Part shown: positions 1 to 64,000 of the stretch, in pieces | How positions within the stretch are numbered: the stretch's first letter is position 1 | How the letters are laid out: each line of letters opens with the position of its first letter | Assembly (NCBI GenBank): GCA_964372395.1 | Contig: CAYJQV010000005.1 | Location: forward strand, 126-64,125 | Direction: 5' to 3' | From: an uncultured Planctomycetia bacterium | GTDB taxonomy: Bacteria > Omnitrophota > Gorgyraeia > 1-14-0-20-64-10 | DNA: 64,000 bases | Program-made: the position numbers and the translations under genes | The notes under the pieces: model-generated | What the model was told of the DNA's origin: nothing | Seen by the model: the letters and a program-made list of their open reading frames with translations, nothing else | The model's database searches: none

Positions 1-174
1 GGAGCCGTTGCTCTCCCCGGGAGGGGCGGGTGGCCGAGCCGGAGCGCCGACCGCCAGGCGAAGCCGTGGCGGGAGGCGCGCAGGCCGCCAAATCCTCTCG
101 TCCCCACTCATCTCACTGGATGGATAGGAGGGTGATGGCGACCGGTTCGAGCGAAGCGAGAACCGAGGGGTGTT

Positions 175-203
175 CACGAGGGGGCCCGCCCCTCGTGTCT
201 TCT
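175..203 (+). terminator. Terminator-like hairpin (CACGAGGGG-gcccg-CCCCTCGTG followed by TCTTCT)
   Basis: Perfect 9-bp GC-rich stem, 5-nt loop, pyrimidine-rich tail; sits at the 3' side of an unrecognised + strand ORF (30..263) and upstream of the FIST gene. Confidence 0.35.
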
Positions 204-215
204 AGGAGGGTGGAA

Positions 216-242
216 CCAGAGGGAACCTTGAGTTCCCTCTGG
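216..242. repeat. Palindromic element CCAGAGGGAAC-cttga-GTTCCCTCTGG (REP-like, family 2)
   Basis: Perfect 11-bp inverted repeat; core GAGGGAACCTTGAGTTCCCTC is nearly identical to the GAGGGAACCTGGGTTCCCTC palindrome at 37914..37943. Confidence 0.6.
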
Positions 243-267
243 GGAGCCATCCCGAGACCGTGACAGC

Positions 268-1458
268 TTGATGGCGACCTGGGTCGGTGTAGGCAGCAGC
301 CGGCAGTCGGACTCCTTCCTGGCGGGACAGGAGGCAGCCCGCAAGTCCCTTGAGAGGACAGGCCAAGACCATCCGGACCTGGTCCTGGTCTTTGGCTCCA
401 CCCGTTTTGACCAGGATACGCTGCTGGAAGGCGTCGCTTCAGTGACGAGCCAGGCCCCGCTCCTCGGCTGCTCGACGGCAGGAGAGATCCTCGGCGAGGG
501 TCCCTCCCGCCGGTCCGTGGCCGTCATGACCATCCGGTCCGACACCCTGCGCATTGCCGCCGGCCTCGGGATGGACATCAGCGACAATCCCCGGCAGGCC
601 GGCCGGGAGGCCGCCACCCAGGCGGTCCAGGCCCGGCTCGCCAACCCGCACGGGCTGGTCATGTTCCCCGACGGCCTGAGCGGGAATGTCGCGGAGGTGA
701 TCCGGGGGGTGCAGGATGTCCTGGGCCTGAGCTTCCCGATCGTCGGGGGCTCGGCGGCCGATGACTTCGCATTTCACCGGACCTGGCAATACTTCGACGG
801 CAAGACCCATGAGAACGCAGTCCCCTGTGTGCTCCTCACCGGGCCAATCGCCCTCGGAGTGGGCGCCCGGCACGGCTGGAGACCCTTGGGCAGGCCCCGC
901 CGGGTCACGCGGGCGCTGGCCAACATCGTCCAGGAGCTGGACGGCCACTCGGCGGTGAACCTCTACGAGATGTACTTCGGCAAGGCAGCCGAGGCCCTTC
1001 GGGGCGAGGTGCTCGCGGACATGTCCATCGTCTATCCGCTGGGGATGCCGATCCCGGGAGAGGAGGAGTACCTCCTGCGGAACGTCCTGCGGATCGATCC
1101 CGCAGGATCCCTCGTCTATGCCGGGGAGATCTCGGAGGGAAGCGAGGTCCGCCTGATGATGGGGTCCAAGGAGAAGGCGCTCGAGGCGGCGCGGAGGGCG
1201 GCAGAGCAGGCGGTCCTGGGAATTGCCCCGCGCCCGGCCAGCTTCGCGCTGGTCTTCAGCTCCTGCTCCCGCATGCGCCTGTTCGGTCACCGGGCCGGTG
1301 AGGAGATCTCCACCATCCAGGAGGTCCTGGGCAAGAACGTCCCGCTCATCGGCTTCTACGATTACGGCGAGCAGGCCCCGCTCAGCGCCGCCGGCTTCCG
1401 GGGCTTGAGCTACTTCCACAACGAGACGCTGGTCGTATGCGCCGTCGCCGCCAACTGA
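268..1458 (+). CDS. FIST-domain sensor protein (FIST_N/FIST_C)
   Basis: 396-aa ORF; C-terminal [10 protein letters not shown]-type motif and overall architecture typical of FIST sensory proteins; first gene of a 4-gene + strand signalling cluster. Confidence 0.55.
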
Positions 1459-1474
1459 TCCGGGGGATGGAACG

Positions 1475-3088
1475 ATGCCGCTGAGCATGAAGCTCTCGGT
1501 GGGGGCGAGTTTCCTCCTTCTGCTCCTCATTGCGCTCTCCAGCTCGATGGTCCTGCGCGTGGCGTACGGCGCCTTCATGGGGCTCATCGGGGTGTCGCTC
1601 CTGAGCACCCTGGAGACGATGCGCCGGCAGATGTCCGGATACGAGAAGGAGCTGGACCGGATCAACCGGATCTGCGAGGAGCTGGATCAGAACACGAAGA
1701 TCATCGTCCAGACCGACCTGGAGCTCACCCGGACCCAGGAGGCGCTGGACAAAAAGCTCTCCGGCCTGTACGCGCTGCACGGGCTCTCGAAGAGGATCCT
1801 CTCCGTGCGGTCGGTGGGGGAGTTGTGCCGGCTCACAGCGGAGGCCCTCGTCACCTCCCTCGGATTCGAGAAGGCCCTCCTGCTGGTCGCCCCCCAGGGC
1901 GAGGAGCTCCTCCCCGTAGTCGCCCAGGCCGGATTCGCGCCGGAGGAGCTCAAGCAGCTCAACCTCACGCAGTTCGCAGAGGACCTGCGCTTCCCCATCT
2001 ATGGACCGGGTGAGCCCCTTTTCGTCGAGGAGATCGACCCTCAGAAGAACTCGGTGACGGTCCAGCCGGCCACCGTTCCCGCGGAGACGGTCCGTGCCCT
2101 GGGCCAGGGGGTGGGGGCGCGCTCCTTCGGCGTGGTCCCCCTCACCCTGGAGGGACGGGTTCAGGGGTTCCTCCTGGTGGGCACCAATCCCCCCTACCCG
2201 CGGCTCGATTCCGGCGATGTGGAGCTCATGTCGATCCTCGTCAGCGAGGTAGGGGTGGCGATCGAGAACCTTCGCCTGTATGAGGCGCTGAAGCGCTCGC
2301 ACGATGAGTTGGAGGAGCGGGTGAAGATCCGCACGCAGGAGCTGGCCAAGGCGAACGAGGAGCTGGTGCGCCTGAACAAGATGAAGTCCGACTTCGTCTC
2401 CGCGGTCTCCCACGAGCTGCGGACCCCGCTGACCTCCATCAAGGGATACACCGCTCTGGTCCGGGGCGGCAAGCTGGGGGCCGTCACCAAGGAGCAGACC
2501 GAGCGGCTGGAGAAGATCAATCGCCACACCGACTACCTGACCAACCTCATCTCGGATCTCCTGGACATCGCCCGCATCGAGTCCGGAAGGGTGGGGATGA
2601 ATGTGCGGTCGGTGGAGCTGCCCCGGATCGTGGAAACGGTGGTGGACCTGGTCGGCCCGCAGCTCAAGGAGAAGGAGCTCAACGTCAAGGTGAAGCTCCC
2701 GACCCGGCTGCCTGCCCTGCAGGCGGACGAGAGCCAGCTCCAGCGGGTGCTCATCAATCTGCTCTCCAACGCCATCCGGTTCACGCCGCAGAACGGGATC
2801 ATCTCCATCACCGCGACACCGACCGACTCCATGCTCCGGGTGGAGGTCACCGACACCGGCTACGGGATGTCCAAGGAGGACCTGGGCCATCTCTTCACCG
2901 AGTTCTTCCGGGCCGACAACCCGGTGAACCGGGAGCGGAAGGGGACCGGCCTGGGCCTGGTCCTCGTCAAGAGAATCATCGAGGCGCACGGGGGACAGAT
3001 CGGCGTCCGGTCCGAACTGGGGAAGGGCTCCACCTTCACCTTCACCCTGCCCTGGCAGCCCACCGCGCAGCCGGCGCAGAAACCCTGA
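1475..3088 (+). CDS. Sensor histidine kinase with N-terminal TM segment and GAF domain (HisKA + HATPase_c)
   Basis: 537 aa; H-box [12 protein letters not shown]-box [10 protein letters not shown]-boxes DTGYGM and GTGLGL; hydrophobic N-terminus; GAF-like region between TM and the coiled-coil linker. Confidence 0.85.
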
Positions 3089-3117
3089 CCGATGGCCAGC
3101 CCACGGATCCCCTGAGC

Positions 3118-3498
3118 ATGGCCGGTCCCCTGATCCTCGTCGTGGATGATGAGAAGGACATCGTCGAGATCATCTGCGATCTGCTCGCCGGGGAGGGCTT
3201 TCGCAGCCGCGCCGCTTACGACGGCCGGCAGGCGCTGGAGGAAGTCTCCCGCCAGCGGCCGGATGCGGTCATCCTGGACATCAAGATGCCGGTGCTGGAC
3301 GGGCTGGAGGTGATCCGCCGGATCCGGGCCGAGCCTTCGACGGCCCCCCTTCCGATCGTGGTGCTCACCGCCACCCAGGTCATCCAGGAGCTGCAGGACC
3401 GATTCCGGGAGCTGCGCGTGGCGACCTGGATCTCGAAGCCGTTTGAGCCGGAGGCGCTCGTGGCGGCGGTCAGACGCGCCTTGAAGAGGGCTCCGTGA
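3118..3498 (+). CDS. Single-domain response regulator (CheY-like receiver)
   Basis: 126 aa; LILVVDDEKD... DAVILDIKMP... receiver-domain signature with phospho-acceptor Asp context. Confidence 0.8.
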   Translation: MAGPLILVVDDEKDIVEIICDLLAGEGFRSRAAYDGRQALEEVSRQRPDAVILDIKMPVLDGLEVIRRIRAEPSTAPLPIVVLTATQVIQELQDRFRELRVATWISKPFEPEALVAAVRRALKRAP

Positions 3499-4430
3499 TG
3501 GCCAAAGAGCGGATCCTCGTGGTGGACGACGAGCCGGACATCCGGGATGTCCTGCGCCTGACGCTGGAGTCGGAGGGATACCAGGTCTTTGAGGCGGCTG
3601 ACGGCTCCGAGGTTCTCCCGCAGGTGGAGAAGATCAACCCCCAGCTCATCCTGCTCGATTTCAAGATGCCCCGGGTGGACGGCCCGCACGTCTGCCAGAC
3701 CCTGAAGAAGGACATCCTCCTGCAGCATCTGCCGATCATCATGCTCACCTCGAAGGGGGAGGTGACCGACAAGGTGGAGGGCATCGATGCCGGCGCCGAC
3801 GACTACCTTACCAAGCCCTTCGATCCGACGGAGCTCCTGGCCCGCGTCCGGATGGTGCTGCGCCGGACCGCCCGGGCGCTGGACGCCAATCCACTCACCA
3901 AGCTGCCGGGCAACGCCTCCATCCTCGAGGAGCTGCAGGGCCGACTGGCGAAGGGAACGCCCCTGGCGGTCTGCTACGTGGACCTCGATCAGTTCAAGGC
4001 GTTCAACGACACCTACGGCTTTGAGCGGGGGGATGAGCTGATCAAGGCCACGGCCCGGATCCTGCTGCTCGCCATGCGGGATTTCGGGACCCCGCAGGAT
4101 TTCCTGGGGCACATCGGCGGGGACGACTTCGTTCTGCTGACGGAACCGTACTGTGTCGAGCGGATCTGCAACCGGATCACCCAGGAGGTCGGCCGGACAA
4201 CGCCCTCCTTCTACGACGGGCCGGACCGGAAACGGGGCTTCATCGAGGCGAAGGACAGGGACGGAAAGACCCGCCGCTTTCCCCTGCTGACCGTCTCGGT
4301 CGCCGTCGTGACCAACGAGCAGCGGGCGCTCCGGCACGTGGCCGAGGTCGCCCAGATCGGCGCGGAGCTCAAGGAGTGGGTGAAGGCCAAAGGCGGCAAC
4401 CGCTGGGTGAAAGACCGGCGCGTGGAGTAG
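3495..4430 (+). CDS. Response regulator receiver + GGDEF-domain protein (PleD-like; noncanonical GGDDF motif)
   Basis: 311 aa; ILVVDDEPD...LILLDFKMP receiver followed by a GGDEF-family domain (YVDLDQFKAFNDTYGFERGDELI ... GHIGGDDFVLL); start ATGATG overlaps the upstream stop (ATGA). Confidence 0.8.
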   Translation: MMAKERILVVDDEPDIRDVLRLTLESEGYQVFEAADGSEVLPQVEKINPQLILLDFKMPRVDGPHVCQTLKKDILLQHLPIIMLTSKGEVTDKVEGIDAGADDYLTKPFDPTELLARVRMVLRRTARALDANPLTKLPGNASILEELQGRLAKGTPLAVCYVDLDQFKAFNDTYGFERGDELIKATARILLLAMRDFGTPQDFLGHIGGDDFVLLTEPYCVERICNRITQEVGRTTPSFYDGPDRKRGFIEAKDRDGKTRRFPLLTVSVAVVTNEQRALRHVAEVAQIGAELKEWVKAKGGNRWVKDRRVE

Positions 4431-4457
4431 TTCACCCTGATGATCGTAGAACTGGTT

Positions 4458-4859
4458 CTAGAGGGAACGCCAGAAAAGCGAGGGCGGAACAATCTTGATT
4501 CCCCGGACTTCCTTAAGATCCAGGAGATCCCGATCTCCTGTCACCAGAAGATCTGCGTGGACAGCTAAGGTAAGCCAGAGAATCGGCAGGTCTTTGGGAT
4601 CCGGACAGACAAGAGCCTTCCTGGCCGGAGGATCCAGAACCTGACAGACACCTTGAAGCCAACGCTGGACGCGTTCCCGCTCCTGCTTCGTCGCTCCGAT
4701 CTTGTGGGCAAGAACCCGATCGATCTCTCCCAGGATGTAAGGGGAAATGAATACCTCGCAGGAGCCGAGGGCTTCCTCAACGACATCCTTCGACGACCCT
4801 GAGGCAACAAGCGCTGCGATCCAGACGTTGCTATCAAAGACTACCCTGAAAACCGGCAC
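4458..4859 (-). CDS. vapC: PIN-domain toxin (VapC family)
   Basis: 133 aa; N-terminal VVFDSNVWIAAL and conserved acidic residues characteristic of the PIN fold; immediately downstream of a small RHH gene. Confidence 0.7.
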   Translation of the reverse strand: MPVFRVVFDSNVWIAALVASGSSKDVVEEALGSCEVFISPYILGEIDRVLAHKIGATKQERERVQRWLQGVCQVLDPPARKALVCPDPKDLPILWLTLAVHADLLVTGDRDLLDLKEVRGIKIVPPSLFWRSL

Positions 4860-4868
4860 CCTGCCCTT

Positions 4869-5090
4869 TTAAGAGCGAACCGTCCGAAAGACATCCTCAT
4901 CCGTGAAGATTCCCTTGGCGCGAGCTTTCGGCATCAGGCTCTTTCTGAGCTCCTCCAGCTCATACCTCCTGAAAAAATCCCGTAGCGCGAGCTTCACCAC
5001 TTCAGAACGGGTCAAATGCACCTCCCGGGTGACCTGGTTCAGGGCCCGGGCCAATGCCTCAGGCAAACTCACACTCAGCAACGACCGCAT
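4869..5090 (-). CDS. vapB: Ribbon-helix-helix antitoxin (CopG/VapB-like)
   Basis: About 73 aa from an internal Met (MRSLLSVSLPEALARAL... RHH beta-strand plus helices). This start was preferred because a GAAGGAGG Shine-Dalgarno lies 6 nt upstream and a TTGACA / 15 nt / TATTAT promoter-like region lies in an unusually AT-rich stretch at 5091..5165. Confidence 0.55.
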   Translation of the reverse strand: MRSLLSVSLPEALARALNQVTREVHLTRSEVVKLALRDFFRRYELEELRKSLMPKARAKGIFTDEDVFRTVRS

Positions 5091-5165
5091 GGCAGCCTCC
5101 TTCAAGCCTCTATATGAAAATATAATACATTTATATGACTCTGTCAATACCTCCTGCGTGGGGTT
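5091..5165 (-). promoter_or_regulatory. AT-rich promoter-like region upstream of the VapBC-1 operon
   Basis: Minus-strand TTGACA(5143-5148 rc) / TATTAT(5122-5127 rc) and a GAAGGAGG RBS; a local GC trough in an otherwise GC-rich window. Confidence 0.4.
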
Positions 5166-8100
5166 CTAGAGGTTCCCGCCGAGCGTGTCGGTGTCGGCGG
5201 CGATCTCCTCGAATACCGCGGGCAGCGAGGCCTCCTCCATGCCGGCAAGAGCCATGAGGAGCTGGCCCAGGCTCTCCGGCGCGAAGATGATCTCGTTCAA
5301 GCCCCCGCCGACACTGAAATCGAACCGCGTCCGTCCCACGGTCGCCGTGCCCAGCTCCCCCGCAGCCGCCGGGACCACCTCACCGAGCATCCATTGCTCC
5401 TCGGCAACCGCCGAGGGCCGCGCCCCCAGCCGAACGGTCGGCACCCCTAATCCGAGGGCGTCGAACCGATCCCCCTGATCCTCCCAGAGCATCTGGGCGA
5501 CTGGAATTCCCCGGTCTGTGAGGGAACGGGAAACCCCCACCGCGCCGGGGAACAGCAGGATCGGCCCCGGAGCCCTCCGCGATTCTTCCTCCTCCATCCC
5601 GGCGGCGACAGGAACAGGCAAGACGTTGACCTGGGTGCGGAAGAGGTTGCCGAGAAGCTCCTTGCGGGAGGGATCGCGCCCGCGCTCCTCCTCCCTTCGC
5701 TCCCGCGAGAGGGTGTCGGCGGCTGTCCCCAGCCGCGCTGCCTCCGCGGGAGGATACCCCAGGAGGTTTCCCAGTCGGAAGGCGGCGATCGCCGCGTGAG
5801 TGGCGCCGCTGGTGTAGGTGAGCCGCAGGACCGGCGAAGGAAGGACCTGAACCCGAGCCCTGTCGTTCACCAGCACCAGCCCGCCTGCCCTCACCGGGAT
5901 CAGCCACTCGCGGATGCCGTGAGTCCGACGGAGAGTCTCGGCCTGTGCCGCCGCCTCCTCGGGCCGGTAGCGGAGGGCCCTGCCAGACGTTCCCAGGAAA
6001 TTGGCGAGGGTTTCCTGCGCGGTGATGAACAGGTCGGGCCCCACCTCCTGAAAGCGGGTCCGGGTGGATGAATCCCAGGAGGCGTTGGCCTCCACGATCG
6101 TGGGGAAGCCCCTTCCCTTCGCCCACCGGGCCTCTTCCACCTGGGCATGGTTCGAGGGCTCATCCACCAGCCGCTCACCCAACGCCAGATGTGGAACAGG
6201 CCGTCCCTCCTTTTCAGCTCGCGCCGCCTCCTCCTCCATGACGCGTCGGACTTCCTGAGCCGCTTCCCGGATTGCCTCCGGAGGAAGTGGAGTTCCTACA
6301 CCAACCAGCCGCCTCTCCGCACCGGAATCGCTGGCCACCATGAGACTGACCCGCGAGGATTGACCATCCTTTCGGAGAATAGGCTCGATGGTGACGCCCT
6401 TGCCGCGCAGGGTCTCCACAATCGCCTCACCGGTTTCACCGCCCACCACCGCCACCAGCTCCGCGGGGGCTCCCAGGGCATGGGTCGCCTGCACAAGGTT
6501 CGGGGCAAAACCGCCCGGATGGAGACGCACGGCAAGCTGCTTGGTTCCATCGGCCCGGGTCTTCACTGAAACGACAAGGTCGAGTGTCCCGTTTAAGCTC
6601 AGACCCACGAGGGTCGGAAGCCTCTCCTCCCTTTCGGCAGCTCTTTCTGGCGGAGGGGGAATTTCCTTTTCCAATCTCACCAGATGGGGGAAACGCTCCG
6701 CGTACATCCGGACCAGCCGGAAGGCCTGCTGGGTAAGCTGATCGCGGCTCTCGCCCAAGCGCCCGAAGGCCTCCACGGTACGATGGCTCCAGCGTCCGAT
6801 CCTCTCGAATAGCTCGATGAGTTGGCCCAACTGCCGGGGCTCGCGAATCTCATTGAGCGTGCGGAGGGCGCTCCGGACCTCCTCATCCGCATCGGCATTC
6901 AGCGGCCGGTCGCCGGGCTGTGCCCGAAGGCGGGCAAGGACCTGGGCGATCCCCGGGTGATCCCACGGAAGGCCGATCCGCTCGTAGGCTTTGATGAGGC
7001 GAGCCTCCAGGAAACGGTCCTCAAAGATCTCCCGCCGGGAGATGAGCAGGATCCTGCGAATCTCCATCAGCCCCATCTTCACGTCCAGGACCGGACGGCC
7101 CTGACGGACCAGGGGGCGGGACCTGTCGTAGCGGGCGCGGTGCTCCCGGGCAGGGTCGGTCTGGTTGACGAGGCCAAACCTCTCCATCTCTTCCCAGCCC
7201 ATCAGGCGGAACTGCCCCGGGGAAAGCTCCGCCACCCAGTAATCCCGGTCTGCCAGGGGCTTGGCGTAGTCGTCCGACGGCCTCCACCTTTGGTCGCCCG
7301 CGGGAGGCACCGGCTCCGCCAGGTTCCTTGGGGTGATGAAGAGCCTTCCTAAGCCATCTTCTCCCACAACTCCCCAGACGTTGTACTCGGTCAGCGCCAC
7401 CCCCGGTTCCTTCAGCCAATCCAGGATCTGGCTGGCCCGGGCGATCATCGCATCCTGCTCGGCCCGGGTGCCCTGGCCTTCCAGGACAAAGGTGGTCATG
7501 CCGGGATTCTTGAGGATCCCCACCCGGATCCCGCGCAAAAGGAAAAACCACTCGATCTCATCATCCCCGGGATTGTCCATCGGCATCCTCCAGGGGATTC
7601 CATGCAGATGCGCCCACTCGGGGAGGCTGGCCGCCGCCTTGAGGGCGATGTTGCCCCCGACCACCGTGCCGATCCCCCTCTGCAGCCACATCTCCCGCAC
7701 CGCAGCCCGGATCGGCTCGGCCCACCGGGCCTGATCCACCTGCTGAGCGACCGGCATGGTGAAGTGTCTCCAGGTATAGCCGTAGGGGCTCAAGCGGTAG
7801 TCGACGGGGTTATCCAGATCCTTCGCAAACCCCGGCAGGGTTCTCTGCCGGAGGGTCTCGATCCGGTCCCCCACGACAAACCGGATGGGATGCGCGTCAT
7901 CCAGCGGATGGGGAGCCTGCTGGCCCGGCTCGGGCGCAGGAGGTTTCGGGGTATTGGCCCGATTGGGGTTGAACATGATGTCCACCGGCCCGTCGGGCAA
8001 GACCCCCACCCTGTACTCGGTGCCGGTGAAGAAGTCCCGCTTCTGCACGTCCACCGCCTGCTGCTGGGCGACAAAGGCCTGCACCGCCTCGGCAGGGGAG

Positions 8101-9146
8101 ATCTTTCCCCGGCTGACCAGCTCATTCAAGCGGGGAGCCCGCTGATCCCGGGAGATCACCTTGCCGGTCACCACACCCTGGTTGGCCAGCGTGAGCTGCC
8201 CGGCTGCCTCGTCCAGACCCCTCTGTGCACGGGCCAGCTCTTCAGCATCTCCAACTCGGGCAGCCGCCTCAGCCCGCTCCTTTGCCTGCAAGAAGGCCTG
8301 TCGTGCATTCTGCTGCGCAAGGGCGAGCTCCTGCTCCCCATCCTCGACCCCGATGTCCCGCAGACGGCCGGTGGGCTCCGAGAGAACCTGCGAGGGATTG
8401 GGCGGCCGGATCCGAATCCGCCCCGCCGGATCCAGGCGATACCACTGGTTGTTCCAAAAGAGCTCCACCGTGAAGGAATGATCGCCAACGTACTCCGGCT
8501 TGGCCTCCAGGCGCCCCTCGAACCGGACCCAGCCGTCCGGCCAGACATTGCGCACCTTCATGCCGATCGTCTTTTCCTTCACCACAATCCTTCCTCCGTC
8601 TCCTGAAAAGATCGAAAGCTGGATCTGCACCCGTTTCGGGATGTACGGGGCGAGCTCCTGCTTGATCCTCCCGCGCAAGACGGGGCTGACCCCTTCGCCG
8701 GGCCTCACTCCCTTGAAATAGAGGTCGCCGGAGTCCAGGCTCCCGTCGCCCGGCAGTTGCCTCACCAAGTCCTGAAGAGCAGGCGGAAGCTGCGAGACCC
8801 GGATGGAGGCGAAGAAACGCTGATACTGAGGCGGCCCGCCCCGCGTCCCCATGATGGTCATGCGGGGGAGCCGCTCCCCGCCGAACGGAACCACGTCTCC
8901 CCCGTCCTTCCAGACGAGCTGTGCCGGCGGCGTATCCGGATCCTCCGGCTCCGGGAAGGTCATCTCCTCCATGCCGGAGCGGAGGAGGTTCTGCCCCTCG
9001 GTGTCCTGGATGCGGCGCAGGGTGGCTGGCTCGTCCGAAAGGGCCCAAGCCGGGATGGGATCTCCCAGAAGGAGGGAGAGGATGAGAGGGCCGCTGAGAG
9101 CCGGTTTCAGGAACCGGCCTGGCTTTTCTATCGGCTTCTGAAGCAT
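5166..9146 (-). CDS. Large secreted multidomain protein of unknown function with C-terminal degenerate PfkB/ribokinase-like domain
   Basis: About 1,329 aa from an internal Met (MLQKPIEKPGRFLKPALSGPLILSLLLGDPIPAWALS = signal-peptide-like). The C-terminal third has PfkB-family landmarks, HPGGFAPNLVQA (cf. GGKGANQA) and TYTSGATHAAIAAFRLG (cf. DTTGAGDAFxGAF), with the catalytic Asp replaced. The remainder has no recognisable motifs. Confidence 0.5.
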   Translation of the reverse strand: MLQKPIEKPGRFLKPALSGPLILSLLLGDPIPAWALSDEPATLRRIQDTEGQNLLRSGMEEMTFPEPEDPDTPPAQLVWKDGGDVVPFGGERLPRMTIMGTRGGPPQYQRFFASIRVSQLPPALQDLVRQLPGDGSLDSGDLYFKGVRPGEGVSPVLRGRIKQELAPYIPKRVQIQLSIFSGDGGRIVVKEKTIGMKVRNVWPDGWVRFEGRLEAKPEYVGDHSFTVELFWNNQWYRLDPAGRIRIRPPNPSQVLSEPTGRLRDIGVEDGEQELALAQQNARQAFLQAKERAEAAARVGDAEELARAQRGLDEAAGQLTLANQGVVTGKVISRDQRAPRLNELVSRGKISPAEAVQAFVAQQQAVDVQKRDFFTGTEYRVGVLPDGPVDIMFNPNRANTPKPPAPEPGQQAPHPLDDAHPIRFVVGDRIETLRQRTLPGFAKDLDNPVDYRLSPYGYTWRHFTMPVAQQVDQARWAEPIRAAVREMWLQRGIGTVVGGNIALKAAASLPEWAHLHGIPWRMPMDNPGDDEIEWFFLLRGIRVGILKNPGMTTFVLEGQGTRAEQDAMIARASQILDWLKEPGVALTEYNVWGVVGEDGLGRLFITPRNLAEPVPPAGDQRWRPSDDYAKPLADRDYWVAELSPGQFRLMGWEEMERFGLVNQTDPAREHRARYDRSRPLVRQGRPVLDVKMGLMEIRRILLISRREIFEDRFLEARLIKAYERIGLPWDHPGIAQVLARLRAQPGDRPLNADADEEVRSALRTLNEIREPRQLGQLIELFERIGRWSHRTVEAFGRLGESRDQLTQQAFRLVRMYAERFPHLVRLEKEIPPPPERAAEREERLPTLVGLSLNGTLDLVVSVKTRADGTKQLAVRLHPGGFAPNLVQATHALGAPAELVAVVGGETGEAIVETLRGKGVTIEPILRKDGQSSRVSLMVASDSGAERRLVGVGTPLPPEAIREAAQEVRRVMEEEAARAEKEGRPVPHLALGERLVDEPSNHAQVEEARWAKGRGFPTIVEANASWDSSTRTRFQEVGPDLFITAQETLANFLGTSGRALRYRPEEAAAQAETLRRTHGIREWLIPVRAGGLVLVNDRARVQVLPSPVLRLTYTSGATHAAIAAFRLGNLLGYPPAEAARLGTAADTLSRERREEERGRDPSRKELLGNLFRTQVNVLPVPVAAGMEEEESRRAPGPILLFPGAVGVSRSLTDRGIPVAQMLWEDQGDRFDALGLGVPTVRLGARPSAVAEEQWMLGEVVPAAAGELGTATVGRTRFDFSVGGGLNEIIFAPESLGQLLMALAGMEEASLPAVFEEIAADTDTLGGNL

Positions 9147-9260
9147 GGAGTTAGGGTGGACAAAAAAACGCCGCTCGGCGCTTGCCGGAAGTATGCCACA
9201 GGATCGCCACAGCGGCAAGGTGAAGTTGAGCTAAGTTTATTTGATTAACGCGGCCTCTGC

Positions 9261-9674
9261 CTAATCCAGCAGATCCAAGAAGCGGGCGGGATCGGCCATC
9301 TCAACGGAGCGGAATCTTCCGATGCCCAGGAGTGCCGCATCCCCCGTGATCAGATAGCGGACACCGGCGGTCACGGCGCAGGCGAGGAATTTGACGTCAT
9401 CCCGTTCAACCCCGGCGGGCGGACCGGCTCGCAGAGGAACGTCCTCAACCACCTCGGCGTAAGGCAGGACGATCTCCTCAATGACCTGCCTCACCTCGCG
9501 AGGGGAGAGCTGCAGCTTCGGATAGCTCAGGACGTGCAGGTATTCCCGGACGATTCCCCGCGAGACGACCGGGCGCATCCGATCCGCCATCCACGCCTCC
9601 ACGACCCGGCGTGTGGTCGTGCCCCGCCGGATTGCAGCCACCAGGACGTTGGTGTCAACGACGGCACGGATCAA
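9261..9674 (-). CDS. vapC: PIN-domain toxin (VapC family)
   Basis: 137 aa; MIRAVVDTNVLVAAI...; the PIN acidic-residue pattern; a 4-nt overlap with the upstream antitoxin gene. Confidence 0.7.
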   Translation of the reverse strand: MIRAVVDTNVLVAAIRRGTTTRRVVEAWMADRMRPVVSRGIVREYLHVLSYPKLQLSPREVRQVIEEIVLPYAEVVEDVPLRAGPPAGVERDDVKFLACAVTAGVRYLITGDAALLGIGRFRSVEMADPARFLDLLD

Positions 9675-9922
9675 CGTTTCCGTGCCCAGCGGACCGCCTC
9701 TTCAATCTCCTCCTCGGCGATTCCCAACCGCTCCCATTTCCGGCTGATTGCGTCCAGCACCGCCAGGCCCTTGTCCCGCGGGCTGACTTGAACCGGAGAG
9801 AGCACGATCCTTCGACCCGTCACCTCGCATTGAAGGAGGTCCCCCTGGCGGATCTTCAGCGTCGTCACCGCCTCCCTGGGCAAGGTAATCTGGTACTTGC
9901 TCAACACCTTCCGTAGCATCAT
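9671..9922 (-). CDS. AbrB/MazE/SpoVT-family antitoxin (VapB-like)
   Basis: About 83 aa from the internal MM start (MMLRKVLSKYQITLPREAVTTLKIRQGDLLQCEV... swapped-hairpin AbrB-like fold); stop overlaps the vapC start. Confidence 0.6.
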   Translation of the reverse strand: MMLRKVLSKYQITLPREAVTTLKIRQGDLLQCEVTGRRIVLSPVQVSPRDKGLAVLDAISRKWERLGIAEEEIEEAVRWARKR

Positions 9923-9956
9923 GGCCTCATCCCCCTCAACTCCCAGTATATCTGAA

Positions 9957-9981
9957 AGTAGGAAAGTAGTCAATACCTACT
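9957..9981. promoter_or_regulatory. Inverted repeat AGTAGG-N13-CCTACT upstream of the VapBC-2 operon (candidate operator)
   Basis: AGTAGGaaagtagtcaataCCTACT lies 35-60 nt upstream of the antitoxin start in a relatively AT-rich spacer. Confidence 0.35.
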
Positions 9982-10055
9982 AAGCATGCCGGCGGAAACC
10001 TTGAAGAATCGGTTATTCAACCGATATTTCAATGCAGATCTGAAGGGGCGGTGCC

Positions 10056-13000
10056 TCAGCGTGCCGGCAGGCCGGCCTTGGCCTGGGGGGCGCCGGCGGC
10101 CGCCTCGAGCTGGACCACCTCCTTCTTCGGAGAGACCTTCCAGAAGAGGGGCAGAGCGTTTCCCCAGTCGGACAGAAGCTCCTCCGCCCGACGGCTTCCG
10201 GTGAGCTCCCGGTGCCGGAGGATCATCGATTTGAGCAGGTTCTGGTCCTCCGGATCCTCCACCCGGTGAAGCTCGACGAGGGCCGGGTTGAGCTGTTTGG
10301 GGAAGAGCTCCTCCGGATCGAGAACGAAGGCCTCCCCGCCGGTCATCCCGGCGCCGAAGTTCCGGCCGGTGGGGCCCAGGACGACCACGAGGCCGCCGGT
10401 CATGTACTCGCAGCCGTGATCCCCCAGCCCCTCGACCACCGCACGGGCACCGGAGTTGCGCACGCAGAACCGCTCGCCGGCCCGGCCGGCCACGCAGAGG
10501 GTTCCGCCGGTGGCGCCGTAGAGGACGGTGTTGCCCGCCAGCACAAGCTCCTCGGAATGAGCCGGGATCTTCGGATTCGGACGGATTCCGATCTCCCCGC
10601 CGTGCATCCCCTTGCCCACGTAGTCGTTGGCGTCTCCGGTGAGCAGCAGGCGAATCCCGGAGATGAGAAAGGCGCCGAAGGACTGCCCCGCTGAGCCGGA
10701 AAGCTGCACCTCGATCGAAGCGCCGGCGGGGAGCCCCTGGTCGCCATAGCGGAGGGCGATCCCGTGCGACAGCCGCGTCCCGATGGAACGCTGGTGGTTC
10801 TTCACCGGATAGCGGAGCGTGACCCGCGCCCTGCCCTCGAGGGCGGGCCGCGCCTCGGCCAGGATCTCTTCATCGAGCGGGGTATCCCCCTCCCGGTCGT
10901 TGCGGGAGACGATCCGGCGCCGCGGGCGTTGCCGGCTGGGATCCGGGTCGGCCAGAAGCGGGGACCAGTCGATCGTCGCCCACTTGGGGTTCTCCTTGGC
11001 CTTCGGCCTGACGGCCAGGAGATCCACCCGGCCGATCACCTCGTCCAGCGAGCGGTACCCGAGCTGCGCCAGGATCCGGCGCACCTCCGTCGCCACGAAG
11101 GTGAAGAAATTCACCACGAAGTCCGGCGGGCTCTTGAACTTGGCGCGCAGCTTCGGATCCTGGGTCGCCACGCCGACCGGGCAGGTGTTGAGGTGGCACT
11201 GCCGCACCATGCAGCAGCCGGCCGCCACGAGGGCCGCGGTCCCGAAGTTGAACGACTCGGCACCCAAAAGAGCCGCCACGACCAGGTCCCGCCCGGTCTT
11301 CATCCCCCCGTCGGTGCGGACCGCGATCCGGCCGCGCAGGTCGTTCATCACGAGCACCTGTTGGGTCTCCGCCACCCCCATCTCCCAGGGGGCGCCGGCG
11401 TTCTTGATGGAAGAGAGGGGGCTGGCTCCGGTTCCGCCGTCGTGGCCGGCGATGTGCACGACGTCGGCATAGCCCTTCGCCACCCCGGCGGCGATCGTCC
11501 CCACGCCGGCCTCGGCCACGAGCTTCACGCAGACCTCCGCCTGGGCGTTGGATGCCTTCAGGTCATAGATAAGCTGCGCCAGGTCCTCGATCGAGTAGAT
11601 GTCGTGGTGCGGCGGCGGGGAGATCAAGGTGACGCCGGGAATGGAGTGGCGGATCCTGGCAATCTCCTCCGAGACCTTGTGGCCGGGGAGCTGGCCGCCC
11701 TCGCCCGGCTTGGATCCTTGCGCGATCTTGATCTCCAGCTCCCGCGCCGAGGAAAGATACGCGGGCGTGACCCCGAACCGGCCCGAGGCCACCTGCTTGA
11801 TGGCGCTGTTGGCGGAGTCGCCGTTGGGCAGCGGCTTGAATCGGACCGGATCCTCGCCCCCCTCGCCGGAGTTGGACTTGCCGCCGATCCGGTTCAGGGC
11901 GATGGCCAGGCACTCGTGGGTCTCGCGTGAGAGGGCCCCGTGAGACATGCCAGCGGTGCAGAAGCGCCGGCGGATCGACTCCACCGGCTCCACCTGATCG
12001 AGCGGGACCGGACCGCGGTCCGACTTGAAATCCAACAGGTCCCTCAGGCAGATCGGCTCCCGCCCGTTGACGGCCGCAGCGTACTTCTCGTAGTCGGCCC
12101 ATTCGCCGGAGTGGACCGCCGTGTGCAGGGCATCCAGCACCACGGGATTGAAGGCGTGGCTCTCCCCGTCCCTCCGGAACCGGTAGAAGCCGCCCGGCTC
12201 CAGCGCCGCGGCGGCCGGTTCCGCTCCGGTCCCTGCCGCCTGCGGCCCGTACCCCGATGCGTGCAGCGCCAGGACGTCCCTGGCGAGCAGATCGAAGCCG
12301 ATCCCGCCGATCCGGGAGACGGTGCCGGTGAAGCAGGCTTCGATCACCTCGTTTCCCAACCCGATCGCCTCGAAGATCTGCGCACCCCGGTAGCTCGAGA
12401 CGCAGGAGATCCCCATCTTGGACATGATCTTGAGGATCCCATCCTCGACCGATTTCTCGTAGTTGGCGTAAGATTGCTCCAGCGTCACCCCCTTGATCGT
12501 GCCCTTGGCGTGCGCCCAGGCGATCGCCTGCAGCGCGCCGTAGGGATGGATGGCCGCGGCGCCGTACCCGATCGCCAGCGCGTAATGGTGGATGTCCCAC
12601 GCCTGCGCGGTCTCGCAGACCAGGGAGGCCCTCATCCGCTTGCCGCGCCGGATGAGGTTGTGGTGCACCGCCCCCACCGCCATCTGCAACGGCATCGCCG
12701 CTTGTTCGGCGCTCATCCCGCGGTCGGTGAGGATGAGGATCGTGTGCCCGGCGTCCACCGCGGCGGCCGCCGTTTCACAGAGCCGCCCCAGCGCCTTCTC
12801 CAACCCCGCCGGCCCGTCCGAAACCGGAAAGAGGATCGGGATCCGGATCGATCGGAAGGCCGGGTCGCGGAGCCCCTCGATCCAGGCGAGCTCCGGCTCC
12901 GAGAGGGCCGGCGAGCCGAACTTGATCCACCGGGCGTGCTCGGGGCTCTCCTCCAGAATCGAGCCGCGCGCGCCGAGGGCGGTGTTGAGCGACATGACGA

Positions 13001-14663
13001 GCCTCTCCCGCAGCGGGTCGATCGCGGGATTGGTGACCTGCGCGAAGAGCTGCTTGAAGTAGGCGGCCAGGATCCGCGGACGGGTGGAGAGGATGGCCAG
13101 CGGCGCGTCATCCCCCATGGAGCCCACCGGCTCCTTGCCGGTCTCGGCCATCGCCTTGACGATGAACTGCAGATCCTCCTGGGTGAGGCCGACGGCCCTC
13201 AGGCGCCTCAGAAGCTCCGCCTCGGCGCCGGGCGCGGCTGCGGCATCCGGCGCCGTCACCGGGGGCTTGCCCTCGTTGAGCTTCAGGAGATCCGGCCGGA
13301 GCATGTTGGAATGAACCCAGGCGGCGTACGGCTTTCGCTCGGCCAGCTCCTGTTTGATCTGGTCGTTCCGCAGCACCCGCTTGCGCGCGGTGTCCACCGC
13401 CAGCATCTGGCCGGGCCCCAGCCGGCCCGACTCGATCACCTGCGCCTCGTCGATATCCACGATCCCGACCTCCGATCCGAGGACCACGAGCCCGTCCCGC
13501 GTGATCTTGTACCGCGCCGGCCGCAGGCCGTTCCGGTCGAGGGCCGCCGCCGCGATCACCCCGTCGGTGATGGCCAGCGCCGCCGGGCCGTCCCACGGCT
13601 CCGACAGGCACGCCTGGAATTCAAAGAAGGCCTTCGTCTTCTGGTCCATGCCCGGCATGTTCTGCCACGCCTCGGGAACCAGGATTGTCATCGCATGGAG
13701 CAGCCCATAGCCGGACGAGACCAGCAGCTCCAGCGCGTTGTCCAGCATGGCCGAGTCGGATCCGCCCGCCTGGATCACAGGAACCAGGTCCTGGATCCGG
13801 CCTCCCCAAACCGGGGACTTGAGCTCCGGCTCGCGCGCCCGCATCCAGTTCCGGTTGCCCAGGAGGGTGTTGATCTCCCCGTTGTGGCCCAGGTACCTGA
13901 ACGGCTGGGCCAGGATCCAGTTGGGGAAGGTGTTCGTGGAATAGCGCTGATGGAAAAGCGCGATCGCCGTCTCGAAGGCCGGGTCGGTGAGATCCTCGTA
14001 GAAGTGGTTGAGCTGCGGGGCGACGAGGAGCCCCTTGTAGACGATCGTCCGCGAGGAGAAGGAGGGGATGTAGCACTCCTCCAGGCGCGCCTGGGCAAAG
14101 GCCTTCTCGATGAGCCGCCGCGTGTAGTAGAGGTGCCGCTCGTAATCAAAACCGTAACCGGGGTCTGACCCCGCGGGGTCAGACCCCCTCAGGTTTTCGC
14201 CTTTTCGATTTGGCTTCCCGACCAGCAGGTGCTGGATCGTCGGCATGGTGGCCAGCGCCCGCTCTCCGAGCGCGTCCGGGTTGACCGGCACCTCGCGCCA
14301 GCCGTACAGGGTCAGGCCCTGTTCGCGCATGATCCGCTCGGCGATCCCCTTCGCGGAGAGCCGGGCACTCGGGCTCTGCGGGAAGAAGAAGACGCCGACG
14401 GCCAGATCCTGGACGTTGGCCTTGCCGTTGCCGCAGCCCAGCCGGGCCAGCTCGCGGGCAAACAGCTTCCGGGGGATCTGCGTCAACACCCCCGCCCCGT
14501 CGCCGGACTTGCCGTCTGCCGAGACCGCACCCCGGTGGGTGACACAGCAGACCCCCTGGATCGCCATCCGCAGGATCCGGTGGCTGGGCTTGCCCGAGAC
14601 ATCGGCCACAAAGCCGACCCCGCAGGAGTCCCGTTCGAATTCAGGTTGCCAAAGTGTCTTCAT
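10056..14663 (-). CDS. gltB: Glutamate synthase large subunit
   Basis: 1,535 aa; N-terminal amidotransferase CGVGFVA..., the FMN/Fe-S central domain and the C-terminal GXGXG beta-helix domain are all recognisable; contains an in-frame GSDPAGSDP insertion from a palindromic repeat (14160..14187). Confidence 0.95.
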   Translation of the reverse strand: MKTLWQPEFERDSCGVGFVADVSGKPSHRILRMAIQGVCCVTHRGAVSADGKSGDGAGVLTQIPRKLFARELARLGCGNGKANVQDLAVGVFFFPQSPSARLSAKGIAERIMREQGLTLYGWREVPVNPDALGERALATMPTIQHLLVGKPNRKGENLRGSDPAGSDPGYGFDYERHLYYTRRLIEKAFAQARLEECYIPSFSSRTIVYKGLLVAPQLNHFYEDLTDPAFETAIALFHQRYSTNTFPNWILAQPFRYLGHNGEINTLLGNRNWMRAREPELKSPVWGGRIQDLVPVIQAGGSDSAMLDNALELLVSSGYGLLHAMTILVPEAWQNMPGMDQKTKAFFEFQACLSEPWDGPAALAITDGVIAAAALDRNGLRPARYKITRDGLVVLGSEVGIVDIDEAQVIESGRLGPGQMLAVDTARKRVLRNDQIKQELAERKPYAAWVHSNMLRPDLLKLNEGKPPVTAPDAAAAPGAEAELLRRLRAVGLTQEDLQFIVKAMAETGKEPVGSMGDDAPLAILSTRPRILAAYFKQLFAQVTNPAIDPLRERLVMSLNTALGARGSILEESPEHARWIKFGSPALSEPELAWIEGLRDPAFRSIRIPILFPVSDGPAGLEKALGRLCETAAAAVDAGHTILILTDRGMSAEQAAMPLQMAVGAVHHNLIRRGKRMRASLVCETAQAWDIHHYALAIGYGAAAIHPYGALQAIAWAHAKGTIKGVTLEQSYANYEKSVEDGILKIMSKMGISCVSSYRGAQIFEAIGLGNEVIEACFTGTVSRIGGIGFDLLARDVLALHASGYGPQAAGTGAEPAAAALEPGGFYRFRRDGESHAFNPVVLDALHTAVHSGEWADYEKYAAAVNGREPICLRDLLDFKSDRGPVPLDQVEPVESIRRRFCTAGMSHGALSRETHECLAIALNRIGGKSNSGEGGEDPVRFKPLPNGDSANSAIKQVASGRFGVTPAYLSSARELEIKIAQGSKPGEGGQLPGHKVSEEIARIRHSIPGVTLISPPPHHDIYSIEDLAQLIYDLKASNAQAEVCVKLVAEAGVGTIAAGVAKGYADVVHIAGHDGGTGASPLSSIKNAGAPWEMGVAETQQVLVMNDLRGRIAVRTDGGMKTGRDLVVAALLGAESFNFGTAALVAAGCCMVRQCHLNTCPVGVATQDPKLRAKFKSPPDFVVNFFTFVATEVRRILAQLGYRSLDEVIGRVDLLAVRPKAKENPKWATIDWSPLLADPDPSRQRPRRRIVSRNDREGDTPLDEEILAEARPALEGRARVTLRYPVKNHQRSIGTRLSHGIALRYGDQGLPAGASIEVQLSGSAGQSFGAFLISGIRLLLTGDANDYVGKGMHGGEIGIRPNPKIPAHSEELVLAGNTVLYGATGGTLCVAGRAGERFCVRNSGARAVVEGLGDHGCEYMTGGLVVVLGPTGRNFGAGMTGGEAFVLDPEELFPKQLNPALVELHRVEDPEDQNLLKSMILRHRELTGSRRAEELLSDWGNALPLFWKVSPKKEVVQLEAAAGAPQAKAGLPAR
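14160..14187. repeat. Family-1 palindromic element pair GGGGTCTGACCCC-GC-GGGGTCAGACCCC (perfect 28-bp palindrome) inside gltB
   Basis: Read directly; translated in frame as ...RGSDPAGSDPG... within GltB. Confidence 0.85.
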
Positions 14664-14714
14664 GGTATCGATCTATCCTTACTGTAGATTGTAGCACGGC
14701 CGGGTGGACCCGGT

Positions 14715-15560
14715 TCAGGCGGAGCGGCGGACCAGCACCACGGTCACCGGCCCGATCCGGGATCGGATCTTGACCAGGAGCGGGATGCGATCCTCGTCGG
14801 CGCTGAGCCAGACGCGGGCCTGCGCCCCGTGGAAGAAGGGAACCGGATAGGCCAGCTCCACCCGCCCCTCCACCGCCGGCCGCTCGCCCAGCCGGCCGAC
14901 CCGGACCATGTGGGCCCGGATCACCTGCCCCTTCAGGGCCCAGTTCTTCCCATCGGCGGAGATCTCCAGCGGCACCGTCTTTCCCAGCTCCAGGGGGATC
15001 GTCCGCACGTAGTAGAGCATGCTGAGGCCGTCTTGCGTGGCGGGCTGGATGCTGACGGTGACCTTCCTGTCCTCGGGCAGCTCGTGCAGGGCTGTCGCCA
15101 TGGAGCGATCGAAGGTGATGATGCTCTCGTGCTCCCGCCAGTGCCGTCTCACATACGACTCGAATCGGTGGGGCGCGGCGGTGCTCGGATCCACCCAGCT
15201 CGTCAGCCGGACCCGGACCGGATAGAGGGCCTGAAGGTACCAGTTGGATCGCGCCTGGAAACTCAGCTCAAGAAGATCCCTGCGCTCCTTGTCCGATGGC
15301 CTCGAGGTCTGAAGCGTGGCCGTTCCGACCGGAATCCCCCACCAGGAAACCTCATAGACCAGCTCCTCGCCCACCGGCAGGCTGGTCAGCGGCGGGGTGA
15401 TGGAGCCCGGCGCCTTGCCCGCAGCCGTCGCCGCAGACGGGCTGGGCGGGCTGGGCAGGATGCTGGCCCTCGCGCAGCCGGCCACGAGCGCAAGACCCAG
15501 CAACAGCCGCCACGCTTTGTCAGCTCGCACAGAGTCCCCCCGCGCATTCCGCGGCAGCAA
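14715..15560 (-). CDS. Lipoprotein, DUF3108-like
   Basis: 281 aa; lipobox LALVAGC; YEVSWWGIPVGTATLQT-type beta-rich pattern resembling DUF3108 proteins, which are commonly encoded next to LPS core genes. Confidence 0.4.
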   Translation of the reverse strand: MLPRNARGDSVRADKAWRLLLGLALVAGCARASILPSPPSPSAATAAGKAPGSITPPLTSLPVGEELVYEVSWWGIPVGTATLQTSRPSDKERRDLLELSFQARSNWYLQALYPVRVRLTSWVDPSTAAPHRFESYVRRHWREHESIITFDRSMATALHELPEDRKVTVSIQPATQDGLSMLYYVRTIPLELGKTVPLEISADGKNWALKGQVIRAHMVRVGRLGERPAVEGRVELAYPVPFFHGAQARVWLSADEDRIPLLVKIRSRIGPVTVVLVRRSA

Positions 15561-16560
15561 CCACCTCGTCCACCGTCACCGCCTGCAGGCAAACGAAGCC
15601 GATCGGGCACCGGTGCGCCAGACACGGCCGGCAGCCCACATCCTGATGAAGCACCAAGCTCCGCGGCCCCGTCGGGCCCCAGCGCGTGGGGCTCAATCCC
15701 CCGCCCCACCGGCCGAAGATCGCCACCACCGGTGTGCCCACGGCACAAGCCAGATGAACCGGCCCGCTGTCGTTGGAGATGAGGCACCGGGCCCGGCGCA
15801 GGAGGCAGGCCAGCTCGCCCAAGCCAAATATCCCCAGCGCCGGTGTGACCTGCGCCCACATGCGGCTGACCACCTCCCGGCCGGCGGAAGGATCGTCCGG
15901 GCCGGTCACCACGACCACGCGGGCTCCGTGCCGGGTTGAGAGCAAGTCCCCCACCTCTGCGAAACGCTCCGCCGGCCAGCGCTTGGAAGGGCAGCTCGCG
16001 CCCGGGTGCAGGACAATCAAGGGAAGCTCTCCGACGACCCCGTGCCCTCGGAGGAAGGCGTCGACCTTCGCCTCCTGCTCCGGCCGGATCGGGACAAGGA
16101 GATCCCGCCGTGTGCCCTCCGCGCCGATCAACCGCAGGAGATCGAGATTATACTCCAGCTCGTGGCGGTTGCCCTCCCTTTTCACGTAGGGCAGCCGATG
16201 GGTGAGCAGCCAGGGCAGCCGGCGCGCGTACCCCACCCTTCGCCGGATCCCCGCCAGCCACGTGACAAGGATCACCCGGTTGGTGGAGTGGAGGATGACG
16301 GCCGTGTCGAACCGATCCGCCCTCAGGGCGGAGGCGAATCTCCAGCTCCCCATCCAGCTCTTCTCGCTCCCCTCCTTATCGTACAGGAGGACGGCGTCGA
16401 GATCCGGATGGCCCTCCACCAGCTCACGGTTCTCGGGACGGACCATCATCCCCAGGTAGGCATCCGGGAACGCCTCCCGCAGCGAGCGGATGACCGGGGT
16501 GGAGAGGACGACATCCCCGATCCGGTCGGTGCGGACGATAAGGACGCGAGGAGCGGTCAT
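15520..16560 (-). CDS. Glycosyltransferase family 9 (ADP-heptose:LPS heptosyltransferase-like)
   Basis: About 346 aa from the internal Met (MTAPRVLIVRTDRIGDVVLSTPVIRSL...); C-terminal ...ISNDSGPVHLACAVGTPVVAIFG GT9 signature; the 131-aa Arg/Pro-rich upstream extension in the ORF track is rejected. Confidence 0.7.
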   Translation of the reverse strand: MTAPRVLIVRTDRIGDVVLSTPVIRSLREAFPDAYLGMMVRPENRELVEGHPDLDAVLLYDKEGSEKSWMGSWRFASALRADRFDTAVILHSTNRVILVTWLAGIRRRVGYARRLPWLLTHRLPYVKREGNRHELEYNLDLLRLIGAEGTRRDLLVPIRPEQEAKVDAFLRGHGVVGELPLIVLHPGASCPSKRWPAERFAEVGDLLSTRHGARVVVVTGPDDPSAGREVVSRMWAQVTPALGIFGLGELACLLRRARCLISNDSGPVHLACAVGTPVVAIFGRWGGGLSPTRWGPTGPRSLVLHQDVGCRPCLAHRCPIGFVCLQAVTVDEVVAAAECAGGLCAS

Positions 16561-16780
16561 GCCATCCCTAGCGGCGAGCCCCGCGTCGGGGATGCCCGGC
16601 GGTGCGGCGTCGGAAGGCCGAGCGGGCATGGATCCCGAGGACCTTGGTCCGAGGGAGAGCGAGGCCGGACGCCGCAGTGAGGCCCGGCACGCTGGGCCGG
16701 GCCGAACGGCGCGAGCCGGGCGACCCGGCGGGGGGCTCGCCGCCAGCGAGGTTACTTCGCACCGCTCGCAGGGACATCGG

Positions 16781-17719
16781 CTAGCTCTCCAGGATCTTCG
16801 CGGCAGCCTGGTACACCTCCTCGGCCGGCAGCCACCGCATGCACTCGTGGCCGTACGGGCAGAGGGCCCGCTCGCAGGGTGCGCAGACCAGGGGCAAACG
16901 GACCACGCGTGAGCGGGGGCCGCGCGGCCCGTACTTCCTCTCGTCCGTCGGGCCAAAGATCGCCACCGTCGGGACCCCCATGAGATCCGCCGCGTGCAGG
17001 CCGGCGCTGTCGTTCGTGATGACCAGCGCCGTCCGCGCCAGAAGCGCCGCCAGCTGCCGCAGCGAGGTCTGCCCGACGAGATCGGTGGCCCGCCCGCGCA
17101 TCGCTGAAGCGACCTCCTGCGCGATCGGCCGCTCCGATTCCTCGCCGACGAGGAGGATCTGCGCGGAGATCTCGCGGATGAGCCGGTCCGCCACCTCGGC
17201 GAAGCGCGGAGCGGGCCAGCGCTTCAGGTGGCTGCGCGCACCGGGAACCATCACCACGGGACGGAGCCCGGCCGAGAGCTGCGCCTGAACCCACGCCTCC
17301 TCCTCGGGCCCGAAGGGCAGACGAACGGCATCCCCGCCCGCGCCGATCCCCAGCGACCGGACCAGCGCCAGGTGACTCTCTGTACGGTGCATGCCGGATC
17401 GGTCCTGCCCGCGCCAGAGCGGCGTCCGGCGCCCGGCCGGAATGAGAAAGGGGATCAGGGAATGCCTGAAGTCCACCACCCAGTCGAATCGGACGCGCGC
17501 CAGACGGAAGATCAAAGCGGCCTGGCGGATCAAAGAGGCCCGCTTCTCCCAGATCCAGACCCGGTGCACGCGCGGGTCCGCCTCGAACAGCTCCCGGGTC
17601 CTGGGGGAAGCCAGCAGATGAAACTCGGCGGAGGGCCGCGCCCGCCACAGTGCCCCGATGGCCGGGTAGGTCAGGAGGGCATCGCCCAGATTGCTCAGAC
17701 TGATGATCAGAAACCTCAT
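16781..17719 (-). CDS. Glycosyltransferase family 9 (heptosyltransferase)
   Basis: 312 aa; MRFLIISLSNLGDALLTYPAIGAL..., ...ITNDSAGLHAADLMGVPTVAIFGPTD; ATG overlaps the stop of the upstream GT9 gene (ATGA). Confidence 0.75.
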   Translation of the reverse strand: MRFLIISLSNLGDALLTYPAIGALWRARPSAEFHLLASPRTRELFEADPRVHRVWIWEKRASLIRQAALIFRLARVRFDWVVDFRHSLIPFLIPAGRRTPLWRGQDRSGMHRTESHLALVRSLGIGAGGDAVRLPFGPEEEAWVQAQLSAGLRPVVMVPGARSHLKRWPAPRFAEVADRLIREISAQILLVGEESERPIAQEVASAMRGRATDLVGQTSLRQLAALLARTALVITNDSAGLHAADLMGVPTVAIFGPTDERKYGPRGPRSRVVRLPLVCAPCERALCPYGHECMRWLPAEEVYQAAAKILES

Positions 17720-18834
17720 GGGGTCTGACCCTCCGGGGTCTGACCCTCCGGGGTCTGACCCTCCGGGGTCTGACCCTCTGGGGTCTGACCCTCTGGGGTC
17801 TGACCCCGGTTCAAAAGCCGTGCGGCCTGCTCCAACACCTCCTCCACCGCGATCTGATGCATGCAGAGGTTCACCGGGCAGTGCAGGCGGTAGCAGGGAA
17901 CCGGACAGCCGATGGAGCCGAAGAGGACCGCCGTGCCCTGCCCAGCCGGTGGTCCGGTCAGCTCCGGCTTCGTGGGCCCGAACAGCCCGATGACCGGGAT
18001 GCCGACGGCTGCACCCAGGTGCAGCGGCCCGGAATCGTTGGAGAGGAGCAGCCGCGCGTGCGCGAGAAGCGCCCCCAGCTCGCGAAAGCTCGTCCGGCCG
18101 GCGGCCGCGAGCGCCGGCCCGCGCATCCTGCCCCGGATCTCCTCAACCAGAGCCCGATCCCCTTCCCCTCCGACAAAGAGCACGCGCGCGCGGAATCGGT
18201 CCCTCAAGTCATCCGCCAGGCGGGCGAAGTTTCCCGCCGGCCACCGCTTGAGCCGCCAGTTGGCGCCGGCGTGCAGGGCGACCAGCGGCTCCCCTTCTTC
18301 CACCCCGAGCTCCCGCAGGAGGCGCTCCGCCGCGTCCCGGTCCTCCCGGCGGATCCCGATCTCGTACTGCATGCCGTCACGCCGGATTCCGTCCGCCTCC
18401 ACCATCCGCAGAAACCATTCCGCCTTGTGGATCGAATCGGGCGCAGGAGGATCGGCCGCCGTGGTGAGCAGCCATCCCCGCTTCCACGTCCGGTAGCCGA
18501 CCCGGTGCGGAATACCGGCGGCCCGGACCCAGAGCGCCCGGGTGAGGGAACGGTGGAAGAGATACGCGGCATCGAACCGCTCCTCCCGCAGCCGGCGGAT
18601 GATCCTCCCCCAGCGGAAAAGGTTCGGCAGGCCCCGGACCTCCTCCAGCAGGATCACCTCATCCAGGTTCGGATTGCCCTCCAGGAGATCCAGCCCCCGC
18701 GGGGGAACCAGGCAGGCGATGAAGCTGTCCGGGTGCGCCCGGCGGATCGCCCGGATCGCCGGGGTCATGAAGAGGAGGTCCCCCAGCCAGTTCACTGCCA
18801 CGATCAGGATCCGTTTACGAGAGGGCGCCGGCAT
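17716..18834 (-). CDS. Glycosyltransferase family 9 (heptosyltransferase II-like) with C-terminal (GQTPE)n repeat tail
   Basis: 372 aa; ILIVAVNWLGDLLFMTPAIRAI..., ...LSNDSGPLHLGAAVGIPVIGLFGPT; the last 30 aa are GQTPE x6 encoded by the 15-bp tandem repeat at 17720..17807. Confidence 0.75.
   Translation of the reverse strand: MPAPSRKRILIVAVNWLGDLLFMTPAIRAIRRAHPDSFIACLVPPRGLDLLEGNPNLDEVILLEEVRGLPNLFRWGRIIRRLREERFDAAYLFHRSLTRALWVRAAGIPHRVGYRTWKRGWLLTTAADPPAPDSIHKAEWFLRMVEADGIRRDGMQYEIGIRREDRDAAERLLRELGVEEGEPLVALHAGANWRLKRWPAGNFARLADDLRDRFRARVLFVGGEGDRALVEEIRGRMRGPALAAAGRTSFRELGALLAHARLLLSNDSGPLHLGAAVGIPVIGLFGPTKPELTGPPAGQGTAVLFGSIGCPVPCYRLHCPVNLCMHQIAVEEVLEQAARLLNRGQTPEGQTPEGQTPEGQTPEGQTPEGQTP
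17720..17807. repeat. Tandem array, about 6 copies of the 15-bp unit GGGGTCTGACCCTCC (family-1 repeat core)
   Basis: Direct repeats 17720-17734, 17735-17749, 17750-17764, 17765-17779, 17780-17794, 17795-17807; they encode the C-terminal tail of the GT9 gene and abut the start of the next GT9 gene. Confidence 0.9.
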
Positions 18835-19907
18835 AGACCTCTTCCACCTCCTGAACCACCCGCCTCAGGTCAAATCGCTCCTGCGCCTCACGGCGAGCCG
18901 CCTCGGCCATCCTCTTTCTCGTGCCCTCATCCCGCAGGAGAGACCGGATCGCCTGCTCCAGGGCCTGCGCGTCCTGCGGAGGAATCAGGAGCCCGCTCCT
19001 GCCGGACTCGATCATCTTGGCAGGCCCTCCCGCCCAGGAGGAGATCACCGGAACCCCCGCCACCATCGCCTCCGCCAGGGAAAGCCCGAATCCCTCCCGA
19101 TCGGATGGCGAGACGAAGAGCTGCATCACTGCGAGGGGGATCCGCGCATCCTCCACCGGCGGCGAGAGGATGACCCGGTCGGCGATTCCCAGCTCATACG
19201 CCAGCCGGACGAGCTCTTCACGGCTCGGGCCATCCCCGACGAGCAGAACCTGCAGGCGGGGGAACTCGCCGAGCAGACCGCGCGCGGCCCTGAGGACAAG
19301 ATCCAGCCCTTTCACCGGGCTGAGGCGGGCGACGGCGCCCACGACCGGCTCCCCCCAAAGACCGTGGCATTCCCGGAACCGGCGGGCCTCTTCGGGCGGA
19401 GGCGGCACCAGGAAGTGCTCGACGTCCACGCCGTTCCAGATCAGCTTCACCTGATGGGGCGGAACCAACCGGTACTCCTTGACCAGGCGATCCCTCGAGG
19501 GCTCGGAGATCGCCATCACCGTCTTGCCCCAGCACCGGAGCAGCCGGCGCCCGATCCGCCGGCGGTAGAGCCCGTGGCACGTTGAAACGTAGGGGACGCC
19601 GGTCAGCGCACCGGCCATCCCGCAGAGAATCTGGGTGACGCGGGTGTGGGCGTGGAGGATCTCCGGCCTCTCCGCGCGGATGATCCGCAGCAGGCGAGGC
19701 AGGGCACTCAGCCAGATCTTCGGGTTGAACTCACTCGAAGTCCGGCACCGGATCCGGTGATGGGAAATCCCTTCGCGCGCGAGGCGCCGCTCCAGCCAGC
19801 CGCCGCCGGAGACGACGATCGGCTGATGGCCGCGCCGCTTCAGCCCCCGCGCCAGGCCGGTCACGTAGACCGGGATGCCGCCCATCTCGAGGTGGGTGGT
19901 GGCCATC
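18815..19907 (-). CDS. Glycosyltransferase family 4 (GT-B, RfaG/WaaG-like)
   Basis: About 364 aa from the internal ATG (MATTHLEMGGIPVYVTGLARGLKRRGH...; a possible GTG 4 codons upstream); C-terminal EGFGLSLAEAMVAGVPVISS GT4 motif; the 132-aa upstream extension is rejected. Confidence 0.7.
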
Positions 19908-20081
19908 AGGATCTTCACCCCACCCCCTCCCTGGCCGGCGATGCCCAGGTCCGAACCATCCCCGCTTCGGGGAGCGCCCCGCCCGCGCGCCGCCCGCGAT
20001 CCCCTCCCCATTCCCCAACCTCCGGCGGCGGAACGGGGGTGGCCGGGAAGAGAGGCCTGCGCCAGGATCCCGCGGGCAGGG

Positions 20082-22220
20082 TCACAGGAAGCTCCGCACC
20101 GCTTCCAGCACGTCGTCCACCCCGATCCGGCGCATGCACTCCATGCGGCCCTCCCCGCCGCGGTAGCAGCTCCGCCGATAGCAGGGGCTGCAGGGAAGAT
20201 CCACGCGGAACAGCTTGAGCTGCGGGCTGGGCGGCAGGTGCCGCACCGGATCGGTGGGCCCGAAGAGGGCAACAAGCGGAGTCCCCGCGGCCGCCGCCAC
20301 ATGAAGCGGCGCGGAGTCTCCTCCGATGAAGACGCGGCAGCGGCCGAGCAGCACGGCCAGCTCGTTCAGGGAAGTGGCCCCCACCGCCATCACCGGCTTG
20401 GCCTGCGCCGCGCGGTGAATCTCCTCGCAGAGGGCCCGCTCCCCCTCCGAGCCCACGAGAACAACGCGCGCCTTGGCCTGATGAGCCAGGCGATCGATGA
20501 GCTCAACGTAGCGTTCGGCCGGCCAGCGTTTGGAGGCCCACCGCGCACCCGGATGCACGCCGATGAGCGGCTGATTCTGGGCGACCCACGATTCCCCCAG
20601 CAGCTCCCGCACCCGCTCCTCATCCACCGGCCCGGGCCACAGCTCCAGGTGCTGGGCGGCCGCCTGGATCCCCAGCCACTGGAGGAGCCGCAGCTGCTGT
20701 TCCACCGGCGGGGTCGGCCCCTCCGGCGGAGGCACCTTGTGGGTCAGGAGCCAGCTCCAGCGCCGGCCCGCGAAGCCGTAGCGCTGCGGGGCGCCGCTCA
20801 AGCATCCCAGCCAGTGGCTGACCCGATTGTTCTGAAAATCGACCACGAGATCCACCTGGAGGTCCCGCAGGCGGGCCCCCAACCGCAGCAGCCCGGATAA
20901 CGAACCGTCGCGAAGGGAATCGTAGACGATCAGGTCATCCAGGTAGGGACAGCGGTGGAGCAGCTCCCGCTGGTCCCTGCCCACAACGACCGAGAGAAAC
21001 GCCTTCGGAAACCGCTCCCGCAGGGCGCGCAGCGATGGGGTGGCCAGGACCACATCGCCGGCGGCGCTGAGCTTCATGACGAGGAGCCGGAGCCGCTCGG
21101 CGCTCTGACGGTACACCTCCAGCGTATCGCTCACCATCCTCGAAAGCGGGTAAACCGTCTCGACCCGCCGGCGGTTCTCATGGGCCAGCTCCGCAGCAAG
21201 CTTCCGGTCCCTGAGCAGGGTCGACATCGCCGTCGCCAAGGCGACCGGATCTCCGGGGGGAACCAAAAGCCCGGTCCTGCGATCCAGGATCACCTCGGGG
21301 ACTCCCCCGACCCGGGTCGCCGCCACCGGAACGCCGGCCGACCCGGCCTCGATCAGGACCCGGCCGAACGCCTCCTGCCCCGTGGAAGACAGGACGATCA
21401 GGTCGGTCTCCTGAAGGAGCCGCGGGACATCCGACTCGTGGCCGGTGAACTCCACCCTGTCCTGCAGGTCCAGGTGAGAAACGAGCGACTTGAGCTGCGC
21501 CAGATACCTGGCATGCCGGGGGTCCGCATCCCCGACGATCTTCAGGCGGGCGCGCGGGAAGCTCCTGGAAAGGATCCCGAAGGCCCGGAGGAGCTCCCGA
21601 TGACCCTTGAACGGCGTCACCCTCCCGATGGCGGCGATCCTCCATTCCCCCTTCGGCGCCTCCAGCCGGAGCTCCCTCCACGGAAAGCGGCCCAGATCCA
21701 CCCCGCGGGGGATCACGCGGATCCGCTCCGGCGGGACATGGAAAAGATCGATCATGTGCCGGGCGATCCGCTCGGAGTTGGCGATCACCATCCGGCCCCA
21801 GCCCATCACCCGGCTGAAGGGATGATTCGCATAGTAGCCGTGCGCGGTGGTCACAAAGCAGGGGATCCGCTGGCGCGACCCCACCCGGAAGCCGGCCCGC
21901 GCCGCGACCCGGCGCCAGGCCAGATACCCGATGAGGGCCGGAACGCGGCTGCGGGCATGCACGACATCCACGCCGTGCGATTCCAGGATCTCGGCCACCC
22001 GCGGAACCAGGCGCAGCGCCGTCCAGGGATTCTTCCGGTGGATCGGCAGCGCATAGTGGATGGCACCTGCCGCCTCCAGCTCCCGGACCAGCGGGCCGCC
22101 GGAAGAGATCACGATCGCCCGGTGCCCGCCGGCGGCGAGGGACCGGGCCAGATCCACCGTGCCGGTTTCCACCCCGCCGCCCTTGAGCGAGGGGACCATC
22201 TGCAGAACGGTCAGGACCAT
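20082..22220 (-). CDS. Bifunctional glycosyltransferase: N-terminal GT4 fused to C-terminal GT9 heptosyltransferase
   Basis: 712 aa; residues about 1-370 are GT4-like (MVPSLKGGGVETGTVDLARSLAAGGH..., EAFGRVLIEAGSAGVPVAATRVGG); residues about 375-712 are GT9-like (LLVMKLSAAGDVVLATPSLRAL..., FIGGDSAPLHVAAAAGTPLVALFGPTD). Confidence 0.7.
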   Translation of the reverse strand: MVLTVLQMVPSLKGGGVETGTVDLARSLAAGGHRAIVISSGGPLVRELEAAGAIHYALPIHRKNPWTALRLVPRVAEILESHGVDVVHARSRVPALIGYLAWRRVAARAGFRVGSRQRIPCFVTTAHGYYANHPFSRVMGWGRMVIANSERIARHMIDLFHVPPERIRVIPRGVDLGRFPWRELRLEAPKGEWRIAAIGRVTPFKGHRELLRAFGILSRSFPRARLKIVGDADPRHARYLAQLKSLVSHLDLQDRVEFTGHESDVPRLLQETDLIVLSSTGQEAFGRVLIEAGSAGVPVAATRVGGVPEVILDRRTGLLVPPGDPVALATAMSTLLRDRKLAAELAHENRRRVETVYPLSRMVSDTLEVYRQSAERLRLLVMKLSAAGDVVLATPSLRALRERFPKAFLSVVVGRDQRELLHRCPYLDDLIVYDSLRDGSLSGLLRLGARLRDLQVDLVVDFQNNRVSHWLGCLSGAPQRYGFAGRRWSWLLTHKVPPPEGPTPPVEQQLRLLQWLGIQAAAQHLELWPGPVDEERVRELLGESWVAQNQPLIGVHPGARWASKRWPAERYVELIDRLAHQAKARVVLVGSEGERALCEEIHRAAQAKPVMAVGATSLNELAVLLGRCRVFIGGDSAPLHVAAAAGTPLVALFGPTDPVRHLPPSPQLKLFRVDLPCSPCYRRSCYRGGEGRMECMRRIGVDDVLEAVRSFL

Positions 22221-22227
22221 CGGGCCG

Positions 22228-24249
22228 TCAGAACCACCGCTTCAAGAACTCCACCGCGGGATCGGCCTGCGGGGCCTCTCCTTCGCCGGGCCGCCCTGCG
22301 ATCTCCGCGACCGCTCGGCCGACCTCTTCCGCCTGCACCAGGGCCACCTTGCCCCGGGAGTGCATTCCTTCCAGGAACCGCCGGTACTTCGACGCCCGGG
22401 AGAAAAGCCCGTCTCCCCTCGGAGGGAAAACCACCACCGGCTTCGCCGCCTCGGCCGCCTCCGAAACCATGGAGATCGAATCGCCGGAAACCACCATGGC
22501 ATCGGCCAGGCCGAGGATGCAGGGGACCGCCTCGGAGGGATCGGCGAGCCCTTCCGCCTGCGCGTGATTGACCAGGGCGAGAAGCCGGCAGCGGGGGTTG
22601 CCGGCCAAGGCCCGCTGGAGCCAGCTCTCCAGCTCAACCGGGGTCCTGCGGGAAGTGGTCACCAGGAGCTCCGCGTCCTCCTTCTCGGCAGCCGAGAGAA
22701 GCCCCTGCACCACCTGCTCCACATCCCGCGGCTCCAGCCGGACCCCGCGCGTGGGTCCGCCCAGCAGCAGCCCCCACCGGCGCCGGGAAGAGAGGTTCAG
22801 CCGTCTGCGCCAGTCTTCCAGCTGCCTCTCCTCACAGGAGCGCTCCGGGCCGAGCGCCCCGTCCATCACCAGGAGGTTTCCCCCGGTGGATGCGTGGGGT
22901 CGGTCATGCCGCGGGATCACCGCCAGGTCAAAACGGCGCCGGGAGGGAATCCGAGGGTCTGTCACATGAATCGGCCGGGCCCGGATCGCCCAGGAGAAGA
23001 GCAGATTCACCGCCGCGGTCGAACCGCCGCAGGAGATGCAGAAATCAGCGAACGCCCCGCCCAGCTCCCGCGCCGTCTCCGGCGTCAGGGCCCAGCGCAA
23101 CAGGCGTTCCCCCCCGCGGAATTTCCGGGGCACAACGGAAGCGACCGCCGCCAGAAGGTTTCTCCGCAGGGGCGACCGGAAGGCCACCTCCACCGTTTTC
23201 AGCGAAACGAGCGAGCGATTGCCGGCTCCCATCCGGTGATCGCTCGACATCCGCTGGCCCCAAGCCGCCTCGATCCGCTGCGCCAAACCCCTGGACTGAT
23301 TCAGGTGGCCCGCTTTTCCGTCGCTGAGGATCAGGATCCGGCGCTCCGGCGTCGATTTCCAGCGGCGGTGGAGCCAGAGCCACTGCTCCGGGTGCCTGCG
23401 GACGAAGCGCTCCAGCACCGCCAGATAGGCCGCCACCCCTGCATGGATCCGCTCATCCATCGTCCCCTCTTCCGGGATCGCCAGCGGCTCCTCCACCACC
23501 AGGAGATGGGACGGCCCTCGCTGGCGGACCATGAAAACCGGCAGGATCGGTGCTCCCGTCGACAGGGACAGGCCGATGGGGCCCGGCGCTGTCGAGGCGG
23601 TTCGGCCGAGGAAGGGGCAGAGCACCCCATGCGAACCGCCGTCCTGGTCGGCCAGGATCCCGATGATGCCGCCCTTTTGAAGGCCCTGGACGAGCTGCCG
23701 GACCGCGAAGCCCTTGGTCACGACCTGACACCCCTTCGATTCCCGGTAACGGGTGAGCAGCCGATTCAGCCGAGGCCACCCCTGTTCGCGGGCAAGCACC
23801 TGCGTGGGATAACCGTGCAGGGCCCCGGTGATGCTGATGAGCTCCCAGTTCCCGAAGTGGCCGGTGAGGAAGATGACCCCCTTGCCCTGCGCCAGGGCCG
23901 CCTCCAGTCTCTCCCGGCAGCCGGGGGCGACCTTGACCCAGCGATCCACATAGGCCCGGTCGATCCGCGGGATCGCGGCAATCTCCATCAAGGTAACCCC
24001 GAGGTTCTCGAACAGCACCCGGACGATCCGGTGCAGTTCCTCCGGCCGGCGGCTGGATCCGAATGCCGCGCGCAAGTTTGCCAGCGCCACCACCCGCCGC
24101 GAGGGGAACAGGCGATAGAAGAGGCGTCCGGCCGCCGCCCCGGCAGCCGCATTCCAGTGAGGAGGCAGCCGCTGGGCGAGGGCGCTAACGCCCCTGGCCA
24201 GCCAGTACAGAACGGATTCGGTGTAGAAGCTCGTCTTCATCGGGTTCAA
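22228..24249 (-). CDS. Fusion of lipid A secondary acyltransferase (LpxL/HtrB family) with an ELM1-like (DUF1022) domain
   Basis: 673 aa; the N-terminal roughly 300 aa have the LpxL-type HFGNWE motif (FLTGHFGNWELIS) and LADQD; the C-terminal roughly 350 aa (RRILILSDGKAGHLNQSRGLAQ...) resemble ELM1-family proteins commonly found beside waaA. Confidence 0.6.
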   Translation of the reverse strand: MNPMKTSFYTESVLYWLARGVSALAQRLPPHWNAAAGAAAGRLFYRLFPSRRVVALANLRAAFGSSRRPEELHRIVRVLFENLGVTLMEIAAIPRIDRAYVDRWVKVAPGCRERLEAALAQGKGVIFLTGHFGNWELISITGALHGYPTQVLAREQGWPRLNRLLTRYRESKGCQVVTKGFAVRQLVQGLQKGGIIGILADQDGGSHGVLCPFLGRTASTAPGPIGLSLSTGAPILPVFMVRQRGPSHLLVVEEPLAIPEEGTMDERIHAGVAAYLAVLERFVRRHPEQWLWLHRRWKSTPERRILILSDGKAGHLNQSRGLAQRIEAAWGQRMSSDHRMGAGNRSLVSLKTVEVAFRSPLRRNLLAAVASVVPRKFRGGERLLRWALTPETARELGGAFADFCISCGGSTAAVNLLFSWAIRARPIHVTDPRIPSRRRFDLAVIPRHDRPHASTGGNLLVMDGALGPERSCEERQLEDWRRRLNLSSRRRWGLLLGGPTRGVRLEPRDVEQVVQGLLSAAEKEDAELLVTTSRRTPVELESWLQRALAGNPRCRLLALVNHAQAEGLADPSEAVPCILGLADAMVVSGDSISMVSEAAEAAKPVVVFPPRGDGLFSRASKYRRFLEGMHSRGKVALVQAEEVGRAVAEIAGRPGEGEAPQADPAVEFLKRWF

Positions 24250-25210
24250 ATCGGGGGGCTACCTCAAGGACCAGGAGATCACAGCCCTTGAGATCAGCCC
24301 CCACCGCCTCCAGGAGCCGCCTGGGGATGCGGATCGCATCCTTGGCGGTTGTCACGAGGGTGCGCACGTCATGCCCCCGGCATCGGGCCATGATCTTCAC
24401 CAGCTCTCCGACCGTGTACGGGTGATGGTCCCGGAACCGGAACCGCAGGACCGCGCGCCCGCCGAGCGCGGCGACGGTGGATTCAAACAGGCCCGGAGCG
24501 GCGATAGCGGCCAGCGTGCAGAGCTTCCGGCCCTTCAGGGTGTCGAGTGGCAGCGCACGGCGCGAGGGCCACCTCCACAGCCCGGCGGGCTCCAATCCCA
24601 TCCGGAAGATCGGAGCCCGGGGATTCACCTGCCGGAGCTGGTCCTCCACCGCGGCGAGCCCCCCGGCCTTCGCATTCCCCTTCTTGATCACAAGCAGATC
24701 CGCGCGGGCCGCGGCGGAGGCCGGCTCCCTCAAGCTGCCGCGGGGGATCAGATGGCCGTTGCCGAAAGGGGCCGAGGAATCGACCGCCAGGATCTCGAAA
24801 TCCTTGATCACTCTCCACTGCTGATAGCCGTCGTCCAGGAGCAGCAGGTCCGCTCCGAGCTCCCCGACGGCGCGCCGGCCGCTCCGGATCCGGTCGGGCC
24901 CCACGAGGACCGGGATCGGACGCAGCCGGTCGGTCATGAGCGCGGACTCATCCCTGCCGTAGCCGCGGGTGAGCACCGCCACGCGCCGGCCCATCTTCTC
25001 GAAGGCCCGCGCCAGGTAGATAACCAGCGGGGTTTTGCCGGTTCCCCCCCACGTGAGATTCCCCACGCTCACCACCGGGACACCGAGGCGGTGCCTCTTC
25101 AGGATCCCCTTCCGGTAGGCGAGTCCAACCGCCTGCAGCCCCAGCCGGTAGATCCCCTCTCCCAGCGAAAGAAGCACCCGTGTCACTTTCTCGCCAGCGC
25201 CGGTCCCCAC
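24185..25210 (-). CDS. lpxK: Tetraacyldisaccharide 4'-kinase
   Basis: 341 aa; P-loop VVSVGNLTWGGTGKTPLVIYLA and LTRGYGRDE are characteristic of LpxK. Confidence 0.8.
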   Translation of the reverse strand: MGTGAGEKVTRVLLSLGEGIYRLGLQAVGLAYRKGILKRHRLGVPVVSVGNLTWGGTGKTPLVIYLARAFEKMGRRVAVLTRGYGRDESALMTDRLRPIPVLVGPDRIRSGRRAVGELGADLLLLDDGYQQWRVIKDFEILAVDSSAPFGNGHLIPRGSLREPASAAARADLLVIKKGNAKAGGLAAVEDQLRQVNPRAPIFRMGLEPAGLWRWPSRRALPLDTLKGRKLCTLAAIAAPGLFESTVAALGGRAVLRFRFRDHHPYTVGELVKIMARCRGHDVRTLVTTAKDAIRIPRRLLEAVGADLKGCDLLVLEVAPRFEPDEDELLHRIRSVLAGQGR

Positions 25211-26523
25211 CGGCGGAACAGGAACTCGGCCGTCCGGTCGGCTGCCCCCTGATGCTGACCCACCACGGCCCGCGCACGCGCCCCCAACTCCGCAGCCGCC
25301 CGGGGATCCTGCAGGAGCCGCCGGATCGCCTCCTCCAGCTCCTGGGCGGTGCGGGTGATCACCATGGCCTTGGCCTGCTCAAGCTCCTCGGCGATTGCGC
25401 TGAAGTTGTGCAGGTGCGGTCCGGTCAGGATTGGCCGGCCGGCCGCTGCCGGCTCCACCAGATTGTGCCCGCCGTGCGGGATCAAGGAGCCGCCGATGAA
25501 GACCAGATCGCTGGCCCGGTACAGATCGGCCAGCTCCCCCAGGGTATCCAGGACAATGATCGGATCTTCTCCCTGTCCCGGCCGCGAAGCCGCGTTCCCC
25601 TGTCCCGGCTGGCCCAGTTTGGACCGCCGGACGGAGATCAGGCCGGCCGCCCGGATCTCCTGCTCCACCTCCGCCACCCGCTCCGGGTGCCGCGGCGCCA
25701 CCAGCAGGCGCAGATGCGGGAACTCCGACTTGAGAAACGAATAGGCCTGCAGGATCGGCAGATCCTCGCCGGAGTGCGTTGATCCTGCGGTCCACAGGAC
25801 CGAGCGGGAGGAGAGGCCCAGCCGCTGCCGCCACGCCGCCGGTGCACCGCCATCCGACGCCTGCGAAGCCGGCTGGTCCCACTTGACGTTGCCGGTCACG
25901 GCGATCCGGTCCTTGGCGGCGCCGATCGCCGCCAGCCGGCGCGCATCCTGCGGGCTCTGCGCGAGGAAAAAGCCCACGGGCGCCAAGGCCCACTGCATGA
26001 AGGGCCGGATCCAGAGATACCGGCGGTACGCCCGCGGTGAGATCCGTCCGTTGACCACCGCGATCGGAACCTTCGCCCGATCCAGCTCCCGCAGGAGGAC
26101 CGGCCACAGCTCGGTCTCCAGGCAAAGGAACAGCGTGGGGCGAATCGCCCGGATCGCCCGGCGGACGGCCGGCGCCAGATCCCACGGCAGGTAAAGGAGC
26201 TGGTCCTGGCCGGGCCGGATCGCCCGCTCAGCCACCTGGCGGCCGGTCGGGGTCACTGTCGTCATCACCCATCCCCTTCCCGGAATCTCCCGCCGGATCC
26301 GCTCGAGGAGCGGCCGGGCGGCCAGAACCTCGCCCACGCTGACCGCATGAATCCAGACCGGCCCATCCAGATTCGCCAGTGCCCGGCGGCGCTCCAAGGG
26401 GTACAGCCCAAGCCGCTCCCGCAGGCCCGGCAGCCCCCGGCCCCGCGCGAGGCGCGCGAGCAGGTATCCCGCCCCAAAGAGAATCAATCCCGCCTGATAG
26501 ATCCAGAGGAGGAGCGCCGTCAT
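25183..26523 (-). CDS. waaA: 3-deoxy-D-manno-octulosonic acid (Kdo) transferase
   Basis: 446 aa; N-terminal TM, VWIHAVSVGEVLAARPLLERIR... and C-terminal GGSLIPHGGHNLVEPAAAGRPILTGPH motifs of KdtA/WaaA. Confidence 0.85.
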   Translation of the reverse strand: MTALLLWIYQAGLILFGAGYLLARLARGRGLPGLRERLGLYPLERRRALANLDGPVWIHAVSVGEVLAARPLLERIRREIPGRGWVMTTVTPTGRQVAERAIRPGQDQLLYLPWDLAPAVRRAIRAIRPTLFLCLETELWPVLLRELDRAKVPIAVVNGRISPRAYRRYLWIRPFMQWALAPVGFFLAQSPQDARRLAAIGAAKDRIAVTGNVKWDQPASQASDGGAPAAWRQRLGLSSRSVLWTAGSTHSGEDLPILQAYSFLKSEFPHLRLLVAPRHPERVAEVEQEIRAAGLISVRRSKLGQPGQGNAASRPGQGEDPIIVLDTLGELADLYRASDLVFIGGSLIPHGGHNLVEPAAAGRPILTGPHLHNFSAIAEELEQAKAMVITRTAQELEEAIRRLLQDPRAAAELGARARAVVGQHQGAADRTAEFLFRRWGPALARK

Positions 26524-26533
26524 GCCCGGGTCC

Positions 26534-27406
26534 CTATGCCCTCGGGTGCGCCGAGTCGTACACCCGCTTGAGCCGCTCCGTGGTCACGTGCGTGTAAACC
26601 TGAGTGGTGGTGAGGGAGCTGTGCCCCAGAAGCTCCTGAACCGCTCGCAGGTCCGCTCCCCGGTCGAGCAGGTGTGTGGCGAAGGAATGCCGCAGCGCGT
26701 GCGGGGAAACCTTCAGCGCGGCTCCCGCCTGGGCGAGGTAGCGGTTGAGGATCCGCCTCACCGATCGGTCCGTGAGCCCGCCGCGCCGGAAGTTCTGAAA
26801 GAGCGGCCGATCCGGCAGATCGTGGCGCGGTTCCAGGGTTTTCAGATAGCGGCGGATCGCCTGCACGCTGTAGGAGCCCACCGGAACCAGGCGCTCCTTC
26901 CGGCCCTTGCCGACCACCCGCAAGCTCCCGCCGATCAGGTCCACATCGTGGATCTTCAGGCCCACCAGCTCGCTCACCCGCAGGCCGGTCGAGTAAAGGG
27001 TCTCCAGAATGGCCCTGTCCCGGCAGGCAGAGAAATCCTCCCCCTGGGGGGCTTCCACCAGCCGCGCGGCCTGCTCGACGCTGAGAAACGCCGGGAGGTG
27101 CCGGTCCTGCTTGGGCCGGACCAGCCCCAGCGCCGGGTTGGATGCCAGATGCCCCTCCCGGTGAAGGAACCGGAAGAAGGACCGGACGGCGGCAATCCGC
27201 CTGGCCACCGTCGCCTTGGAGAGCCCGCGGCTGCGCTCCTCCGCGGCGAACTGGCGCAGCGCCAGGAGGTCCACCTCCTCCCAGGGCCGCTCCCCCAGCG
27301 CCCGCCTGAGGAGGGAAAGGTCCTTGGCGTAGTTGCGCAGGGTATGAGCGGAGGCGTTCCGCTCGATCTTGAGAAAATCCAGGAATTTCCCGATGGCACG
27401 ATCCAC
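26534..27406 (-). CDS. xerC: Tyrosine recombinase XerC/XerD
   Basis: 290 aa; RNASAHTLRNY core-binding domain and catalytic HALRHSFATHLL...LLGHSSLTTTQVYTHV. Confidence 0.85.
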   Translation of the reverse strand: MDRAIGKFLDFLKIERNASAHTLRNYAKDLSLLRRALGERPWEEVDLLALRQFAAEERSRGLSKATVARRIAAVRSFFRFLHREGHLASNPALGLVRPKQDRHLPAFLSVEQAARLVEAPQGEDFSACRDRAILETLYSTGLRVSELVGLKIHDVDLIGGSLRVVGKGRKERLVPVGSYSVQAIRRYLKTLEPRHDLPDRPLFQNFRRGGLTDRSVRRILNRYLAQAGAALKVSPHALRHSFATHLLDRGADLRAVQELLGHSSLTTTQVYTHVTTERLKRVYDSAHPRA

Positions 27407-27428
27407 GGCGAACCCTCCGAGCCGGCTC

Positions 27429-29423
27429 CTAGGAGGCCGCCCTGGGCAACTCCCTTTCGATGTGGCGGCAGGCGGGAAACCGGGAGCAGCCGTAGAAGAG
27501 CCCGCGGCGGGAGCGTCGCTGCACCAGCTCCCCGTCGCAGTCCGGTTCAGGGCACTTCACCCCGGTCGTGATCGGCTTGGCGAACTTGCACTCGGGAAAG
27601 CCGGAGCAGCTCAGGAACTTCCCGCGCCGGCCCCACTTGATGACGATCACCCGGCCGCACTGGGGGCATTTCTCGTCGGTGGGCACCGGCTCCTGCTTCA
27701 CCGACTTCATCTGCTCCGCCGCCGTCTCCAGCGCCTGGGCGAACGGCCCGTAGAACTCCCGCACGCACTCCACCCACGCCTGCTGCCCATCCTCGATCTC
27801 GTCCAGCTCCTTCTCCATGTGGGCGGTGAACCGGACATCCAGCACCTTGGGAAAATGCCGGGACAAGAGGTCCGTCACCGTCTCCCCCAGATCCGTCGGA
27901 ACCAGCGCCCTGCCCTCGCGATGGACGTATCCGCGCGTGGAGATCGTCAGCACCGTCGGCGCGTAGGTGGAGGGCCGGCCGATGCCGAGCTCCTCCATCG
28001 TCTTCACCAGCGAGGCCTCGGTGTAGCGGGCCGGCGGCTTCGTGAAGTGCTGGCTGGGCTCGATCTTCAGGGCCTTCAGCCGCTCCCCCTTGGCCAGGGG
28101 CGGGAGGATCTGGCCTTGGCCCTCCTCCTCATCCTGGCGGAAGAGCTGAAGGAAACCCTGGAAGAGGATGCGGCTGCCCGTGGCCCGGAAGCCGCATCGG
28201 CCGGCGGTGATCTCGACGCTGGTCACCTCCACGCGGGCCGATGCCATCTGGCTTGCCACGAACCGGTTCCAGATCAGGGTGTACAGCTTGAGCTGATCCG
28301 GCGTCAGATGCCCCTTCACCGACTCCGGCATCCGGAAGGCCGAGGTGGGACGGATCGCCTCGTGCGCCTCCTGCGCGCCGCGCCGCGAGCGGTACCGGCG
28401 GACCGACTCGGGAAGGAACGGCTTGCCGTATCGCTCCTGGATGAACCGGCGCGCCTCCGCCTGGGCCTCCTGCGCCACCTGAACCGAGTCGGTCCGCATG
28501 TAGGTGATGAGGCCGACGGGGCCCTCCGGCCCCAGCTCGATTCCCTCGTAGAGCTGCTGCGCCACGCGCATCGTGCGGGCTGTGCTGAAGCCCAGCTTGT
28601 TGAAGGCCGCCTGCTGGAGCGTGCTGGTGGTGAAGGGCGGCGCCGGGTGCCTCTGGATCTCCTTCTGTGAAACCGAGGCCACCGTGAACGGCTGACCCTC
28701 CAGCTCCCGGACCAGCGCCTGCGTCTGCTCGCCTGTCCGAAGCTCCGCCTTCTTTCCGTCAACGGTCTCGAGGGTTGCCGTGAAGGCGGCCGGCAGCTTG
28801 CCCGCTTCCTTCGCCGCCTGCTTCAGCTTCTCGAGCGTGGCCGTGATCTCCCAGTATTCCTGCGGGATGAAAGCGCGGATCTCCCTCTCCCGATCCACGA
28901 TGAGCTTCAGCGCCACCGACTGGACCCGGCCGGCGCTCAAGCCCCGTCCCACATTTTTCCACAGGAGCGGCGACAGCGTGTAGCCGAGGATCCGGTCCAG
29001 GATCCGGCGCGCCTGCTGGGCCTGCACCTTGTTCTCGTCGATCTTGCGCGGATGCTCGAAGGCGGCGCGAACCGCGGCCGGGGTGATCTCATGGAAGACG
29101 GCCCGGTGGACCTTCTTGCCTTTGCCGAGCAGGGCCGCCAGATGCGCGGAGATCGCCTCACCCTCCCGGTCCGGATCGGTGGCCAGGTAAAGCTCCCGGT
29201 AATCGGCCGCCGTCCCCTTCAGCTCCTTGACGATCTTCCGCTTCTTGAAGATCACGATGTACTTGGGCGTGAAATCGTTCTTCAGATCCACGCCGAACTG
29301 GCTGGAGGGAAGATCCATCACGTGCCCCTGGGACGCGATGACCTTGTAGCCGCCGCCCAGGAAACGGTCCAGCGTCCTCGCCTTGGTGGGCGACTCGACG
29401 ATGACCAGCGCCGCCTTCTTCAT
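27429..29423 (-). CDS. topA: DNA topoisomerase I
   Basis: 664 aa; TOPRIM LVIVESPTKARTL, catalytic Tyr region and three C-terminal Cys4 zinc ribbons (CPQCG..., CSGFPEC..., CPEPDC...). Confidence 0.95.
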   Translation of the reverse strand: MKKAALVIVESPTKARTLDRFLGGGYKVIASQGHVMDLPSSQFGVDLKNDFTPKYIVIFKKRKIVKELKGTAADYRELYLATDPDREGEAISAHLAALLGKGKKVHRAVFHEITPAAVRAAFEHPRKIDENKVQAQQARRILDRILGYTLSPLLWKNVGRGLSAGRVQSVALKLIVDREREIRAFIPQEYWEITATLEKLKQAAKEAGKLPAAFTATLETVDGKKAELRTGEQTQALVRELEGQPFTVASVSQKEIQRHPAPPFTTSTLQQAAFNKLGFSTARTMRVAQQLYEGIELGPEGPVGLITYMRTDSVQVAQEAQAEARRFIQERYGKPFLPESVRRYRSRRGAQEAHEAIRPTSAFRMPESVKGHLTPDQLKLYTLIWNRFVASQMASARVEVTSVEITAGRCGFRATGSRILFQGFLQLFRQDEEEGQGQILPPLAKGERLKALKIEPSQHFTKPPARYTEASLVKTMEELGIGRPSTYAPTVLTISTRGYVHREGRALVPTDLGETVTDLLSRHFPKVLDVRFTAHMEKELDEIEDGQQAWVECVREFYGPFAQALETAAEQMKSVKQEPVPTDEKCPQCGRVIVIKWGRRGKFLSCSGFPECKFAKPITTGVKCPEPDCDGELVQRRSRRGLFYGCSRFPACRHIERELPRAAS

Positions 29424-29600
29424 TAACGGAGGACCCAGGGACGACGTTTCACGCCGAGGGGCCTTGACCCCAGACCCATTGCCATCCTCTGCATGGAAAC
29501 GAGGATGCGGATCTTTCTTTCGATGGGGAGCCCGCCCAGCTCCCGCCGCCTGAGCCGCTTGGCCAGGAAGAGAGCCTGGATCTTTGGTGGTGCTCGACGC

Positions 29601-30113
29601 CTACTCTCCATAGAACCGCCTCTTGAATCCGCCCCACTTGCGCCGAAGCCCATGTCGCTTCAGGACTCCGGCCAAACGACTCTTGTCCACGGTCGCCTCC
29701 TCCAGAAGCTGAACCATTCGAGCTCTGTCTTTGGGCCGATCCGTCTGGAGCATGATCGCCAGAAGATGTTCCACGCGAAGGACCCGCGTTTCCGTCTTCC
29801 GACACAGCCGTTGCACCGACTCTCTTACCGCTTCCTCCACCAGATCGTTGTAGGCGGGGATGAACTGGACCGGGACGCCTTCAATCACGACGTGCTCCCG
29901 CTGGGCCGGATACCCTTTCCTCCGCAGGGACCCGTAGAGGGAAGACAGGTCGATCAGCTTTCCTGCCGGCTTTGGGAGAAAAACGAAGACGTCCAGATCG
30001 TAAGTCAGAAGGGGCTCCATGTAAAAAAGGCCCGCGATGCCGCCCCCGATGGCGTACCGGGCGATCACCCCCTCTTTCTCCAATTCATTCAGCACCCTGA
30101 GCGCCTTTTCCAT
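29601..30113 (-). CDS. Hypothetical protein with a nucleotidyltransferase-fold-like motif
   Basis: 170 aa; YAIGGGIAGLFYMEPLLTYDLDVFVF fits a loose G[GS]-x(n)-DxD minimal-NTase pattern; its ATG lies 2 nt after the thiS-like stop (translational coupling). Confidence 0.35.
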   Translation of the reverse strand: MEKALRVLNELEKEGVIARYAIGGGIAGLFYMEPLLTYDLDVFVFLPKPAGKLIDLSSLYGSLRRKGYPAQREHVVIEGVPVQFIPAYNDLVEEAVRESVQRLCRKTETRVLRVEHLLAIMLQTDRPKDRARMVQLLEEATVDKSRLAGVLKRHGLRRKWGGFKRRFYGE

Positions 30114-30115
30114 CT

Positions 30116-30319
30116 CTACGATCCGCCGCCCACGAAATGGACGATCTCCACCTGATCTCCCTCCCGCAGGATCGCTTGGGGAAGCTCCTCCCGCTTCAGG
30201 ATGTTGAGGTTCAGCTCCACCACCACCAGCTCCGGCCGGAGCCTGAGCTGTTCGAGCAGCGCGGTGAGCGCCGTCCCCTCCGGCAGATTCATCGGATCCC
30301 CGTTCACGGTCAGCTTCAT
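30116..30319 (-). CDS. thiS: ThiS/MoaD-family sulfur-carrier (ubiquitin-like) protein, C-terminus ...VGGGS
   Basis: 67 aa; MKLTVNGDPMNLPEGTALTALLEQL...GDQVEIVHFVGGGS is a typical ThiS beta-grasp sequence but carries one residue after the Gly-Gly. Confidence 0.6.
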   Translation of the reverse strand: MKLTVNGDPMNLPEGTALTALLEQLRLRPELVVVELNLNILKREELPQAILREGDQVEIVHFVGGGS

Positions 30320-30338
30320 TTCAGTCCCTGCGCCTGCC

Positions 30339-31265
30339 TCATCGCGCCCGGCTGAATCCGCGGCCGGCCACCTGCCGGACCGCCCCCTTGAGCTCCAGGC
30401 CGGTCAGCACCGCCAGGAGCTGGGTCGGCGGCAGGGTGGTCGTGCGGGCGATCTCCTCCAGATTCGCGGCGGACCCCACCGGCACCGCCTCAAACACCCG
30501 CCTCTCCTCCTTGGAAAAGGTGGGGTCAGACCCCGTAGGGTCAGACCCCGTAGGGTCAGACCCCACCGGGTTGCGGCGTACCTGGTACCGGAGTTGAGGG
30601 GCGAGCTCTTCCAGAACATCCGCGACGCTCTCCACGAGGCGGGCTCCGTCTCTGATCAGGGCGTGCGTGCCCCTGCTTCTTTCCGAGGAGACCGGGCCGG
30701 GCACCGCGAACACCTCGCGGCCCTGCTCCAGGGCGTGGCGGGCCGTGATCAGCGCCCCGCTCTTCAAGGGGGCCTCCACCACGATGACGCCCAGGCTGAT
30801 GCCGGCGATCACCCGGTTGCGCTGGGGGAAATGCCAGGGCCGCGGCTCTGCCTCCATGGGAAACTCGGAGAGGAGACAGCCGTTTCCCGCGATCCGCTGC
30901 GCGAGCTTGCGGTGCTGGGGCGGGTAAAGATGGGCGAGCCCATGACCGACCACCGCAACGGTCCGGCCCCCGGCCTCCAGCGCCCCCTCGTGGCCGGCTG
31001 CGTCAATCCCCTCCGCCAGGCCGGAGACCACCGTGATCCCGCACCCGGCCAGATCCATCGCCAGCCGCCGGGCGGTCTCCAGGCCGTACGGGCTGGCTGA
31101 GCGGGTTCCCACGATGGCCACGGCGGCCGCATCCTCCGGAAGCAGCGTCCCCTTGACGTACAGGATCGCCGGGGGATCATGGATCTTCCGCAGCAGATCC
31201 GGGTAATCCGGATCCTTCAGGGTCAGCTCCCTCACCTCCGCAGAGAAGGCCTTCGGCCTATCCAT
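30339..31265 (-). CDS. dprA: DNA processing protein A (Smf)
   Basis: About 308 aa from the internal Met; Rossmann-like AIVGTRSASPYGLETARRLAMDLAGCGITVVSGLAEGIDAAGH and a C-terminal winged-helix region; contains an in-frame (GSDPT)3 insertion from the repeat at 30532..30574. Confidence 0.85.
   Translation of the reverse strand: MDRPKAFSAEVRELTLKDPDYPDLLRKIHDPPAILYVKGTLLPEDAAAVAIVGTRSASPYGLETARRLAMDLAGCGITVVSGLAEGIDAAGHEGALEAGGRTVAVVGHGLAHLYPPQHRKLAQRIAGNGCLLSEFPMEAEPRPWHFPQRNRVIAGISLGVIVVEAPLKSGALITARHALEQGREVFAVPGPVSSERSRGTHALIRDGARLVESVADVLEELAPQLRYQVRRNPVGSDPTGSDPTGSDPTFSKEERRVFEAVPVGSAANLEEIARTTTLPPTQLLAVLTGLELKGAVRQVAGRGFSRAR
30532..30574. repeat. Family-1 repeat: GGGGTCAGACCCC followed by two GTAGGGTCAGACCCC units, inside dprA
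   Basis: Direct repeats read from the sequence; flanked by an 11-bp direct repeat GACCCCACCGG (30482-30492 and 30569-30579). Confidence 0.85.
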
Positions 31266-31767
31266 TTCCGGTCCTTTCCATGATCTCCTGCACAATCTCC
31301 TCCACGCTCCGATCGGTCGTGTCCACGGTGAAGTCGGCCTTCGCGTAGAAAGGGGCCCGCAGCTGAAGCAGCTCCTCGATCCGCCGGCGGGGGTCTCCGC
31401 CGGCCAGCATCGGCCGCGATGCGGCGGTCAGCGCGGTCCGCTTGAGGATCACATCGGGGCTGGCCGTCAGGCAAACCACCGCCCCCGCGGATTTGAGCGC
31501 GCGGACATTCTCTTCGTCCGTCATGATCCCGCCTCCGGTGGCGATCACGTGCCGGCGCAGGGCGGCGGCCTTCCGGGCCGCCTCGGCCTCCATTCGGCGG
31601 AAGGCCGCTTCCCCATCCTCCGCAAAGATCCGCGGGATCGGCTTGCCGCACTCCTTCTCGATCTGGCGGTCCAGATCGAGGAACGGCCGCTTCAGGCGCT
31701 GCGCCAGGAGCCGGCCCACCACCGACTTCCCTGTGCCCATGAAACCGACGAGGATGATGCTGCTCAA
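31258..31767 (-). CDS. aroK: Shikimate kinase
   Basis: 169 aa; P-loop [18 protein letters not shown] and the shikimate-kinase LID region. Confidence 0.85.
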
Positions 31768-32894
31768 AACCTCGCGACCTGCCTTCTGTAACCCTCGAAA
31801 TTTCGCCGGATTTCCGCGAGGCTGTCGCCGCCGAATTTCTCGAGGAACGCCCTGGCCAGCTCGAAGGCCACCACGGCCTCTCCCACCACGCCGGCCGCCG
31901 GCACGGCGCTCACATCGGAGCGCTCCACCGTGGCGGCGAACGGCTTCTTCGTCCGGAGGTCCACGCTCATCATGGGCTTGCGCAGGGTGGAGAGCGGCTT
32001 CATGTGGATCCGCACGAGGATCGGGCCCCCCACCGACATCCCTCCCTCGAGCCCCCCTGCCCGCACGCTCTTCCGGTAGAAGCCGCGGGCGCGGGAGTGA
32101 TAGATCTGGTCGTGCAGCTGCGAGCCGAACACGCGGGAGACCTCCGTCCCGGCGCCGATCTCCACCGCCTTGATCGCCTGGATGGACATGAGCGCCCCGG
32201 CCAGGCGGCCGTCGAGCTTCCGATCGTAATGCACGTGCGACCCGAGCCCCACGGGGACGTCCAGCGCCACGATCTCCACCGCGCCGCCCACCGTATCGCC
32301 GTTCTTCTTGGCCAGATCGATCCGGCGGATCATCTTCGCCTCCGCCCTCGGATCCGCGCAGCGCAGAGGCGAACCTTCCGCCCGCTTCCGGATCTGAGCA
32401 TGGCTGAGCTTCCCCACATCCGCATCCATCCCGCCCAGCCGGACGACATGGCTGAAGACCGTGATGTCGAACTCCTGCAGGAGCTGCTTCGCCACGGCCC
32501 CCACGGCCACCCGCGCGACCGTCTCCCGGGCCGAGGCGCGCTCCAGGACGTTGCGCAGATCCTCATGGCCGTACTTGAGCGCGCCGGCGAGGTCCGCATG
32601 CCCCGGGCGGGGCCTTGTCACCTTCGGCAGCTTCTCAATTGAGAAGTCCTTGTTGAACACCTGCAGGGCAATCGGGGATCCCAGCGTCCTTCCGAAGCGA
32701 AGGCCGGAGAGGATCTGCACCTTGTCCACCTCGATCGAGGTCATCCGCGCCCCCCGGCCGTAGCCGAGCTGGCGCCGCCTCAGCTCTTCGTCGATGAACC
32801 GGGCGGACAGCTCCAGCCCCGCCGGCATCCCCTCCAGGATCGCCAGCAAGCAGATGCCGTGCGATTCACCTGCCGTCAGATAACGAAGCATCAA
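31764..32894 (-). CDS. aroC: Chorismate synthase
   Basis: 376 aa; [19 protein letters not shown], and GGMSVGGPI-type chorismate synthase signatures. Confidence 0.95.
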
Positions 32895-32901
32895 ACCTCC
32901 C

Positions 32902-33708
32902 TCAGCGCGCTCCCAAGCCCAACAGCCCCAGGTACCATCGGATCATCTCGTTCCCCCAGAAGACCGCCGCCAGGGTCCCCAGCGCCAGGAACGGACCGTA
33001 GGGGATGAGATCCTTCCGATACCGCACCTTGAGGATCACCCCCACCACCGCCCCGACGACCGGCGCCAGGATGAAGTTCACGAGGAGCACCTTCCCGGTT
33101 CCGATCAGGGATCCCACCATCGCCATGAGCTTCACATCCCCGAAGCCCATTGCCTCCTTCCGGAAGATCCATTTTCCGATGACACCAATCCCCCACACCG
33201 TCCCCGCCCCCGCCAGGGCCCCTGCCACGGAAGCGATCAGCCCCTCCCATCGGCCGGCGGCGCCGTGCAGCTCCGGCACGTAGAAGCTCAGGATGACGCC
33301 GATCGAGATCCCCGGCAGCGTGATCTCATCCGGCAGGATCATCTCCCTCAGATCCACCATCGCCAGCACGATGAGCGCCGCCCCGAAGAGGGCATAGACC
33401 AGCGCCAGCGCCGTGAGCTGAAACCGCCAGGCCACCCCCGCCAGCAGGATCCCCGTGGCCAGCTCAACAAACGGATAGCTCCAGGAGATCCCGGCCCCGC
33501 AGTGCCGGCAGCGCCCCTTGAGCAGCGCAAAGCTCACCAGCGGGATGTTGTCGTACCAGCGAATCGTCCCGCCGCAGCTTCGGCAATGGGAGCGGCCCTT
33601 GACGATCTGCTCCTGCGCCGGCAGGCGCCAGATGCAGACGTTGAGGAACGACCCGACCGCCAGCCCGAACAGAAAAACTGCGCTAATCGCGAGCGGCGAA
33701 ATCCCCAT
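32902..33708 (-). CDS. pilD: Prepilin peptidase (A24 family, type IV pilus / T2SS leader peptidase)
   Basis: 268 aa; N-terminal zinc-binding [30 protein letters not shown] and a polytopic membrane domain with the conserved Asp pair. Confidence 0.85.
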
Positions 33709-34596
33709 CTAACCCCTTTTGAGGTTCTCCTCCAGCGCTTGTTTCATGACCGGAAGCACCTTCGCCGCCGGCGCACCGGTCCAGATCTCAAACGAGGCCG
33801 CCCCCTGGCCTGCCAGCATCTCCTCGCCGGTCACCACCGCACAGCCGGCCTGCCGAGCCGCCCGGATGAGCTGCGTCTCGCGCGGCTCGTAGACAATGTC
33901 GTACACGAGCATGCCGTGGTGAAGGCGCGGGAGGATCCCCTCAGGCACCTCCCCTTCCCCCTTCATCCCCATCGGGGTGGCATTCACGAGCAGGTGGCTC
34001 TCCTCCATGGGCAGCCGGTCGCTGTCAGAGCTGGCCGACGCAAAGGTCTCCGATCCGCGAAGCCGGTTGAGCCGCCGGGCCAGCTCCTCTGCCCGACCCG
34101 CCCCCGCCGGACGATTCCAGACGGTGAGCGCATGCACCTTGCTCTTCAGCGCAAGCGCCGTCGCAATCGCCTTGGCGGACCCGCCCGACCCCAGGAGGAT
34201 CACCCTCCAGCCGGACAGGGTGAGCCGCCGGGGCGGCTCCGTGAGGGGCGTTAAAAAACCCTCCCCGTCGGTGCTGGTGCCGACCGGCACACCCTCCTGC
34301 ATCGCCACCGTGTTGACCGCATCCAGCCCCGTCTCGAGAAGGAACGGATCCAGCCGCGCCGCCTCGCCGCGCGACTTCAACCATCTCCAGACCGCGCTCT
34401 TGTGCGGCATGGTCACATTGAATCCATCGAGCCGGGCCCCGTCGGACCTCAGCCAGCCCTCCAGCTTGTCCGGCGGGACCGGGTACTCCCGGTACTCCCC
34501 CTTCAGCCCAGCGGCCTCCAACGCCGCCCGGTGCATCCCCGGGGAAAGGGAGTAACCCAGCGGCCATCCGATGATCCCCAGCTTGTAGAATCTCAT
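33709..34596 (-). CDS. aroE: Shikimate dehydrogenase
   Basis: About 296 aa from the internal Met (MRFYKLGIIGWPLGYSLSPGMHRAALEAAGL...); SxS substrate motif, NVTMPHK and the Rossmann GSGGSAKA motif. Confidence 0.8.
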   Translation of the reverse strand: MRFYKLGIIGWPLGYSLSPGMHRAALEAAGLKGEYREYPVPPDKLEGWLRSDGARLDGFNVTMPHKSAVWRWLKSRGEAARLDPFLLETGLDAVNTVAMQEGVPVGTSTDGEGFLTPLTEPPRRLTLSGWRVILLGSGGSAKAIATALALKSKVHALTVWNRPAGAGRAEELARRLNRLRGSETFASASSDSDRLPMEESHLLVNATPMGMKGEGEVPEGILPRLHHGMLVYDIVYEPRETQLIRAARQAGCAVVTGEEMLAGQGAASFEIWTGAPAAKVLPVMKQALEENLKRG

Positions 34597-34662
34597 AGGG
34601 GACGCTCCATAAAGGGACACACCTCCTCGCTGCGGACGCCGCAGCCATCCACCCCACCAGAC

Positions 34663-34706
34663 TGTCCCAAAGTGGAGCGTCCCCAATTCACAAAGTGGAG
34701 CGTCCC
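34663..34706. repeat. Tandem direct repeat, 2 x 22 bp (AAAGTGGAGCGTCCCCAATTCA)
   Basis: Two perfect adjacent copies in the leuA-aroE intergenic spacer; an inverted partner GGACGCTCCA lies at 34601-34610. Confidence 0.8.
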
Positions 34707-34710
34707 CAAT

Positions 34711-36249
34711 TCAAGGGTTCGGGTGCGCCCGCCGCCTTTCCTTCCGGGCGTGCAGGTGCCGGTTGATCGCCGCCAGGTACGCCCTGGCCGAGGCCTCCAG
34801 GATGTCGGTGGCCGCCGACCGGCCGTGCTCGACCCTCCCGTTGGCGGACAGCTTCACCGCCACCTCCCCCAGCGCATCCTTCCCGGAGGTGACCGATTGA
34901 ATCCCGTAATCCTCCAGCCTCCCCCGGAAACGGGTCAGGCGGTCAATGGCGTTGTAGATCGAGTCCACGGGGCCGTCCCCGCTGGCCGCCCCCTCGAGCC
35001 GCTTCCCATCGGAGCTCTTCAGCCGGACCGTGGCCGTTGGGATGAGGCCGGTTCCGCTGGAGACGTGGAGGTACTCGAGGGCATAGCGCTGCGGCACCTC
35101 GGAGATCTCATCCTCCACCAGCGCCGAGAGATCGTCATCGAAGACCTCCTTCTTCTTGTCCGCCAGCGCCTTGAACCGCGCGAACGACTGCTCCAGCTGG
35201 CGCGGGGTCAGCGAGAAGCCGAGCTGCCTGAGCCGCTCGACAAAGGCATGCCGGCCCGAGTGCTTGCCCAGCACCAGCCTCGACTCGCCGTAGCCGACCT
35301 CCTCCGGCCGCATGATCTCGTACGTCTTGCGGTGCGCCAGAACCCCGTGCTGGTGGATCCCCGATTCGTGGGCGAAGGCGTTGCCGCCCACGATCGCCTT
35401 GTTCGGCTGGACCAGGAACCCGGTCAGCTTCGAGACCAGGCGGCTCGCCCGGTAGATCTCCGGGGTGTTGATGCGGGTCTCCACCTTGAAGAGATCCTTC
35501 CGGACCTTGAGCGCCATCACCACCTCTTCGAGACTGGCGTTCCCTGCCCGCTCCCCGATGCCGTTCACCGTGCACTCCACCTGCCGGGCGCCGTTCTTCA
35601 CCGCCGCCAGGGAGTTCGCCGTGGAGAGCCCCAGGTCGTTGTGGCAGTGGACGGAGATCACCGCGCGGCCCACGTTCGGGACCTTCTCGCGGATCGAGCG
35701 GATGAGCTCCCCGAAATGGCTGGGGATCGCCCACCCCACCGTGTCGGGGATGTTGACCGTGGTGGCGCCCACCTCGATCACCGCCTCCAGCACCCGGTAC
35801 AGGAAGTCCGGCCGGGTCCGGGCCGCGTCCTCCGGCGAGAACTCCACGTCGTCGGTGTACCGGCGCGCCAGCTTCACCCCCGCCACCGCCAGCCGGAGGA
35901 TCTCATCCTCCGCCTTCCTCAGCTTGTACTTCATGTGGATCTCGGAGGTGGCCACGAAGGTGTGGATCCGCTTCCTCCGCGCGGATTTCAGCGCCCTCCC
36001 CGCCGCCTCGATGTCCTTCGGGACCGCGCGGGCGAGGCTGGCGATGACCGGCCGCCGGACCTCGCGCGCGATGAGACCCACCGCCTGGAAATCGCCGGGC
36101 GAGGAGACGGCGAATCCGGCCTCGATCACGTCCACCCCCAGCCGGTCCAGCTGCCGGGCGATCTCCAGCTTCTGCTGCGGGTTGAGCGACGCGCCCGGGC
36201 ACTGCTCCCCGTCCCTCAGCGTCGTATCGAAGATGATCACCCGATCCAT
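34711..36249 (-). CDS. leuA: 2-isopropylmalate synthase (or (R)-citramalate synthase)
   Basis: 512 aa; [39 protein letters not shown] and a C-terminal LeuA-dimer regulatory domain. Confidence 0.85.
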
Positions 36250-36262
36250 CGTCAGCTCCGAC

Positions 36263-37378
36263 TCAGCGTCTGGCCGTCACGCGCCGGCCCGCCCTTGCTC
36301 GTCCGGCCCGAGCGGCCTTCCGGACCGCAGGCCGGGCGCCCCTCCGTCCAACCGGCGCGGTGCGCGCCTGCGTGGGAGTGGCGGGCTGCTGTGTGATCCA
36401 CGGCATCATGGAACGCAGGCGAGCCCCCACCAGCTCGATCAGGTGCCGGTCCCCTGCCTGCATGAGCGCCTTGAAGACCGGCCGTCCCGCCTGGCACTCG
36501 TTGATCCACTCCCTCGCGAACCGGCCGGAGCGCACCTCCTCCAGGATCCGCTGCATCTCAGCGCGGGTCTCCTCCGTGATGACGCGCGACCCGCGCGTGA
36601 GCCCCCCGTAGCGGGCCGTCTCCGACACGCGGGCCCACATCCCCTGGATCCCCTGCGCGTAGATCATGTCCACGATGAGCTTCAGCTCATGCAGGCACTC
36701 AAAGTAGGCCAGCTCCGGCTGATAGCCGTTCTTCACCAGCGTATCGAACCCGGCCTTGATGAGCTCGGTCACCCCGCCGCAGAGGACCGTCTGCTCGCCG
36801 AAAAGATCGGTCTCGGTCTCCTCGGCGAAGGTGGTCTCCAGCACCCCGGCTCGGGTCGAGCCCAAGCCCTTGGCATACGCCAGGGCGATCGCCTTCGCCT
36901 TGCCGGACGGATCCTGGTGGACCGCCAGAAGAGACGGCACACCGCCGCCCTGCGTGAAGAGCTGGCGGACCAGCGATCCCGGCCCCTTCGGGGCGACCAG
37001 GAAGACATCCACCTCGCGGGGCGGTTCGATCTGGTGGAAGTGGATGTTGAATCCGTGCGCGAAGCCGAGCGCCTTGCCGGATTTCAGATGCTGAACGACG
37101 GAGGTGCGGTACACCTCCGGCTGCAGGGTGTCCTGCAGGAGCACCATGATCACCTGCGCCTGCGCGCAGGCCTCGGCCACCGAGGTGGGGGCCAAGCCGT
37201 CCTCCACCGCCTGCGCATGGTGCGGCCCGCCGGGGCGCTGGGCGACGACGACGTCCAGCCCGGAGTCGCGCAGGTTCAGCGCATGCCCCCGCCCCTGGAT
37301 GCCGTAGCCCAGGATGGCAATCCTCCTGCCCTTCAGGAAACTCAAATCCGCGTCCTTGTCGTAATAGATCCTGGCCAC
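36263..37378 (-). CDS. ilvC: Ketol-acid reductoisomerase (class I) with Arg/Ala-rich C-terminal tail
   Basis: 371 aa; [21 protein letters not shown] Rossmann motif, the IlvC catalytic domain through ...MMPWI, then about 40 aa of a basic tail ([33 protein letters not shown]). Confidence 0.95.
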
Positions 37379-37389
37379 TTCGCCTCCTC

Positions 37390-37869
37390 CTATGAGTCCC
37401 GGCCCAGGGCGACCCGCCCTGTCCGCACGATCTCCTTGATCCCGTAGGGCTTGACCAGCTCCAGCAGGGTCTTCACCTTCGCGGGATCCCCCACCAACAG
37501 CAGGGTCAGCGACTTCACCCCCACATCGGCGACCTCCGCCTTCAGGGTCTCCGCAATCTCCACCACCTCCGGCCGCGTCCGGGGCGTCACCGAGACCTTC
37601 ACCAGGATGAGCTCCCGGTCCAGATGCTCCTCCTTCGTGAGATCCTGGATGGAGATGACGTCCACCAGGCGGTTGAGCTGCTTCTTCACCTGCTCGATCG
37701 TCTTCTCGTCCCCGTCAAAGACGATCGTCATCCGCGAGGCCGTCGGATCCTCCGTCTCCCCCACCGCCAGGGAATCGATGTTGAATCCCCGGCCGGCGAT
37801 GAGGGTGGAGATCCTCGCCAAGACGCCGAACTTGTTCTCCACCAAAACCGAAAGGACATGCTTAGCCAT
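37390..37869 (-). CDS. ilvH: Acetolactate synthase small (regulatory) subunit
   Basis: 159 aa; ACT domain [34 protein letters not shown]; an AAGGAG RBS lies upstream. Confidence 0.9.
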
Positions 37870-37892
37870 CCATCAACTCCTTTGCCTTCTCA

Positions 37893-38038
37893 TCCCTCCA
37901 GGAGGGAGGAATCCTAGGGAGGGAACCTGGGTTCCCTCCCTAGAACGCAGGCGAGGCGACCGCTGGTCCAGGCACGGCCACGAAGCCGAGAGGCACACAA
38001 CCACCGCTGGTCCGAGCACCGGAGCCTCGCCTGCGTTC
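37893..38038. repeat. Structured ilvB-ilvH spacer with nested palindromes
   Basis: TCCCTCC-A-GGAGGGA (37893-37907); a 30-bp palindrome CTAGGGAGGGAACC-TG-GGTTCCCTCCCTAG (37914-37943); a 15-bp inverted repeat GAACGCAGGCGAGGC (37943-37957) / GCCTCGCCTGCGTTC (38024-38038) enclosing two CCGCTGGTCC copies, the right arm overlapping the ilvB stop codon. Confidence 0.7.
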
Positions 38039-39728
38039 AAGCCATGTCCAGGATCATCTCGTCGATCGCCTTGCCCGGCGGGATGATCGGGAAGACCTTC
38101 TCCTCCTCGTCACAGAGGCAGTCCACCACCCAGCACTCCTTGTCGCTGAGCACCTTCTCCAGCGTGGGCCTGACCTCCTCCGGCTTGGAGATCGTCACCC
38201 CGCGCGCGCCGAATCCCTCGGCCACCTTGGCGAAGTCCGGCGGGCGGATGGCGCTGTGGGAGAAGCGCCTCCTGTAGAACATCTCCTGCCACTGCCGCAC
38301 CATCCCCAGGTAGAAGTTGTTGATGATGATCGATTTGATCGGGAGCTTGTGGTCCACCGCCGTCGCCAGCTCCTGGATGTTCATCACGAAGGAGCCGTCG
38401 CCGGTGAGGCAGATGACCCGCTCGTTCGGTCGGCCGAACTGCGCGCCGATCGCCGCCGGCAGGCCGTAGCCCATGGTGCCCAGCCCTCCGGAGGTGATGT
38501 AGGTGCGCGGGCGGGTCCACCGGTAAAACTGGCAGGCCCACATCTGATGCTGGCCGACGTCGGTGGTCATGAGGCAGTCGCCCCTCGTCAGCTCCGAGAG
38601 CGCCTCCAGCACGTACTGGGGCTTGAGCTTCCCGTTCTTCTCCTGCGTGTAGGTGAGCGGATGCTTCTTCTGCCACTCGTGGATCTGATCCCACCAGCCG
38701 CTGTAATCCGGCTTCTTCCTGAGCGCCTGGATCTGGCGGATGAGCTCCTTCAAGACGCGCTTCACGTCCCCCACGATCGGAACGTCCACCCGGACGCTCT
38801 TCCCGATGCAGGCCGGATCGATGTCGATGTGGATCTTCTTCGACTTGGGCGAGAAGGTGTCCACCTTGCCGGTCACACGGTCGTCGAAGCGGGCGCCGAT
38901 GTTCACCAGGAGGTCGCAGTACTGGACCGCGTAGTTCGTGGAGGCCGCCCCGTGCATCCCCAGCATCCGAAGCGACAGCGGCTTGTCCTCGGGATAGATC
39001 CCCAGCGCCATGCAGGTCGTGGTGACCGGGGCGCCGACCAGGTCCACCAGCTCCCGCACCTCCCCGGCTGCTTCGGACATGACCGCCCCGCCGCCCACGT
39101 AGATGACCGGCTTCTGAGCCTCGAGGATGAGCTTGGCCGCCTTGTCGATCTGCCCGCGGTGCCCCTCTATGAAGCGCTCCGGCTTGTAGCCGCGGATCTC
39201 AATCTTCTCCGGCCACGCGAACTCGATCTCGGCCTGCGAGACATCCACCGGGACGTCCACCAGCACCGGGCCCGGCTTGCCGGTCCCGGCGATGAAGAAC
39301 GCCTCCCGGATCGTCCGGGCCAGGTCGGCGACATCCTTCACGAGATAATTGTGCTTCGTGATCGGGCGGGTGATCCCGCAGGTGTCGGCCTCCTGAAAGG
39401 CGTCGTTGCCGATGAGGTAGGTCCGCACCTGCCCGGTGATCGCCACGATGGGGACCGAGTCCATGAAGGCGGTGGCCAGGCCGGTCACCAGGTTCGTCGC
39501 CCCCGGCCCGGAGGTCGCCATGCAGACCCCCACGCGCCCCGTGGCGCGGGCGTAGCCGTCGGCCATGTGGGCCGCCCCCTGCTCGTGCCGCACCAGCACA
39601 TGCTTCAGGGGGGCATCGTACAGCGCGTCATAGATCGGCAGGTTCGCCCCGCCGGGGTAGCCGAAGAGAATCTCCACCCCCTCCCGCTTGAGGCATTCCA
39701 CCAGGATCTGCGCACCCTTCATCTTCAT
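38037..39728 (-). CDS. ilvB: Acetolactate synthase large subunit
   Basis: 563 aa; ThDP-binding GDGSFVMNIQELATA, an FAD-binding domain, and a full-length AHAS fold. Confidence 0.95.
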   Translation of the reverse strand: MKMKGAQILVECLKREGVEILFGYPGGANLPIYDALYDAPLKHVLVRHEQGAAHMADGYARATGRVGVCMATSGPGATNLVTGLATAFMDSVPIVAITGQVRTYLIGNDAFQEADTCGITRPITKHNYLVKDVADLARTIREAFFIAGTGKPGPVLVDVPVDVSQAEIEFAWPEKIEIRGYKPERFIEGHRGQIDKAAKLILEAQKPVIYVGGGAVMSEAAGEVRELVDLVGAPVTTTCMALGIYPEDKPLSLRMLGMHGAASTNYAVQYCDLLVNIGARFDDRVTGKVDTFSPKSKKIHIDIDPACIGKSVRVDVPIVGDVKRVLKELIRQIQALRKKPDYSGWWDQIHEWQKKHPLTYTQEKNGKLKPQYVLEALSELTRGDCLMTTDVGQHQMWACQFYRWTRPRTYITSGGLGTMGYGLPAAIGAQFGRPNERVICLTGDGSFVMNIQELATAVDHKLPIKSIIINNFYLGMVRQWQEMFYRRRFSHSAIRPPDFAKVAEGFGARGVTISKPEEVRPTLEKVLSDKECWVVDCLCDEEEKVFPIIPPGKAIDEMILDMA

Positions 39729-39794
39729 CGCATCTTCTCCTTTCCCGTCAGCCGTCCGCGGCCCAACCGTAGGCCGTGTGGCTGAACCTTGGAT

Positions 39795-39821
39795 GGGGTC
39801 TGACCCCGCCGGGGTCAGACC
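39795..39821. repeat. Family-1 palindromic element pair GGGGTCTGACCCCG-C-CGGGGTCAGACC at the ilvD stop codon
   Basis: The ilvD TGA stop (39815-39817 rc) lies inside the right arm of the element. Confidence 0.8.
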
Positions 39822-41479
39822 TCAAGCACCGCTCCCTCGCTGGCCGAGCCAACGAGTCTCGCGTAGCGCGCCATGACGCCGGTCTTGTATTTCGGCGCGG
39901 GCGCCTTCCACTTCTTCAGGCGGATCTTGAGCTCCGCCGCAGTGAGATCCACATTCAACCGGCGCTTCTTCACGTCCACGGTGATGAGGTCCCCATTCTT
40001 CACCGCGGCGATCGGGCCGCCCACCGCGGCCTCCGGCGCCACATGCCCTGCCATCAGCCCGTGCGTCGCCCCGGAGAACCGCCCGTCGGTCAGCAGGGCC
40101 ACGGAGCTGCCCAGGCCCTCCCCCACCATCGCGCCGGTGACCGCGAGCATCTCCCGCATGCCGGGGCCTCCCTTCGGCCCCTCGTAGCGGATCACCACCA
40201 CGTCCCCCTTCCTGATCCTGCGGGCCTTGACCGCGGCGAAGGCATCCTCTTCACAGTCGAACACCCGCGCCGGGCCCCGGAAGAGCAGCTTCTGTTCTCC
40301 CGCCACCTTCAGCACGCATCCCTCAGGAGCCAGGTTCCCCCGCAGGATCGCCAGCCCCCCGCTCTTCTTCAAAGGGCTCGCCAGCGGGCAGACCACCTTC
40401 TGGCCTGAGGTCTCCCTGGCCAGGGCCGCCTCCTCGCCGATCGTGCGGCCGGTGACGGTGAGAGCCTTCTTCCTCAAGAGCCCCGCATCCAGCAAGCGCT
40501 TGGCCACCAGGCGGATCCCGCCCGCTCGGTGCATGTCCGGCGCGGTGAAACGCCCCCACGGCTTCATGTCCGCCCAGATCGGAGTGCGTCGGCTCACCCT
40601 GTCAAAATCACCGATCGAAAGCGTCACCCCCGCTTCCCTCGCCAGCGCCAGAAGGTGCAGCACCCCGTTCGTCGATCCGCCGGTGGCAACAATGCTAGCG
40701 ATCGCATTCTCAAAGGCCCCCCGGGTCAGGATCCGGCGCGGGGTCGGTCCCTTCCGGACCAGCTCCATCGCCAGCCGGCCCGCCTCGTAGGCGGCCCGGT
40801 CCTTCTCCGGGTCCATCGCCGGGATGGAGTTTGTCCCCATCGGAGAAATCCCCGAGAGCTCCATCGCTGTGGCCATGGTGTTGGCGGTAAACTGCCCGCC
40901 GCAGGCCCCCGGCCCCGGACAGGCGCTCTTCTCCAGCTCCAGAAGCTGCTTCTGGCTCATCCGTCCCGCCGCGCAGGCCCCCACCCCCTCGAACACGTCC
41001 TGGATCGTTACATCCCGTCCCTCGAACCGGCCCGGGGCGATCGAGCCGCCGTAGATCATCAGCCCCGGCAGATTCACCCGGGCCAGCGCCATCACGGTCC
41101 CCGGAATCGTCTTGTCGCAGCCGGAGATCGCCACCAGTCCGTCGAACAGGTGCCCTCGCGCCACGAGCTCAATCGAGTCGGCCACCACCTCGCGGCTCAC
41201 CAGCGAGCACTTCATCCCCTCCGTGCCCATCGAGATCCCGTCCGAGACTGAAACGGTGTTGAACTCGATCGGCACCCCGCCCGCGTCGCGGACCCCCCGC
41301 TTCACCTGCTCCGAGAGCCGCCGCAGATGGAAATTGCACGGCATCACCTCGGTCCAGGTGTTGGCCACCCCGATCAGCGGCTTGTCGAAGTCCGCATCGG
41401 ACAACCCAACCGCCCGAAGCATGGCCCGCGCGGGGGCGCGGCTCAGCCCCTTCTTCAGCGCGTCGCTGCGGAGCTTCAT
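39815..41479 (-). CDS. ilvD: Dihydroxy-acid dehydratase
   Basis: 554 aa; CDKTIPG (Fe-S cysteine), [11 protein letters not shown] and the [10 protein letters not shown] signatures of IlvD/EDD. Confidence 0.95.
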
Positions 41480-41517
41480 CTAATTTTTCATCCAGGGAAG
41501 TCCCGCAAAGCGGGGTT

Positions 41518-41724
41518 TCATCGCACTGTCGATACGATCTGGCTCGGCTGCCTGTCCGGCAGAGAGGAGCGGAGCCACTCTTCCAGCTCCGACCGCCGGA
41601 ACCGGATCGCCCGGCCAATCCGAACGGCAGGCAGCTCTCCGGCCTTGGCCTTCCGGTAAACCGTTTGAGGGTTTACCCTTAGGTACTCCGCCACTTCGGA
41701 AACCGTCATGACATCTTTGGGCAT
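41518..41724 (-). CDS. Excisionase-family helix-turn-helix DNA-binding protein (AlpA/Xis/MerR-like HTH_17)
   Basis: 68 aa; MTVSEVAEYLRVNPQTVYRKAKAGELPAVRIGRAIRFRRSELEEWL matches the excisionase-family HTH pattern (LTVxEAAEYLGVSxxTVYRLxxxGxLPAxKIGRxWRFxxxxLxxWL). Confidence 0.6.
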   Translation of the reverse strand: MPKDVMTVSEVAEYLRVNPQTVYRKAKAGELPAVRIGRAIRFRRSELEEWLRSSLPDRQPSQIVSTVR

Positions 41725-41911
41725 GGGCTTCTACTCCAGAAAGTCCAGAAACAAGCTCCAGAAACAACACGCCAGGCACCTTCCTCTATATGGGTGCCTG
41801 GCACCTTGGAGGAAATAATTATATTACAGGCAGGTGAAACCGCTGTCAACCGCTTTTATACTGGCTTATACTGGCGTGGATGAAGCGGCGGGGCATCGAG
41901 GATACCCGGAC
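41725..41911. promoter_or_regulatory. AT-rich structured spacer with direct repeats, upstream of the HTH gene
   Basis: Three TCCAGAAA(G/C) repeats (41736-41770), inverted repeat CCAGGCACC-N14-GGTGCCTGG, AT-rich GGAAATAATTATATTACAGG, and duplicated TTATACTGGC; a local GC trough. Confidence 0.45.
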
Positions 41912-44900
41912 TTACGCCGCGATCAGCAGGCCCAGCTCCTTATCAAGCTGCTGCCGGAGCTGAGTGCCGGTATCGGGAAGAGGGACACCGAGGAATTTCA
42001 GCAGATCCACCACAAACCGGACCGGATCGGCCAGGGAAAGATCGCGGGCCGGCTCTACGGAAATGCCGGCATGCCGCGCAAAGGGCTGGAAGTCCGAAAA
42101 CTCCGCATCGGAACCCAAGAAGGTGGCCGAAGCAATCTCCCTTCCGTACAGCCCCGCGGCCCAGCCGGCCCTGGCCTCCAACAGCTCCCCGCGGGCCATT
42201 CCCTGAATCTGCGGATCAAAGAAGATGAGCGGATGCAGCTCCCCCAGCGCCCCTTCCACCAGAGCCGGGAGGAACGGCATCGCGTCCCGGTAGATGGTGG
42301 GCCCCACCACCACCGCCTGCTTCCCCACCCGGCTGGCTGGCTGGCTCACCAACCGATGCAGGGTTGCCCTCACCCTCTCCTCAGCCGCCCGGACCTCCTC
42401 CATACCGGCGGTGTCCCCGACGGCGGCGTTGTAGATCTCCATCGACTGATAGGCCATCAGGAGGAGCTTCGCCAGGTTGGTGGTGACCGCAAAGACCGGC
42501 TCCCCCGACTCCGGGTCGGTCCCCTCATATCGGAAAGGCCAGTGGAGGTCATGGAACGGCTCTCCCACCACCTGCTCGACCTCGTCCGCCAATTCAGGAA
42601 TCCCGACTGATTTCCGCCGCGCCCAACCCAGCAGGACCTCTGGGGTATGGCGGCGACCCTCCTCCGCCGCCTTTCGCTGGATGACGGATGCGACAAAGAG
42701 CGCCGTCCTGCCGTAGGCATTGGTGTCCACAACGAGCAGCGGCGCCCCATCGGGAAGATTGGCGCTTGCGAACTGCCGGTACAGATGCGAGGCCTGCACC
42801 GCCACCGTGGGATCCTCCCTGAGAAGCCGTTCCACCCCTTCGTCAAACCGGCCTCTGAACTCCCGGTAGATCTGATCCCGCCGGGCCGGATCCCCCGCCG
42901 CCTCCTCCGGAAGGATCCCTCTCTGCCTGAGCAGATCCACGACGTCCGTCCATATTGCGGACGTTTTCTTGAGGGTGTGGTCCAGCACCGGGTCTCTTGC
43001 CCGGACCGATACGGACTCCCTCGGCGCACCCGGCTGGTAGATGAGATGCGCCTGGAAGGGCTCGCCCCGCACCGCCGCCTGGTACGCTCCGAACTCGTAC
43101 ACCGTCAGGGAGTCCCTCGCCAGAAGGATCGGCACACTGTGACGGCCCCGGATCGCATCCCAGAGGGCCGGAAGGTGGCGGACGTGGCTGCGGATGAACT
43201 CCACATCGGGAATCACCCGCCGGTTGCTCTCCAGAACCGCGGGGATTGCCTGCATCGCCTGCATTTCTCCGCGCCCCCGGAAACGTCCCGGCAGGAACTC
43301 ATACGAAGCGATGAAGCCCTCTGACAGCTCACGAAGGATCCGGCGGATCTCGGACTCGGTGAAGGCCCGCGGCCGGCCCTGCTCATCGCGCGGGAAGGCC
43401 TCCGGCGGCAGCAGCCAGAAGGGGCGGCGGACCTCCTCCATGGAGAGCATGCTTCGATAGATGAAAGACGTCATGCTGCGGATGAAGGCACTGACTGCAT
43501 CTCGTGCCGGGCTTCGAAGCACCAAACGCCGGCTGCTCTGGTAGAAATCCTCGATGCTGCCGGGCTCCCACCAGCCGCTCAGCGCCGGCTGCAGGATAAG
43601 CTCCGGCCTGTGGAAAGGGACCTTCCCGGGATTCCATCGAAATCCGGCCGATCGGGGTCCGCGGATCCGCAGCGGCTCCGGCCCCTGAAACCTGCGGCCC
43701 AGGCGCTGGATGACGCGCCGGATCGCGATATCCTGCAGATGCTCGGCCGCCGTCTCCTGCCTCGCGTAATCGGTCCCGCTGTCCCTGTTGCTGAGGGCGG
43801 TATCGTAGACATCCGAGGCCGACCGGATCAGCTCCTCCAGCTCCTCGGGGTGATCCCTGAAATAGACGTAGTACGCCTCCTCGTACAGGCCAAGCGCCTC
43901 CTCCTTGGAAAGGGGCCGGCCTTCCACCAGGTGAACCAGCTCCCATCCGTCGGGCCCGAACCATTCATTCAGCAAGCGTTCGATCGCCGGCCGGTTCCAA
44001 CCGAATGGCCCGGGACGGAGCGCCCCACCCTCCCTCCAGTAGTGGAGGAGCACCTCCGCCTTGGTTCGACCGAGTATGGCGCCCGGGTCGCGCCGAATCG
44101 GCCCGGCGGAACGGACCTGGAAGCGAAGCGGCCGGGATCTCCCCCGCGCCATCGTTTCCACGGCATCCACATGCCCGCGCAGATGCTGAAGCCGCCCGCC
44201 CGGCCCCCGCAGGCGGACAGGGGACTGGACCGCCCCCTTGCTGCCCAGGGGCGGGATATTCAGACGGAGCGTCCTGGGATCGAGAAGCCAGACCAGCTCC
44301 CGCCAGGCATCCCCATCCGGCAGGGGGACCGAAAGGAGAAGCTCCAGCTTCCGGTCGCTGAGAAACAGCCAGGTTCCGCGAGGCAGGAAGAGTGCAGGAA
44401 GGAGCTGCCAATCCTGATTCTCCGCCGTCCGGTACCAGACGCCGTTTTCGTCCAGGCGGAGTTCCGTCGCCTGCACGCTCCGGGCACCGGCCCACAGCTC
44501 CTCCAAGACCCATCCCTGCAGGGGAGCGTAAGGATTTTCCTTGCCAGCCTTCAGAGGAACCAGCTCGAATCTCGGTTCGCCATGAAACGTTTCCAGCTCG
44601 AGCTGCAGGCCCCAGCCGATCTGGACCGCCCCCTTGCCGGCGGCAACCTCCTCCAGGACCACCGGCCTCTGCTGCAGAAGCCTTGGAATTTCGCGCACAC
44701 CGTCTCGCCAAAGCGCCGGGTCCCTCAGCACGTCTGCCGCGATCTCGACGTCGGGAAGACCGGCCGCTTCAAAGATCCGATGGAGCTCGGCCGCCGAAGA
44801 TTCCTCCATCCCGGCGGCCGGGTTTCCTTCGGGCCTGAGCGCCTCCTCCAGGCCAGTTCTGCTTTTGCCCTCCGAGGCTGGCTGCGGGCGAAGCGTGTCC

Positions 44901-45025
44901 GACGCAAGAACAAGAGCCGGACAGAGGAATGGCGTGACTGGGCAGAGGAGCTGCGTCAGCAGAAAACCAACGAGCGTCAGCCGGGCGATCCGGTGGTCGC
45001 GGCTGACTCTGCGGAACTTGGTCAT
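41912..45025 (-). CDS. Large secreted/membrane-anchored hypothetical protein (about 1,037 aa), no recognisable domains
   Basis: A long ORF with uniform coding character. Taking the internal Met gives a signal-peptide-like N-terminus (MTKFRRVSRDHRIARLTLVGFLLTQLLCPVTPFLCPALVLASD) with an AGGA 4 nt upstream; alternative ATGs lie at 45052 and 45076. An AT-rich promoter-like region follows at 45077..45151. Confidence 0.5.
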   Translation of the reverse strand: MTKFRRVSRDHRIARLTLVGFLLTQLLCPVTPFLCPALVLASDTLRPQPASEGKSRTGLEEALRPEGNPAAGMEESSAAELHRIFEAAGLPDVEIAADVLRDPALWRDGVREIPRLLQQRPVVLEEVAAGKGAVQIGWGLQLELETFHGEPRFELVPLKAGKENPYAPLQGWVLEELWAGARSVQATELRLDENGVWYRTAENQDWQLLPALFLPRGTWLFLSDRKLELLLSVPLPDGDAWRELVWLLDPRTLRLNIPPLGSKGAVQSPVRLRGPGGRLQHLRGHVDAVETMARGRSRPLRFQVRSAGPIRRDPGAILGRTKAEVLLHYWREGGALRPGPFGWNRPAIERLLNEWFGPDGWELVHLVEGRPLSKEEALGLYEEAYYVYFRDHPEELEELIRSASDVYDTALSNRDSGTDYARQETAAEHLQDIAIRRVIQRLGRRFQGPEPLRIRGPRSAGFRWNPGKVPFHRPELILQPALSGWWEPGSIEDFYQSSRRLVLRSPARDAVSAFIRSMTSFIYRSMLSMEEVRRPFWLLPPEAFPRDEQGRPRAFTESEIRRILRELSEGFIASYEFLPGRFRGRGEMQAMQAIPAVLESNRRVIPDVEFIRSHVRHLPALWDAIRGRHSVPILLARDSLTVYEFGAYQAAVRGEPFQAHLIYQPGAPRESVSVRARDPVLDHTLKKTSAIWTDVVDLLRQRGILPEEAAGDPARRDQIYREFRGRFDEGVERLLREDPTVAVQASHLYRQFASANLPDGAPLLVVDTNAYGRTALFVASVIQRKAAEEGRRHTPEVLLGWARRKSVGIPELADEVEQVVGEPFHDLHWPFRYEGTDPESGEPVFAVTTNLAKLLLMAYQSMEIYNAAVGDTAGMEEVRAAEERVRATLHRLVSQPASRVGKQAVVVGPTIYRDAMPFLPALVEGALGELHPLIFFDPQIQGMARGELLEARAGWAAGLYGREIASATFLGSDAEFSDFQPFARHAGISVEPARDLSLADPVRFVVDLLKFLGVPLPDTGTQLRQQLDKELGLLIAA

Positions 45026-45151
45026 CCTATCGTCGGGCTCCGGACAATCCATGGAGGAAAAGCCGATGGTGCGCATCGGGTCCCGTATTAAAAGTTACTC
45101 GACAGCGGGCAGACTTTCAAGGAGAAATATCTTCCTATTTATTTCTGCTAA

Positions 45152-45589
45152 CTATTGGGCCAGGATCAGCGTGACGGGGCCGTCGTTGATGAGGCCGACC
45201 TGCATGCGGGCGGCAAACTGGCCTTCTCGGACCGGAAGGCCCGCCGCCTGAAGCTGCCGGACGAAAAGCTCGAGGAGCCGGCGGGCCTTCCCCGGTTCCT
45301 CGGCAGGATCAAAGCTGGGCCTTGTCCCCTTCGCGAGATCGGCAGCCAGCGTGAACTGGGAAACCACCAGCAGCTCTCCTCCCACTGCCTGGACGGAGAG
45401 ATTCATCTTGCCCTGATCGTCCTCGAAGATCCGAAGCTGCACCACCTTTCCGGCGAGATCCGTGGCCGCGGCCTCGGCATCCCCTTTCTCCACACCGACC
45501 AGCACCAGGAGTCCCTTGCCGATCCGGGAGATCTCCCGCCCATCCACGGAGACCCAGGCCTCCCGGACCCGTTGCAGAACGGCCTTCAA
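45152..45589 (-). CDS. dtd: D-aminoacyl-tRNA deacylase
   Basis: 145 aa; MKAVLQRV..., SQFTL motif, C-terminal NDGPVT. Confidence 0.9.
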   Translation of the reverse strand: MKAVLQRVREAWVSVDGREISRIGKGLLVLVGVEKGDAEAAATDLAGKVVQLRIFEDDQGKMNLSVQAVGGELLVVSQFTLAADLAKGTRPSFDPAEEPGKARRLLELFVRQLQAAGLPVREGQFAARMQVGLINDGPVTLILAQ

Positions 45590-45629
45590 GAATCGGTCCC
45601 TCCCGCTTGCGCCGGCGGCGCTGAGGGCA

Positions 45630-46193
45630 TCAGCGCTCGATCACCCCGCAGGCGATGCGGGCGCCCGCGTTGCCGGCTGGATCGGTCACATCGTCGTCGG
45701 CGCCGGCGTGGATCACCAGGCTCGTCCCGCCCGGCTTGAACAGAGAATGCTCTCCCGTGCCCAGTGTGACCCCCCGCGCCAGCAGCTCCACCGAAGCAGC
45801 CCCGTCGGGACCCACCAGGATGTTCGGGAGATCTCCGGCGTGCGGGCCTTGCGGATTCTTTCGGCCGTGCTTGCGGCCCTCCGGGTTGAAATGGCCGCCG
45901 GCCGACTTGAAGTCGGGCGGGTCGCATCGGCCGGCTTCGTGGATGTGAAAGGCATGGACACCTGGCGGAAGACCGCGCAGATCCATCTGAATCCGGATCC
46001 CACCCGGCCTCTCGGTGAGCGTTGCCTGGCCGACCTCCCGGCCGCCGGCGTCCCTCAGGGTCGCTCTCGCCTGCTGCGCCGAGGCGCGAGGCGGGGCTTC
46101 CGCTAGCGCCAGCCGCTCCCCCTGCCCCGCGCCGGCGGCCGAGGCCCAGAACGTCCAGAGGATCGCCGCCGCGATCGCTTGCATTCTCCTCAT
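45630..46193 (-). CDS. sodC: Cu/Zn superoxide dismutase (periplasmic)
   Basis: 187 aa; signal peptide, HAFHIHEAGRC, GGHFNP, GDLPN and HAGADD...GNAGARIACGVI metal-binding motifs. Confidence 0.9.
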   Translation of the reverse strand: MRRMQAIAAAILWTFWASAAGAGQGERLALAEAPPRASAQQARATLRDAGGREVGQATLTERPGGIRIQMDLRGLPPGVHAFHIHEAGRCDPPDFKSAGGHFNPEGRKHGRKNPQGPHAGDLPNILVGPDGAASVELLARGVTLGTGEHSLFKPGGTSLVIHAGADDDVTDPAGNAGARIACGVIER

Positions 46194-46981
46194 CTCAAAC
46201 CCTCCCTTGAATCAATGCGGCCACCGCGAATGAATCCGGCCACCGCCTGCTGAAACGGATCCGGCTGCTCCAGATTGACCAGGTGGCCTGCCCTTGGGAT
46301 CACCTCCAGCTTAGCCCCCGGGATGGCCCGCGCCAGCGCCCCTGCTTCGGAAACCGGGATGAAGGCATCCTCGTCTCCGGCGATGACGAGGACCGGGTGG
46401 GAGAGGCCTGCCAGCAGATCGCCGGAGTCGCGCCTGCCGGCCATCGCCACCAGCGCATCGGCCACTCCCTCCGGCCCGTTGCCAAGGATAAGCCGGGTCA
46501 CCCGCTCGATCACTGCTGGCCGGCTCGCAAGCGTAGTCTTGCCGACAAGCCGCGGCATCACGGTCTGAGGAAAAGAGCCCAACCCCTCGGCGCGGATCTT
46601 CTGCGCAGTCTTGAGGCGAATCCGGCGCCCCTCCGGCGTGTCCGGCGCGGCCCGCGTCGAGAAAAGCCCGAGGGCCCTCACGCGGGCAGGAAACTTCCGC
46701 ACGAACTCGAAGGCAACGTAGCCCCCCATGGAAAGCCCCCCGACGAACGCCGGCTCCTTCACATGGAGATGATCGAGAAGCTGCGCGACCGCGCGCGCCA
46801 TCTCCGGGATGGCTGGGGCCGCCTGCCGGGGCGATTTCCCGAACCCGGGCAGGTCGGGTGCGATCACCCGCGCACGTCCCGAGAGCAGCTGAATCTCGGC
46901 CTCCCACATCGCGGAAGAGAGAGGGAACGCGTGAAGCAGAACGATCGGAGGCCCGGAGCCGGCGGTTCGGGCAAAGAGCAT
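46190..46981 (-). CDS. Alpha/beta-fold hydrolase
   Basis: 263 aa; IVLLHAFP..., nucleophile elbow GGLSMGG, C-terminal His (AGHLVNLEQP). Confidence 0.7.
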   Translation of the reverse strand: MLFARTAGSGPPIVLLHAFPLSSAMWEAEIQLLSGRARVIAPDLPGFGKSPRQAAPAIPEMARAVAQLLDHLHVKEPAFVGGLSMGGYVAFEFVRKFPARVRALGLFSTRAAPDTPEGRRIRLKTAQKIRAEGLGSFPQTVMPRLVGKTTLASRPAVIERVTRLILGNGPEGVADALVAMAGRRDSGDLLAGLSHPVLVIAGDEDAFIPVSEAGALARAIPGAKLEVIPRAGHLVNLEQPDPFQQAVAGFIRGGRIDSREGLR

Positions 46982-46997
46982 GGCGACCGACGGAACC

Positions 46998-48074
46998 CTA
47001 CGCCAGCCCGACGAGCGGCTTGAAGAGCTCCACGTTGATCGCCTTGGTCATCGCCTGCCGCGCGCTGACCTTGCCGGCCTTGACGAGAGCCAGCAGGGAG
47101 GCATCCAGGGTCGTCATGCCGAAGGGCCCGCCGGTTTGGATCATGCTGGGGATCTGGTGCGTCTTCCCTTCCCGGATCATGGAGCGGATCGCGGGTGTCC
47201 CGACCATGATCTCCATGGCACACACCCGGCCCTTCCCGTCGGCCGTTGGCAAGAGCGCCTGCGAGATCACCCCCTCCAGGGTCTCGCCAAGCTGGGTCCG
47301 GATCTGCGCCTGCTGATGCGGAGGGAAGACATCCACGATCCGGTCCACAGTGGCAGCAGCACCCGTCGTGTGAAGGGTGCCGAAGACCAGGTGCCCGGTT
47401 TCCGCCGCGGTGACCGCCAGGGAGATCGTCTCGAGGTCCCGCATCTCTCCCACCAGGATCACCTCCGGGTCCTGGCGGAGGACGTGCCGCAGCGCCTCGG
47501 CGAAGGAGAGGGTGTCCGACCCCATCTCCCGCTGGCGGATGAGCGCCTTCTTGCTTTTGTAGACAAACTCGATCGGGTCCTCGATGGTCACCACGTGGAC
47601 CGCCTCCGTCTCGTTGATGTGGTCCACCATGGCGGCGAGCGTCGTGGATTTCCCGGAGCCGGTGGGACCCGTCACCAGGATGAGGCCCCGGCGCCTCCTG
47701 CAGAGCTGTTTGAGCACCGGAGGATGGCCAAGCTCGTCCAGCGACGGGGGCTCGGCCGGGATCGCCCGGAAGACCGCTCCCATCGCCTGGCCGTGGTAGA
47801 GAAGGTTCCCTCGAAAACGAGCCCCTGTCGCAAGCGAGGTGGAGAAGTCCAGCTCCCTCTCGGCTTGAAACTTCTGCCACTGCTGCCCGGTGAGGATCGA
47901 GTGGAGCATCTCCTCCAGGTCACTCGCCGAAAGGGCCTCCCCGTCCATTGAGACGAGAACCCCATGGATCCGATAGATGGGAGGGGTCCCTGCCGCCAGG
48001 TGAAGGTCGGAGGCCTTCTTCTCCTCCATCGCCTTGAGAAGCGCCTGGATCCGTGAAGCCGACGGTGCAGCCAT
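46998..48074 (-). CDS. pilT: Type IV pilus retraction ATPase
   Basis: 358 aa; Walker A GPTGSGKSTTLAAM, Asp box, Walker B VILVGEMRD, His box HLVFGTLHT, and the PilT-specific C-terminus. Confidence 0.9.
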   Translation of the reverse strand: MAAPSASRIQALLKAMEEKKASDLHLAAGTPPIYRIHGVLVSMDGEALSASDLEEMLHSILTGQQWQKFQAERELDFSTSLATGARFRGNLLYHGQAMGAVFRAIPAEPPSLDELGHPPVLKQLCRRRRGLILVTGPTGSGKSTTLAAMVDHINETEAVHVVTIEDPIEFVYKSKKALIRQREMGSDTLSFAEALRHVLRQDPEVILVGEMRDLETISLAVTAAETGHLVFGTLHTTGAAATVDRIVDVFPPHQQAQIRTQLGETLEGVISQALLPTADGKGRVCAMEIMVGTPAIRSMIREGKTHQIPSMIQTGGPFGMTTLDASLLALVKAGKVSARQAMTKAINVELFKPLVGLA

Positions 48075-48085
48075 CGTTCACCCTC

Positions 48086-49264
48086 CTAATCGGTGATTCG
48101 TGGAATCGCCGGCGAAAGCCCCACGAGGATCTCGTACGGGATCGTCCGGGCATGCCGGGCCAGCTCCTCCGCCGAGACCGAGCCGCCGCCCTGACGCCCA
48201 ATCAGGACCACTTCGTCCCCCACCGCCACTCCCGGAATCTCCGTCACATCCACCATGAGGTCTTCCATGGTGACGAGGCCGATCACCCGGGCGCGCCGGC
48301 CGCGGATCAAAACGTCCGCCCGGTTGGAAAGGGCCCGGGGATAACCGTGCGCGTATCCCGCCGGGATCGTGGCCACCGCCGTCGGCTGCTCCGCCCGGAA
48401 GGTGCCGCCGTAGCTCACCGTCTGACCCGCCCTCAGCCGTTTGAGAAACCGGATGCGGCTTTTCAGGGCGAGGGCCGGCTGGAGCTGCCGCATCCTATCC
48501 CCCTTGAGGGGCGAGACGCCGTACAGGAGCAGGCCGGTCCGGACAAGGTCCCAGTGGGAATCCGGGAAGCGGATCATCCCCACCGAGTTGGCCAGATGGC
48601 GCGTTCCCGTCGGCAGCCGCTCCCGCCGGAACCGGCGCAGGACCCCGGAAAAGCGGCCGATCTGCTCCTGCGTCACCTGGACGCTCTGAGCGGCCATCGC
48701 CAGGTGGCTCATGACCCCTTCGGCCTTAAGCCCTGGAAGCTGCAGGATCTTCCGATGGAGCTCCGGCGCTTCCTCGTGCCAGACGCCGTACCGGCCCATC
48801 CCGGTGTCCACCTTCAGGTGGAATGCCACCTGCGTATCGCGGCTGCAGGCGGCCCGCGAGAGGGCGCGGGCGCTGGCCAGGTCTCCGACCGCCTGAGTGA
48901 GCTGGTGCTGAACAACGAGCGGGGCTTCTTCCGGCAGGCATTGGCCCATGATCAGGATGGGGACATTCAGCCCCGCCTGCCGGAGCGCCACCCCCTCCAC
49001 CACCGAGGCAACCCCCAAAAGATCGGCGCCGGCCTGAGCCACGGCGCGGGCCGCCGGCAGCAGGCCATGCCCGTAGGCGTTGGCCTTGACCACGGCGAGG
49101 ATCTTTGTGCGGGACGGGATGGAAGCGCGGATCTGGCGGAAGTTGTGCCGGATGGCGCTCAGGCTCACCTCGATCCAGACCGGCGGGACCGGCAAAACGG
49201 CCGGCGCTGCCGGTTTCTCCCGGCAGGCGATCCGCTCTGCGCTGTCCGCCCCTTTCCTCACCAT
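48086..49264 (-). CDS. alr: Alanine racemase
   Basis: 392 aa; PLP-lysine motif AVVKANAYGHG and the C-terminal beta domain. Confidence 0.85.
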   Translation of the reverse strand: MVRKGADSAERIACREKPAAPAVLPVPPVWIEVSLSAIRHNFRQIRASIPSRTKILAVVKANAYGHGLLPAARAVAQAGADLLGVASVVEGVALRQAGLNVPILIMGQCLPEEAPLVVQHQLTQAVGDLASARALSRAACSRDTQVAFHLKVDTGMGRYGVWHEEAPELHRKILQLPGLKAEGVMSHLAMAAQSVQVTQEQIGRFSGVLRRFRRERLPTGTRHLANSVGMIRFPDSHWDLVRTGLLLYGVSPLKGDRMRQLQPALALKSRIRFLKRLRAGQTVSYGGTFRAEQPTAVATIPAGYAHGYPRALSNRADVLIRGRRARVIGLVTMEDLMVDVTEIPGVAVGDEVVLIGRQGGGSVSAEELARHARTIPYEILVGLSPAIPRITD

Positions 49265-49953
49265 CCGGTGACGTCGCTCTCCTTGGAGTAGAGATATTCT
49301 GGCACAAGCCGGTGGGGATCGTCCAGACGCGAATCAGGCCACCGGATCTCGGCGATGCGGCACAGCCAGTCGGCCCGGGGGGTCCAGAGGGACGGCTCGG
49401 CCGCCTCCGCTGCACCGCCCAGCACCGATCGAACGACTCCTTCGTAGCGCCGCAGGCCGTCCCCGAACAGAACGATCCCTCCACCCTCCAGCCCGCGCAG
49501 GGCCTCCTCCGGCGGGGTCAGCCGATCCGCTGTGCGCCGCTGGACCGGGAAGCTCCCGTGCGCGGAGAAGAGGGCCGAGTAAACCTTCCCCTTGCGGGCG
49601 TCCCCAAAGGCCAGGAGAGTGCCGGACCGCTCATGGAGGTTTTGAGCAGCCACCTCGAGACTGGAGACGGGAACGACCGGCTTCCTGAGCGCCCAGGCGA
49701 TGGCCTTCACGGTAACCACCCCGACACGCAGGCCGGTGAAGGAGCCGGGACCGATGGAAACCGCCAGCCCGTCGAGATCGGCCAGGGCCAGGCCCGCCTC
49801 CTCCAGCGCCTGTCGGATCTGCTCGGTGAGCCACAGGGACGGGGGCCCCTGGCCATTCGCCTGCTGAAACGAGCGAACCTCGCCTCCGGAGGAAACGGCC
49901 ACGGAGAAGATGGAGCTGGACGTCTCGATCCCCAGCAGCCTTAGAGCCGCCAT
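49258..49953 (-). CDS. tsaB: tRNA t6A37 threonylcarbamoyltransferase complex dimerisation subunit
   Basis: 231 aa; LGIETSSSIFSVAV...GPGSFTGLRVGVVTVKAIA YeaZ-type motif. Confidence 0.8.
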   Translation of the reverse strand: MAALRLLGIETSSSIFSVAVSSGGEVRSFQQANGQGPPSLWLTEQIRQALEEAGLALADLDGLAVSIGPGSFTGLRVGVVTVKAIAWALRKPVVPVSSLEVAAQNLHERSGTLLAFGDARKGKVYSALFSAHGSFPVQRRTADRLTPPEEALRGLEGGGIVLFGDGLRRYEGVVRSVLGGAAEAAEPSLWTPRADWLCRIAEIRWPDSRLDDPHRLVPEYLYSKESDVTGW

Positions 49954-50411
49954 CGGCGATCCCCGTCCCCGTATCCCTTTCCGTGTGGAATCAGGCGAAG
50001 GCGCCGTTCGGACGGGCCCGAGACCTCAAACGCCACCTCCAGATGATCCTCCGGCAGGAGCTCGGGGATGCGGTTGGCCCATTCGATCACCGTGACCCCG
50101 CCCGCCTCAAAATATTCCTCGAGGCCCACGCTCCCGGCATCGGCCAGCCCCTCGAGCCGAAAGAGGTCCGCATGGTAGAGGGGGATCCGCCCGTGGTACT
50201 CCCGCACCAGGACAAATGAGGGACTGGCCACCCTGCCCGCCGGCACTCCCAGCCCCGCGGCCAGCCCCTGGACAAAGGTGGTCTTGCCGGACCCGAGATC
50301 GCCGGTCAGCGCGACCACATCGCCGGGCCGCAATCGGCCGGCCAGCCCCTCGCCCATCCGCCGCGTCCGCTCCTCCGAATCGGACACGGCCCAGGGGTTC
50401 TCGTGCCTCAT
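49941..50411 (-). CDS. tsaE: tRNA t6A37 threonylcarbamoyladenosine biosynthesis ATPase
   Basis: About 156 aa from the internal Met (MRHENPW...); P-loop LTGDLGSGKTTFVQGL and SPSFVLVREY; the 47-aa upstream extension is rejected. Confidence 0.75.
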   Translation of the reverse strand: MRHENPWAVSDSEERTRRMGEGLAGRLRPGDVVALTGDLGSGKTTFVQGLAAGLGVPAGRVASPSFVLVREYHGRIPLYHADLFRLEGLADAGSVGLEEYFEAGGVTVIEWANRIPELLPEDHLEVAFEVSGPSERRLRLIPHGKGYGDGDRRWRL

Positions 50412-51346
50412 CTGGAAAAATGCCGGAAGCCGCCGGCCGGAAGCGGGATCGGGACTCCGCGGGGGGAGCGGACCTCCACGAGCGGCCGGCCGCGCGGCCG
50501 GACCACCTGGCCGATCCGGGTCAGCCCGCAGCGCAGATTCCCCCGCGCCCACCGGAGCAGCCGGTCGGCCTGGAGCTGCGGGACCGCCAGCAGCAGCTCA
50601 AAGTCCTCCCCGTCGGTCAGGGCCTGCGCCAGGCTGCAGCCGGGGTTTCGCGGAATCGAGCCCGACTCCACAACCGCCGCCGCGCCGCTCGCGCGGCAGA
50701 TCCGCTGCAGATCCTGAAGCAGGCCGTCCGACAGGTCAATCATCGCGTGGATCTTCGCGCGGCTGCCCAGCCGGCGTCCTTCCCTCACCCGCGGCGTGAA
50801 ACGCAGATGCCTTCCGGACCGGACCGCCCCGCCCAGCCGGCCGGTCACCAGAAGCGCATCCCCAGGGCGGGCGCTGGAGCGGGTGACCAGGCGCCGCCTC
50901 TCCACCTCCCCGAGGATCGCCACGTCCACCACGACCCTGTCGCAGCGGTTGGTGTCCCCTCCCACCAGATTCACCCCGAACCGGCTCGCACAGCGCCGCA
51001 GCCCCCGGTACAGGCCGTCGAGATAGGAGACCGGCAGCGGCGGCGGAAGCCCCAGGGAAACGACGGCATGTTTCGGGAGCCCGCCCATCGCGGCGACGTC
51101 GCTCACGTTGACCGCCAGCGCCTTCCAGCCGACCGCGGCGGCCGCAGCGCCGCGCAGGAAGTGAACTCCCTCGATCAGCATGTCGCACGCCAGGAGCTCG
51201 AGCCGCCCCGGCCCCCCGGCCAGGACCGCGCAATCATCGCCGATCCCGCGGATCACGCTCCGGCCGGTCCGGACCTGCGCGCGGATCCGCTCGACCAGCG
51301 CCTGCTCCCCCAGGTCGCGCAGACGCCGTCGGCTTCGGAATCTCAC
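50408..51346 (-). CDS. thiL: Thiamine-monophosphate kinase
   Basis: 312 aa; IGDDCAVL, the AIR-synthase-related N-terminal fold and the VGGDTN motif. Confidence 0.85.
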   Translation of the reverse strand: MRFRSRRRLRDLGEQALVERIRAQVRTGRSVIRGIGDDCAVLAGGPGRLELLACDMLIEGVHFLRGAAAAAVGWKALAVNVSDVAAMGGLPKHAVVSLGLPPPLPVSYLDGLYRGLRRCASRFGVNLVGGDTNRCDRVVVDVAILGEVERRRLVTRSSARPGDALLVTGRLGGAVRSGRHLRFTPRVREGRRLGSRAKIHAMIDLSDGLLQDLQRICRASGAAAVVESGSIPRNPGCSLAQALTDGEDFELLLAVPQLQADRLLRWARGNLRCGLTRIGQVVRPRGRPLVEVRSPRGVPIPLPAGGFRHFSR

Positions 51347-52401
51347 AGAAAATTCACCAGCGATTTCAAGGCGGAGGCCAGGGCCAGCATGCCGGCGTTG
51401 TGCAGGACATGGATCGACACGGGCGCCAGCAGCGACCCGGTGCGCTCATAGACCCAGCCGAAGAGAAGCCCCAGGCCCAGGATCGGCACAAAGGCCACGG
51501 GATCGCCGTGGAGCAGCGCGAACAAGGCCGCGGACAGTCCCAGGGCGGGCCGGATTCCCCACCGCACCCGCAGCCATCCATACAGCAGGCCCCGGAAGAA
51601 GACCTCCTCCGCAGCGGGTCCCACGAGCGTGATCATGACGATGAGCCAGGTGAGCACCGAACCCCGGCTCTCCGAGAAGTAGATGGTGAAGGCCGGCTGG
51701 GGACTCGGCTCCCGGCCGAGAAGCTGCAGCGCCCCCATCACCGCCAGGAGGAGCGCAACCAGAACCGGAAGGAACGCCAGATACGATGTGAGGCTCAACC
51801 CGATCCGGGAGAAGGCCTGTCCGCGCGCGCCGGGCGCTGCGGCCGGGGCCGAGGCCTTCGCCCGCCTCCAGATCCATGCCGCTCCCGCCAGCACCGCTGC
51901 ATCGAGGAGGAGCGTGTTCGCCAGGGCCAGCAGATTCCGATCCAGCCAGGCGGGATGGAATGCCCGGATGAGGAGCCGTTCGACGAGGAGCGCCAGCTGC
52001 GCCAGCCCCAGAACCGCCACCACGAGCCGGAAGATCTCCCGGCCTCCCCATCCCGGGACCGGCGGCTCGCCCAGCCGCGGCTGGACCGGCCGGCCCCTCA
52101 CCAGCCGAACCACGGATCGGATGAAGAACAGGACCGAAGCGGCCAGCAGAAGGAGCAACCCCTGGGCGATCCAGCCAACGCGGCGCATGAGTTCCGGATG
52201 CTCCCGGAGCCGGTCGCCGAGCTTCTGGCGGTCTACCGAGATCGCCCGCTGGATCCTCTGCTGGACGGCCTCCTCCTGCTCGGCCCAAGTCCGCTCAGCC
52301 GCCGGCGGGACCTGGGCAGGCCGCTGCTGAACCCGGAGCGCGGTCTGGCCCCCCCATGCCAGGGCGAGGAGCAGCAGGAGTAAAGCGTCCAGCCGGTTCA
52401 T
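51343..52401 (-). CDS. CPBP-family intramembrane metalloprotease (CAAX protease / Abi-like)
   Basis: 352 aa; a polytopic C-terminal domain with EEVFFRGLL, FALLHG and HVLHNAG motifs of the CPBP family. Confidence 0.65.
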   Translation of the reverse strand: MNRLDALLLLLLALAWGGQTALRVQQRPAQVPPAAERTWAEQEEAVQQRIQRAISVDRQKLGDRLREHPELMRRVGWIAQGLLLLLAASVLFFIRSVVRLVRGRPVQPRLGEPPVPGWGGREIFRLVVAVLGLAQLALLVERLLIRAFHPAWLDRNLLALANTLLLDAAVLAGAAWIWRRAKASAPAAAPGARGQAFSRIGLSLTSYLAFLPVLVALLLAVMGALQLLGREPSPQPAFTIYFSESRGSVLTWLIVMITLVGPAAEEVFFRGLLYGWLRVRWGIRPALGLSAALFALLHGDPVAFVPILGLGLLFGWVYERTGSLLAPVSIHVLHNAGMLALASALKSLVNFL

Positions 52402-53831
52402 CAGCCGACGTCGTCGTAGGCCCGGACGCGGTAGGCGACCTTGAGCTCATCCTCCGCGACGATCCGGCAGGCCTCCAGGTCGATCCCCGGCATGGCGACG
52501 ACGGTGGCCGTCACCTTCATGCCGGCATCCCGGCATTCCGTGATGAACCGCTTGATCGAGTCGTAGGTCGAAAGCCCGAACGCCGGCCGGCAGAGCTCGA
52601 GGTACTGCTCCGCGGTGGGCGTGTTGAGACTCACGGAAACCTCGTCCACCACACCCCGCAGCTCCTGCGCGATGGGGCGCTTGTGGATGAGATTCCCGTG
52701 GCCGTTGGTGTTGAGCCGGATCCACCGGGCCCCCTTCTCCTTCAGGCGGCGCCCGATCTCCAGAAGCTCCTGCAACCGGATCACCGGCTCCCCGTAGCCG
52801 CAGAAAACAATCTCCTCGTGCCGGGTGGGGTCTCCCGCCGCCTGAAGAACCTCCGAGACCTTCGGGTCCCGCGGCATCCGGAGGTGATGCCCCTTCACGA
52901 AGGGCGAGGGCCCCTCTCCCTTCCAGAACTGCTCATCACTGAGGGAACAGAAAACGCAGCGGTCGGTGCAGGCGTTGGTGAGGTTCACGTAGAGGGACCG
53001 GCGGATGGGATACGCGATCTTCCCGCGGATCGGAGCCGGGCCGATTCCAAAGAGGTGATACGCGTTGACGGTGGTCACCCGCGCCACATCCTCCGGGGCA
53101 AGCTCCTTCAGCTCCGCCCATGCATGGATGAGCTCCGTCAGGGAGGCCGGCTCGTTGCGCCGGCCCCGCTGGGACTGGGGGGCCATGAACGGCGCGTCGG
53201 TCTCCAGGACCACCCGCTCCAGGGGGATCTCGCGGGCCACCTCGCGCAGCGATTCCGCGTTCGGGAAAGTCAGGTTTCCGGCGAACGAGAGGTCCAGCCC
53301 CATCCCCAGCGCTTCCTCCGCAACCGCCCGGCCGCCGGAGAAGCAGTGCAGCAGCCCGCGGATCGGCGGCTTCAGGCACTCCCTTAAGATCGCGAAGAGA
53401 TCGGCGTAGGCGTGGCCGGCGCCCTGCTGCGCCGGCTCCCGGCAGTGAAGGATGACCGGCTTGTTCAGCTCATGGGCAAGCCGGAGCTGCCTGCGCAGCG
53501 CCTCCTGCTGGACCGGCCGGGGGGAGAGATCCCGGTAGTAATCCAGGCCGATCTCTCCGATGGCCACCACCTTCGGCCGGGTCGCCAGCCCGCCCAGCTC
53601 CTCCCAGGCCTCTTCCGTCAGCTCTCCGGCGTGGTGCGGGTGCACGCCGACGGCGGCGAACACCTCCGGATGGCGGCCCGCCAGCTCCACCACCCGCCGG
53701 TTCGAGGAGGAATCGGTGGCCGGATCCAGCAGGGCGGTCAGGCCGGCGGCACGCGCCCGGGCCAGCACCTCCTCGCGATCCGGATCGAACTCGATCCGGT
53801 GAAGGTGACAGTGGGTGTCTACGAACTGCAT
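52401..53831 (-). CDS. TatD-family hydrolase fused to a TatD-associated radical SAM-like domain
   Basis: About 476 aa from the internal Met (MQFVDTHCHLHRIEFD..., the TatD metal-binding HxH, ...GEIGLDYY..., ...LETDAPFMAP) followed by a C-terminal domain with CTDRCVFC (a CxxxCxxC cluster motif); the 192-aa Gly/Arg-rich upstream extension is rejected. Confidence 0.7.
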   Translation of the reverse strand: MQFVDTHCHLHRIEFDPDREEVLARARAAGLTALLDPATDSSSNRRVVELAGRHPEVFAAVGVHPHHAGELTEEAWEELGGLATRPKVVAIGEIGLDYYRDLSPRPVQQEALRRQLRLAHELNKPVILHCREPAQQGAGHAYADLFAILRECLKPPIRGLLHCFSGGRAVAEEALGMGLDLSFAGNLTFPNAESLREVAREIPLERVVLETDAPFMAPQSQRGRRNEPASLTELIHAWAELKELAPEDVARVTTVNAYHLFGIGPAPIRGKIAYPIRRSLYVNLTNACTDRCVFCSLSDEQFWKGEGPSPFVKGHHLRMPRDPKVSEVLQAAGDPTRHEEIVFCGYGEPVIRLQELLEIGRRLKEKGARWIRLNTNGHGNLIHKRPIAQELRGVVDEVSVSLNTPTAEQYLELCRPAFGLSTYDSIKRFITECRDAGMKVTATVVAMPGIDLEACRIVAEDELKVAYRVRAYDDVG

Positions 53832-54975
53832 CGGCTCAAACGGACCCTTTCCACCACCGGCGGAATCCTCTCCAGGGCCTCCTCGATCTCCTGCTCGGTC
53901 GTTCCCCAGCCCAGCGAGAACCGGATGGAGCTCTCCACCCGCTCCCGCGGCAGGCGCATCGCCAAGAGAACATGCGACGGCTCGGTCGAACCGGAGGAAC
54001 AGGCCGAGCCGGTGGAGACCGAGATCCCGGCCAGATCCAGGGCGGCCAGCAGCGCCTCCCCCTCGCACCCCAGGAAGCTCACGTTGAGCGTGCCCGGAAG
54101 CCTCTCCTCCGGATGGCCGTTGAGCTCCACCTCCCCCAGCCTCTCCCTGAGCCCCTGCTCCAGCCGGTCCCGCAACGTGCGGATCCGGGATGGGGCGCCG
54201 CCCCGCAGCTCCTCCAGGCTCTTCTCGACCGCCGCCCCGAGGGCCACGATCCCCGGCACCGACTCTGTTCCCGCTCGCAGCCCTCCCTCCTGCGGGCCGC
54301 CCCGCAGCATCGCCGAGGGCTCCAGCCCCGAGCGCAGATAGAGGGCGCCGGTCCCCTGAAGGCCGCCCAGCTTGTGGCCTGAGATCGAGACCAGATCCGC
54401 GCCGCACCGGCGCACGTCGAGGGGAACCTTCCCGAAGGACTGGACCGCGTCGGTGTGGAAGAGAATTCCGTGGGCGCGCGCGATCCGGCCGATCTCCTCG
54501 ATGGGCTGGATTGTCCCCACCTCGTTGTTCCCATGCATGACGGAGAGGAGGATCGTCTCAGGGGTGATCGCCTGCTCCAGCGCCTCCAGATCGATCCGGC
54601 CCTCGGCATCCACCGGGACGAGATCCACGTGAAATCGATCCTCCTCCAGCGCGCGCGCCGCCCCCAGAACCGCGGGATGCTCCACGCTGGAGAGGATCAC
54701 GTGGCTCCCCCTGGAACGCAGGGCGTGTGCCGTCCCGTACACGGCCAGGTTGTCTGCCTCCGTCCCGCCGGAGGTGAAGAGCAGCCGCCCCTTCGGATCT
54801 GCGAGCGACTGCAGGATCTGCGAACGGACCCTCTCGACGGCGGAGCGGGCCCGGCGTCCGTGGGCATGCAGGCTGGAGGCGTTCCCGGGTCCGGCGGCCA
54901 GGAGGGCCTGAACCGCGGCTTGAACCTCAGGACGGACCGGCGAGGTAGCGTTGTAGTCGAGATACAGGGCCTTGA
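53819..54975 (-). CDS. Cysteine desulfurase (NifS/IscS family); start unresolved (apparent +1 frameshift after the ATG at 54977..54979)
   Basis: PLP-lysine ISGHKLGG; the N-terminal IKALYLDYNATSPVRPEV...FTSGGTEADNL continues in frame upstream of the ORF-track start but reaches a stop without an in-frame ATG, while an ATG sits one nucleotide out of frame (ATGcATCAAG). Confidence 0.75.
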
Positions 54976-55022
54976 TGCATATAGTATACTACTGGCGGAT
55001 TCGTGACTTCCACGACCCGAAC

Positions 55023-55863
55023 CATGGAAAGCGCACTGCCCTGGTTATTGGCCTTGCTCGGCTGGGCCGGTCTGGCGGCTGCATTCGCCGGGCTGGAACT
55101 CCTGCGCCGTCGGCTCCGGGAGCGTTCCGGAGAGATGGAACAGCTCAAATCGCAGGTGCTGGAATGGAACCGGCGCCTGGAACAGCGGGTTCGCGAGCGC
55201 ACCGCCGAGCTGGAGAGCGCCCACCGCCAGCTTCAGGACGCCTACCTCCAGACCGTCACCTCTCTCGTCGAGGCGATGACGGCCAAGGACACCTACCTCT
55301 TCTCCCATTCGCACAGCGTGGCCACCTACGCCCGCGCCATCGCCGAGGAGCTGGGGCTGTCCCGGGAGCGGATCGATCGCCTGGTGCAGGGGTGCGAGCT
55401 GCACGATCTGGGAAAGATCGCCGTCCCCGACACCATCCTGCTCAAGCCCGGCGCGCTCACCGAACAGGAGTTTGAGATCGTCAAGCAGCATCCCCTGTGG
55501 GGAGCGCGGATCCTCTCGCCCCTCTCCTTCATGAGGGACATCACGGAGATGGTCCACCAGGAGCATGAACGCTGGGACGGCAGCGGCTACCCGCAGGGGC
55601 TCGAGGGCGAGCGGATCCGACTGGAGGCGAGGATCATCTCGGTGGCGGATGCGCTGGATGCGATGACCTCCGACCGGCCCTATCGGGCCAGGATTCCCCT
55701 CCAGCACGCTGCCGAGGAGATCCAGCGCTGCGCCGGAAGTCAGTTCGATCCGAGGGTGGCGGACGCCTGCCTGCGGGCGATCCAGAAGGGAACTCTCGAG
55801 GTGGTCGCCCTCCGATCCCGCCACGCTCACGACAGGCGGGGAAAGAGCGGCGTCCCCTTCTGA
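55023..55863 (+). CDS. HD-GYP domain protein (putative c-di-GMP phosphodiesterase) with N-terminal TM helix
   Basis: About 280 aa from the ATG at 55023; HSHSV, HDLGKIAVP, HHERWDGSGYPQGL HD-GYP signatures; the only + strand gene after 4.4 kb; its 3' end overlaps metG convergently by 37 nt. Confidence 0.75.
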
Positions 55864-57374
55864 ATCCCCTGCCCGCCGGGGATCGCCTGTTTCAGGCCCT
55901 CCGGCAGACGGATCTCCGCGATCGACCCGGGAAACCCCATCTGACTCCAGATCGACTCCGCGGTGCCCGGCATGAACGGCCAGACCCCGAGGGCGATCGC
56001 CCGCACGAGACAGGCCAGATCGTGGAGGAACCGATCGAGCTCCTCGCGGCGTCCCTCCCGGGCCAGGGTCCACGGGGCCTTTTGCTCGACGGACTCGTTG
56101 GCCCGGGTGACCAGCTCCCAGAGTGCCTTCAGGGCTTCGCCGGGTGCCATGGCGCCCATCGCCGCGGCCATCGCCTGCTCCACCTGAAGGATGCGTGAGA
56201 CCGTCCGGGAGTCCGCCGGCCGGGAGGGAATCTTCCCGCCAGCATGTTTCTCCAGCATCGTCAGGGTCCGGTAGACGAGATTCCCCAGGTCATTGGCCAG
56301 ATCCGCATTGATCCGCCGGACGAGCGATTCCTCTGAGAAGACGCCGTCGTCGCCGAGGGGGACGTCCCGCAGCAGGAAGTAGCGGAAGGCGTCGAGCCCG
56401 TACGTCCCCGCCACCGCCTCGGGATCCACGGTTTTGCCGACGGACTTGGACATCTTCTCCCCCTTGATCAGCCACCATCCGTGCGCGAACACCGTCCGGG
56501 GCGGTTCCACCCCGAGGGCGTGCAGGATGATCGGCCAGTAGAGGCCGTGATGCCGCAGGATGTCCTTCCCCACCAGGTGAATCGCTCCCGCTTGCTTCCA
56601 GTAGGTCAGGAACCTCTCCCCGTCCGGCCAGCCCAGGGCGCTCACGTAATTGAGGAGGGCGTCGAACCAGACATAGGTGACGTGCCTTTGGCTGAAGGGG
56701 ACCTCGATGCCCCACGAGACCCTCTCCCTCGGCCGGGTGATGCACAGCGGGGGCAGCTCCTTCTCCAGCAGGGCCAGGACCTCATTGCGCCGCGTGGCGG
56801 GCAGGATGAAGTCGGATCGGGAGGAGATCTGTTTCCGGAGCCAGGCGCGGTGCGGCTCCAGCTGCAGGAAGAAATCCTCTTCGGTCACCTGCTCAACGGC
56901 GCGCTTGCAGGAGGGACAGTCCTTCTGGCGAAGGACTGTCCCTGCCTTCGCATCCGGGAAATCGCCTTCGGCCCAGCCGGTCTCGCAGGGGACGCAGTAC
57001 CAGAAGGTGTAGGTTCCCGGCTGGATCGCCCCCCTCTCGAGCAGGACGGAGAGCACCCGCTGGACGATCCGCTCGTGATCCGCATCGGTCGTCCGGATGA
57101 AATGGTCGTAAGAGATGCCCAGCTTCTTCCAGAGCGCCCGAAAGGTCTGTGAGGTCCGGTCGGAAAATTCCTTTGGGGAGAGCCCCGCCTCTTTCGCGGC
57201 CCGGGCGACCTTCTCGCCATGCTCGTCCGTCCCCGTCAGGAGAAAGACCTCATCCCCGTGCTGGCGGTGCCACCGGGCGATGCAGTCGGCGACGATCGTC
57301 GTGTAGGCGTGGCCCAGATGGGGCTTCGCATTGACGTAGTAGAGCGGGGTCGTCAGATAAAACGCCTCAGGCAT
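55827..57374 (-). CDS. metG: Methionyl-tRNA synthetase (short form)
   Basis: 515 aa; HIGH motif (PHLGHAYT), zinc knuckle CPSCK...CVPC, KMSKS. Confidence 0.95.
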   Translation of the reverse strand: MPEAFYLTTPLYYVNAKPHLGHAYTTIVADCIARWHRQHGDEVFLLTGTDEHGEKVARAAKEAGLSPKEFSDRTSQTFRALWKKLGISYDHFIRTTDADHERIVQRVLSVLLERGAIQPGTYTFWYCVPCETGWAEGDFPDAKAGTVLRQKDCPSCKRAVEQVTEEDFFLQLEPHRAWLRKQISSRSDFILPATRRNEVLALLEKELPPLCITRPRERVSWGIEVPFSQRHVTYVWFDALLNYVSALGWPDGERFLTYWKQAGAIHLVGKDILRHHGLYWPIILHALGVEPPRTVFAHGWWLIKGEKMSKSVGKTVDPEAVAGTYGLDAFRYFLLRDVPLGDDGVFSEESLVRRINADLANDLGNLVYRTLTMLEKHAGGKIPSRPADSRTVSRILQVEQAMAAAMGAMAPGEALKALWELVTRANESVEQKAPWTLAREGRREELDRFLHDLACLVRAIALGVWPFMPGTAESIWSQMGFPGSIAEIRLPEGLKQAIPGGQGIQKGTPLFPRLS

Positions 57375-57386
57375 GTGGACTTTGGC

Positions 57387-57641
57387 TCAACGATAAACCT
57401 CGCGGCGGTGCGCAACCCGGTAGATCATCAATCGCCCCTCCGAGGCCTGAACCGCATACAGAACCCGGCAATCACCGCTGCGCCAGGAGCGCATTCCCAT
57501 CAACCGGCCACCGAGCGCCTTGCCTCGGAGCGGATCCGCAGCCAACCGACCCAGATCCTCCTGGATGCGCGCCAGCACGGAGGGGTCCAGCTTCTTGATC
57601 TCGTTCCGGGCGCTTGTGGTGAAAACAAGCGGCCAACTCAC
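57387..57641 (-). CDS. RelE/ParE-family toxin
   Basis: 84 aa; ...LRGKALGGRLMGMRSWRSGDCRVLYAV...RLMIYRVAHRREVY RelE/ParE pattern; overlaps the upstream antitoxin by 4 nt. Confidence 0.7.
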   Translation of the reverse strand: MSWPLVFTTSARNEIKKLDPSVLARIQEDLGRLAADPLRGKALGGRLMGMRSWRSGDCRVLYAVQASEGRLMIYRVAHRREVYR

Positions 57642-57919
57642 AAATGCCGCTTGCCTCTCACGCCCGGCTGACGCCGTCCAAAAACCTCCTGATAGGAATG
57701 GAGCTTGCCTTTCTGCGCCTCGCGGACAGCCTCCGCCATCTTTTTGAGAAATGCCGGAGAATGCTCCATCAGGTACGCCTCGAGATCGTCCTCATCCACA
57801 GCGTGGATCACCGCACGCGGCCGCCCGCGAAGCGTCACCACGACATCCCCCCGGCGGCTTCTCCGTATGACCTCGGAGGCATGGACCTTCAGCTCCCGCA
57901 TGTTGACAAACTGCACCAT
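57638..57919 (-). CDS. Phd/YefM-family antitoxin
   Basis: 93 aa; MVQFVNMRELKVHASEVIRRSRRGDVVVTLRGRPRAVI matches the YefM/Phd N-terminal fold. Confidence 0.7.
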   Translation of the reverse strand: MVQFVNMRELKVHASEVIRRSRRGDVVVTLRGRPRAVIHAVDEDDLEAYLMEHSPAFLKKMAEAVREAQKGKLHSYQEVFGRRQPGVRGKRHL

Positions 57920-58044
57920 GGCAGTGCGTCTCCCTCTATGTGACTACATTTGAGCTACATCTGGAGTATCGCACACGGGGCCCCCCGGGTCAAGAGCGCT
58001 TTGGGCCGGTGGTGCACCGCCGGGAGGATGGCCCGCGGGTGGAT

Positions 58045-59028
58045 TCAGGCATCGGCGAGGAGGGCGGCCAGGGCGGTGCGGAGGTTCACGTTGCGCTCGA
58101 CGCAGCCGTGGATCCAGTAGGTCCGATCGATCCGATCGAGAAGCTCCTCCGGCGAGGCGGGCAGCAGCCGCTGCAGATCCTTCCCGCGGTCCGGATGGAT
58201 CAGCCACCTCGAATCACCCCCAAGCTGCAGCAGCAGGAGATCCCTCCACCAGCCGGCGTACCACTCCAGCGCCTCCTGAACCTCCTCCCGGGGCGCCCGG
58301 CCCAGGGGAACCTCGAGAGCGCCGTTCCGCCGAGCGGAGAGAAGCTGGTTCAACGCATCGTTCTTCGAGGCGAGCCGCCCGCTGCGATGCAAGGCCAGCG
58401 CCCGTCCCAGCCGGCCGCCGGAGGAAATCGCCAGCCGGTGCGCTTCGGCCGGGTCGAGACGTTCCGCCTCGGTGAGGTGCCGCTGGACCCGGTCGATCCC
58501 CTGCGCCACGCAGCGGATCACGTGGCAGCGCGACACAAGGGTCGCCGGCAGGCGGTGCGGTGCCTGGCTGATGAGGATGAAAACGGTCCGCTCCGGCGGC
58601 TCCTCCAGGAGCTTGAGACAGGCGTGCGCCGCTTCCTCGGTCATCTGCTCGGCGTCGTCCGCGATCCCGATCTTCCAGCGGCCTTCAAACGGCGTCAGCG
58701 CGACCTGGCTCTCCAGCCGACGGATCTGGTCAATCCGGATCTGTTTGAGGCGGCGCTCCTCTGTCGCTTCCGGCAGCGCTTCCGGCTGAATGAGGATCAG
58801 ATCCGGATGCCTCTCCTCGCCGACCTTCCGGCACGCGGGACAGCGGTCGCAGGAATCCCCGGAATGTGCATCGCACTGCAGCGCCTTGGCCCACTCCCGC
58901 GCCAGGTGCCGCTTGCCCACTCCCTCCGGCCCGACGAGCAAGGCGGTGTGCGGGACCCTGCCCAGGCGGATCTGCGCCGCGAGCAGGCGAACCACCGGCT
59001 CATTTCCGACGACACTGGCCCAGGACAT
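58045..59028 (-). CDS. holB: DNA polymerase III delta-prime subunit
   Basis: About 328 aa from the internal Met (MSWASVVGNEP...); HALLVGPEGVGKRHLA, zinc module CDRCPACRK, and an SRC-like box. Confidence 0.75.
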   Translation of the reverse strand: MSWASVVGNEPVVRLLAAQIRLGRVPHTALLVGPEGVGKRHLAREWAKALQCDAHSGDSCDRCPACRKVGEERHPDLILIQPEALPEATEERRLKQIRIDQIRRLESQVALTPFEGRWKIGIADDAEQMTEEAAHACLKLLEEPPERTVFILISQAPHRLPATLVSRCHVIRCVAQGIDRVQRHLTEAERLDPAEAHRLAISSGGRLGRALALHRSGRLASKNDALNQLLSARRNGALEVPLGRAPREEVQEALEWYAGWWRDLLLLQLGGDSRWLIHPDRGKDLQRLLPASPEELLDRIDRTYWIHGCVERNVNLRTALAALLADA

Positions 59029-59629
59029 CCCGGATCGCCTCCCGCACCTTGCGCTGAACCTCACCGACGGGCCGATCCGCCCGGATCAACCGGATCCGCC
59101 GGCGGTCCCGCCGCGCCAGCGCCAGATACCCCCGCCGCACCCTCTCATGAAACGCCCGGGGCCTGGCCTCCATCCGGTTGGGACGGCGCACGCGCCGAAG
59201 TCCGTGCCGGACCGGAACGTCCAGCACGATCGTCCGATCGGGACGCAGTCCTGCAGTCGCCGCCCGGCCGACCTTCTCGACAAGCCCCGCCGGCACCCCG
59301 CCCGCCCAGCCCTGGTAGACCCAGGTCGAATCCTGGAATCGATCCACCACCACGATCTTTCCTGCCCGAAGCGCCGGCCGGATCACCTGTGAAACCAGCG
59401 CGCACCGCGCGGCCTCCACCAGCAGCAGCTCCACCAGCGGGGTCACCGAATCCTCCCGGGATGAAAGCAGGATCCTCCGCAGGCGGTTTCCAAGCGCGGT
59501 CCCGCCCGGTTCCCGCGTGAGCAGGACCGCGTGCCCCCGCGCCTTAAGCCAGCGGGCCAGCGCGCGGGCGTGCGTGGACTTGCCGGCCCCCTCCGGCCCT
59601 TCGAACGAGATGAGGAGACCCCTCTTCAT
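59000..59629 (-). CDS. tmk: Thymidylate kinase
   Basis: About 210 aa from the internal Met (MKRGLLISFEGPEGAGKST..., DRF, LID region); the 89-aa upstream extension is rejected. Confidence 0.85.
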   Translation of the reverse strand: MKRGLLISFEGPEGAGKSTHARALARWLKARGHAVLLTREPGGTALGNRLRRILLSSREDSVTPLVELLLVEAARCALVSQVIRPALRAGKIVVVDRFQDSTWVYQGWAGGVPAGLVEKVGRAATAGLRPDRTIVLDVPVRHGLRRVRRPNRMEARPRAFHERVRRGYLALARRDRRRIRLIRADRPVGEVQRKVREAIRDVLGQCRRK

Positions 59630-59645
59630 CGCATCCGCCTTTTTG

Positions 59646-61088
59646 TCATCTCCGAGGGCGGATGACGGTCCCGCCCGATGTATCCTCCAGGATGAATCCC
59701 TGCTCCTGGATCTCCCTGCGGTACCGGTCCGCCTCCTCGAATCGCCTCTCGCGGCGGGCGAGGTCTCTCTTCCCCGCCAGCTCCTGGATCTCCGCGGGAA
59801 TCTCCGCGCGCCCGAGGCGCAGGCCGAGGATCCCCGCGAGCTCCCGCAAGGCCCTGGCCGCTCCGACGAGCCGGCCCTTCGCGGAGGCATCCGCAAACCA
59901 CCCGCGGGCCTGCTGCGCCAGCATGAACAGGGCGCTCAGCGCCTCAGAGGTGTTCAGATCGTCCTCCAGAGCCGCCGTGAATCGAGCGCGGGATTCCCGG
60001 ATTTCGCCGCTCTCTTCCTCCTGCACCTTTCCGACCCTCTGCTCCACCTGCACCAGAAAATCATCCAGCGTCTCCAGCGCCCGGGCCGACTCTCCGAGGC
60101 GATCCCGGGTGAAGTCCATCGGGGAACGGTAATGAGCCCCAAGGAAGAAGAGCCGGAGGACATCGGCAGGGTGCCTCTCCAGCGCCTGCGGGATGGTGAT
60201 CACGTTGCCGGCCGACTTGGCCATCTTCTGGCCCGCCACCGTGAGCAGGCCATTGTGGAGCCAGACGCGCGCGAACGGCTTGCCGGCCCCGACCGCCTGC
60301 GCCAGCTCATTCTCATGATGCGGGAAGAGGAGGTCCATCCCGCCGCCGTGGATGTCAAAGGCATCTCCGAGGAGGGACGTGGCCATGGTGGAGCATTCGA
60401 TGTGCCAGCCGGGACGCCCGGCCCCCCAGGGGCTGGTCCACTGCGGCTCCTCCGGCTTGGCGTTCTTCCAGAGCGCGAAATCCAGCGGATCCCTCTTCCC
60501 CTCCCCCGTCTCCCCCCGCGCTCCCTCCAGCATCTCGTCCAGCTTCCGGTGAGAGAGGGGGCCGTACGGGTGGACCGCGCTGAACGCCCGCACGGAGAAG
60601 TAGACCCCGTCGCTTCCCCGGTACGCCATTCCCCGCCGGACGAGCTCCCCGATGAAGGCGATCATCTGCGGGATGAACTCCGTGGCCCTCGGCTCCTCCT
60701 GCGGGGGCTGGAGCCCCAGCCGGGTGAAGTCCGCCTGGAAACGCTCCGTGAAATGCTCCGCGACGGCCCGAGTCCGCCCCTTCAAATCCAAAGGGGTCTG
60801 ACCCCTTTGGGCGGCATCTCTCAGCTCGCCTGAGTCAGGGGTCAGACCCCTGGCCCGTTCGATGATCTTGTCGTCCAGATCGGTGATGTTGCGGACGTAG
60901 GTGACCTGATGGCCGGACGCCTCCAGGAAGCGCCGGAGGACATCGAACACCACCGCGCCCCGCGCGTGCCCGATGTGGCAGTCGTCGTAGACGGTCACCC
61001 CGCAGACGTAGATCGTCACCCGCGGGGGATGGAGCGGCTGGAACAGCTCCTTCTTTCCGGAGAGGGTGTTGAACAAGCGGAGGGACAT
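59646..61088 (-). CDS. cysS: Cysteinyl-tRNA synthetase
   Basis: 480 aa; HIGH (CHIGHARG), zinc-binding Cys, KMSKS (KMAKS); contains an in-frame insertion of about 29 aa (RGLTPDSGELRDAAQRGQTPLDLKGRTRA) from the repeat element at 60791..60854. Confidence 0.95.
   Translation of the reverse strand: MSLRLFNTLSGKKELFQPLHPPRVTIYVCGVTVYDDCHIGHARGAVVFDVLRRFLEASGHQVTYVRNITDLDDKIIERARGLTPDSGELRDAAQRGQTPLDLKGRTRAVAEHFTERFQADFTRLGLQPPQEEPRATEFIPQMIAFIGELVRRGMAYRGSDGVYFSVRAFSAVHPYGPLSHRKLDEMLEGARGETGEGKRDPLDFALWKNAKPEEPQWTSPWGAGRPGWHIECSTMATSLLGDAFDIHGGGMDLLFPHHENELAQAVGAGKPFARVWLHNGLLTVAGQKMAKSAGNVITIPQALERHPADVLRLFFLGAHYRSPMDFTRDRLGESARALETLDDFLVQVEQRVGKVQEEESGEIRESRARFTAALEDDLNTSEALSALFMLAQQARGWFADASAKGRLVGAARALRELAGILGLRLGRAEIPAEIQELAGKRDLARRERRFEEADRYRREIQEQGFILEDTSGGTVIRPRR
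60791..60854. repeat. Family-1 composite element inside cysS: AAAGGGGTCTGACCCCTTT ... CTCAG-ctcgc-CTGAG ... CAGGGGTCAGACCCCTG
   Basis: Two oppositely oriented GGGGTC(T/A)GACCCC cores (60794-60806, 60839-60851) flanking a small internal hairpin. Confidence 0.85.
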
Positions 61089-61091
61089 CCG

Positions 61092-61788
61092 CTAAGCCTT
61101 CTCGCGGTGTTCCTTGAGCTGGTGCTCGATGGAATCGATCTCGCGCTGGAGCTTTTCCAGGGCCTGCGCCAGCGGATCCGGCAGGTTGGTGTGGTCCAGG
61201 TTGATGCCGGGGAAATGGCGGCCCTGCTGCCGCACGATCCGGCCGGGAACTCCGACCACCACCGAATCGGCGGGGACCTCCCGGACGACGACGGCGTTGG
61301 CGCCGATCTGCACGTTGTCTCCGATCGTGAAGCTTCCCAGCACCTTCGCCCCGGTTCCGACCACCACATTGTCGCCGAGGGTGGGGTGCCGCTTCCCCTT
61401 CTGCTTTCCGGTCCCGCCCAGGGTGACTCCCTGGAAGAGGGTGACGTTATCCCCGATCACCGTCGTCTCACCGATCACCACCCCCATCCCGTGGTCGATG
61501 AAGAGCCCCCGGCCGATCGTGGCGCCCGGATGGATCTCAATGCCGGTGAGGCCCCGGGTGGTCTGCGAGAGGAGACGAGCGAGGAACCGAAGGCCCATCC
61601 CGTGCAGGAAATGGGCCGCGCGATGAGAGGCAATCGCCTGCACGCTGGGGTACAGGAGGAGAACCTCCCATGCGGACCGGGCGGCGGGATCCCGCTCCAG
61701 CGCGGCCCGGATCTCCTCCCGCATCGCCCAGCGCAGCCAGAGGACAAAGGCAACCCCTGCTCCAATCGCCCACCCGAACACGTTCATC
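61092..61788 (-). CDS. cysE: Serine O-acetyltransferase
   Basis: About 232 aa from the internal Met (MNVFGWAIG...); a SATase N-terminal domain and the hexapeptide-repeat [44 protein letters not shown]; the 96-aa upstream extension is rejected. Confidence 0.85.
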
Positions 61789-62275
61789 GCGCCTTCCGTC
61801 GGCCTCTCTCCTCCACCAGAACCACCGCGTACGCCCCGATCGCCTTCTTCGCCCCGATCGGCCCCAGACCCTCCATCGTCTTCGCCTTCAGGTTCACCCG
61901 GCCCGGCTCCAGATTCAGCGTCCGCGCTACCGATTCCCGGATCGCTTTCCGGTGCGCGGACAGCTTCGGGCTCTCCGCCAGCACCACCAGGTCCACGTTG
62001 GAGACGCGGCAGCCCTGCCTGGAAACCTGCCTCAGCGCCCGCGAGACGAAGAGCCGGCTCGGCGCGTTCTTCCATTTCGGGTCGCTGTCCGGAAAGAAGG
62101 CCCCGATGTCTCCCTCGCCCACCGCACCGAGCAGCGCGTCGCAGAGGGCATGGAGGAGCACATCCGCATCGGAGTGCCCGTCGAGGCCCTTCGGCGAGGG
62201 GATCCGGATCCCCCCCAGCACGAGCGGCCGCCTGGCCGTCAGCCGATGGATGTCAAACCCGATTCCGATTCGCAT
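61784..62275 (-). CDS. ispF: 2-C-methyl-D-erythritol 2,4-cyclodiphosphate synthase
   Basis: 163 aa; [12 protein letters not shown]...[19 protein letters not shown] signature. Confidence 0.9.
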
Positions 62276-62951
62276 GGCTCCTCAGAAGGGCTTCGGCGAT
62301 CACCAGATCCTCCGGGGTCGTCACCTTGATGTTGCGATGGGAGCCGGCCACAATCCTCACCCTCCAGCCCAGCTTCTCGACGAGGGCCGCATCATCGGTC
62401 GCCTCCGTCCCGTTGGCCCGGCCCCTCCGGTGCGCCCGCTCCAGAAGATCCCGCCGGAAAACCTGCGGGGTCTGAACCGCCCAGAGGCGGCTGCGGTCCA
62501 GGGTCCTCAAGACCCAACCGTCCCGGGCCTCCTTGATCGTTGGAACGACCGGCACTGCGGTGATGGCGGCCCCGTCGCAGGCACCGCGGATCGCCCGATG
62601 GATGAGGGCCGGCGTCACCAGCGGCCGCGCCGCATCGTGCACCAGCACCCACTCCGCCTCCCTGGGGAGCGCCCTCATCCCCTGAAAGACGGAGGCCCTG
62701 CGCGAAGCCCCGCCCGGCACCACGCATGAAACCTTGCTGAAGCGGAGCCTCCGTACCAGTCGGCGGACCGCAGGCAGGTCCTTCCGATGAGCAACCACGA
62801 CGATCTCACGCACCGCCCGGCTCGACTGCAGGGCGGCCAGGGCCCAGCAAAGCATCGGCTGACCCGCCAGCGGGACAAACGGCTTGTGCGTCCGAACCCC
62901 CATCCGCCGGCCCACCCCGCCCGCGGCCAGGATGGCAGCAACCATCCCCAT
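62253..62951 (-). CDS. ispD: 2-C-methyl-D-erythritol 4-phosphate cytidylyltransferase
   Basis: About 233 aa from the internal Met (MGMVAAILAAGGVGRRMG...KPFVPLAG...); the 91-aa upstream extension is rejected. Confidence 0.85.
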   Translation of the reverse strand: MGMVAAILAAGGVGRRMGVRTHKPFVPLAGQPMLCWALAALQSSRAVREIVVVAHRKDLPAVRRLVRRLRFSKVSCVVPGGASRRASVFQGMRALPREAEWVLVHDAARPLVTPALIHRAIRGACDGAAITAVPVVPTIKEARDGWVLRTLDRSRLWAVQTPQVFRRDLLERAHRRGRANGTEATDDAALVEKLGWRVRIVAGSHRNIKVTTPEDLVIAEALLRSHANRNRV

Positions 62952-63282
62952 CCTCAGGAGAGAGGGGCATGTTGGGGAGGGTGGGAAACTCTCCCCAACA
63001 AGACCACCGAGGGGGCGCAAGCCCCCGAGCCCCGGGAAGGGGGACTGGGCCGCCACGGCCCCTCTCCTCCCTGGCGGCCCAGGGGAGCCGTGCGCCGAGC
63101 GGAGCGAGGGAAAGCGAGGCCGTCGGGCCGAGCGACAGCACGGCGGGTGGCCGACCCGGAGGCCGCCAGGGGGCGGCCGGAGGGCGCCCCAGGGGCGTGC
63201 GGAGGAAACAATGCTTCCCCCCAACCAGCGGAGCGCGTTTCCCCCCTGGAACGGGCAGCGACCATGGACCGGCGAGCTTCGT

Positions 63283-64000
63283 TCACCTGCCCGACTTCCA
63301 GCCGGTGCGGGGCTCCCCGTTCTCCGGCTTGGCGAAGATCATCCGGCCCGCCGCCGTCTGGAGCACGCTGGTCACCTGCACGCGCACCGTCTGCCCGATG
63401 AGGTTCCTGCCCTGCTCCACCACCACCATCGTCCCGTCGTCCAGGTACGCCACCCCCTGGTTGTACTCCTTCCCCTCCTTGATCACCCGGGCCTCCATGA
63501 TCTCCCCGGGCAGCACCACCGGCTTCAGGGCGTTCGCCAGCTCATTGATGTTGAGCACCTGCACGCCCTGCAGCTCGGCGATCTTGTTGAGGTTGAAGTC
63601 GTTGGTGAGGATCTTCCCCCCCAACAGCTTCGCCAGCTTGACCAGCTTGGCGTCCACCTCCTTCACGTCCGCGAAGTCCTCCTCCTGAATCCGGACATCG
63701 ACGCTGGGGATCTTCTGGATCTTGGCCAGGACATCCAGCCCGCGGCGTCCCCGGTTGCGCTTCATGGGATCCTGGCTGTCGGCAATCTGCTGCAGCTCCT
63801 TGAGCACGAACCGGGGAACGACAAAACGGCCCTCAACGAATTTCGTCTGGCAGATGTCGGCGATCCGCCCGTCGATGACGACGCTGGTGTCGAGAATGAT
63901 CAGGTCCTCCCGCTGATCCTGCCGGGCGAACTTGACGTAGGGGATGATGATGTTGAATTCATCGCGACCCCGCAGGGCGATCGCCATTCCGAAGTAGCAG
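63283..64000 (-). CDS. PIN + TRAM domain protein (YacL-like), 5'-truncated by the window edge
   Basis: [15 protein letters not shown] (PIN) and a C-terminal TRAM-like beta-barrel ([24 protein letters not shown]); the reading frame is still open at position 64000. Confidence 0.6.

Follow-up and report, generated by a model that had tools for sequence, protein, structure and literature searches.

An Omnitrophota gene between two VapBC pairs encodes a predicted exported protein with HIT-like and PfkB-like domains

Toxin-antitoxin pairs around a conserved gene

A large minus-strand gene lies between two type II toxin-antitoxin (TA) pairs in the window, as we call the whole 64,000-nt stretch of DNA analysed (Table 1). 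The original prediction placed a 1,329-aa protein here; its coordinates were right, and the length is instead 1,326 aa, also by an independent gene call (P0001). A longer version starting at TTG 9218 is unlikely, because that codon lies within a conserved element that precedes the gene in four genomes, and the gene call gives the shorter product. This element, CCTTG(C/T)C-N17-TGTGGCA(T/C)ACTT with a hairpin and a T-run after it, aligns 5′ of the orthologues in the window and in L001, L002 and L003, three other Omnitrophota-type assemblies compared at the locus. Its hairpin is terminator-like and precedes the ATG; the element may serve the gene itself, as a promoter with a 5′ hairpin, or may form the 3′ terminus of the upstream transcript.

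Table 1. Features of the locus; residue numbers refer to the 1,326-aa product.
Feature	Position (nt)	Strand	Evidence or detail
VapC-like PIN toxin 1 (133 aa)	4458..4859	minus	Pfam PIN_3 E 2.9e-15; TIGR00305 44.5 bits vs cut-off 29.15
RHH (CopG-type) antitoxin 1 (73 aa)	4869..5090	minus	Pfam RHH_1 E 8.7e-5, 22.8 bits vs cut-off 20.5
Sigma-70-like promoter, TA pair 1	5119..5147	minus	TTGACA-17-TATATT, 11/12 match
Big gene ORF	5166..9146	minus	ATG 9146, stop 5166-5168; product 1,326 aa
C-terminal ~140-aa alpha/beta domain	5169..5588	minus	Low-confidence model; end '…LAGMEEASLPAVFEEIAADTDTLGGNL'
Third [AST]G[LM]EE motif	5232-5246	minus	In C-terminal domain
Second linker motif, A-G-M-E-E, residues 1182-1186	5589..5603	minus	Between PfkB-like and C-terminal domains
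PfkB-fold domain, Pfk-2/LacC/FruK subgroup, residues 836-1180	5607..6641	minus	Pfam, model B, Foldseek
Helical bundle joining HIT-like and PfkB-like domains, residues ~706-835	6642..7031	minus	Model A helices H657-H762
Small helical segment and Ap4A-phosphorylase/GalT-type HIT-fold domain, residues ~326-705	7032..8171	minus	Foldseek
HIT motif N499…S507…W511-A-H513-L-H515	7602-7616 (W511-H515)	minus	Family motif columns
Antiparallel coiled-coil hairpin, residues ~256-325	8172..8381	minus	Model A H204-242, H245-266, pLDDT >93
Pro-rich linker and beta-sandwich (Ig-like/E-set-like), residues 62-255	8382..8963	minus	AlphaFold model A
Mature leader, residues 36-61	8964..9041	minus	'TLRR…', 15 residues on S-G-M-E-E (nt 8964-8978)
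Sec-type signal peptide, residues 1-35 (…PIPAWA|LS)	9042..9146	minus	Sequence features, hydropathy
Big-gene upstream element	9163..9220	minus	TTGCCG 9218-9213, 17-nt spacer with TG, CATACT 9195-9190, hairpin 9183-9166, T-run
VapC-like PIN toxin 2 (137 aa)	9261..9674	minus	Pfam PIN_3 E 1.2e-15; TIGR00305 45.9 bits
AbrB/MazE-type antitoxin 2 (83 aa)	9671..9922	minus	Pfam MazE_antitoxin E 7.2e-7, 29.5 bits vs cut-off 24.7
Sigma-70-like promoter, TA pair 2	9945..9973	minus	TTGACT-17-TATACT, 10/12 match

Pfam matches confirmed the earlier assignment of one RHH-type and one AbrB-type PIN pair flanking the gene. Both are ordinary VapBC members: a small DNA-binding antitoxin lies 5′ of a PIN toxin that it abuts or overlaps (by 4 nt in pair 2), with a promoter-like site upstream. 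The promoter-like spacers predicted for each pair correspond to strong sigma-70-like sites directly upstream of the antitoxins. Chance would give 0.4 such matches in the 5.9 kb covered, where these two are the only ones. The pairs are inserted co-directionally with the big gene, and we found nothing unusual in them.

Conserved gene order separates the big gene from its flanking pairs. The order gltB – big gene – GGDEF response regulator – HisKA kinase (– FIST) recurs in L001, L002 and L003, where the locus holds no PIN or antitoxin homologues. Because the order persists in three assemblies that lack the TA pairs, the big gene is not the island DNA it was originally taken for. The TA pairs are accessory insertions, independent addiction modules that landed in both intergenic spacers with no demonstrated functional tie to the big gene; the gene itself is conserved, chromosomal, and core but fast-evolving. 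It is therefore very improbable that the pairs delimit and stabilise an accessory secreted factor. Such an island would fit two genuine TA pairs with a GC of ~0.60 against 0.65-0.70 around them, and a big-gene GC3 of 0.79, slightly below the 0.85-0.92 of housekeeping neighbours. Against it, beyond the shared slot, we found no tRNA in the window, no integrase and no direct repeats flanking the locus, and the surrounding genes serve core metabolism and LPS biosynthesis.

Domain composition of the protein

The big-gene product carries the signal peptide originally proposed for it, and on its sequence the protein is predicted to be exported. The n-region is rich in Lys/Arg (K4, K8, R11, K14), the hydrophobic core spans ~13 residues (15-27; Kyte-Doolittle peak 2.15), and positions -3 to -1 read A-W-A. 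Similar signal peptides, with positive n-regions and in most cases AxA sites, occur in every N-complete relative (~12 members). The mature leader that follows appears disordered, since model pLDDT is below 50 there. Relatives share its bipartite pattern, (L/F/M)R(P/x) … [AST]G[LM]EE, as does a second, unrelated protein family.

Structure prediction resolved the N-terminal and central regions. The original prediction recognised no domains here, which holds for sequence profiles but not for predicted structure: the 830 residues without a profile match were modelled confidently (pLDDT 87.5), and with Foldseek they divide into a beta-sandwich, a coiled-coil hairpin, a HIT domain and a helical bundle. 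The beta-sandwich (model A strands E26-E191, pLDDT 70-90) drew weak Foldseek matches, Ig-like or CBM21-like only (E>0.01), and its region is kept across the family ('VNVWPDGAIRFEG…PPNPAQ'), as is the helical bundle. The central domain best matched yeast Apa2 (4i5w/4i5v; E 4.6e-6, prob 1.0, TM(target) 0.66) and also DUF4931 (4qvu; E 1.8e-5). The protein's own HIT region has no Pfam HIT match and no PDB sequence match; the assignment holds by transitivity, because relative P0017 matches both the central-module profile (E 9e-22) and Pfam DUF4922 (33.2 bits vs cut-off 23.6).

The HIT-like domain retains part of a catalytic motif. N499, S507, H513 and H515 are kept in the seven closest members, this protein included. 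By the roles of motif residues in Apa2 and GalT (bioRxiv 10.64898/2026.09.13.751320), His513 would hold the nucleophile position and Ser507 would be the alpha-phosphate serine; Asn499 is retained too. These equivalences are drawn from motif spacing and alignment rather than from inspected superposition. GalT-branch HIT proteins (Apa2, DUF4931, DUF4922) show the same spacing, Asn-(8)-Ser-(3/4)-X-x-His-x-(Gln/His). Unlike those proteins, which carry H-x-H-x-Q, this one reads W-A-H-L-H, with Trp511 in place of the first His and His515 at the third position, and its HIT domain belongs to a predicted exported chain that also contains a beta-sandwich, a coiled coil and a PfkB domain. In P0017 the motif reads H-A-H-L-Q, the canonical form. 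The HIT histidines are missing in about half of the members, and distant members lack both. Q-to-H mutants of Apa2 and At5g18200 were crystallised with bound substrate (bioRxiv 10.64898/2026.09.13.751320), and we take them to have been made for substrate trapping. Because Trp511 occupies the first His position and the third is His, as in those mutants, phosphorylase turnover by this domain may, by analogy, be poor.

The similarity to PfkB kinases is genuine as judged by profile and model. Pfam PF00294 matched residues 865-1147 (E 4.4e-10, 39.8 bits vs cut-off 25.8), AlphaFold model B exceeded pLDDT 90 across the domain, and Foldseek aligned it with E. coli Pfk-2 (3uqd/3cqd), LacC (2awd) and FruK (2abq) at E 2e-22 and TM 0.83-0.85. 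In NCBIfam, 1-PFK (TIGR03168) fell far below its cut-off, equivalog scores were 29-41 bits against cut-offs of 216-353 bits, and rfaE_dom_I (TIGR02198) matched weakly (E 2.9e-4). The N-terminal 'T/SLNPxLD' signature (here 'SLNGTLD') and the GG dipeptide (G878-G879) are kept, and the GXGD loop is in its usual place. In contrast to those kinases, the domain is embedded in a 1,326-aa exported protein and lacks key residues. His1117 (codon 5796-5798) replaces the GXGD Asp, 'SGATH' aligning with Pfk-2 'vGAGD' (phmmer alignment, family columns); Thr replaces the second Gly; and the NXXE Asn is absent here and throughout the family. D856, G878-G879, R932, R992 and W1024 are invariant in 19 aligned sequences, D856 and the GG dipeptide being substrate-site positions.

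These results uphold the original reading of PfkB landmarks with a replaced GAGD Asp. A non-kinase, ligand-binding role is plausible for this domain, since the catalytic Asp is replaced and the NXXE Asn absent. The proposed label of pseudokinase is thus reasonable for this protein and cannot be extended to the family, because 17 of the 19 aligned members keep the Asp (the other exception is P0012). Nor is the PfkB domain C-terminal, as had been thought: it spans about 845-1180, and a ~140-aa domain comes after it, reached through an A-G-M-E-E linker whose surroundings (model B residues 347-358) score pLDDT <50. This last domain is common only to P0010 (35% identity, identical GGNL end); a search with it alone returned no matches, and it showed no relation to the 171-aa domain that ends most relatives.

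A rare family with a recurrent linker motif

The family is very rare, uncharacterised, specific to Omnitrophota and fast-diverging. Searches returned 3 matches among 5.8e9 clustered proteins and 22 true matches among 1.84e9 representatives; members with a named source come from Omnitrophica MAGs and one MAG labelled Planctomycetia. Between the window and L001, L002 and L003, the big gene shows 38-41% identity against 65-82% for flanking genes. The suggestion of an undescribed extracellular or cell-envelope factor was borne out in that export is predicted and no characterised family includes the protein.

The [AST]G[LM]EE motif recurs throughout the family, with ~45 occurrences observed against ~2 expected, a ~20-fold enrichment. 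Within the window it is found only in the big-gene protein and in ORF 41912-45076, an unrelated exported protein, and is absent from all other ORFs of at least 200 aa (GC3 filter, ~34,800 aa including overlapping frames). It sits at domain boundaries in disordered linkers, lies directly before the core in every member with a visible core N-terminus, and in P0013 stands on both sides of the MTase, SHMT and other modules. It also occurs inside folded C-terminal domains ('YLAGLEEAE', 'QVGLEELxxxL'). In those places it resembles a helix N-cap, so the enrichment may partly reflect a lineage habit of starting helices. We found no mention of the motif in the literature; a role as a signal for processing or sorting is possible.

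The same phylum has other large exported proteins that combine several domains, carbohydrate-related ones among them. The Omnitrophota giants of West-Roberts et al. exceed 30,000 aa, carry TM regions and C39/S8 peptidase and SecA-like domains, and lie near T2SS-like loci (bioRxiv 10.1101/2023.11.21.568195). The big-gene protein differs in its 1,326 aa and in having no TM, C39/S8 peptidase or SecA-like domain, and that study reports no HIT–PfkB core and no GLEE motif.

Possible roles of the HIT–PfkB core

We lean, tentatively, towards an exported modular protein whose core would bind or process nucleotides or sugar phosphates without needing ATP. A cleavable Sec signal, leader, beta-sandwich, coiled-coil hairpin, HIT domain, helical bundle, PfkB domain and C-terminal alpha/beta domain would follow one another, joined by disordered linkers bearing [AST]G[LM]EE. 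The protein would act outside the cytoplasm, a predicted compartment in which, unlike that of Pfk-2, LacC and FruK, ATP is not available. There the HIT-like domain would bind, and perhaps cleave, a nucleoside-5′-phosphoryl compound (NDP-sugar, dinucleoside polyphosphate or NDP) by phosphorolysis or hydrolysis, both ATP-free. The PfkB-like domain would be no kinase but a module that binds sugar phosphates or nucleosides, because the base and the NXXE Asn are lost and the sugar-site Asp856 and GG hinge are kept.

Other readings place the weight elsewhere. HldE is a PfkB-type heptose kinase fused to an adenylyltransferase, and a cytoplasmic bifunctional sugar-nucleotide enzyme of similar logic would match the domain pairing, the weak rfaE_dom_I hit, the appearance of HldA among the Foldseek matches and the cofactor-dependent enzymes of relatives. 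It is nonetheless highly unlikely, the kinase base being missing here. The protein also differs from HldE in its reversed order of domains, in a nucleotidyl domain of HIT rather than cytidylyltransferase fold, and in its predicted export. Such an enzyme would also need the hydrophobic N-terminus to be a mis-called start or a membrane tether, whereas the conserved upstream element supports the start codon, and the signal peptides kept in N-complete members have hydrophobic stretches seemingly too short to cross a membrane. It is possible that [AST]G[LM]EE marks cleavage or recognition sites at which a precursor is cut into leader, beta-sandwich–HIT–PfkB core, C-terminal domain and, in relatives, extra enzymes, or that it is a sorting or attachment signal common to many exported Omnitrophota proteins. 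This is compatible with our preferred reading rather than exclusive of it, and draws on the motif's enrichment and near-confinement in the window, its placement in pLDDT <50 boundary segments before the core and around modules, and its pairing with a signal-peptide/LR leader in an unrelated Omnitrophota family. Post-translational cleavage has already been proposed for large Omnitrophota proteins, at points that are not known (bioRxiv 10.1101/2023.11.21.568195). However, no protease partner was identified, some module boundaries lack the motif, and its occurrence within folded domains and its absence from the literature also count against a processing role.

Doubtful is a pseudoenzyme scaffold or adhesin, in which both the HIT-like and PfkB-like parts are non-catalytic and the core is an oligomerisation or display platform that presents variable modules or binds ligands on a host or prey surface, projected from the cell by the Ig-like domain and coiled coil. 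Both parent families, HIT and PfkB, form dimers. The mosaic loss of HIT histidines and PfkB Asp, the family-wide absence of the NXXE Asn, a divergence far outpacing that of neighbours (frequent in surface proteins) and a beta-sandwich with a long coiled coil, typical of surface stalks, are in keeping with a scaffold. Yet the coherent HIT active-site set (N, S, H, H) of the seven closest members, and the PfkB Asp and five other invariant residues kept by 17 of 19, go beyond what a pure scaffold needs, and profile searches found no anchor (TM segment, lipobox or known sorting domain).

Against our preferred reading of an exported binding or processing module, distant family members lack both HIT histidines, which favours a structural rather than a catalytic role for the core. 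Relatives add Glu dehydrogenase, SHMT, a PLP enzyme, GNAT, GH13 and an active PfkB. The fused Glu dehydrogenase, SHMT, PLP enzyme and active PfkB need cytoplasmic cofactors, and it is difficult to see how they could work in the periplasm or outside the cell unless the proteins end up in another cell. Because the core of relatives carries these extra enzyme modules, it may also form the invariant chassis on which an exported protein of several enzymes is built.

A conserved gene between two VapBC modules

The gene for the exported HIT–PfkB protein is a positionally conserved, fast-diverging core gene. Its closest homologue, P0002 (41% identity), is encoded in a Candidatus Omnitrophica MAG (locus L001) between gltB and a cluster of GGDEF regulator, HisKA kinase and FIST genes, and the same slot holds P0003 (L002, a MAG labelled Planctomycetia) and the distant member P0010 (L003, another Omnitrophica MAG). 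With window proteins as tblastn queries against L001 and L002, gltB matched at 75–82% identity, the GGDEF regulator at 70–73%, the kinase at 65–71% and the HIT–PfkB protein at 38–41%. None of the three loci gave a PIN or antitoxin match, and in L001 and L003 just ~117–119 bp separate gltB from the HIT–PfkB gene. A scan of genome contigs found the P0003 contig only.

The original prediction read this arrangement as typical of island or accessory DNA, a model that synteny contradicts. The 64-kb window contains no tRNA, the region shows no integrase and no meaningful flanking direct repeats, and the neighbours are core genes such as LPS heptosyltransferases, ilvB and ilvD. Together with the conserved slot in other genomes, these features mark the HIT–PfkB gene as core. 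We encountered no presence/absence polymorphism of the gene; comparison of neighbourhoods shows it retained in all three loci, with the toxin–antitoxin pairs alone missing.

The two flanking VapBC pairs are secondary, co-directional insertions into the spacers on either side of the HIT–PfkB gene and are independent of it. All genes of the reported region lie on one strand (Table). As predicted, each pair joins a PIN_3 domain to a small DNA-binding protein encoded ahead of it in one operon, with a 9-nt gap in the RHH_1 pair and a 4-nt overlap in the AbrB/MazE pair; their toxin and antitoxin roles are predicted from domains and layout. The claim that each pair has its own promoter-like spacer also held, since 5.9 kb, in which 0.4 sigma-70-like matches would be expected, yielded only two, each exactly upstream of an antitoxin. 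GC content is ~0.60 over the pairs vs 0.65–0.70 around them. The interval from the stop codon of gltB to the promoter of the AbrB antitoxin holds a perfect palindrome, ATCGGTT-GAAT-AACCGAT, which may terminate gltB transcription or serve the inserted module as an operator.

Features of the window and of the HIT–PfkB protein (arrows give the direction of transcription)
Feature	Coordinates	Strand	Remarks
FIST gene	268–1458	plus	convergent; downstream of the reported region
HisKA kinase gene	1475–3088	plus	convergent
Receiver gene	3118–3498	plus	convergent
Receiver–GGDEF gene	3495–4430	plus	convergent
Predicted PIN_3 toxin	4859→4458	minus	Pfam, E about 1e-15
Predicted RHH_1 antitoxin	5090→4869	minus	Pfam
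HIT–PfkB gene	9146→5166	minus	ATG start at 9146
Conserved non-coding element	9163–9220	minus	CCTTG(C/T)C-N17-TGTGGCA(T/C)ACTT; aligned in four genomes (L001 ~5090–5186; L002 ~1218–1303; L003 ~9900–10000)
Predicted PIN_3 toxin	9674→9261	minus	Pfam, E about 1e-15
Predicted AbrB/MazE-type antitoxin	9922→9671	minus	Pfam
Palindrome	within 9985–10055	minus	
gltB	14663→10056	minus	first in transcription order
743-aa ORF	22060–24291	plus	
Second exported GLEE protein	41912–45076	minus	1,054 aa; no Pfam match
PilT/T2SSE-type ATPase gene	46998–48074	minus	
Beta-sandwich	residues ~62–255		AlphaFold
Long antiparallel coiled-coil hairpin	residues ~256–325		AlphaFold
Alpha/beta (HIT-like) domain	residues ~326–705		AlphaFold
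Helix-hairpin	residues 338–373 (window ~8028–8135)	minus	
Helical bundle	residues ~706–835		AlphaFold
PfkB domain	residues 865–1147		Pfam E 4.4e-10; 39.8 bits vs cut-off 25.8

The genes on either side offer two further observations. In the window, L001 and L003, gltB encodes ~1,510–1,535 aa; in L002 only its 3′ end is present. In every case the next gene is the HIT–PfkB gene and not the gltD small subunit, which suggests a ferredoxin-type single-subunit glutamate synthase. Several relatives of the HIT–PfkB protein include modules of amino-acid metabolism (Glu dehydrogenase, SHMT, PLP enzyme), and the gene has a FIST sensor cluster on its other flank; the protein might be tied functionally to the metabolism of nitrogen or amino acids. 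Elsewhere in the window, a 743-aa ORF without a Pfam match at E ≤ 1e-5, whose GC3 of 0.71 is low relative to its neighbours, may not be a real gene.

Architecture of the exported protein

The original observation of a large exported ORF with a PfkB domain between toxin–antitoxin pairs is confirmed, with a small miscount of length: the ORF encodes 1,326 aa from its ATG, as does the independent gene call P0001, and not 1,329. The predicted signal peptide is evident in a basic n-region, a ~13-residue hydrophobic core and A-W-A ahead of the predicted cleavage site. An alternative TTG start at 9218 falls within an upstream non-coding element conserved in four genomes. After the element come a sequence-variable hairpin, a T-run and the ATG within 5–20 nt. 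The element could represent either a promoter of the extended -10 type, with a 5′ hairpin or attenuator, or the 3′ terminus of the upstream transcript. An Rfam scan of 4300–10200, element included, gave no match, and a sigma-54 promoter (TGGCA…) was rejected by inspection because the distance between GG and GC differs from genome to genome.

Sequence profiles detect only the PfkB domain. The N-terminal and central regions gave nothing usable against Pfam, NCBIfam or the PDB, whether searched as single sequences or as a 3-sequence profile, and the HIT-branch profiles DUF4922, Ap4A_phos_N and GalP_UDP_transf did not match the central region even at E ≤ 10, so structure prediction was needed. AlphaFold models built with alignments of family relatives were confident over residues 57–835 (pLDDT 87.5, pTM 0.86); over residues 836–1326 pLDDT was 82 overall, above 90 in the PfkB part and low in the last ~140 residues. 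The prediction that the N-terminal and central domains are unrecognizable thus stands for sequence profiles and fails for structure, where AlphaFold and Foldseek resolve them. The beta-sandwich has only weak Ig-like or CBM21-like matches in the PDB.

A universal C-terminal sorting domain was considered and rejected: a 171-aa '…R.A' HMM of most relatives misses the C-termini of both the HIT–PfkB protein and a second window protein, and with an hhalign probability of 0.2% the by-eye likeness was dropped. A search among 5.8e9 proteins with the HIT–PfkB protein's C-terminal domain alone (alignment A6) returned nothing. The helix-hairpin 'LVSRGKISPAEAVQAFVAQQQA' matches the tandem unit 'LVKEGKLTPEQAKKLLAAY' of four unrelated ~900-aa repeat proteins (P0020, P0023, P0024 and P0026), whose C-termini look VirB10/DotG-like by eye, and is probably a common helical motif.

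In the predicted structure, the central alpha/beta domain has a double HIT-like fold, an assignment reached by structure and not by profile. Foldseek against the PDB matched it to yeast Apa2 (E 4.6e-6, prob 1.0, TM(target) 0.66) and to a DUF4931 protein (E 1.8e-5). The relative P0017 backs this assignment independently: it matches the HIT–PfkB protein's profile (E 9e-22) and also scores 33.2 bits, vs a cut-off of 23.6, against DUF4922, which we take to be a HIT-clan family in Pfam. P0017 matches Ap4A_phos_N weakly, and its sequence shows both motifs in canonical form, as 'YNPGRAWRP' and 'NHGKEAGASVPQHAHLQ'; P0002, P0004 and P0007 reach DUF4922 below cut-off.

The HIT-like domain appears to keep the position of the catalytic nucleophile. 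GalT-branch HIT enzymes carry an HXHXQ motif whose second His is the nucleophile, and the key residues of Apa2 are N148, S156, H159, H161 and Q163 (bioRxiv 10.64898/2026.09.13.751320). By alignment to P0017 and motif spacing, their putative equivalents are N499, S507, W511, H513 and H515 (W511-A-H513-L-H515). Unlike the Apa2/GalT branch, the HIT–PfkB protein replaces the first His with W511 and the Gln with H515, while H513 retains the nucleophile position. The N, S, H and H are common to the seven closest members, this protein included; P0017 has H-A-H-L-Q, and more distant members lack both histidines. The change at H515 is the one engineered in Q-to-H mutants of Apa2 and At5g18200, which were crystallized with bound substrate (bioRxiv 10.64898/2026.09.13.751320) and which, we assume, served to trap it. 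By analogy with these mutants, and given the retained nucleophile position, the domain is likely to bind substrate.

The PfkB-like domain belongs to its fold family and lacks kinase-defining residues. It passes the PF00294 cut-off, and its ribokinase-like model (pLDDT >90) matches Pfk-2, LacC and FruK (Foldseek TM 0.83–0.85, E about 1e-22). It shares with these enzymes the substrate Asp (D856) and the GG hinge (G878–G879), which are invariant in 19 aligned family sequences, as are R932, R992 and W1024. In contrast to them, it has lost the GXGD catalytic-base Asp, with S-G-A-T-H1117 aligned to the Pfk-2 G-A-G-D, and the Asn of NXXE, the motif of the Mg2+/phosphate site. The predicted replacement of the catalytic Asp therefore holds for this protein but not as a family trait, since 17 of 19 relatives have Asp there; the second Gly is never kept (A, T or S instead). 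Every member lacks the Asn in the 'FITAQET' / 'F(V/I)(T/S)P(L)(E/D)' segment, and 11 of 19 have an acidic residue there, in an alignment-based and somewhat uncertain register.

The HIT–PfkB protein is a modular exported protein built from enzyme folds that are each already known. Residues 322–833, used as query in an exhaustive profile search of 1.84 billion representatives, matched 26 proteins; in four of them the match is limited to a short helical repeat, leaving 22 (P0001–P0019, P0021, P0022 and P0025), among them the HIT–PfkB protein and the two relatives that built the query profile. Members with a named source come from Omnitrophica MAGs and one MAG labelled Planctomycetia. All members span 700–2,400 aa, and several add modules to the core: Glu/Leu dehydrogenase (P0006, P0017), a PLP-dependent enzyme (P0005, P0025), SHMT and a methyltransferase (P0013), GNAT and an alpha/beta hydrolase (P0004), GH13 (P0007, P0022) or a second PfkB with GAGD intact (P0002). 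What is new is their combination: neither Pfam, NCBIfam (June 2026), the PDB nor the searchable literature describes export, a beta-sandwich, a coiled coil, HIT, PfkB and modules delimited by a motif together in a fast-evolving family restricted to Omnitrophota.

A recurrent motif in two exported families

A short motif, [AST]G[LM]EE (GLEE), punctuates the family. N-complete members begin with a Sec signal, then (L/F/M)R(P/x), then GLEE 4–30 residues on, and the motif recurs at module junctions; G[LM]EE is found about 45 times, against about 2 expected from shuffles. In the HIT–PfkB protein it occupies residues 57–61, 1182–1186 and 1301–1305, the first two in segments with pLDDT <50. Across all candidate ORFs of the window (~34,800 aa including overlapping frames) and of L001–L003 and a further locus, L004, it is confined to the HIT–PfkB proteins and the second exported GLEE protein. 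This protein's leader reads signal/TM–TLRP–TGLEE–AGMEE, and a further AGMEE lies internally near residue 891. Its homologues P0033–P0036, of which the source-labelled ones are all Omnitrophica, share the leader and internal GLEE motifs, and this family is unrelated to the HIT–PfkB family. A PilT/T2SSE-type ATPase gene lies two genes away. We found no relevant paper on the motif.

The GLEE constraint acts at the protein level. Its reading as an RNA-level signal (codons GGN-(C/A)TG-GAG-GAG, with a Shine-Dalgarno-like GGAGGAG) was unconvincing, because GGAGG occurs 25–34 times per gene, the Gly codons vary, and L and M dominate over other NNG-encoded residues. The motif's Leu codons show a slight excess ending in G (7/7, too few cases).

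Function and competing explanations

Taking the evidence as a whole, we tentatively infer that the HIT–PfkB protein works in the periplasm or extracellularly. Its HIT-like domain would bind a nucleoside-5′-phosphoryl compound and may cleave it by ATP-independent phosphorolysis or hydrolysis; the PfkB-like domain, missing its base, would provide a pocket that accommodates sugar phosphates or nucleosides, and the core would double as a constant chassis for the relatives' extra enzyme cassettes. A cytoplasmic bifunctional enzyme is unlikely because signal peptides are conserved. The protein could instead be a purely structural pseudoenzyme scaffold or an adhesin. Compatible with the extracytoplasmic binding protein we favor is a polyprotein processed at GLEE sites, a hypothesis that recurrence at module junctions supports; the motif is also present within folded C-terminal domains, perhaps as no more than a helix start, so we propose a processing or sorting role only provisionally.

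We consider it rather improbable that GLEE and the bipartite leader constitute an undescribed linear signal of exported modular Omnitrophota proteins and that HIT–PfkB members are exported polyproteins with swappable enzyme cassettes. If true, the motif would mark proteolytic maturation, sorting or attachment sites, and the cassettes (Glu dehydrogenase, SHMT, PLP enzyme, GNAT, GH13, kinase or hydrolase on a constant core) would be set free or presented outside the cell, perhaps within or on the surface of a host or prey cell. Omnitrophota giant genes have been reported beside T2SS-like loci, and proteolytic processing was proposed for their products, with cleavage points stated to be unknown (bioRxiv 10.1101/2023.11.21.568195). 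The signal would supply that missing rule for large and giant Omnitrophota proteins, as a simple sequence rule checkable in metaproteomes and in the phylum's giant proteins.

For annotation, having toxin–antitoxin modules on both flanks is no reason to class a gene as island DNA, and a PfkB Pfam match does not make this protein a carbohydrate kinase. The hardest point to explain is that exported relatives carry modules dependent on NAD(P), PLP and ATP, and for this reason delivery to another cell deserves consideration. Omnitrophota, which are uncultivated and ultra-small, may live as predators or parasites of other cells. Here a family confined to them joins two well-known folds of cytoplasmic enzymes in a rapidly evolving exported protein to which relatives add metabolic enzymes, raising a testable question: what role cofactor-dependent enzymes play outside the cytoplasm of a nanobacterium.

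Follow-up and report, generated by a model that had tools for sequence, protein, structure and literature searches.

The closest described systems to the element reported here are REPs and REPINs, short GC-rich palindromes that are dispersed through genomes, pair as inverted doublets with short spacers, gather in clusters and place copies at the 3' ends of genes (PMC3733652; PMC3116915). Intragenic REPs encode 7-30+ amino acids in frame in housekeeping genes, including those for tRNA synthetases and DNA repair; they reach their highest numbers in Opitutus terrae, a PVC bacterium, and in Rickettsia, and they often form dimers or clusters that encode 20-80 amino acids (PMC3733652). The translation of intragenic palindromes is therefore a phenomenon already known from other bacteria, and the first-pass annotation of the DNA studied here overstated the case in calling it uncommon. 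REPIN-RAYT systems are reported to show long vertical persistence (10.1101/2022.05.22.493013).

Palindromic elements of Rickettsia (RPEs) also lie in frame in functional genes and are tolerated as extra surface segments (PMC3733652), which is how the present copies behave. Our element, however, is hosted by Omnitrophota and has a unit of 13-58 bp. RPEs are about 100-150 bp long and restricted to Rickettsia; to our knowledge they have no sequence in common with this element, and no 15-bp arrays of them have been described. Like our repeat, HIP1 of cyanobacteria is a short, exact palindrome found in excess in coding DNA and apparently kept at the DNA level, but it is 8 bp long and can exceed one copy per gene (PMC5861425). 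It also differs in that no doublets, tandem arrays or associated transposase are known for it. The DUS of Neisseria and the USS of Pasteurellaceae form inverted pairs at gene ends, occupy tolerant frames within genes and recur at conserved orthologous sites. Our repeat, also a short motif, has all of these traits, but its density is far lower, it forms tandem arrays, and a close sister species lacks it at the same loci. Coding VNTRs, lastly, yield protein length variants between strains, as the dprA and GT9 copies do by multiples of 15 bp; here, however, the unit is a copy of a dispersed palindrome and is not locus-specific.

We found the repeat in a 64-kb stretch of DNA (the window) from a high-GC Candidatus Omnitrophota MAG, whose genes were identified from PDB matches and from Pfam annotations already available for contigs that are identical or orthologous. 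The 13-nt core is a GC-clamped palindrome, GGGGTC-W-GACCCC, which is found as single units, inverted doublets, spacer-separated doublets and 15-bp tandem arrays, the orientation within a doublet being set solely by the central T or A. The window contains seven exact matches to GGGGTCWGACCCC where 0.02 are expected (none of 100 dinucleotide shuffles reached seven) and 19 with up to two mismatches where 5.7 are expected. The 15 copies with no mismatch or one all fall within five loci, about one locus per 13 kb, and a stable hairpin is predicted at each of the five. This bears out the first-pass proposal of a dispersed palindromic repeat of REP or MITE type. Beyond the five loci we counted three one-mismatch 11-mers, against 2.5 of one mismatch or better expected anywhere in the shuffles, and since such matches are at chance level there is no visible population of decayed copies. 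No Rfam family matches the repeat hairpins, and a literature search for GGGGTCWGACCCC returned only irrelevant primer matches. When a profile of synthetic GSDPx, GQTPx, GLTPx and GVRPx pentapeptide arrays was run against a protein database, none of the 18 candidates listed was significant.

In gltB (10056-14663, minus strand), the element is an inverted T/A pair with a gap of 2, GGGGTCTGACCCC-GC-GGGGTCAGACCCC (14160-14187), which is translated as ...RGSDPAGSDPG..., so that the amidotransferase domain has GSDPAGSDP in a probable surface loop. This loop is 15 amino acids beyond the canonical length and likewise 15 longer than in solved GltB structures; a short loop is found in 91 of 120 homologues and also in two other Omnitrophica GltB proteins. 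The predicted RNA hairpin of the pair has a free energy of -31.2 kcal/mol (z -4.8). A GT9 glycosyltransferase gene (17716-18834, minus strand) ends in six 15-bp units (GGGGTCTGACCCTCC/CT; 17720-17807), reported by TRF with period 15, 5.8 copies and 98% matches, and these encode the C-terminal tail ...NR(GQTPE)5GQTP followed by the stop. The TGA shares bases with the ATG of the GT9 gene that follows (16781-17719); the array, which lies directly upstream of that ATG and has GGAGG within it, folds at -65 kcal/mol (z -5.8). An orthologue more than 90% identical (P0124) is 15 amino acids shorter and has an unrelated tail. In dprA (30339-31265, minus strand), three 15-bp units (GGGTCAGACCCCGTA) are translated within ...VGSDPTGSDPTGSDPTF... 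and yield (GSDPT)3 in the linker from the Rossmann domain to the winged-helix domain. The first-pass annotation had recognized this array but set it about 10 bp off, at 30532-30574; read directly, it spans 30522-30564.

The pair at 39795-39823 (gap 3; second copy GGGGTCAGACCTC, one mismatch) is largely intergenic, lying between ilvD, on the minus strand, and the downstream ilvB-like gene. The ilvD stop codon, TGA at 39815-39817, is inside the second core, and IlvD ends in ...LEV. The hairpin predicted here (-25.8 kcal/mol, z -2.7) is not a canonical intrinsic terminator, because it has no U-tail. The cysS gene (59646-61088, minus strand) carries a composite of a core, a 32-nt spacer and an inverted core (60793-60850; cores 45 bp apart), with a predicted fold of -43.7 kcal/mol (z -4.9). 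The translation reads ...RGLTPDSGELRDAAQRGQTPLDL..., and the element peptide, GLTPDSGELRDAAQRGQTP, forms a variable loop after DDKIIERAR. This peptide is not unique to the genome: 12 of the 41 closest Omnitrophota CysS proteins have the element at an identical position and frame. The segment is absent from most orthologues.

Translation at four of the five loci (GltB, GT9, DprA and CysS, all on the minus strand) is as the first-pass annotation had it, and every translated copy is a Gly/Pro-rich loop, linker or tail. The accompanying claim, that particular frames are selected or targeted, is not supported, since all three frames are in use over the five loci: GSDP twice, G(L/Q)TP twice and GTC-TGA once, at the ilvD stop. 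Other lineages have ORFs with copies in the GVRP frame. The third frame of an inverted T/A pair always contains TGA, and therefore only two frames can survive within a gene. About 92% of the window lies within open frames, and random placement in such coding DNA together with purifying selection suffices to explain why four of the five loci are intragenic. In-frame targeting is thus not needed; survivorship accounts for the frame pattern.

Over 35.3 kb, the near-identical strain GCA_947085785.1 differs from the window by two SNPs and one 15-bp dprA unit, the sole indel, so that dprA has three units in the window and two in that strain. Copy-number polymorphism between strains, which the first-pass annotation had anticipated, is thereby observed, and dprA has the in-frame units of strain-variable number that characterize a coding VNTR. 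A sister species (GCA_964343105.1; approximately 94.5% nucleotide identity) has unrelated sequence at gltB and at the GT9 tail, where it has none of the six units, lacks the cysS element, and contains no copy of the motif within the approximately 32 kb compared. Its cysS is 93-100% identical to that of the window save for a recombination mosaic, a tract of about 135 nt that has the element at its 5' edge. The differences from the sister species are replaced tracts of roughly 100-135 nt, with no clean insertions or empty sites, and consequently no insertion event has been caught in the act. Alignment with orthologues agrees with the earlier view of the segments as lineage-specific insertions, given the short loop of most GltB homologues and the CysS proteins without the segment. 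A different dispersed repeat behind the gltB insert of the sister species (CCGGTRCCWGGCGCC, present twice) was considered and rejected, as no further copies were found.

The identical 13-mer core is present in many phyla. At the metagenome loci L237/L275 and L273, an ORF of 188-199 amino acids has oppositely oriented GGGGTCWGACCCC doublets to either side, the L273 ORF being 68% identical in amino acids to those of L237/L275. A Pfam scan of the L237 ORF gave PF01797 (Y1_Tnp) at 27.6 bits against a 23-bit cutoff. In NCBIfam, the ORFs from L237 and L273 each match a single model, NF047646 for the REP-associated tyrosine transposase (E 1e-18 and 1e-15), and the RAYT-like ORFs score 58-68 bits with it, under the equivalog cutoff of 80. 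Judged from sequence, both layouts are those of a REPtron with a putative Y1/IS200-like, RAYT-like transposase. L273 also contains scattered T/A inverted pairs (gaps of 3-4) that resemble those of the window. Plasmid relatives of the RAYT-like protein, at most 42% identical, are uninformative. Neither a RAYT nor any other transposase was found in the 64-kb window or in the Omnitrophota loci examined. In other Omnitrophota and PVC genes, the same pair lies in frame in tgt (L115) and at the ispDF junction (L120 and others), while a marine contig has the composite copy twice in one beta-CASP gene, which argues for mobility.

We hypothesize that the repeat is a REP/REPIN-type family whose arrays grow and shrink by slippage, and we give this reading a probability of about 0.6. 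A Y1 (IS200-like) transposase of RAYT type, with a single gene elsewhere in the genome, would spread the units as single-strand hairpins, and we infer that such a RAYT is present and acting in this organism. After insertion, arrays would expand and contract in 15-bp steps through replication slippage, and alleles with and without the element would be exchanged by homologous recombination. With about 92% of the genome coding, most insertions would hit genes, and the survivors would be those in which the frame is kept, the TGA frame is avoided or used as a stop (as in ilvD), and the site is a loop, linker or terminus. The unit is probably unusually tolerable as a surface loop, because its GGGG...CCCC ends give Gly...Pro in every frame and on both strands.

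As in REP and REPIN families, the element is a dispersed stem-loop repeat (15 units at five loci in 64 kb) that forms inverted doublets (gap 2 in gltB, gap 3 at ilvD, a 32-nt spacer in cysS), has a copy at a 3' gene end, at ilvD, and, in other lineages, flanks a putative Y1-transposase gene. Several features count against the REP reading or set the element apart from typical REPs. Among the former are the want of a transposase in the window and the Omnitrophota loci examined, the replaced tracts in place of clean insertions, and the below-cutoff NCBIfam scores of the RAYT-like ORFs. The conserved GTAG/CGTC tag of REP superfamilies is lacking, GTAG arising in the window solely via the GTA spacer of two dprA units; the conserved unit is 13 nt, whereas that of REPs is usually 20-40 nt; REPs are mostly extragenic, often 3' of genes, unlike four of these five loci; and REPs normally co-diverge with their RAYT, whereas this core is identical in many phyla. 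The peptides GSDP, GQTP, GLTP and GVRP have no match among published intragenic REP peptides (PMC3733652).

Conservation of the DNA word itself has to be weighed in judging the rivals of a REP/REPIN-type family. At the cysS site the cores are conserved in DNA across lineages approximately 60-65% identical in protein, and 10 of 10 cores use GGT, which accounts for 13% of the Gly codons of these genes; by comparison, conserved four-fold sites show a codon identity of 46%, and identity in the 32-nt spacer is about 63-69%. Such conservation favors a DNA-uptake-like motif, or a recombination or gene-conversion drive, that is kept perfect and spread through preferential uptake or recombination, its intragenic copies settling in tolerant frames and loops like those of USS and DUS. 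The mosaic tract of cysS that starts at the element edge in otherwise near-identical sequence, the inverted pair at the end of ilvD, and the DprA, prepilin peptidase and PilT-like ATPase encoded in the window speak for the same explanation. Known USS and DUS, however, reach a density of about 1 per kb, far above that of our repeat; tandem 15-bp arrays are not typical of USS, and elsewhere the core flanks RAYT-like genes. Moreover, the 94.5%-identical sister species is without the motif at all three comparable loci, which argues against an uptake signal, as close relatives should share one. We therefore regard this explanation as rather unlikely. We consider it unlikely, too, that the palindrome is an immobile site functioning in place, whether bound by a dimeric protein or acting as an RNA hairpin in translation, mRNA decay or operon polarity. 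That the core is more conserved than synonymous sites would suit such a role, as would its sharp edges (among the 732 instances listed, G is rare at position -1 and C at position +1, with no conserved flank beyond), the very stable hairpins, the location of the ilvD copy between neighboring genes of a single operon, and the GT9 array, which contains GGAGG and abuts the next ATG. The copies, however, share no functional context, since the loop, tail, linker and stop codon that they occupy belong to unrelated genes; close relatives do without them and have intact host genes, near-identical strains differ in unit number, and there is neither an Rfam match nor a terminator tail.

Two further rivals concern how the copies arose and what has kept them. 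Slippage clearly varies the 15-bp arrays, and every copy has its own extended palindromic flanks (CCAAA-core-TTTGG in cysS, for example), which would be expected if GC-rich sites had given rise to copies locally and independently, through slippage, template switching or the formation of palindromes, as a case of mutational convergence. Yet independent origin cannot give seven exact 13-mers where 0.02 are expected, and the same doublets recur in other genomes with conserved lineage-specific flanks and beside transposase genes, which leaves local origin very improbable and close to refuted. Selection at the peptide level, in which GSDP and GQTP would be favored for their flexibility as linkers and the palindrome in the DNA would be a side effect, agrees with the Gly/Pro-rich loops, linkers and tails in which all translated copies lie. 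It is scarcely credible, however, when one and the same DNA word yields peptides that shift with frame and strand (GSDP, GLTP, GQTP, EV-stop and, elsewhere, GVRP), the rare Gly codon GGT is invariable, and one copy is largely intergenic.

On the reading we prefer, that of a REP/REPIN-type family, a REP-like family that was not described before (no literature match to its sequence) is now found in Omnitrophota, a candidate phylum represented by metagenome assemblies only in the data examined. Such repeats can reside in core genes (gltB, cysS, dprA, tgt) as translated loops, and dprA provides a clean case of strain-level protein length variation from a 15-bp unit. In MAG annotation and protein alignments, segments of this kind should be recognized as inserts that stem from a repeat rather than as features of a domain. 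The identical core beside RAYT-like genes elsewhere offers a concrete candidate transposase-substrate pair. A bolder proposal, which we think improbable, is that the 13-mer is more than the REP of one lineage, namely a cross-phylum recognition word that conserved machinery for its maintenance and exchange holds unchanged at intragenic orthologous sites over deep divergence. The machinery could be either a RAYT subfamily of fixed specificity that has been widely transferred or a system for uptake or gene conversion. If true, in Omnitrophota and other PVC bacteria short recombination tracts bearing REPs would continually reshape housekeeping proteins at their surface loops.

In viral contigs, the real motif was found at 20 loci, compared with 41, 3, 0, 0 and 0 loci for five control palindromes, and we accordingly make no claim that the core is special across life. 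We also note that GGGGTCTGAC may resemble the tip of the Tn3 inverted repeat, a likeness on which none of our readings depends.

The 13-mer core GGGGTCWGACCCC, a near-palindromic unit whose central base varies freely between T and A, has seven exact matches in the 64-kb window, compared with 0.02 expected from dinucleotide-preserving shuffles. When up to one mismatch is allowed there are 15 units, all confined to five loci, each with its host gene on the minus strand: a T/A pair (two cores in inverted orientation, told apart by the central base) with a gap of 2 in gltB (14160-14187), six 15-bp units in a GT9 glycosyltransferase gene (17720-17807), three 15-bp units in dprA (30522-30564), a pair with a gap of 3 at ilvD (39795-39823) and two inverted cores separated by a 32-nt spacer in cysS (60793-60850). 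Direct reading bears out the five loci named in the first-pass annotation, whose coordinates for dprA were off by about 10 bp. Beyond these loci, 11-mers with one mismatch occur in the window at chance level, so that a copy is either perfect or missing. Both arrays (GT9 and dprA) were also called, independently, by Tandem Repeats Finder with a period of 15, and folding predicts very stable hairpins at all five loci (-26 to -65 kcal/mol, z -2.7 to -5.8).

The window has a G+C content of 67%, and open frames with coding-like codon composition cover about 92% of it. Gene names are based on Pfam matches on identical or orthologous contigs and on PDB matches; the CysS homologues carry the names Candidatus Omnitrophica or Omnitrophota, and an identical CysS is held by GCA_947085785.1, the MAG of a near-identical strain. 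The element is translated as ...RGSDPAGSDPG... in GltB, as ...(GSDPT)3... in the linker between the Rossmann and winged-helix domains of DprA, as ...RGLTPDSGELRDAAQRGQTPLDL... in CysS and as the C-terminus ...NR(GQTPE)5GQTP* of the GT9 glycosyltransferase, whose TGA overlaps the ATG of the next gene; IlvD ends in ...LEV*, with its TGA inside the second core. In the last units of the GT9 array (17716-17740) the word GGAGG, which resembles a Shine-Dalgarno sequence, stands about 10 nt before the start codon (ATG, 17719) of the GT9 paralogue downstream; translational coupling to that gene could be influenced by the array and its hairpins.

Six readings of the unit are possible: GSDP (on both strands), GLTP or GQTP, and GV* or GVRP. 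Of the five loci, two use GSDP and two use G(L/Q)TP; the remaining one uses the third frame, whose TGA is the ilvD stop. The third frame of any inverted T/A pair contains TGA, so just two frames are survivable within a gene; GVRP-frame copies are found in ORFs elsewhere. The first-pass annotation had placed every copy in a stop-free frame and proposed selection or targeting for it. The ilvD copy, which supplies its gene's stop, contradicts the former, and four intragenic loci out of five match random placement followed by purifying selection at 92% coding, which makes a frame-targeting mechanism unnecessary. We note that GGGG...CCCC reads Gly...Pro in every frame on both strands, and such loop-friendly peptides may be a reason why the repeat is tolerated in ORFs.

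Comparison with homologues upholds the suggestion that the segments are insertions at gltB, cysS and the GT9 tail, although these insertions are not simple. Relative to solved structures, GltB has ~13-15 extra residues exactly where the element sits. The loop is of canonical length in 91 of 120 homologues from many phyla and is short in two other Omnitrophica; it is extended by 15 aa in the window, by 16 aa in the sister species (~94.5% nucleotide identity) and by 12 aa in a 76%-identical relative, the inserts of the latter two each being unrelated in sequence. The CysS segment is missing from most orthologues; of the 41 Omnitrophota CysS nearest to that of the window, 12 have the element at this position and in this frame, as a single core, a gap-2 pair or a long composite. 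A GT9 orthologue from the same 90%-identity protein cluster (P0124) is 15 aa shorter, with an unrelated tail. In the sister species (L188-L191) there are zero cores in ~32 kb, and at gltB and the GT9 tail a ~100-nt tract is swapped for unrelated sequence. No clean filled-versus-empty site was seen in the strain and species comparisons, so no target-site signature can be defined. The sister species also has an extra DUF6036 gene (L191:5593-6228) between the DUF3108 gene and gltB, absent from the window (14664-14714).

Polymorphism between strains, which the earlier annotation had proposed to look for, was found in dprA, with three units in the window and two in GCA_947085785.1. Over 35.3 kb the two differ by 2 SNPs and one indel, which is exactly one 15-bp dprA unit, so in their behaviour the arrays are fast VNTRs.

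Across cysS, identity between the window and the sister-type allele L121 is 93-100% except at nt ~236-370 (window 60719-60853). Within this tract of ~135 nt, which spans the element and ~75 nt 3' of it, identity falls to 39-65% and the window is nearer to more distant lineages. The tract is a recombination mosaic that has its 5' edge at the element, which points to short-tract recombination. At the shared site in five lineages (~60-65% protein identity) the cores agree at 12-13 of 13 positions and their 10 Gly codons are all GGT, a codon that accounts for just 13% of those for Gly in these genes. By comparison, conserved residues with four-fold degeneracy share their codon in 46% of cases, and the spacer of 32 nt has an identity of ~63-69%. 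Hence the core is maintained, or renewed, as a DNA sequence.

Public genome and metagenome scans for paired cores gave, among the matches listed, this 13-mer in many phyla, with flanks specific to each lineage. Related groups often have copies in frame. A tRNA-guanine transglycosylase-like gene (tgt) of Omnitrophota NC_groundwater_845 (L115:2411-3598) has two in-frame T/A pairs, read as MGSDPVGSDPV at the N-terminus and TGSDPAGSDPK internally. In another Omnitrophota contig, of the P0003 lineage (L120:8199-9284), ispD and ispF are fused in one ORF with a single core (read RGQTP) exactly at the junction, ahead of the IspF start MRVGIGFD, and the two genes may have been joined across an intergenic repeat. 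Copies are also present in Planctomycetia ORFs, and a beta-CASP/MBL-fold gene on a TARA marine contig (L235:4390-5344) has two in-frame composites of the form [T/A pair]-44 nt-[T/A pair] with conserved flanks TGAAAA...CTTCA, identical to those in L293.

There is no transposase in the 64-kb window or in the retrieved Omnitrophota loci. Among the motif loci listed, three metagenome contigs carry RAYT-like Y1 transposase genes (L237:1235-1834, L275:2090-2689 and L273:8515-9078; 188-199 aa) with GGGGTCWGACCCC doublets in opposite orientation on both sides, the layout of a REPtron, i.e. a REP-associated tyrosine transposase gene with flanking repeats. L275 is a near-copy of L237, and the L273 protein is 68% identical. 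The L237 ORF matches Pfam Y1_Tnp (PF01797) with 27.6 bits (cutoff 23), and the sole NCBIfam match of the L237 and L273 ORFs is NF047646 (REP-associated tyrosine transposase; E 1e-18 and 1e-15, scores under the 80-bit equivalog cutoff). L273 further carries dispersed T/A inverted pairs with gaps of 3-4, resembling those of the window. Three REPtrons among ~240 motif loci listed would be compatible with one transposase gene per ~100 repeat loci. Membership of the RAYT-linked class, supported by these REPtrons of other lineages, is putative for the window's genome.

The feature is real, and the first-pass annotation saw it correctly. It forms a new family within a known class, the REP-like palindromes, which includes intragenic copies; in this family, array variation at the level of strains is well documented. 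Intragenic in-frame REPs reach their highest numbers in Opitutus terrae, of the PVC superphylum, and in Rickettsia conorii; they frequently form dimers or clusters that encode 20-80 aa, and genes for tRNA synthetase and for repair are among their hosts (Di Nocera et al., PMC3733652). None of the REP peptides listed in that paper equals those of the window, and GGGGTCWGACCCC was not found in the searchable literature. Unlike REP/REPIN elements, the window family has no GTAG/CGTC tag, its conserved unit is shorter and it is mostly intragenic here. We put the probability that the element works like REP/REPIN at roughly 0.6. That model offers no explanation for the recurrence of an identical 13-mer with sharp boundaries across many phyla. 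In viral contigs the real motif had 20 loci and control palindromes had 41, 3, 0, 0 and 0, which speaks neither for nor against a special status of the motif.

We see an outside chance of a drive by USS-like uptake or gene conversion. It would account for a core conserved as DNA and for the mosaic tract, and the window encodes DprA (30339-31265), a prepilin peptidase (32902-33708) and a PilT-like T2SSE ATPase (46998-48074), genes that would fit type IV pili and natural transformation; the low motif density, the close sister species devoid of the motif, the tandem arrays and the RAYT association all speak against it. That the palindrome is a functional site in place or an RNA hairpin is unlikely, given that its contexts are so varied and that relatives can do without the copies; it matches neither an Rfam family nor a terminator. 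Independent local origin of the copies is very improbable because dispersed copies are exactly identical, and we give almost no credence to selection on the peptides, which change with frame while a rare codon stays fixed.

Elsewhere in the window, two PIN_3 toxin-like genes (4458-4859 and 9261-9674) lie either side of a 1350-aa ORF (5166-9218) in which Pfam recognises just a PfkB kinase domain; a separate 1054-aa ORF (41912-45076) has zero Pfam matches. The aroE-leuA intergenic gap contains a perfect tandem duplication of 23 bp (34668-34713; two copies of CAAAGTGGAGCGTCCCCAATTCA on the plus strand), with a partial copy, ggagcgtcccc, about 60 bp away (~34597-34607).

Follow-up and report, generated by a model that had tools for sequence, protein, structure and literature searches.

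The window analysed here, a stretch of DNA of 64 kb, contains two co-directional genes coding for GT9 heptosyltransferases whose junction is occupied by a short tandem array. The upstream gene (17716..18834, minus strand) codes for a WaaF-like protein of 372 residues that matches PF01075 in Pfam with 132.6 bits and the NCBIfam profile of heptosyltransferase II, TIGR02195, with 153 bits (cut-off 134.6). The latter match extends over residues 8-341 of the protein and over positions 1-338 of the 339 that form the profile, and the gene is a full-length GT9 heptosyltransferase II scoring above the curated cut-off. Its named homologues belong to Candidatus Omnitrophota. The downstream gene (16781..17719, minus strand) codes for 312 residues and also matches PF01075. 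The N-terminus of its product, MRFLIISLSNLGDALL, agrees with the start predicted in the relatives L001 (ATGA), L004 (GTGA), and L137/L138.

The array at the junction (17720..17806, minus strand) is composed of six direct copies with a period of 15 bp, as determined with Tandem Repeats Finder (TRF), by reading both strands and from the positions of the cores. The figures given by TRF are 5.8 copies, 98% matches and a score of 160, which make it by far the strongest tandem repeat of the window. The plus strand reads GGGGTCTGACCCTCC three times, GGGGTCTGACCCTCT twice, and then GGGGTCTGACCCC. In the coding strand, units of GGGTCAGACCCC carry the spacers AGA, AGA, GGA, GGA, and GGA, and the last unit is followed by ATG/ATGA. 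Translation renders (GQTPE)5GQTP, that is, 29 residues, and the C-terminus of the upstream protein is ...AARLLNR(GQTPE)5GQTP, after which comes the stop codon. The stop/start overlap ATGA (17716..17719, minus strand), recognised by sequence reading, is placed directly 3' of the last copy, the downstream ATG (17719-17717) overlapping the upstream TGA (17718-17716). A GGAGG is present 10 nt before this ATG, within the last repeat spacer.

An earlier, sequence-only reading of this DNA had described a tandem tail that continues the frame of a GT9 gene, and an ATGA overlap, and TRF, the reading of the ORF and the matches to PF01075 and TIGR02195 all agree with that description. The six DNA copies it counted are also present, but the tail, given as (GQTPE)6 with 30 residues, has 29 (five GQTPE plus GQTP). 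The end of the array, given as 17807, is 17806 according to TRF, and the array directly abuts the ATG instead of being separated from it by 1 nt.

The AGA spacers form one contiguous block and the GGA spacers another, and the difference between them, the only one inside the array, is synonymous (CCA vs. CCG). Both facts fit a stepwise tandem duplication. Although tandem repeats can be collapsed or expanded by short-read assemblers, it is scarcely credible that the length of the array is due to a mis-assembled repeat: it spans only 87 bp between unique flanks, an identical 372-residue, six-copy protein is encoded on two contigs of unequal size, including CAMTXW010000030.1 of GCA_947085785.1, and similar arrays (at least four units, 15-bp period) are present in 18 independent metagenome contigs with GC contents of 0.55-0.73. 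The pattern employed for these contigs had a fixed 15-bp period and is uninformative on other periods.

The AlphaFold2 model of the 372-residue protein (mean pLDDT 88.4, pTM 0.85) is a confident GT-B-like fold in which the last helix comprises residues 330-343 and residues 346-372 have pLDDT values below 50. The catalytic fold stops near residue 343, and residues 344-372 are the repeat-encoded tail, which is predicted to be disordered and external to the conserved fold. About 115 of 120 homologues do not have the (GQTPE)n tail, and most of the 120 stop directly past the last helix, at ...FL. The suggestion of the sequence-only reading that the array is a source of LPS heterogeneity is a conjecture, because the tail is situated past the end of the profile match (341 of 372 residues), is predicted to be disordered and is missing in nearly all homologues.

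Comparison of the same junction in related organisms, which had been proposed as a check, revealed that copy number is not constant: there are six copies in the window, two in L137/L138, one in L001, and none in L004. The existence of relatives with 0, 1 or 2 copies means that copy number at the GT9 junction shifts over evolutionary time. In L001, whose protein is 82% identical, the single copy is found in an identical junction, AACCGGGGTCAGACCCCATGA, and the tail has 4 residues; compared with it, the window has exactly five 15-bp units more. This one-copy allele bears out the earlier statement that a 15-bp unit keeps the frame. L004 and its duplicates (90% identity) possess no copy at the junction and show a GTGA overlap. 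The L004 tail was considered as a decayed core copy, but the similarity is too weak. In L137 and L138 an inverted doublet separates the two GT9 genes; the stop codon of L138 is part of the second core, the ATG being located 3 nt further on. The locus-specific anchor GGCTTTTGAACCGGGGTCAGACCCC gave no matches in metagenome contigs, and no further alleles were obtained from them.

The array is not peculiar to this locus. It belongs to a genome-wide family of REP-type palindromes that is linked to RAYTs. The 11-nt sequence GGGTCWGACCC, which forms the central part of the 13-bp palindrome GGGGTCWGACCCC, is present in the 64-kb window as 14 exact cores distributed over 6 loci (0.16 expected), a number that was reached by none of 100 shuffled windows. 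No other 11-mer or 13-mer is repeated as often in the window as the GGGGTCWGACCCC core, and 45 cores were counted in the 144 kb that the window and a related Omnitrophota MAG make up together. As in REPs, we are dealing with a short palindrome that is strongly over-represented.

The other copies in the window are found in genes of very different function. The glutamate synthase gene gltB carries the canonical inverted doublet GGGGTCTGACCCC-GC-GGGGTCAGACCCC in frame (14160..14187, minus strand; ..RGSDPAGSDPG..), and the same spot is occupied by unrelated sequence in the 90%-identical relative L004, the protein being otherwise near-identical. Three direct copies are present in dprA (30523..30564, minus strand), with a 15-bp period and the spacer GTA; they encode three times GSDPT in the linker that joins the DprA domain to the winged helix (Pfam domains at residues 20-222 and 254-311). 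An inverted pair with 16-bp spacing is placed at the 3' end of ilvD, a gene assigned by Pfam (39795..39822, minus strand); the second copy has one mismatch and contains the TGA stop codon of the gene. Two inverted copies, 45 bp apart and in frame (..RGLTPDSGELRDAAQRGQTPL..), belong to the cysteinyl-tRNA synthetase gene (60793..60850, minus strand), and the corresponding loop of the enzyme has about 20 residues more than that of the solved CysRS 3tqo. Thus, four of the six loci are translated within ORFs and one extends over a stop codon. Three of the six are inverted pairs, the only clearly non-coding pair having a 16-bp spacing. The arrays of the GT9 junction and of dprA are not canonical REPINs, because their copies are direct and not inverted. 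This direct orientation counts against a REP reading, since the mobile unit is thought to be the inverted doublet.

Only one of the six frames of the core contains a stop codon. The five open frames are read as GSDP, GLT(P), GVRP, GSDP, and GQT(P), and the one used in the GT9 tail is Gly-Gln-Thr-Pro. Openness in five of six frames, together with the small, loop-forming character of Gly-x-x-Pro, helps to explain why in-frame copies are tolerated. Selection for frame explains the 15-bp period only in part, the canonical non-coding doublet already being 13+2 = 15 bp. The same core is also read as GSDP, GLTP or GVRP in other genes or frames, and the LeuRS of a related MAG contains GQTPEGQTP. These data bear on the view that (GQTPE)n was itself selected, as a Pro-rich spacer or ruler that would position or oligomerise the enzyme in the manner of the heptad repeats of H. 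pylori fucosyltransferases. Although the repeat is translated, its internal difference is synonymous (CCA vs. CCG) and the same peptide recurs in LeuRS, we consider a selected tail very unlikely: the peptide is a mechanical product of the palindrome, which gives GSDP, GLTP and GVRP elsewhere; it is missing in the 90% relative and reduced to 4 residues in the 82% relative; and disorder is predicted for it.

Beyond the window, a scan in which each species was represented by a single genome detected at least 110 loci in which two cores are 15 bp apart. The matches listed include Omnitrophota (one MAG with at least 14 loci), Actinomycetota (Gaiellaceae, Solirubrobacterales, and Acidimicrobiales), isolates of Oxalobacteraceae (Duganella, Massilia, Rugamonas, and Janthinobacterium), many Marinobacter species, Oceanospirillaceae, Cellvibrionaceae, Parapusillimonas, Planctomycetia, Patescibacteria, Gemmatimonas, and Scopulibacillus. 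The core is present in at least seven phyla, namely Omnitrophota, Actinomycetota, Pseudomonadota, Planctomycetota, Patescibacteria, Gemmatimonadota, and Bacillota. T/A inverted pairs make up most of the listed loci, and their flanks are often complementary; in these genome loci, as in REPINs, inverted doublets able to form hairpins predominate. The canonical element of the related Omnitrophota MAG, CCTAACG-GGGTCTGACCCC-GC-GGGGTCAGACCC-CGTTAGG, was also seen in many other genomes. The consensus of the outer flank is N-A-(C/T)-G and its outward strand reads CGTTA, CGTCA or CGTAG; the flank is mostly CGTTA, CGTC or GTAG ends being present in only a minority of copies. A search of the full-text literature for the core sequence returned only unrelated primers and viral sequences, and no prior description of it was found.

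Classical REPs are extragenic and 20-40 bp long. Of 21 Omnitrophota loci submitted to a rough ORF test, 10 were located within long ORFs, 4 at the ends of ORFs and the other 7 outside long ORFs, and the family is not extragenic in the classical sense. The small size of the core, only 13 bp, and the location of about half of the loci within ORFs are two further features that count against a REP reading.

A RAYT-like gene associated with this palindrome is found in the relatives L135 and L136, in which the gene order of the window is conserved (GT4-GT9 fusion, GT4, GT9, then GT9) and which are 52% identical. In them the same two GT9 genes are separated by this gene, which codes for 194 aa, runs on the opposite strand and has three inverted core doublets at its flanks (2553-2578, 2608-2633, and 3302-3327). 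The L135 product matches PF01797 (Y1_Tnp) with 47.5 bits (Pfam cut-off 23), possesses the H-Y-H motif and has hundreds of homologues, some of them named RayT by JGI. It also matches NF047646, REP-associated tyrosine transposase, over the full profile (67.8 bits, E 9e-19); the score stays under the NCBIfam equivalog cut-off of 80, a point that counts against the REP reading.

Four homologues of the L135 type (L139, L140, L141, and L142) were inspected together with their flanking DNA. The flanks of L142 and L141, 61% and 51% identical to the L135 RAYT-like protein, carry the same core. Those of L139 (57%) carry GGGGCCWGGCCCC and those of L140 (55%) GGTGTCWGACACC, each variant being symmetric on both arms. 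The C-W-G centre is constant in these two variants, and GTCWGAC is retained in GGTGTCWGACACC alone. In the metagenome contig L133, a RAYT-like ORF (34.5% identity) is situated between two arrays of direct 15-bp units, one with 4 and the other with 5 cores, that are oppositely oriented. L088, a gammaproteobacterial MAG, contains a partly masked RAYT-like ORF among cores; its homology to the L135 protein is the one given by BLASTP (E 1e-6), the spliced N-masked ORF having no Pfam match. A transposase gene flanked by an abundant palindrome is the defining trait of REP/REPIN-RAYT systems (PMC3116915, PMC5581495). A tblastn search of the 64-kb window with the L135 RAYT-like protein detected no RAYT, which also counts against reading the array as a REP cluster.

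At the RNA level, the array has a predicted folding energy of -73.7 kcal/mol (z = -5.7), with copies pairing with each other, and the predicted fold of the one-copy allele has a z of 0.28. For a folding series of 0-10 copies, we calculated the energy needed to open the region from -15 to +12 at the downstream AUG. The predicted cost is 11.6 kcal/mol with no copies and 12.7 with one; with more than one copy it alternates between about 16.0 (even numbers) and 13.4-14.7 kcal/mol (odd numbers). According to these predictions, the downstream start would be buried in every allele, the array contributing just a few kcal/mol; a buried start agrees with the conservation of the 4-nt overlap and with translational coupling. 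A promoter/terminator scan of the region 16500-19000 revealed no such site at the array, so that an intrinsic terminator at this place was ruled out. No matches to Rfam were obtained for the whole window at gathering thresholds, and the array is no described RNA family.

E. coli REPs located near stop codons have been reported to influence translation and mRNA stability. The array could likewise be an RNA-level operon element, retained in the way of intercistronic REP/BIME hairpins because it protects against 3'-exonucleases or tunes the ratio of both enzymes, ribosomes being slowed near the stop codon and translational coupling being enforced. The strong structure predicted for the array, its exactly intercistronic position, the recurrence of REP copies at the junction in several relatives and the GGAGG that a repeat spacer provides 10 nt ahead of the ATG are in line with such a role. 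However, most homologous operons lack a repeat at the junction, the 90%-identical relative L004 is repeat-free and yet keeps the GTGA overlap, and neither terminator- or promoter-like sites at the array nor Rfam matches in the window were detected. On balance, we regard this explanation as unlikely.

In the Lewis-antigen glycosyltransferases of Helicobacter pylori (futA/futB and beta-(1,3)galT; PMC2806470 and Nilsson et al. 2006, cited therein), 21-bp heptad repeats are, like the GT9 array, in frame and close to the C-terminus, and their number varies among isolates; this variation in LPS glycosyltransferases is a precedent for considering the array a contingency locus, in which frequent slippage within a population would change tail length or coupling and lead to heritable heterogeneity of the LPS core. 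Six near-identical 15-bp units are a plausible substrate for slippage, copy number does differ among related organisms, and the predicted cost of opening the start alternates with even and odd copy numbers. However, the unit is a multiple of 3. A step of 15 nt leaves the ATGA register fixed, contrary to the earlier idea that a change in copy number might shift translational coupling, and it provides neither frameshifting nor a change in promoter spacing. Therefore neither gene can be switched on or off, and only tail length and local RNA structure can change. In addition, the tail is outside the fold, predicted to be disordered and dispensable in homologues; both assemblies that hold the 372-residue protein have six copies; and the effect on opening energy is small, the start being predicted to be buried at 11.6 kcal/mol even without copies. 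The same repeat is present in the housekeeping genes of GltB, CysRS and DprA and in that of the LeuRS of a relative, where phase variation would be senseless. The H. pylori heptads also differ from the GT9 array, a copy of a genome-wide selfish palindrome, in being gene-specific and in that their number has been experimentally tied to enzyme behaviour (PMC2806470). A contingency locus is, in our opinion, quite improbable.

Dispersal of the core, its arrangement in doublets and its position at the flanks of RAYT-like genes in relatives lead us to read the array as a REP cluster expanded by slippage. Probably, it is the result of a local tandem amplification of the REP-type palindrome of this genome, GGGGTCWGACCCC, between the co-directional heptosyltransferase genes. 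Intragenic REPs (PMC3733652) and tandem REPIN clusters (PMC3116915) are both documented in other systems. A REP copy would have landed at the GT9 junction by RAYT-type mobilisation, or would have stayed there after the loss of a RAYT gene, and the junction may be a recurrent REP site in this clade. Replication slippage, to which the structure of the array points, would have added 15-bp units, and selection would keep only those multiples of 3 that preserve the ATGA overlap. The outcome would be a disordered tail of 29 residues tolerated by the enzyme. Once transcribed, the array would fold on itself and leave the downstream start buried and reliant on ribosomes coming from the upstream ORF. 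In our view, the array is selfish or nearly neutral DNA, and its quantitative influence on the expression of both genes is modest at most.

The tips of Tn3-family inverted repeats, which start GGGGTCTGAC, and the DNA-uptake sequences of Neisseria, which have GTCTGA in common with the core, were also considered; both resemblances were unsupported and were dropped once the RAYT association emerged.

MIRU-VNTR, the mycobacterial tandem repeats found between operon genes, are read through in frame and have overlapping stop and start codons at their flanks. Their copy number differs among strains, and their units are 40-100 bp long, non-palindromic and not associated with RAYTs. The GT9 array matches MIRU in position and in the stop/start overlap, but not in its 15-bp unit and palindromic nature. 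The closest parallels are with REP/REPIN-RAYT systems (Bertels & Rainey 2011, PMC3116915; Bertels et al. 2017, PMC5581495), which share with the present family a short, GC-rich and over-represented palindrome, mostly inverted doublets capable of forming hairpins, Y1-transposase genes flanked by the same sequence (here in relatives), tandem clusters, and elements placed between co-directional genes near the 3' end of the upstream ORF. In contrast to REPs, which are usually lineage-specific, the 13-bp core is found in many phyla; about half of its loci are in ORFs, the GT9 array is direct and the window has no RAYT.

The intragenic REPs of the GTAG/CGTC superfamilies (Di Nocera et al. 2013, PMC3733652) and the RPE of Rickettsia are also palindromes found in frame in genes, including those of tRNA synthetases; dimers or clusters are frequent among them, the proteins gain 20-30 or more residues, and some copies are located at ORF ends. 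However, the flank of the present element is mostly CGTTA, CGTC and GTAG appearing in a minority of copies, unlike in the GTAG/CGTC superfamilies (PMC3733652), and RPEs are about 100-150 bp long and their sequence is unrelated to the core.

In summary, the feature described at this junction is real and was rightly observed, but incompletely interpreted. The best-supported interpretation is that of a REP/REPIN-type palindrome with RAYT-like partners, which has been expanded and translated; the array would be an instance of ordinary repeat colonisation, and nothing indicates a role as an LPS switch. For annotators and for those searching for phase variation, pentapeptide tails or inserts of the G-x-x-P type (GSDP, GQTP, GLTP, and GVRP) in Omnitrophota and other high-GC MAGs should be treated as REP footprints and not as gene-specific adaptive repeats.

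As a rule, descriptions of REPIN-RAYT systems present them as lineage-specific and extragenic. The presence of one 13-bp REP core and adjacent RAYT-like genes in very distant phyla, with an unusual tolerance of coding sequence, is of wider interest, and the core family would be a good test case for studying the ways in which the specificity of REPs is maintained or passed on and in which essential proteins gain residues from selfish palindromes. It is possible, although somewhat doubtful, that one widespread RAYT lineage, which has persisted in, or moved across, at least seven phyla, has GGGGTCWGACCCC as its recognition hairpin. Under such a lineage, the open frames of the core and the Gly-x-x-Pro peptides would lead to a routine colonisation of essential proteins in their loops, linkers and termini, and the arms of the core may co-vary with the transposase, as in GGGGCCWGGCCCC and GGTGTCWGACACC. 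If this is true, the core, expanding there in 15-bp steps, would generally give rise to small, evolvable peptide cassettes and to intercistronic structures.

A direct array of REP-type cores (GGGTCWGACCC, the centre of the 13-bp palindrome) can directly adjoin a transposase gene, as is deduced from a high-GC metagenome contig (L133, positions 301-356, 428-1246 and 1192-1262) in which direct 15-bp arrays of four and five cores, in opposite orientation, lie on either side of an ORF resembling a REP-associated tyrosine transposase (RAYT). These arrays are of the type found at window 17720-17806. RAYT homologues showing 55-57% identity to the 194-aa RAYT-like protein encoded between GT9 genes of a syntenic relative are present in two further DNAs, L139 (GCA_002787095.1, PCVW01000004.1) and L140, where the repeat bordering them is not the core itself but a symmetric variant of it. 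The variant is GGGGCCWGGCCCC in L139 (840-1000 and 1625-1700) and GGTGTCWGACACC in L140 (900-1000). Since both palindrome arms are altered together in these variants, the transposase and its hairpin look as if they had co-evolved.

Repeat-associated peptides are also present in housekeeping enzymes. In a related Omnitrophota MAG (L105, 7625-7650), the leucyl-tRNA synthetase contains GQTPEGQTPSGSDP, which has the unit GGGTCAGACCCCGGA in common with the GT9 array of the window; therefore, the GQTPE unit arose or spread at further loci. The GltB loop that carries a REP doublet in the window (14130-14200) is occupied in the 90%-identical relative L004 (about 6720-6800) by a different insert, ..IPTPVPGANLGTNLSPVPGA.., which may belong to another repeat family. 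This loop seems to be an insertion hot spot. Two other short direct repeats, perfect or near-perfect and neither akin to the REP core, were detected by TRF in the window: two copies of 23 bp (CAAAGTGGAGCGTCCCCAATTCA) where the shikimate dehydrogenase-like gene meets leuA (34668-34713), and two copies of 19 bp at 46209-46246.

Small accessory genes come and go in the GT9 cluster, because the 90% relative (L002/L004) has two genes inserted between its GT9 genes, one for a PhdYeFM-like antitoxin and one for a DUF6036 protein, that are missing from the window cluster. A PIN/MazE-like toxin-antitoxin pair (window 9261-9973) adjoins gltB. The LPS cluster also encodes two unusual fusions, both conserved in relatives (L002/L003): a 712-aa GT4-GT9 protein (window 20082-22220) and a 673-aa lipid A acyltransferase joined to an ELM1-like domain (PF06258; 22228-24249). 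Elsewhere in the window, the sole Pfam match of a 1350-aa ORF (5166-9218) is PfkB-like (residues 889-1171), and ORFs of 1054 aa (41912-45076) and 373 aa (3216-4337) gave no Pfam match at E <= 1e-5.

Dense clusters of the core, with up to 16 copies in 8 kb, occur in cultured isolates, namely Marinobacter sp. ATCH36 (L091), L077 and Parapusillimonas sp. JC17 (L041/L103), and predicted ORFs at these clusters start with MGSDP.. or include GSDP. Such culturable hosts could serve to study the repeat family to which the core belongs.
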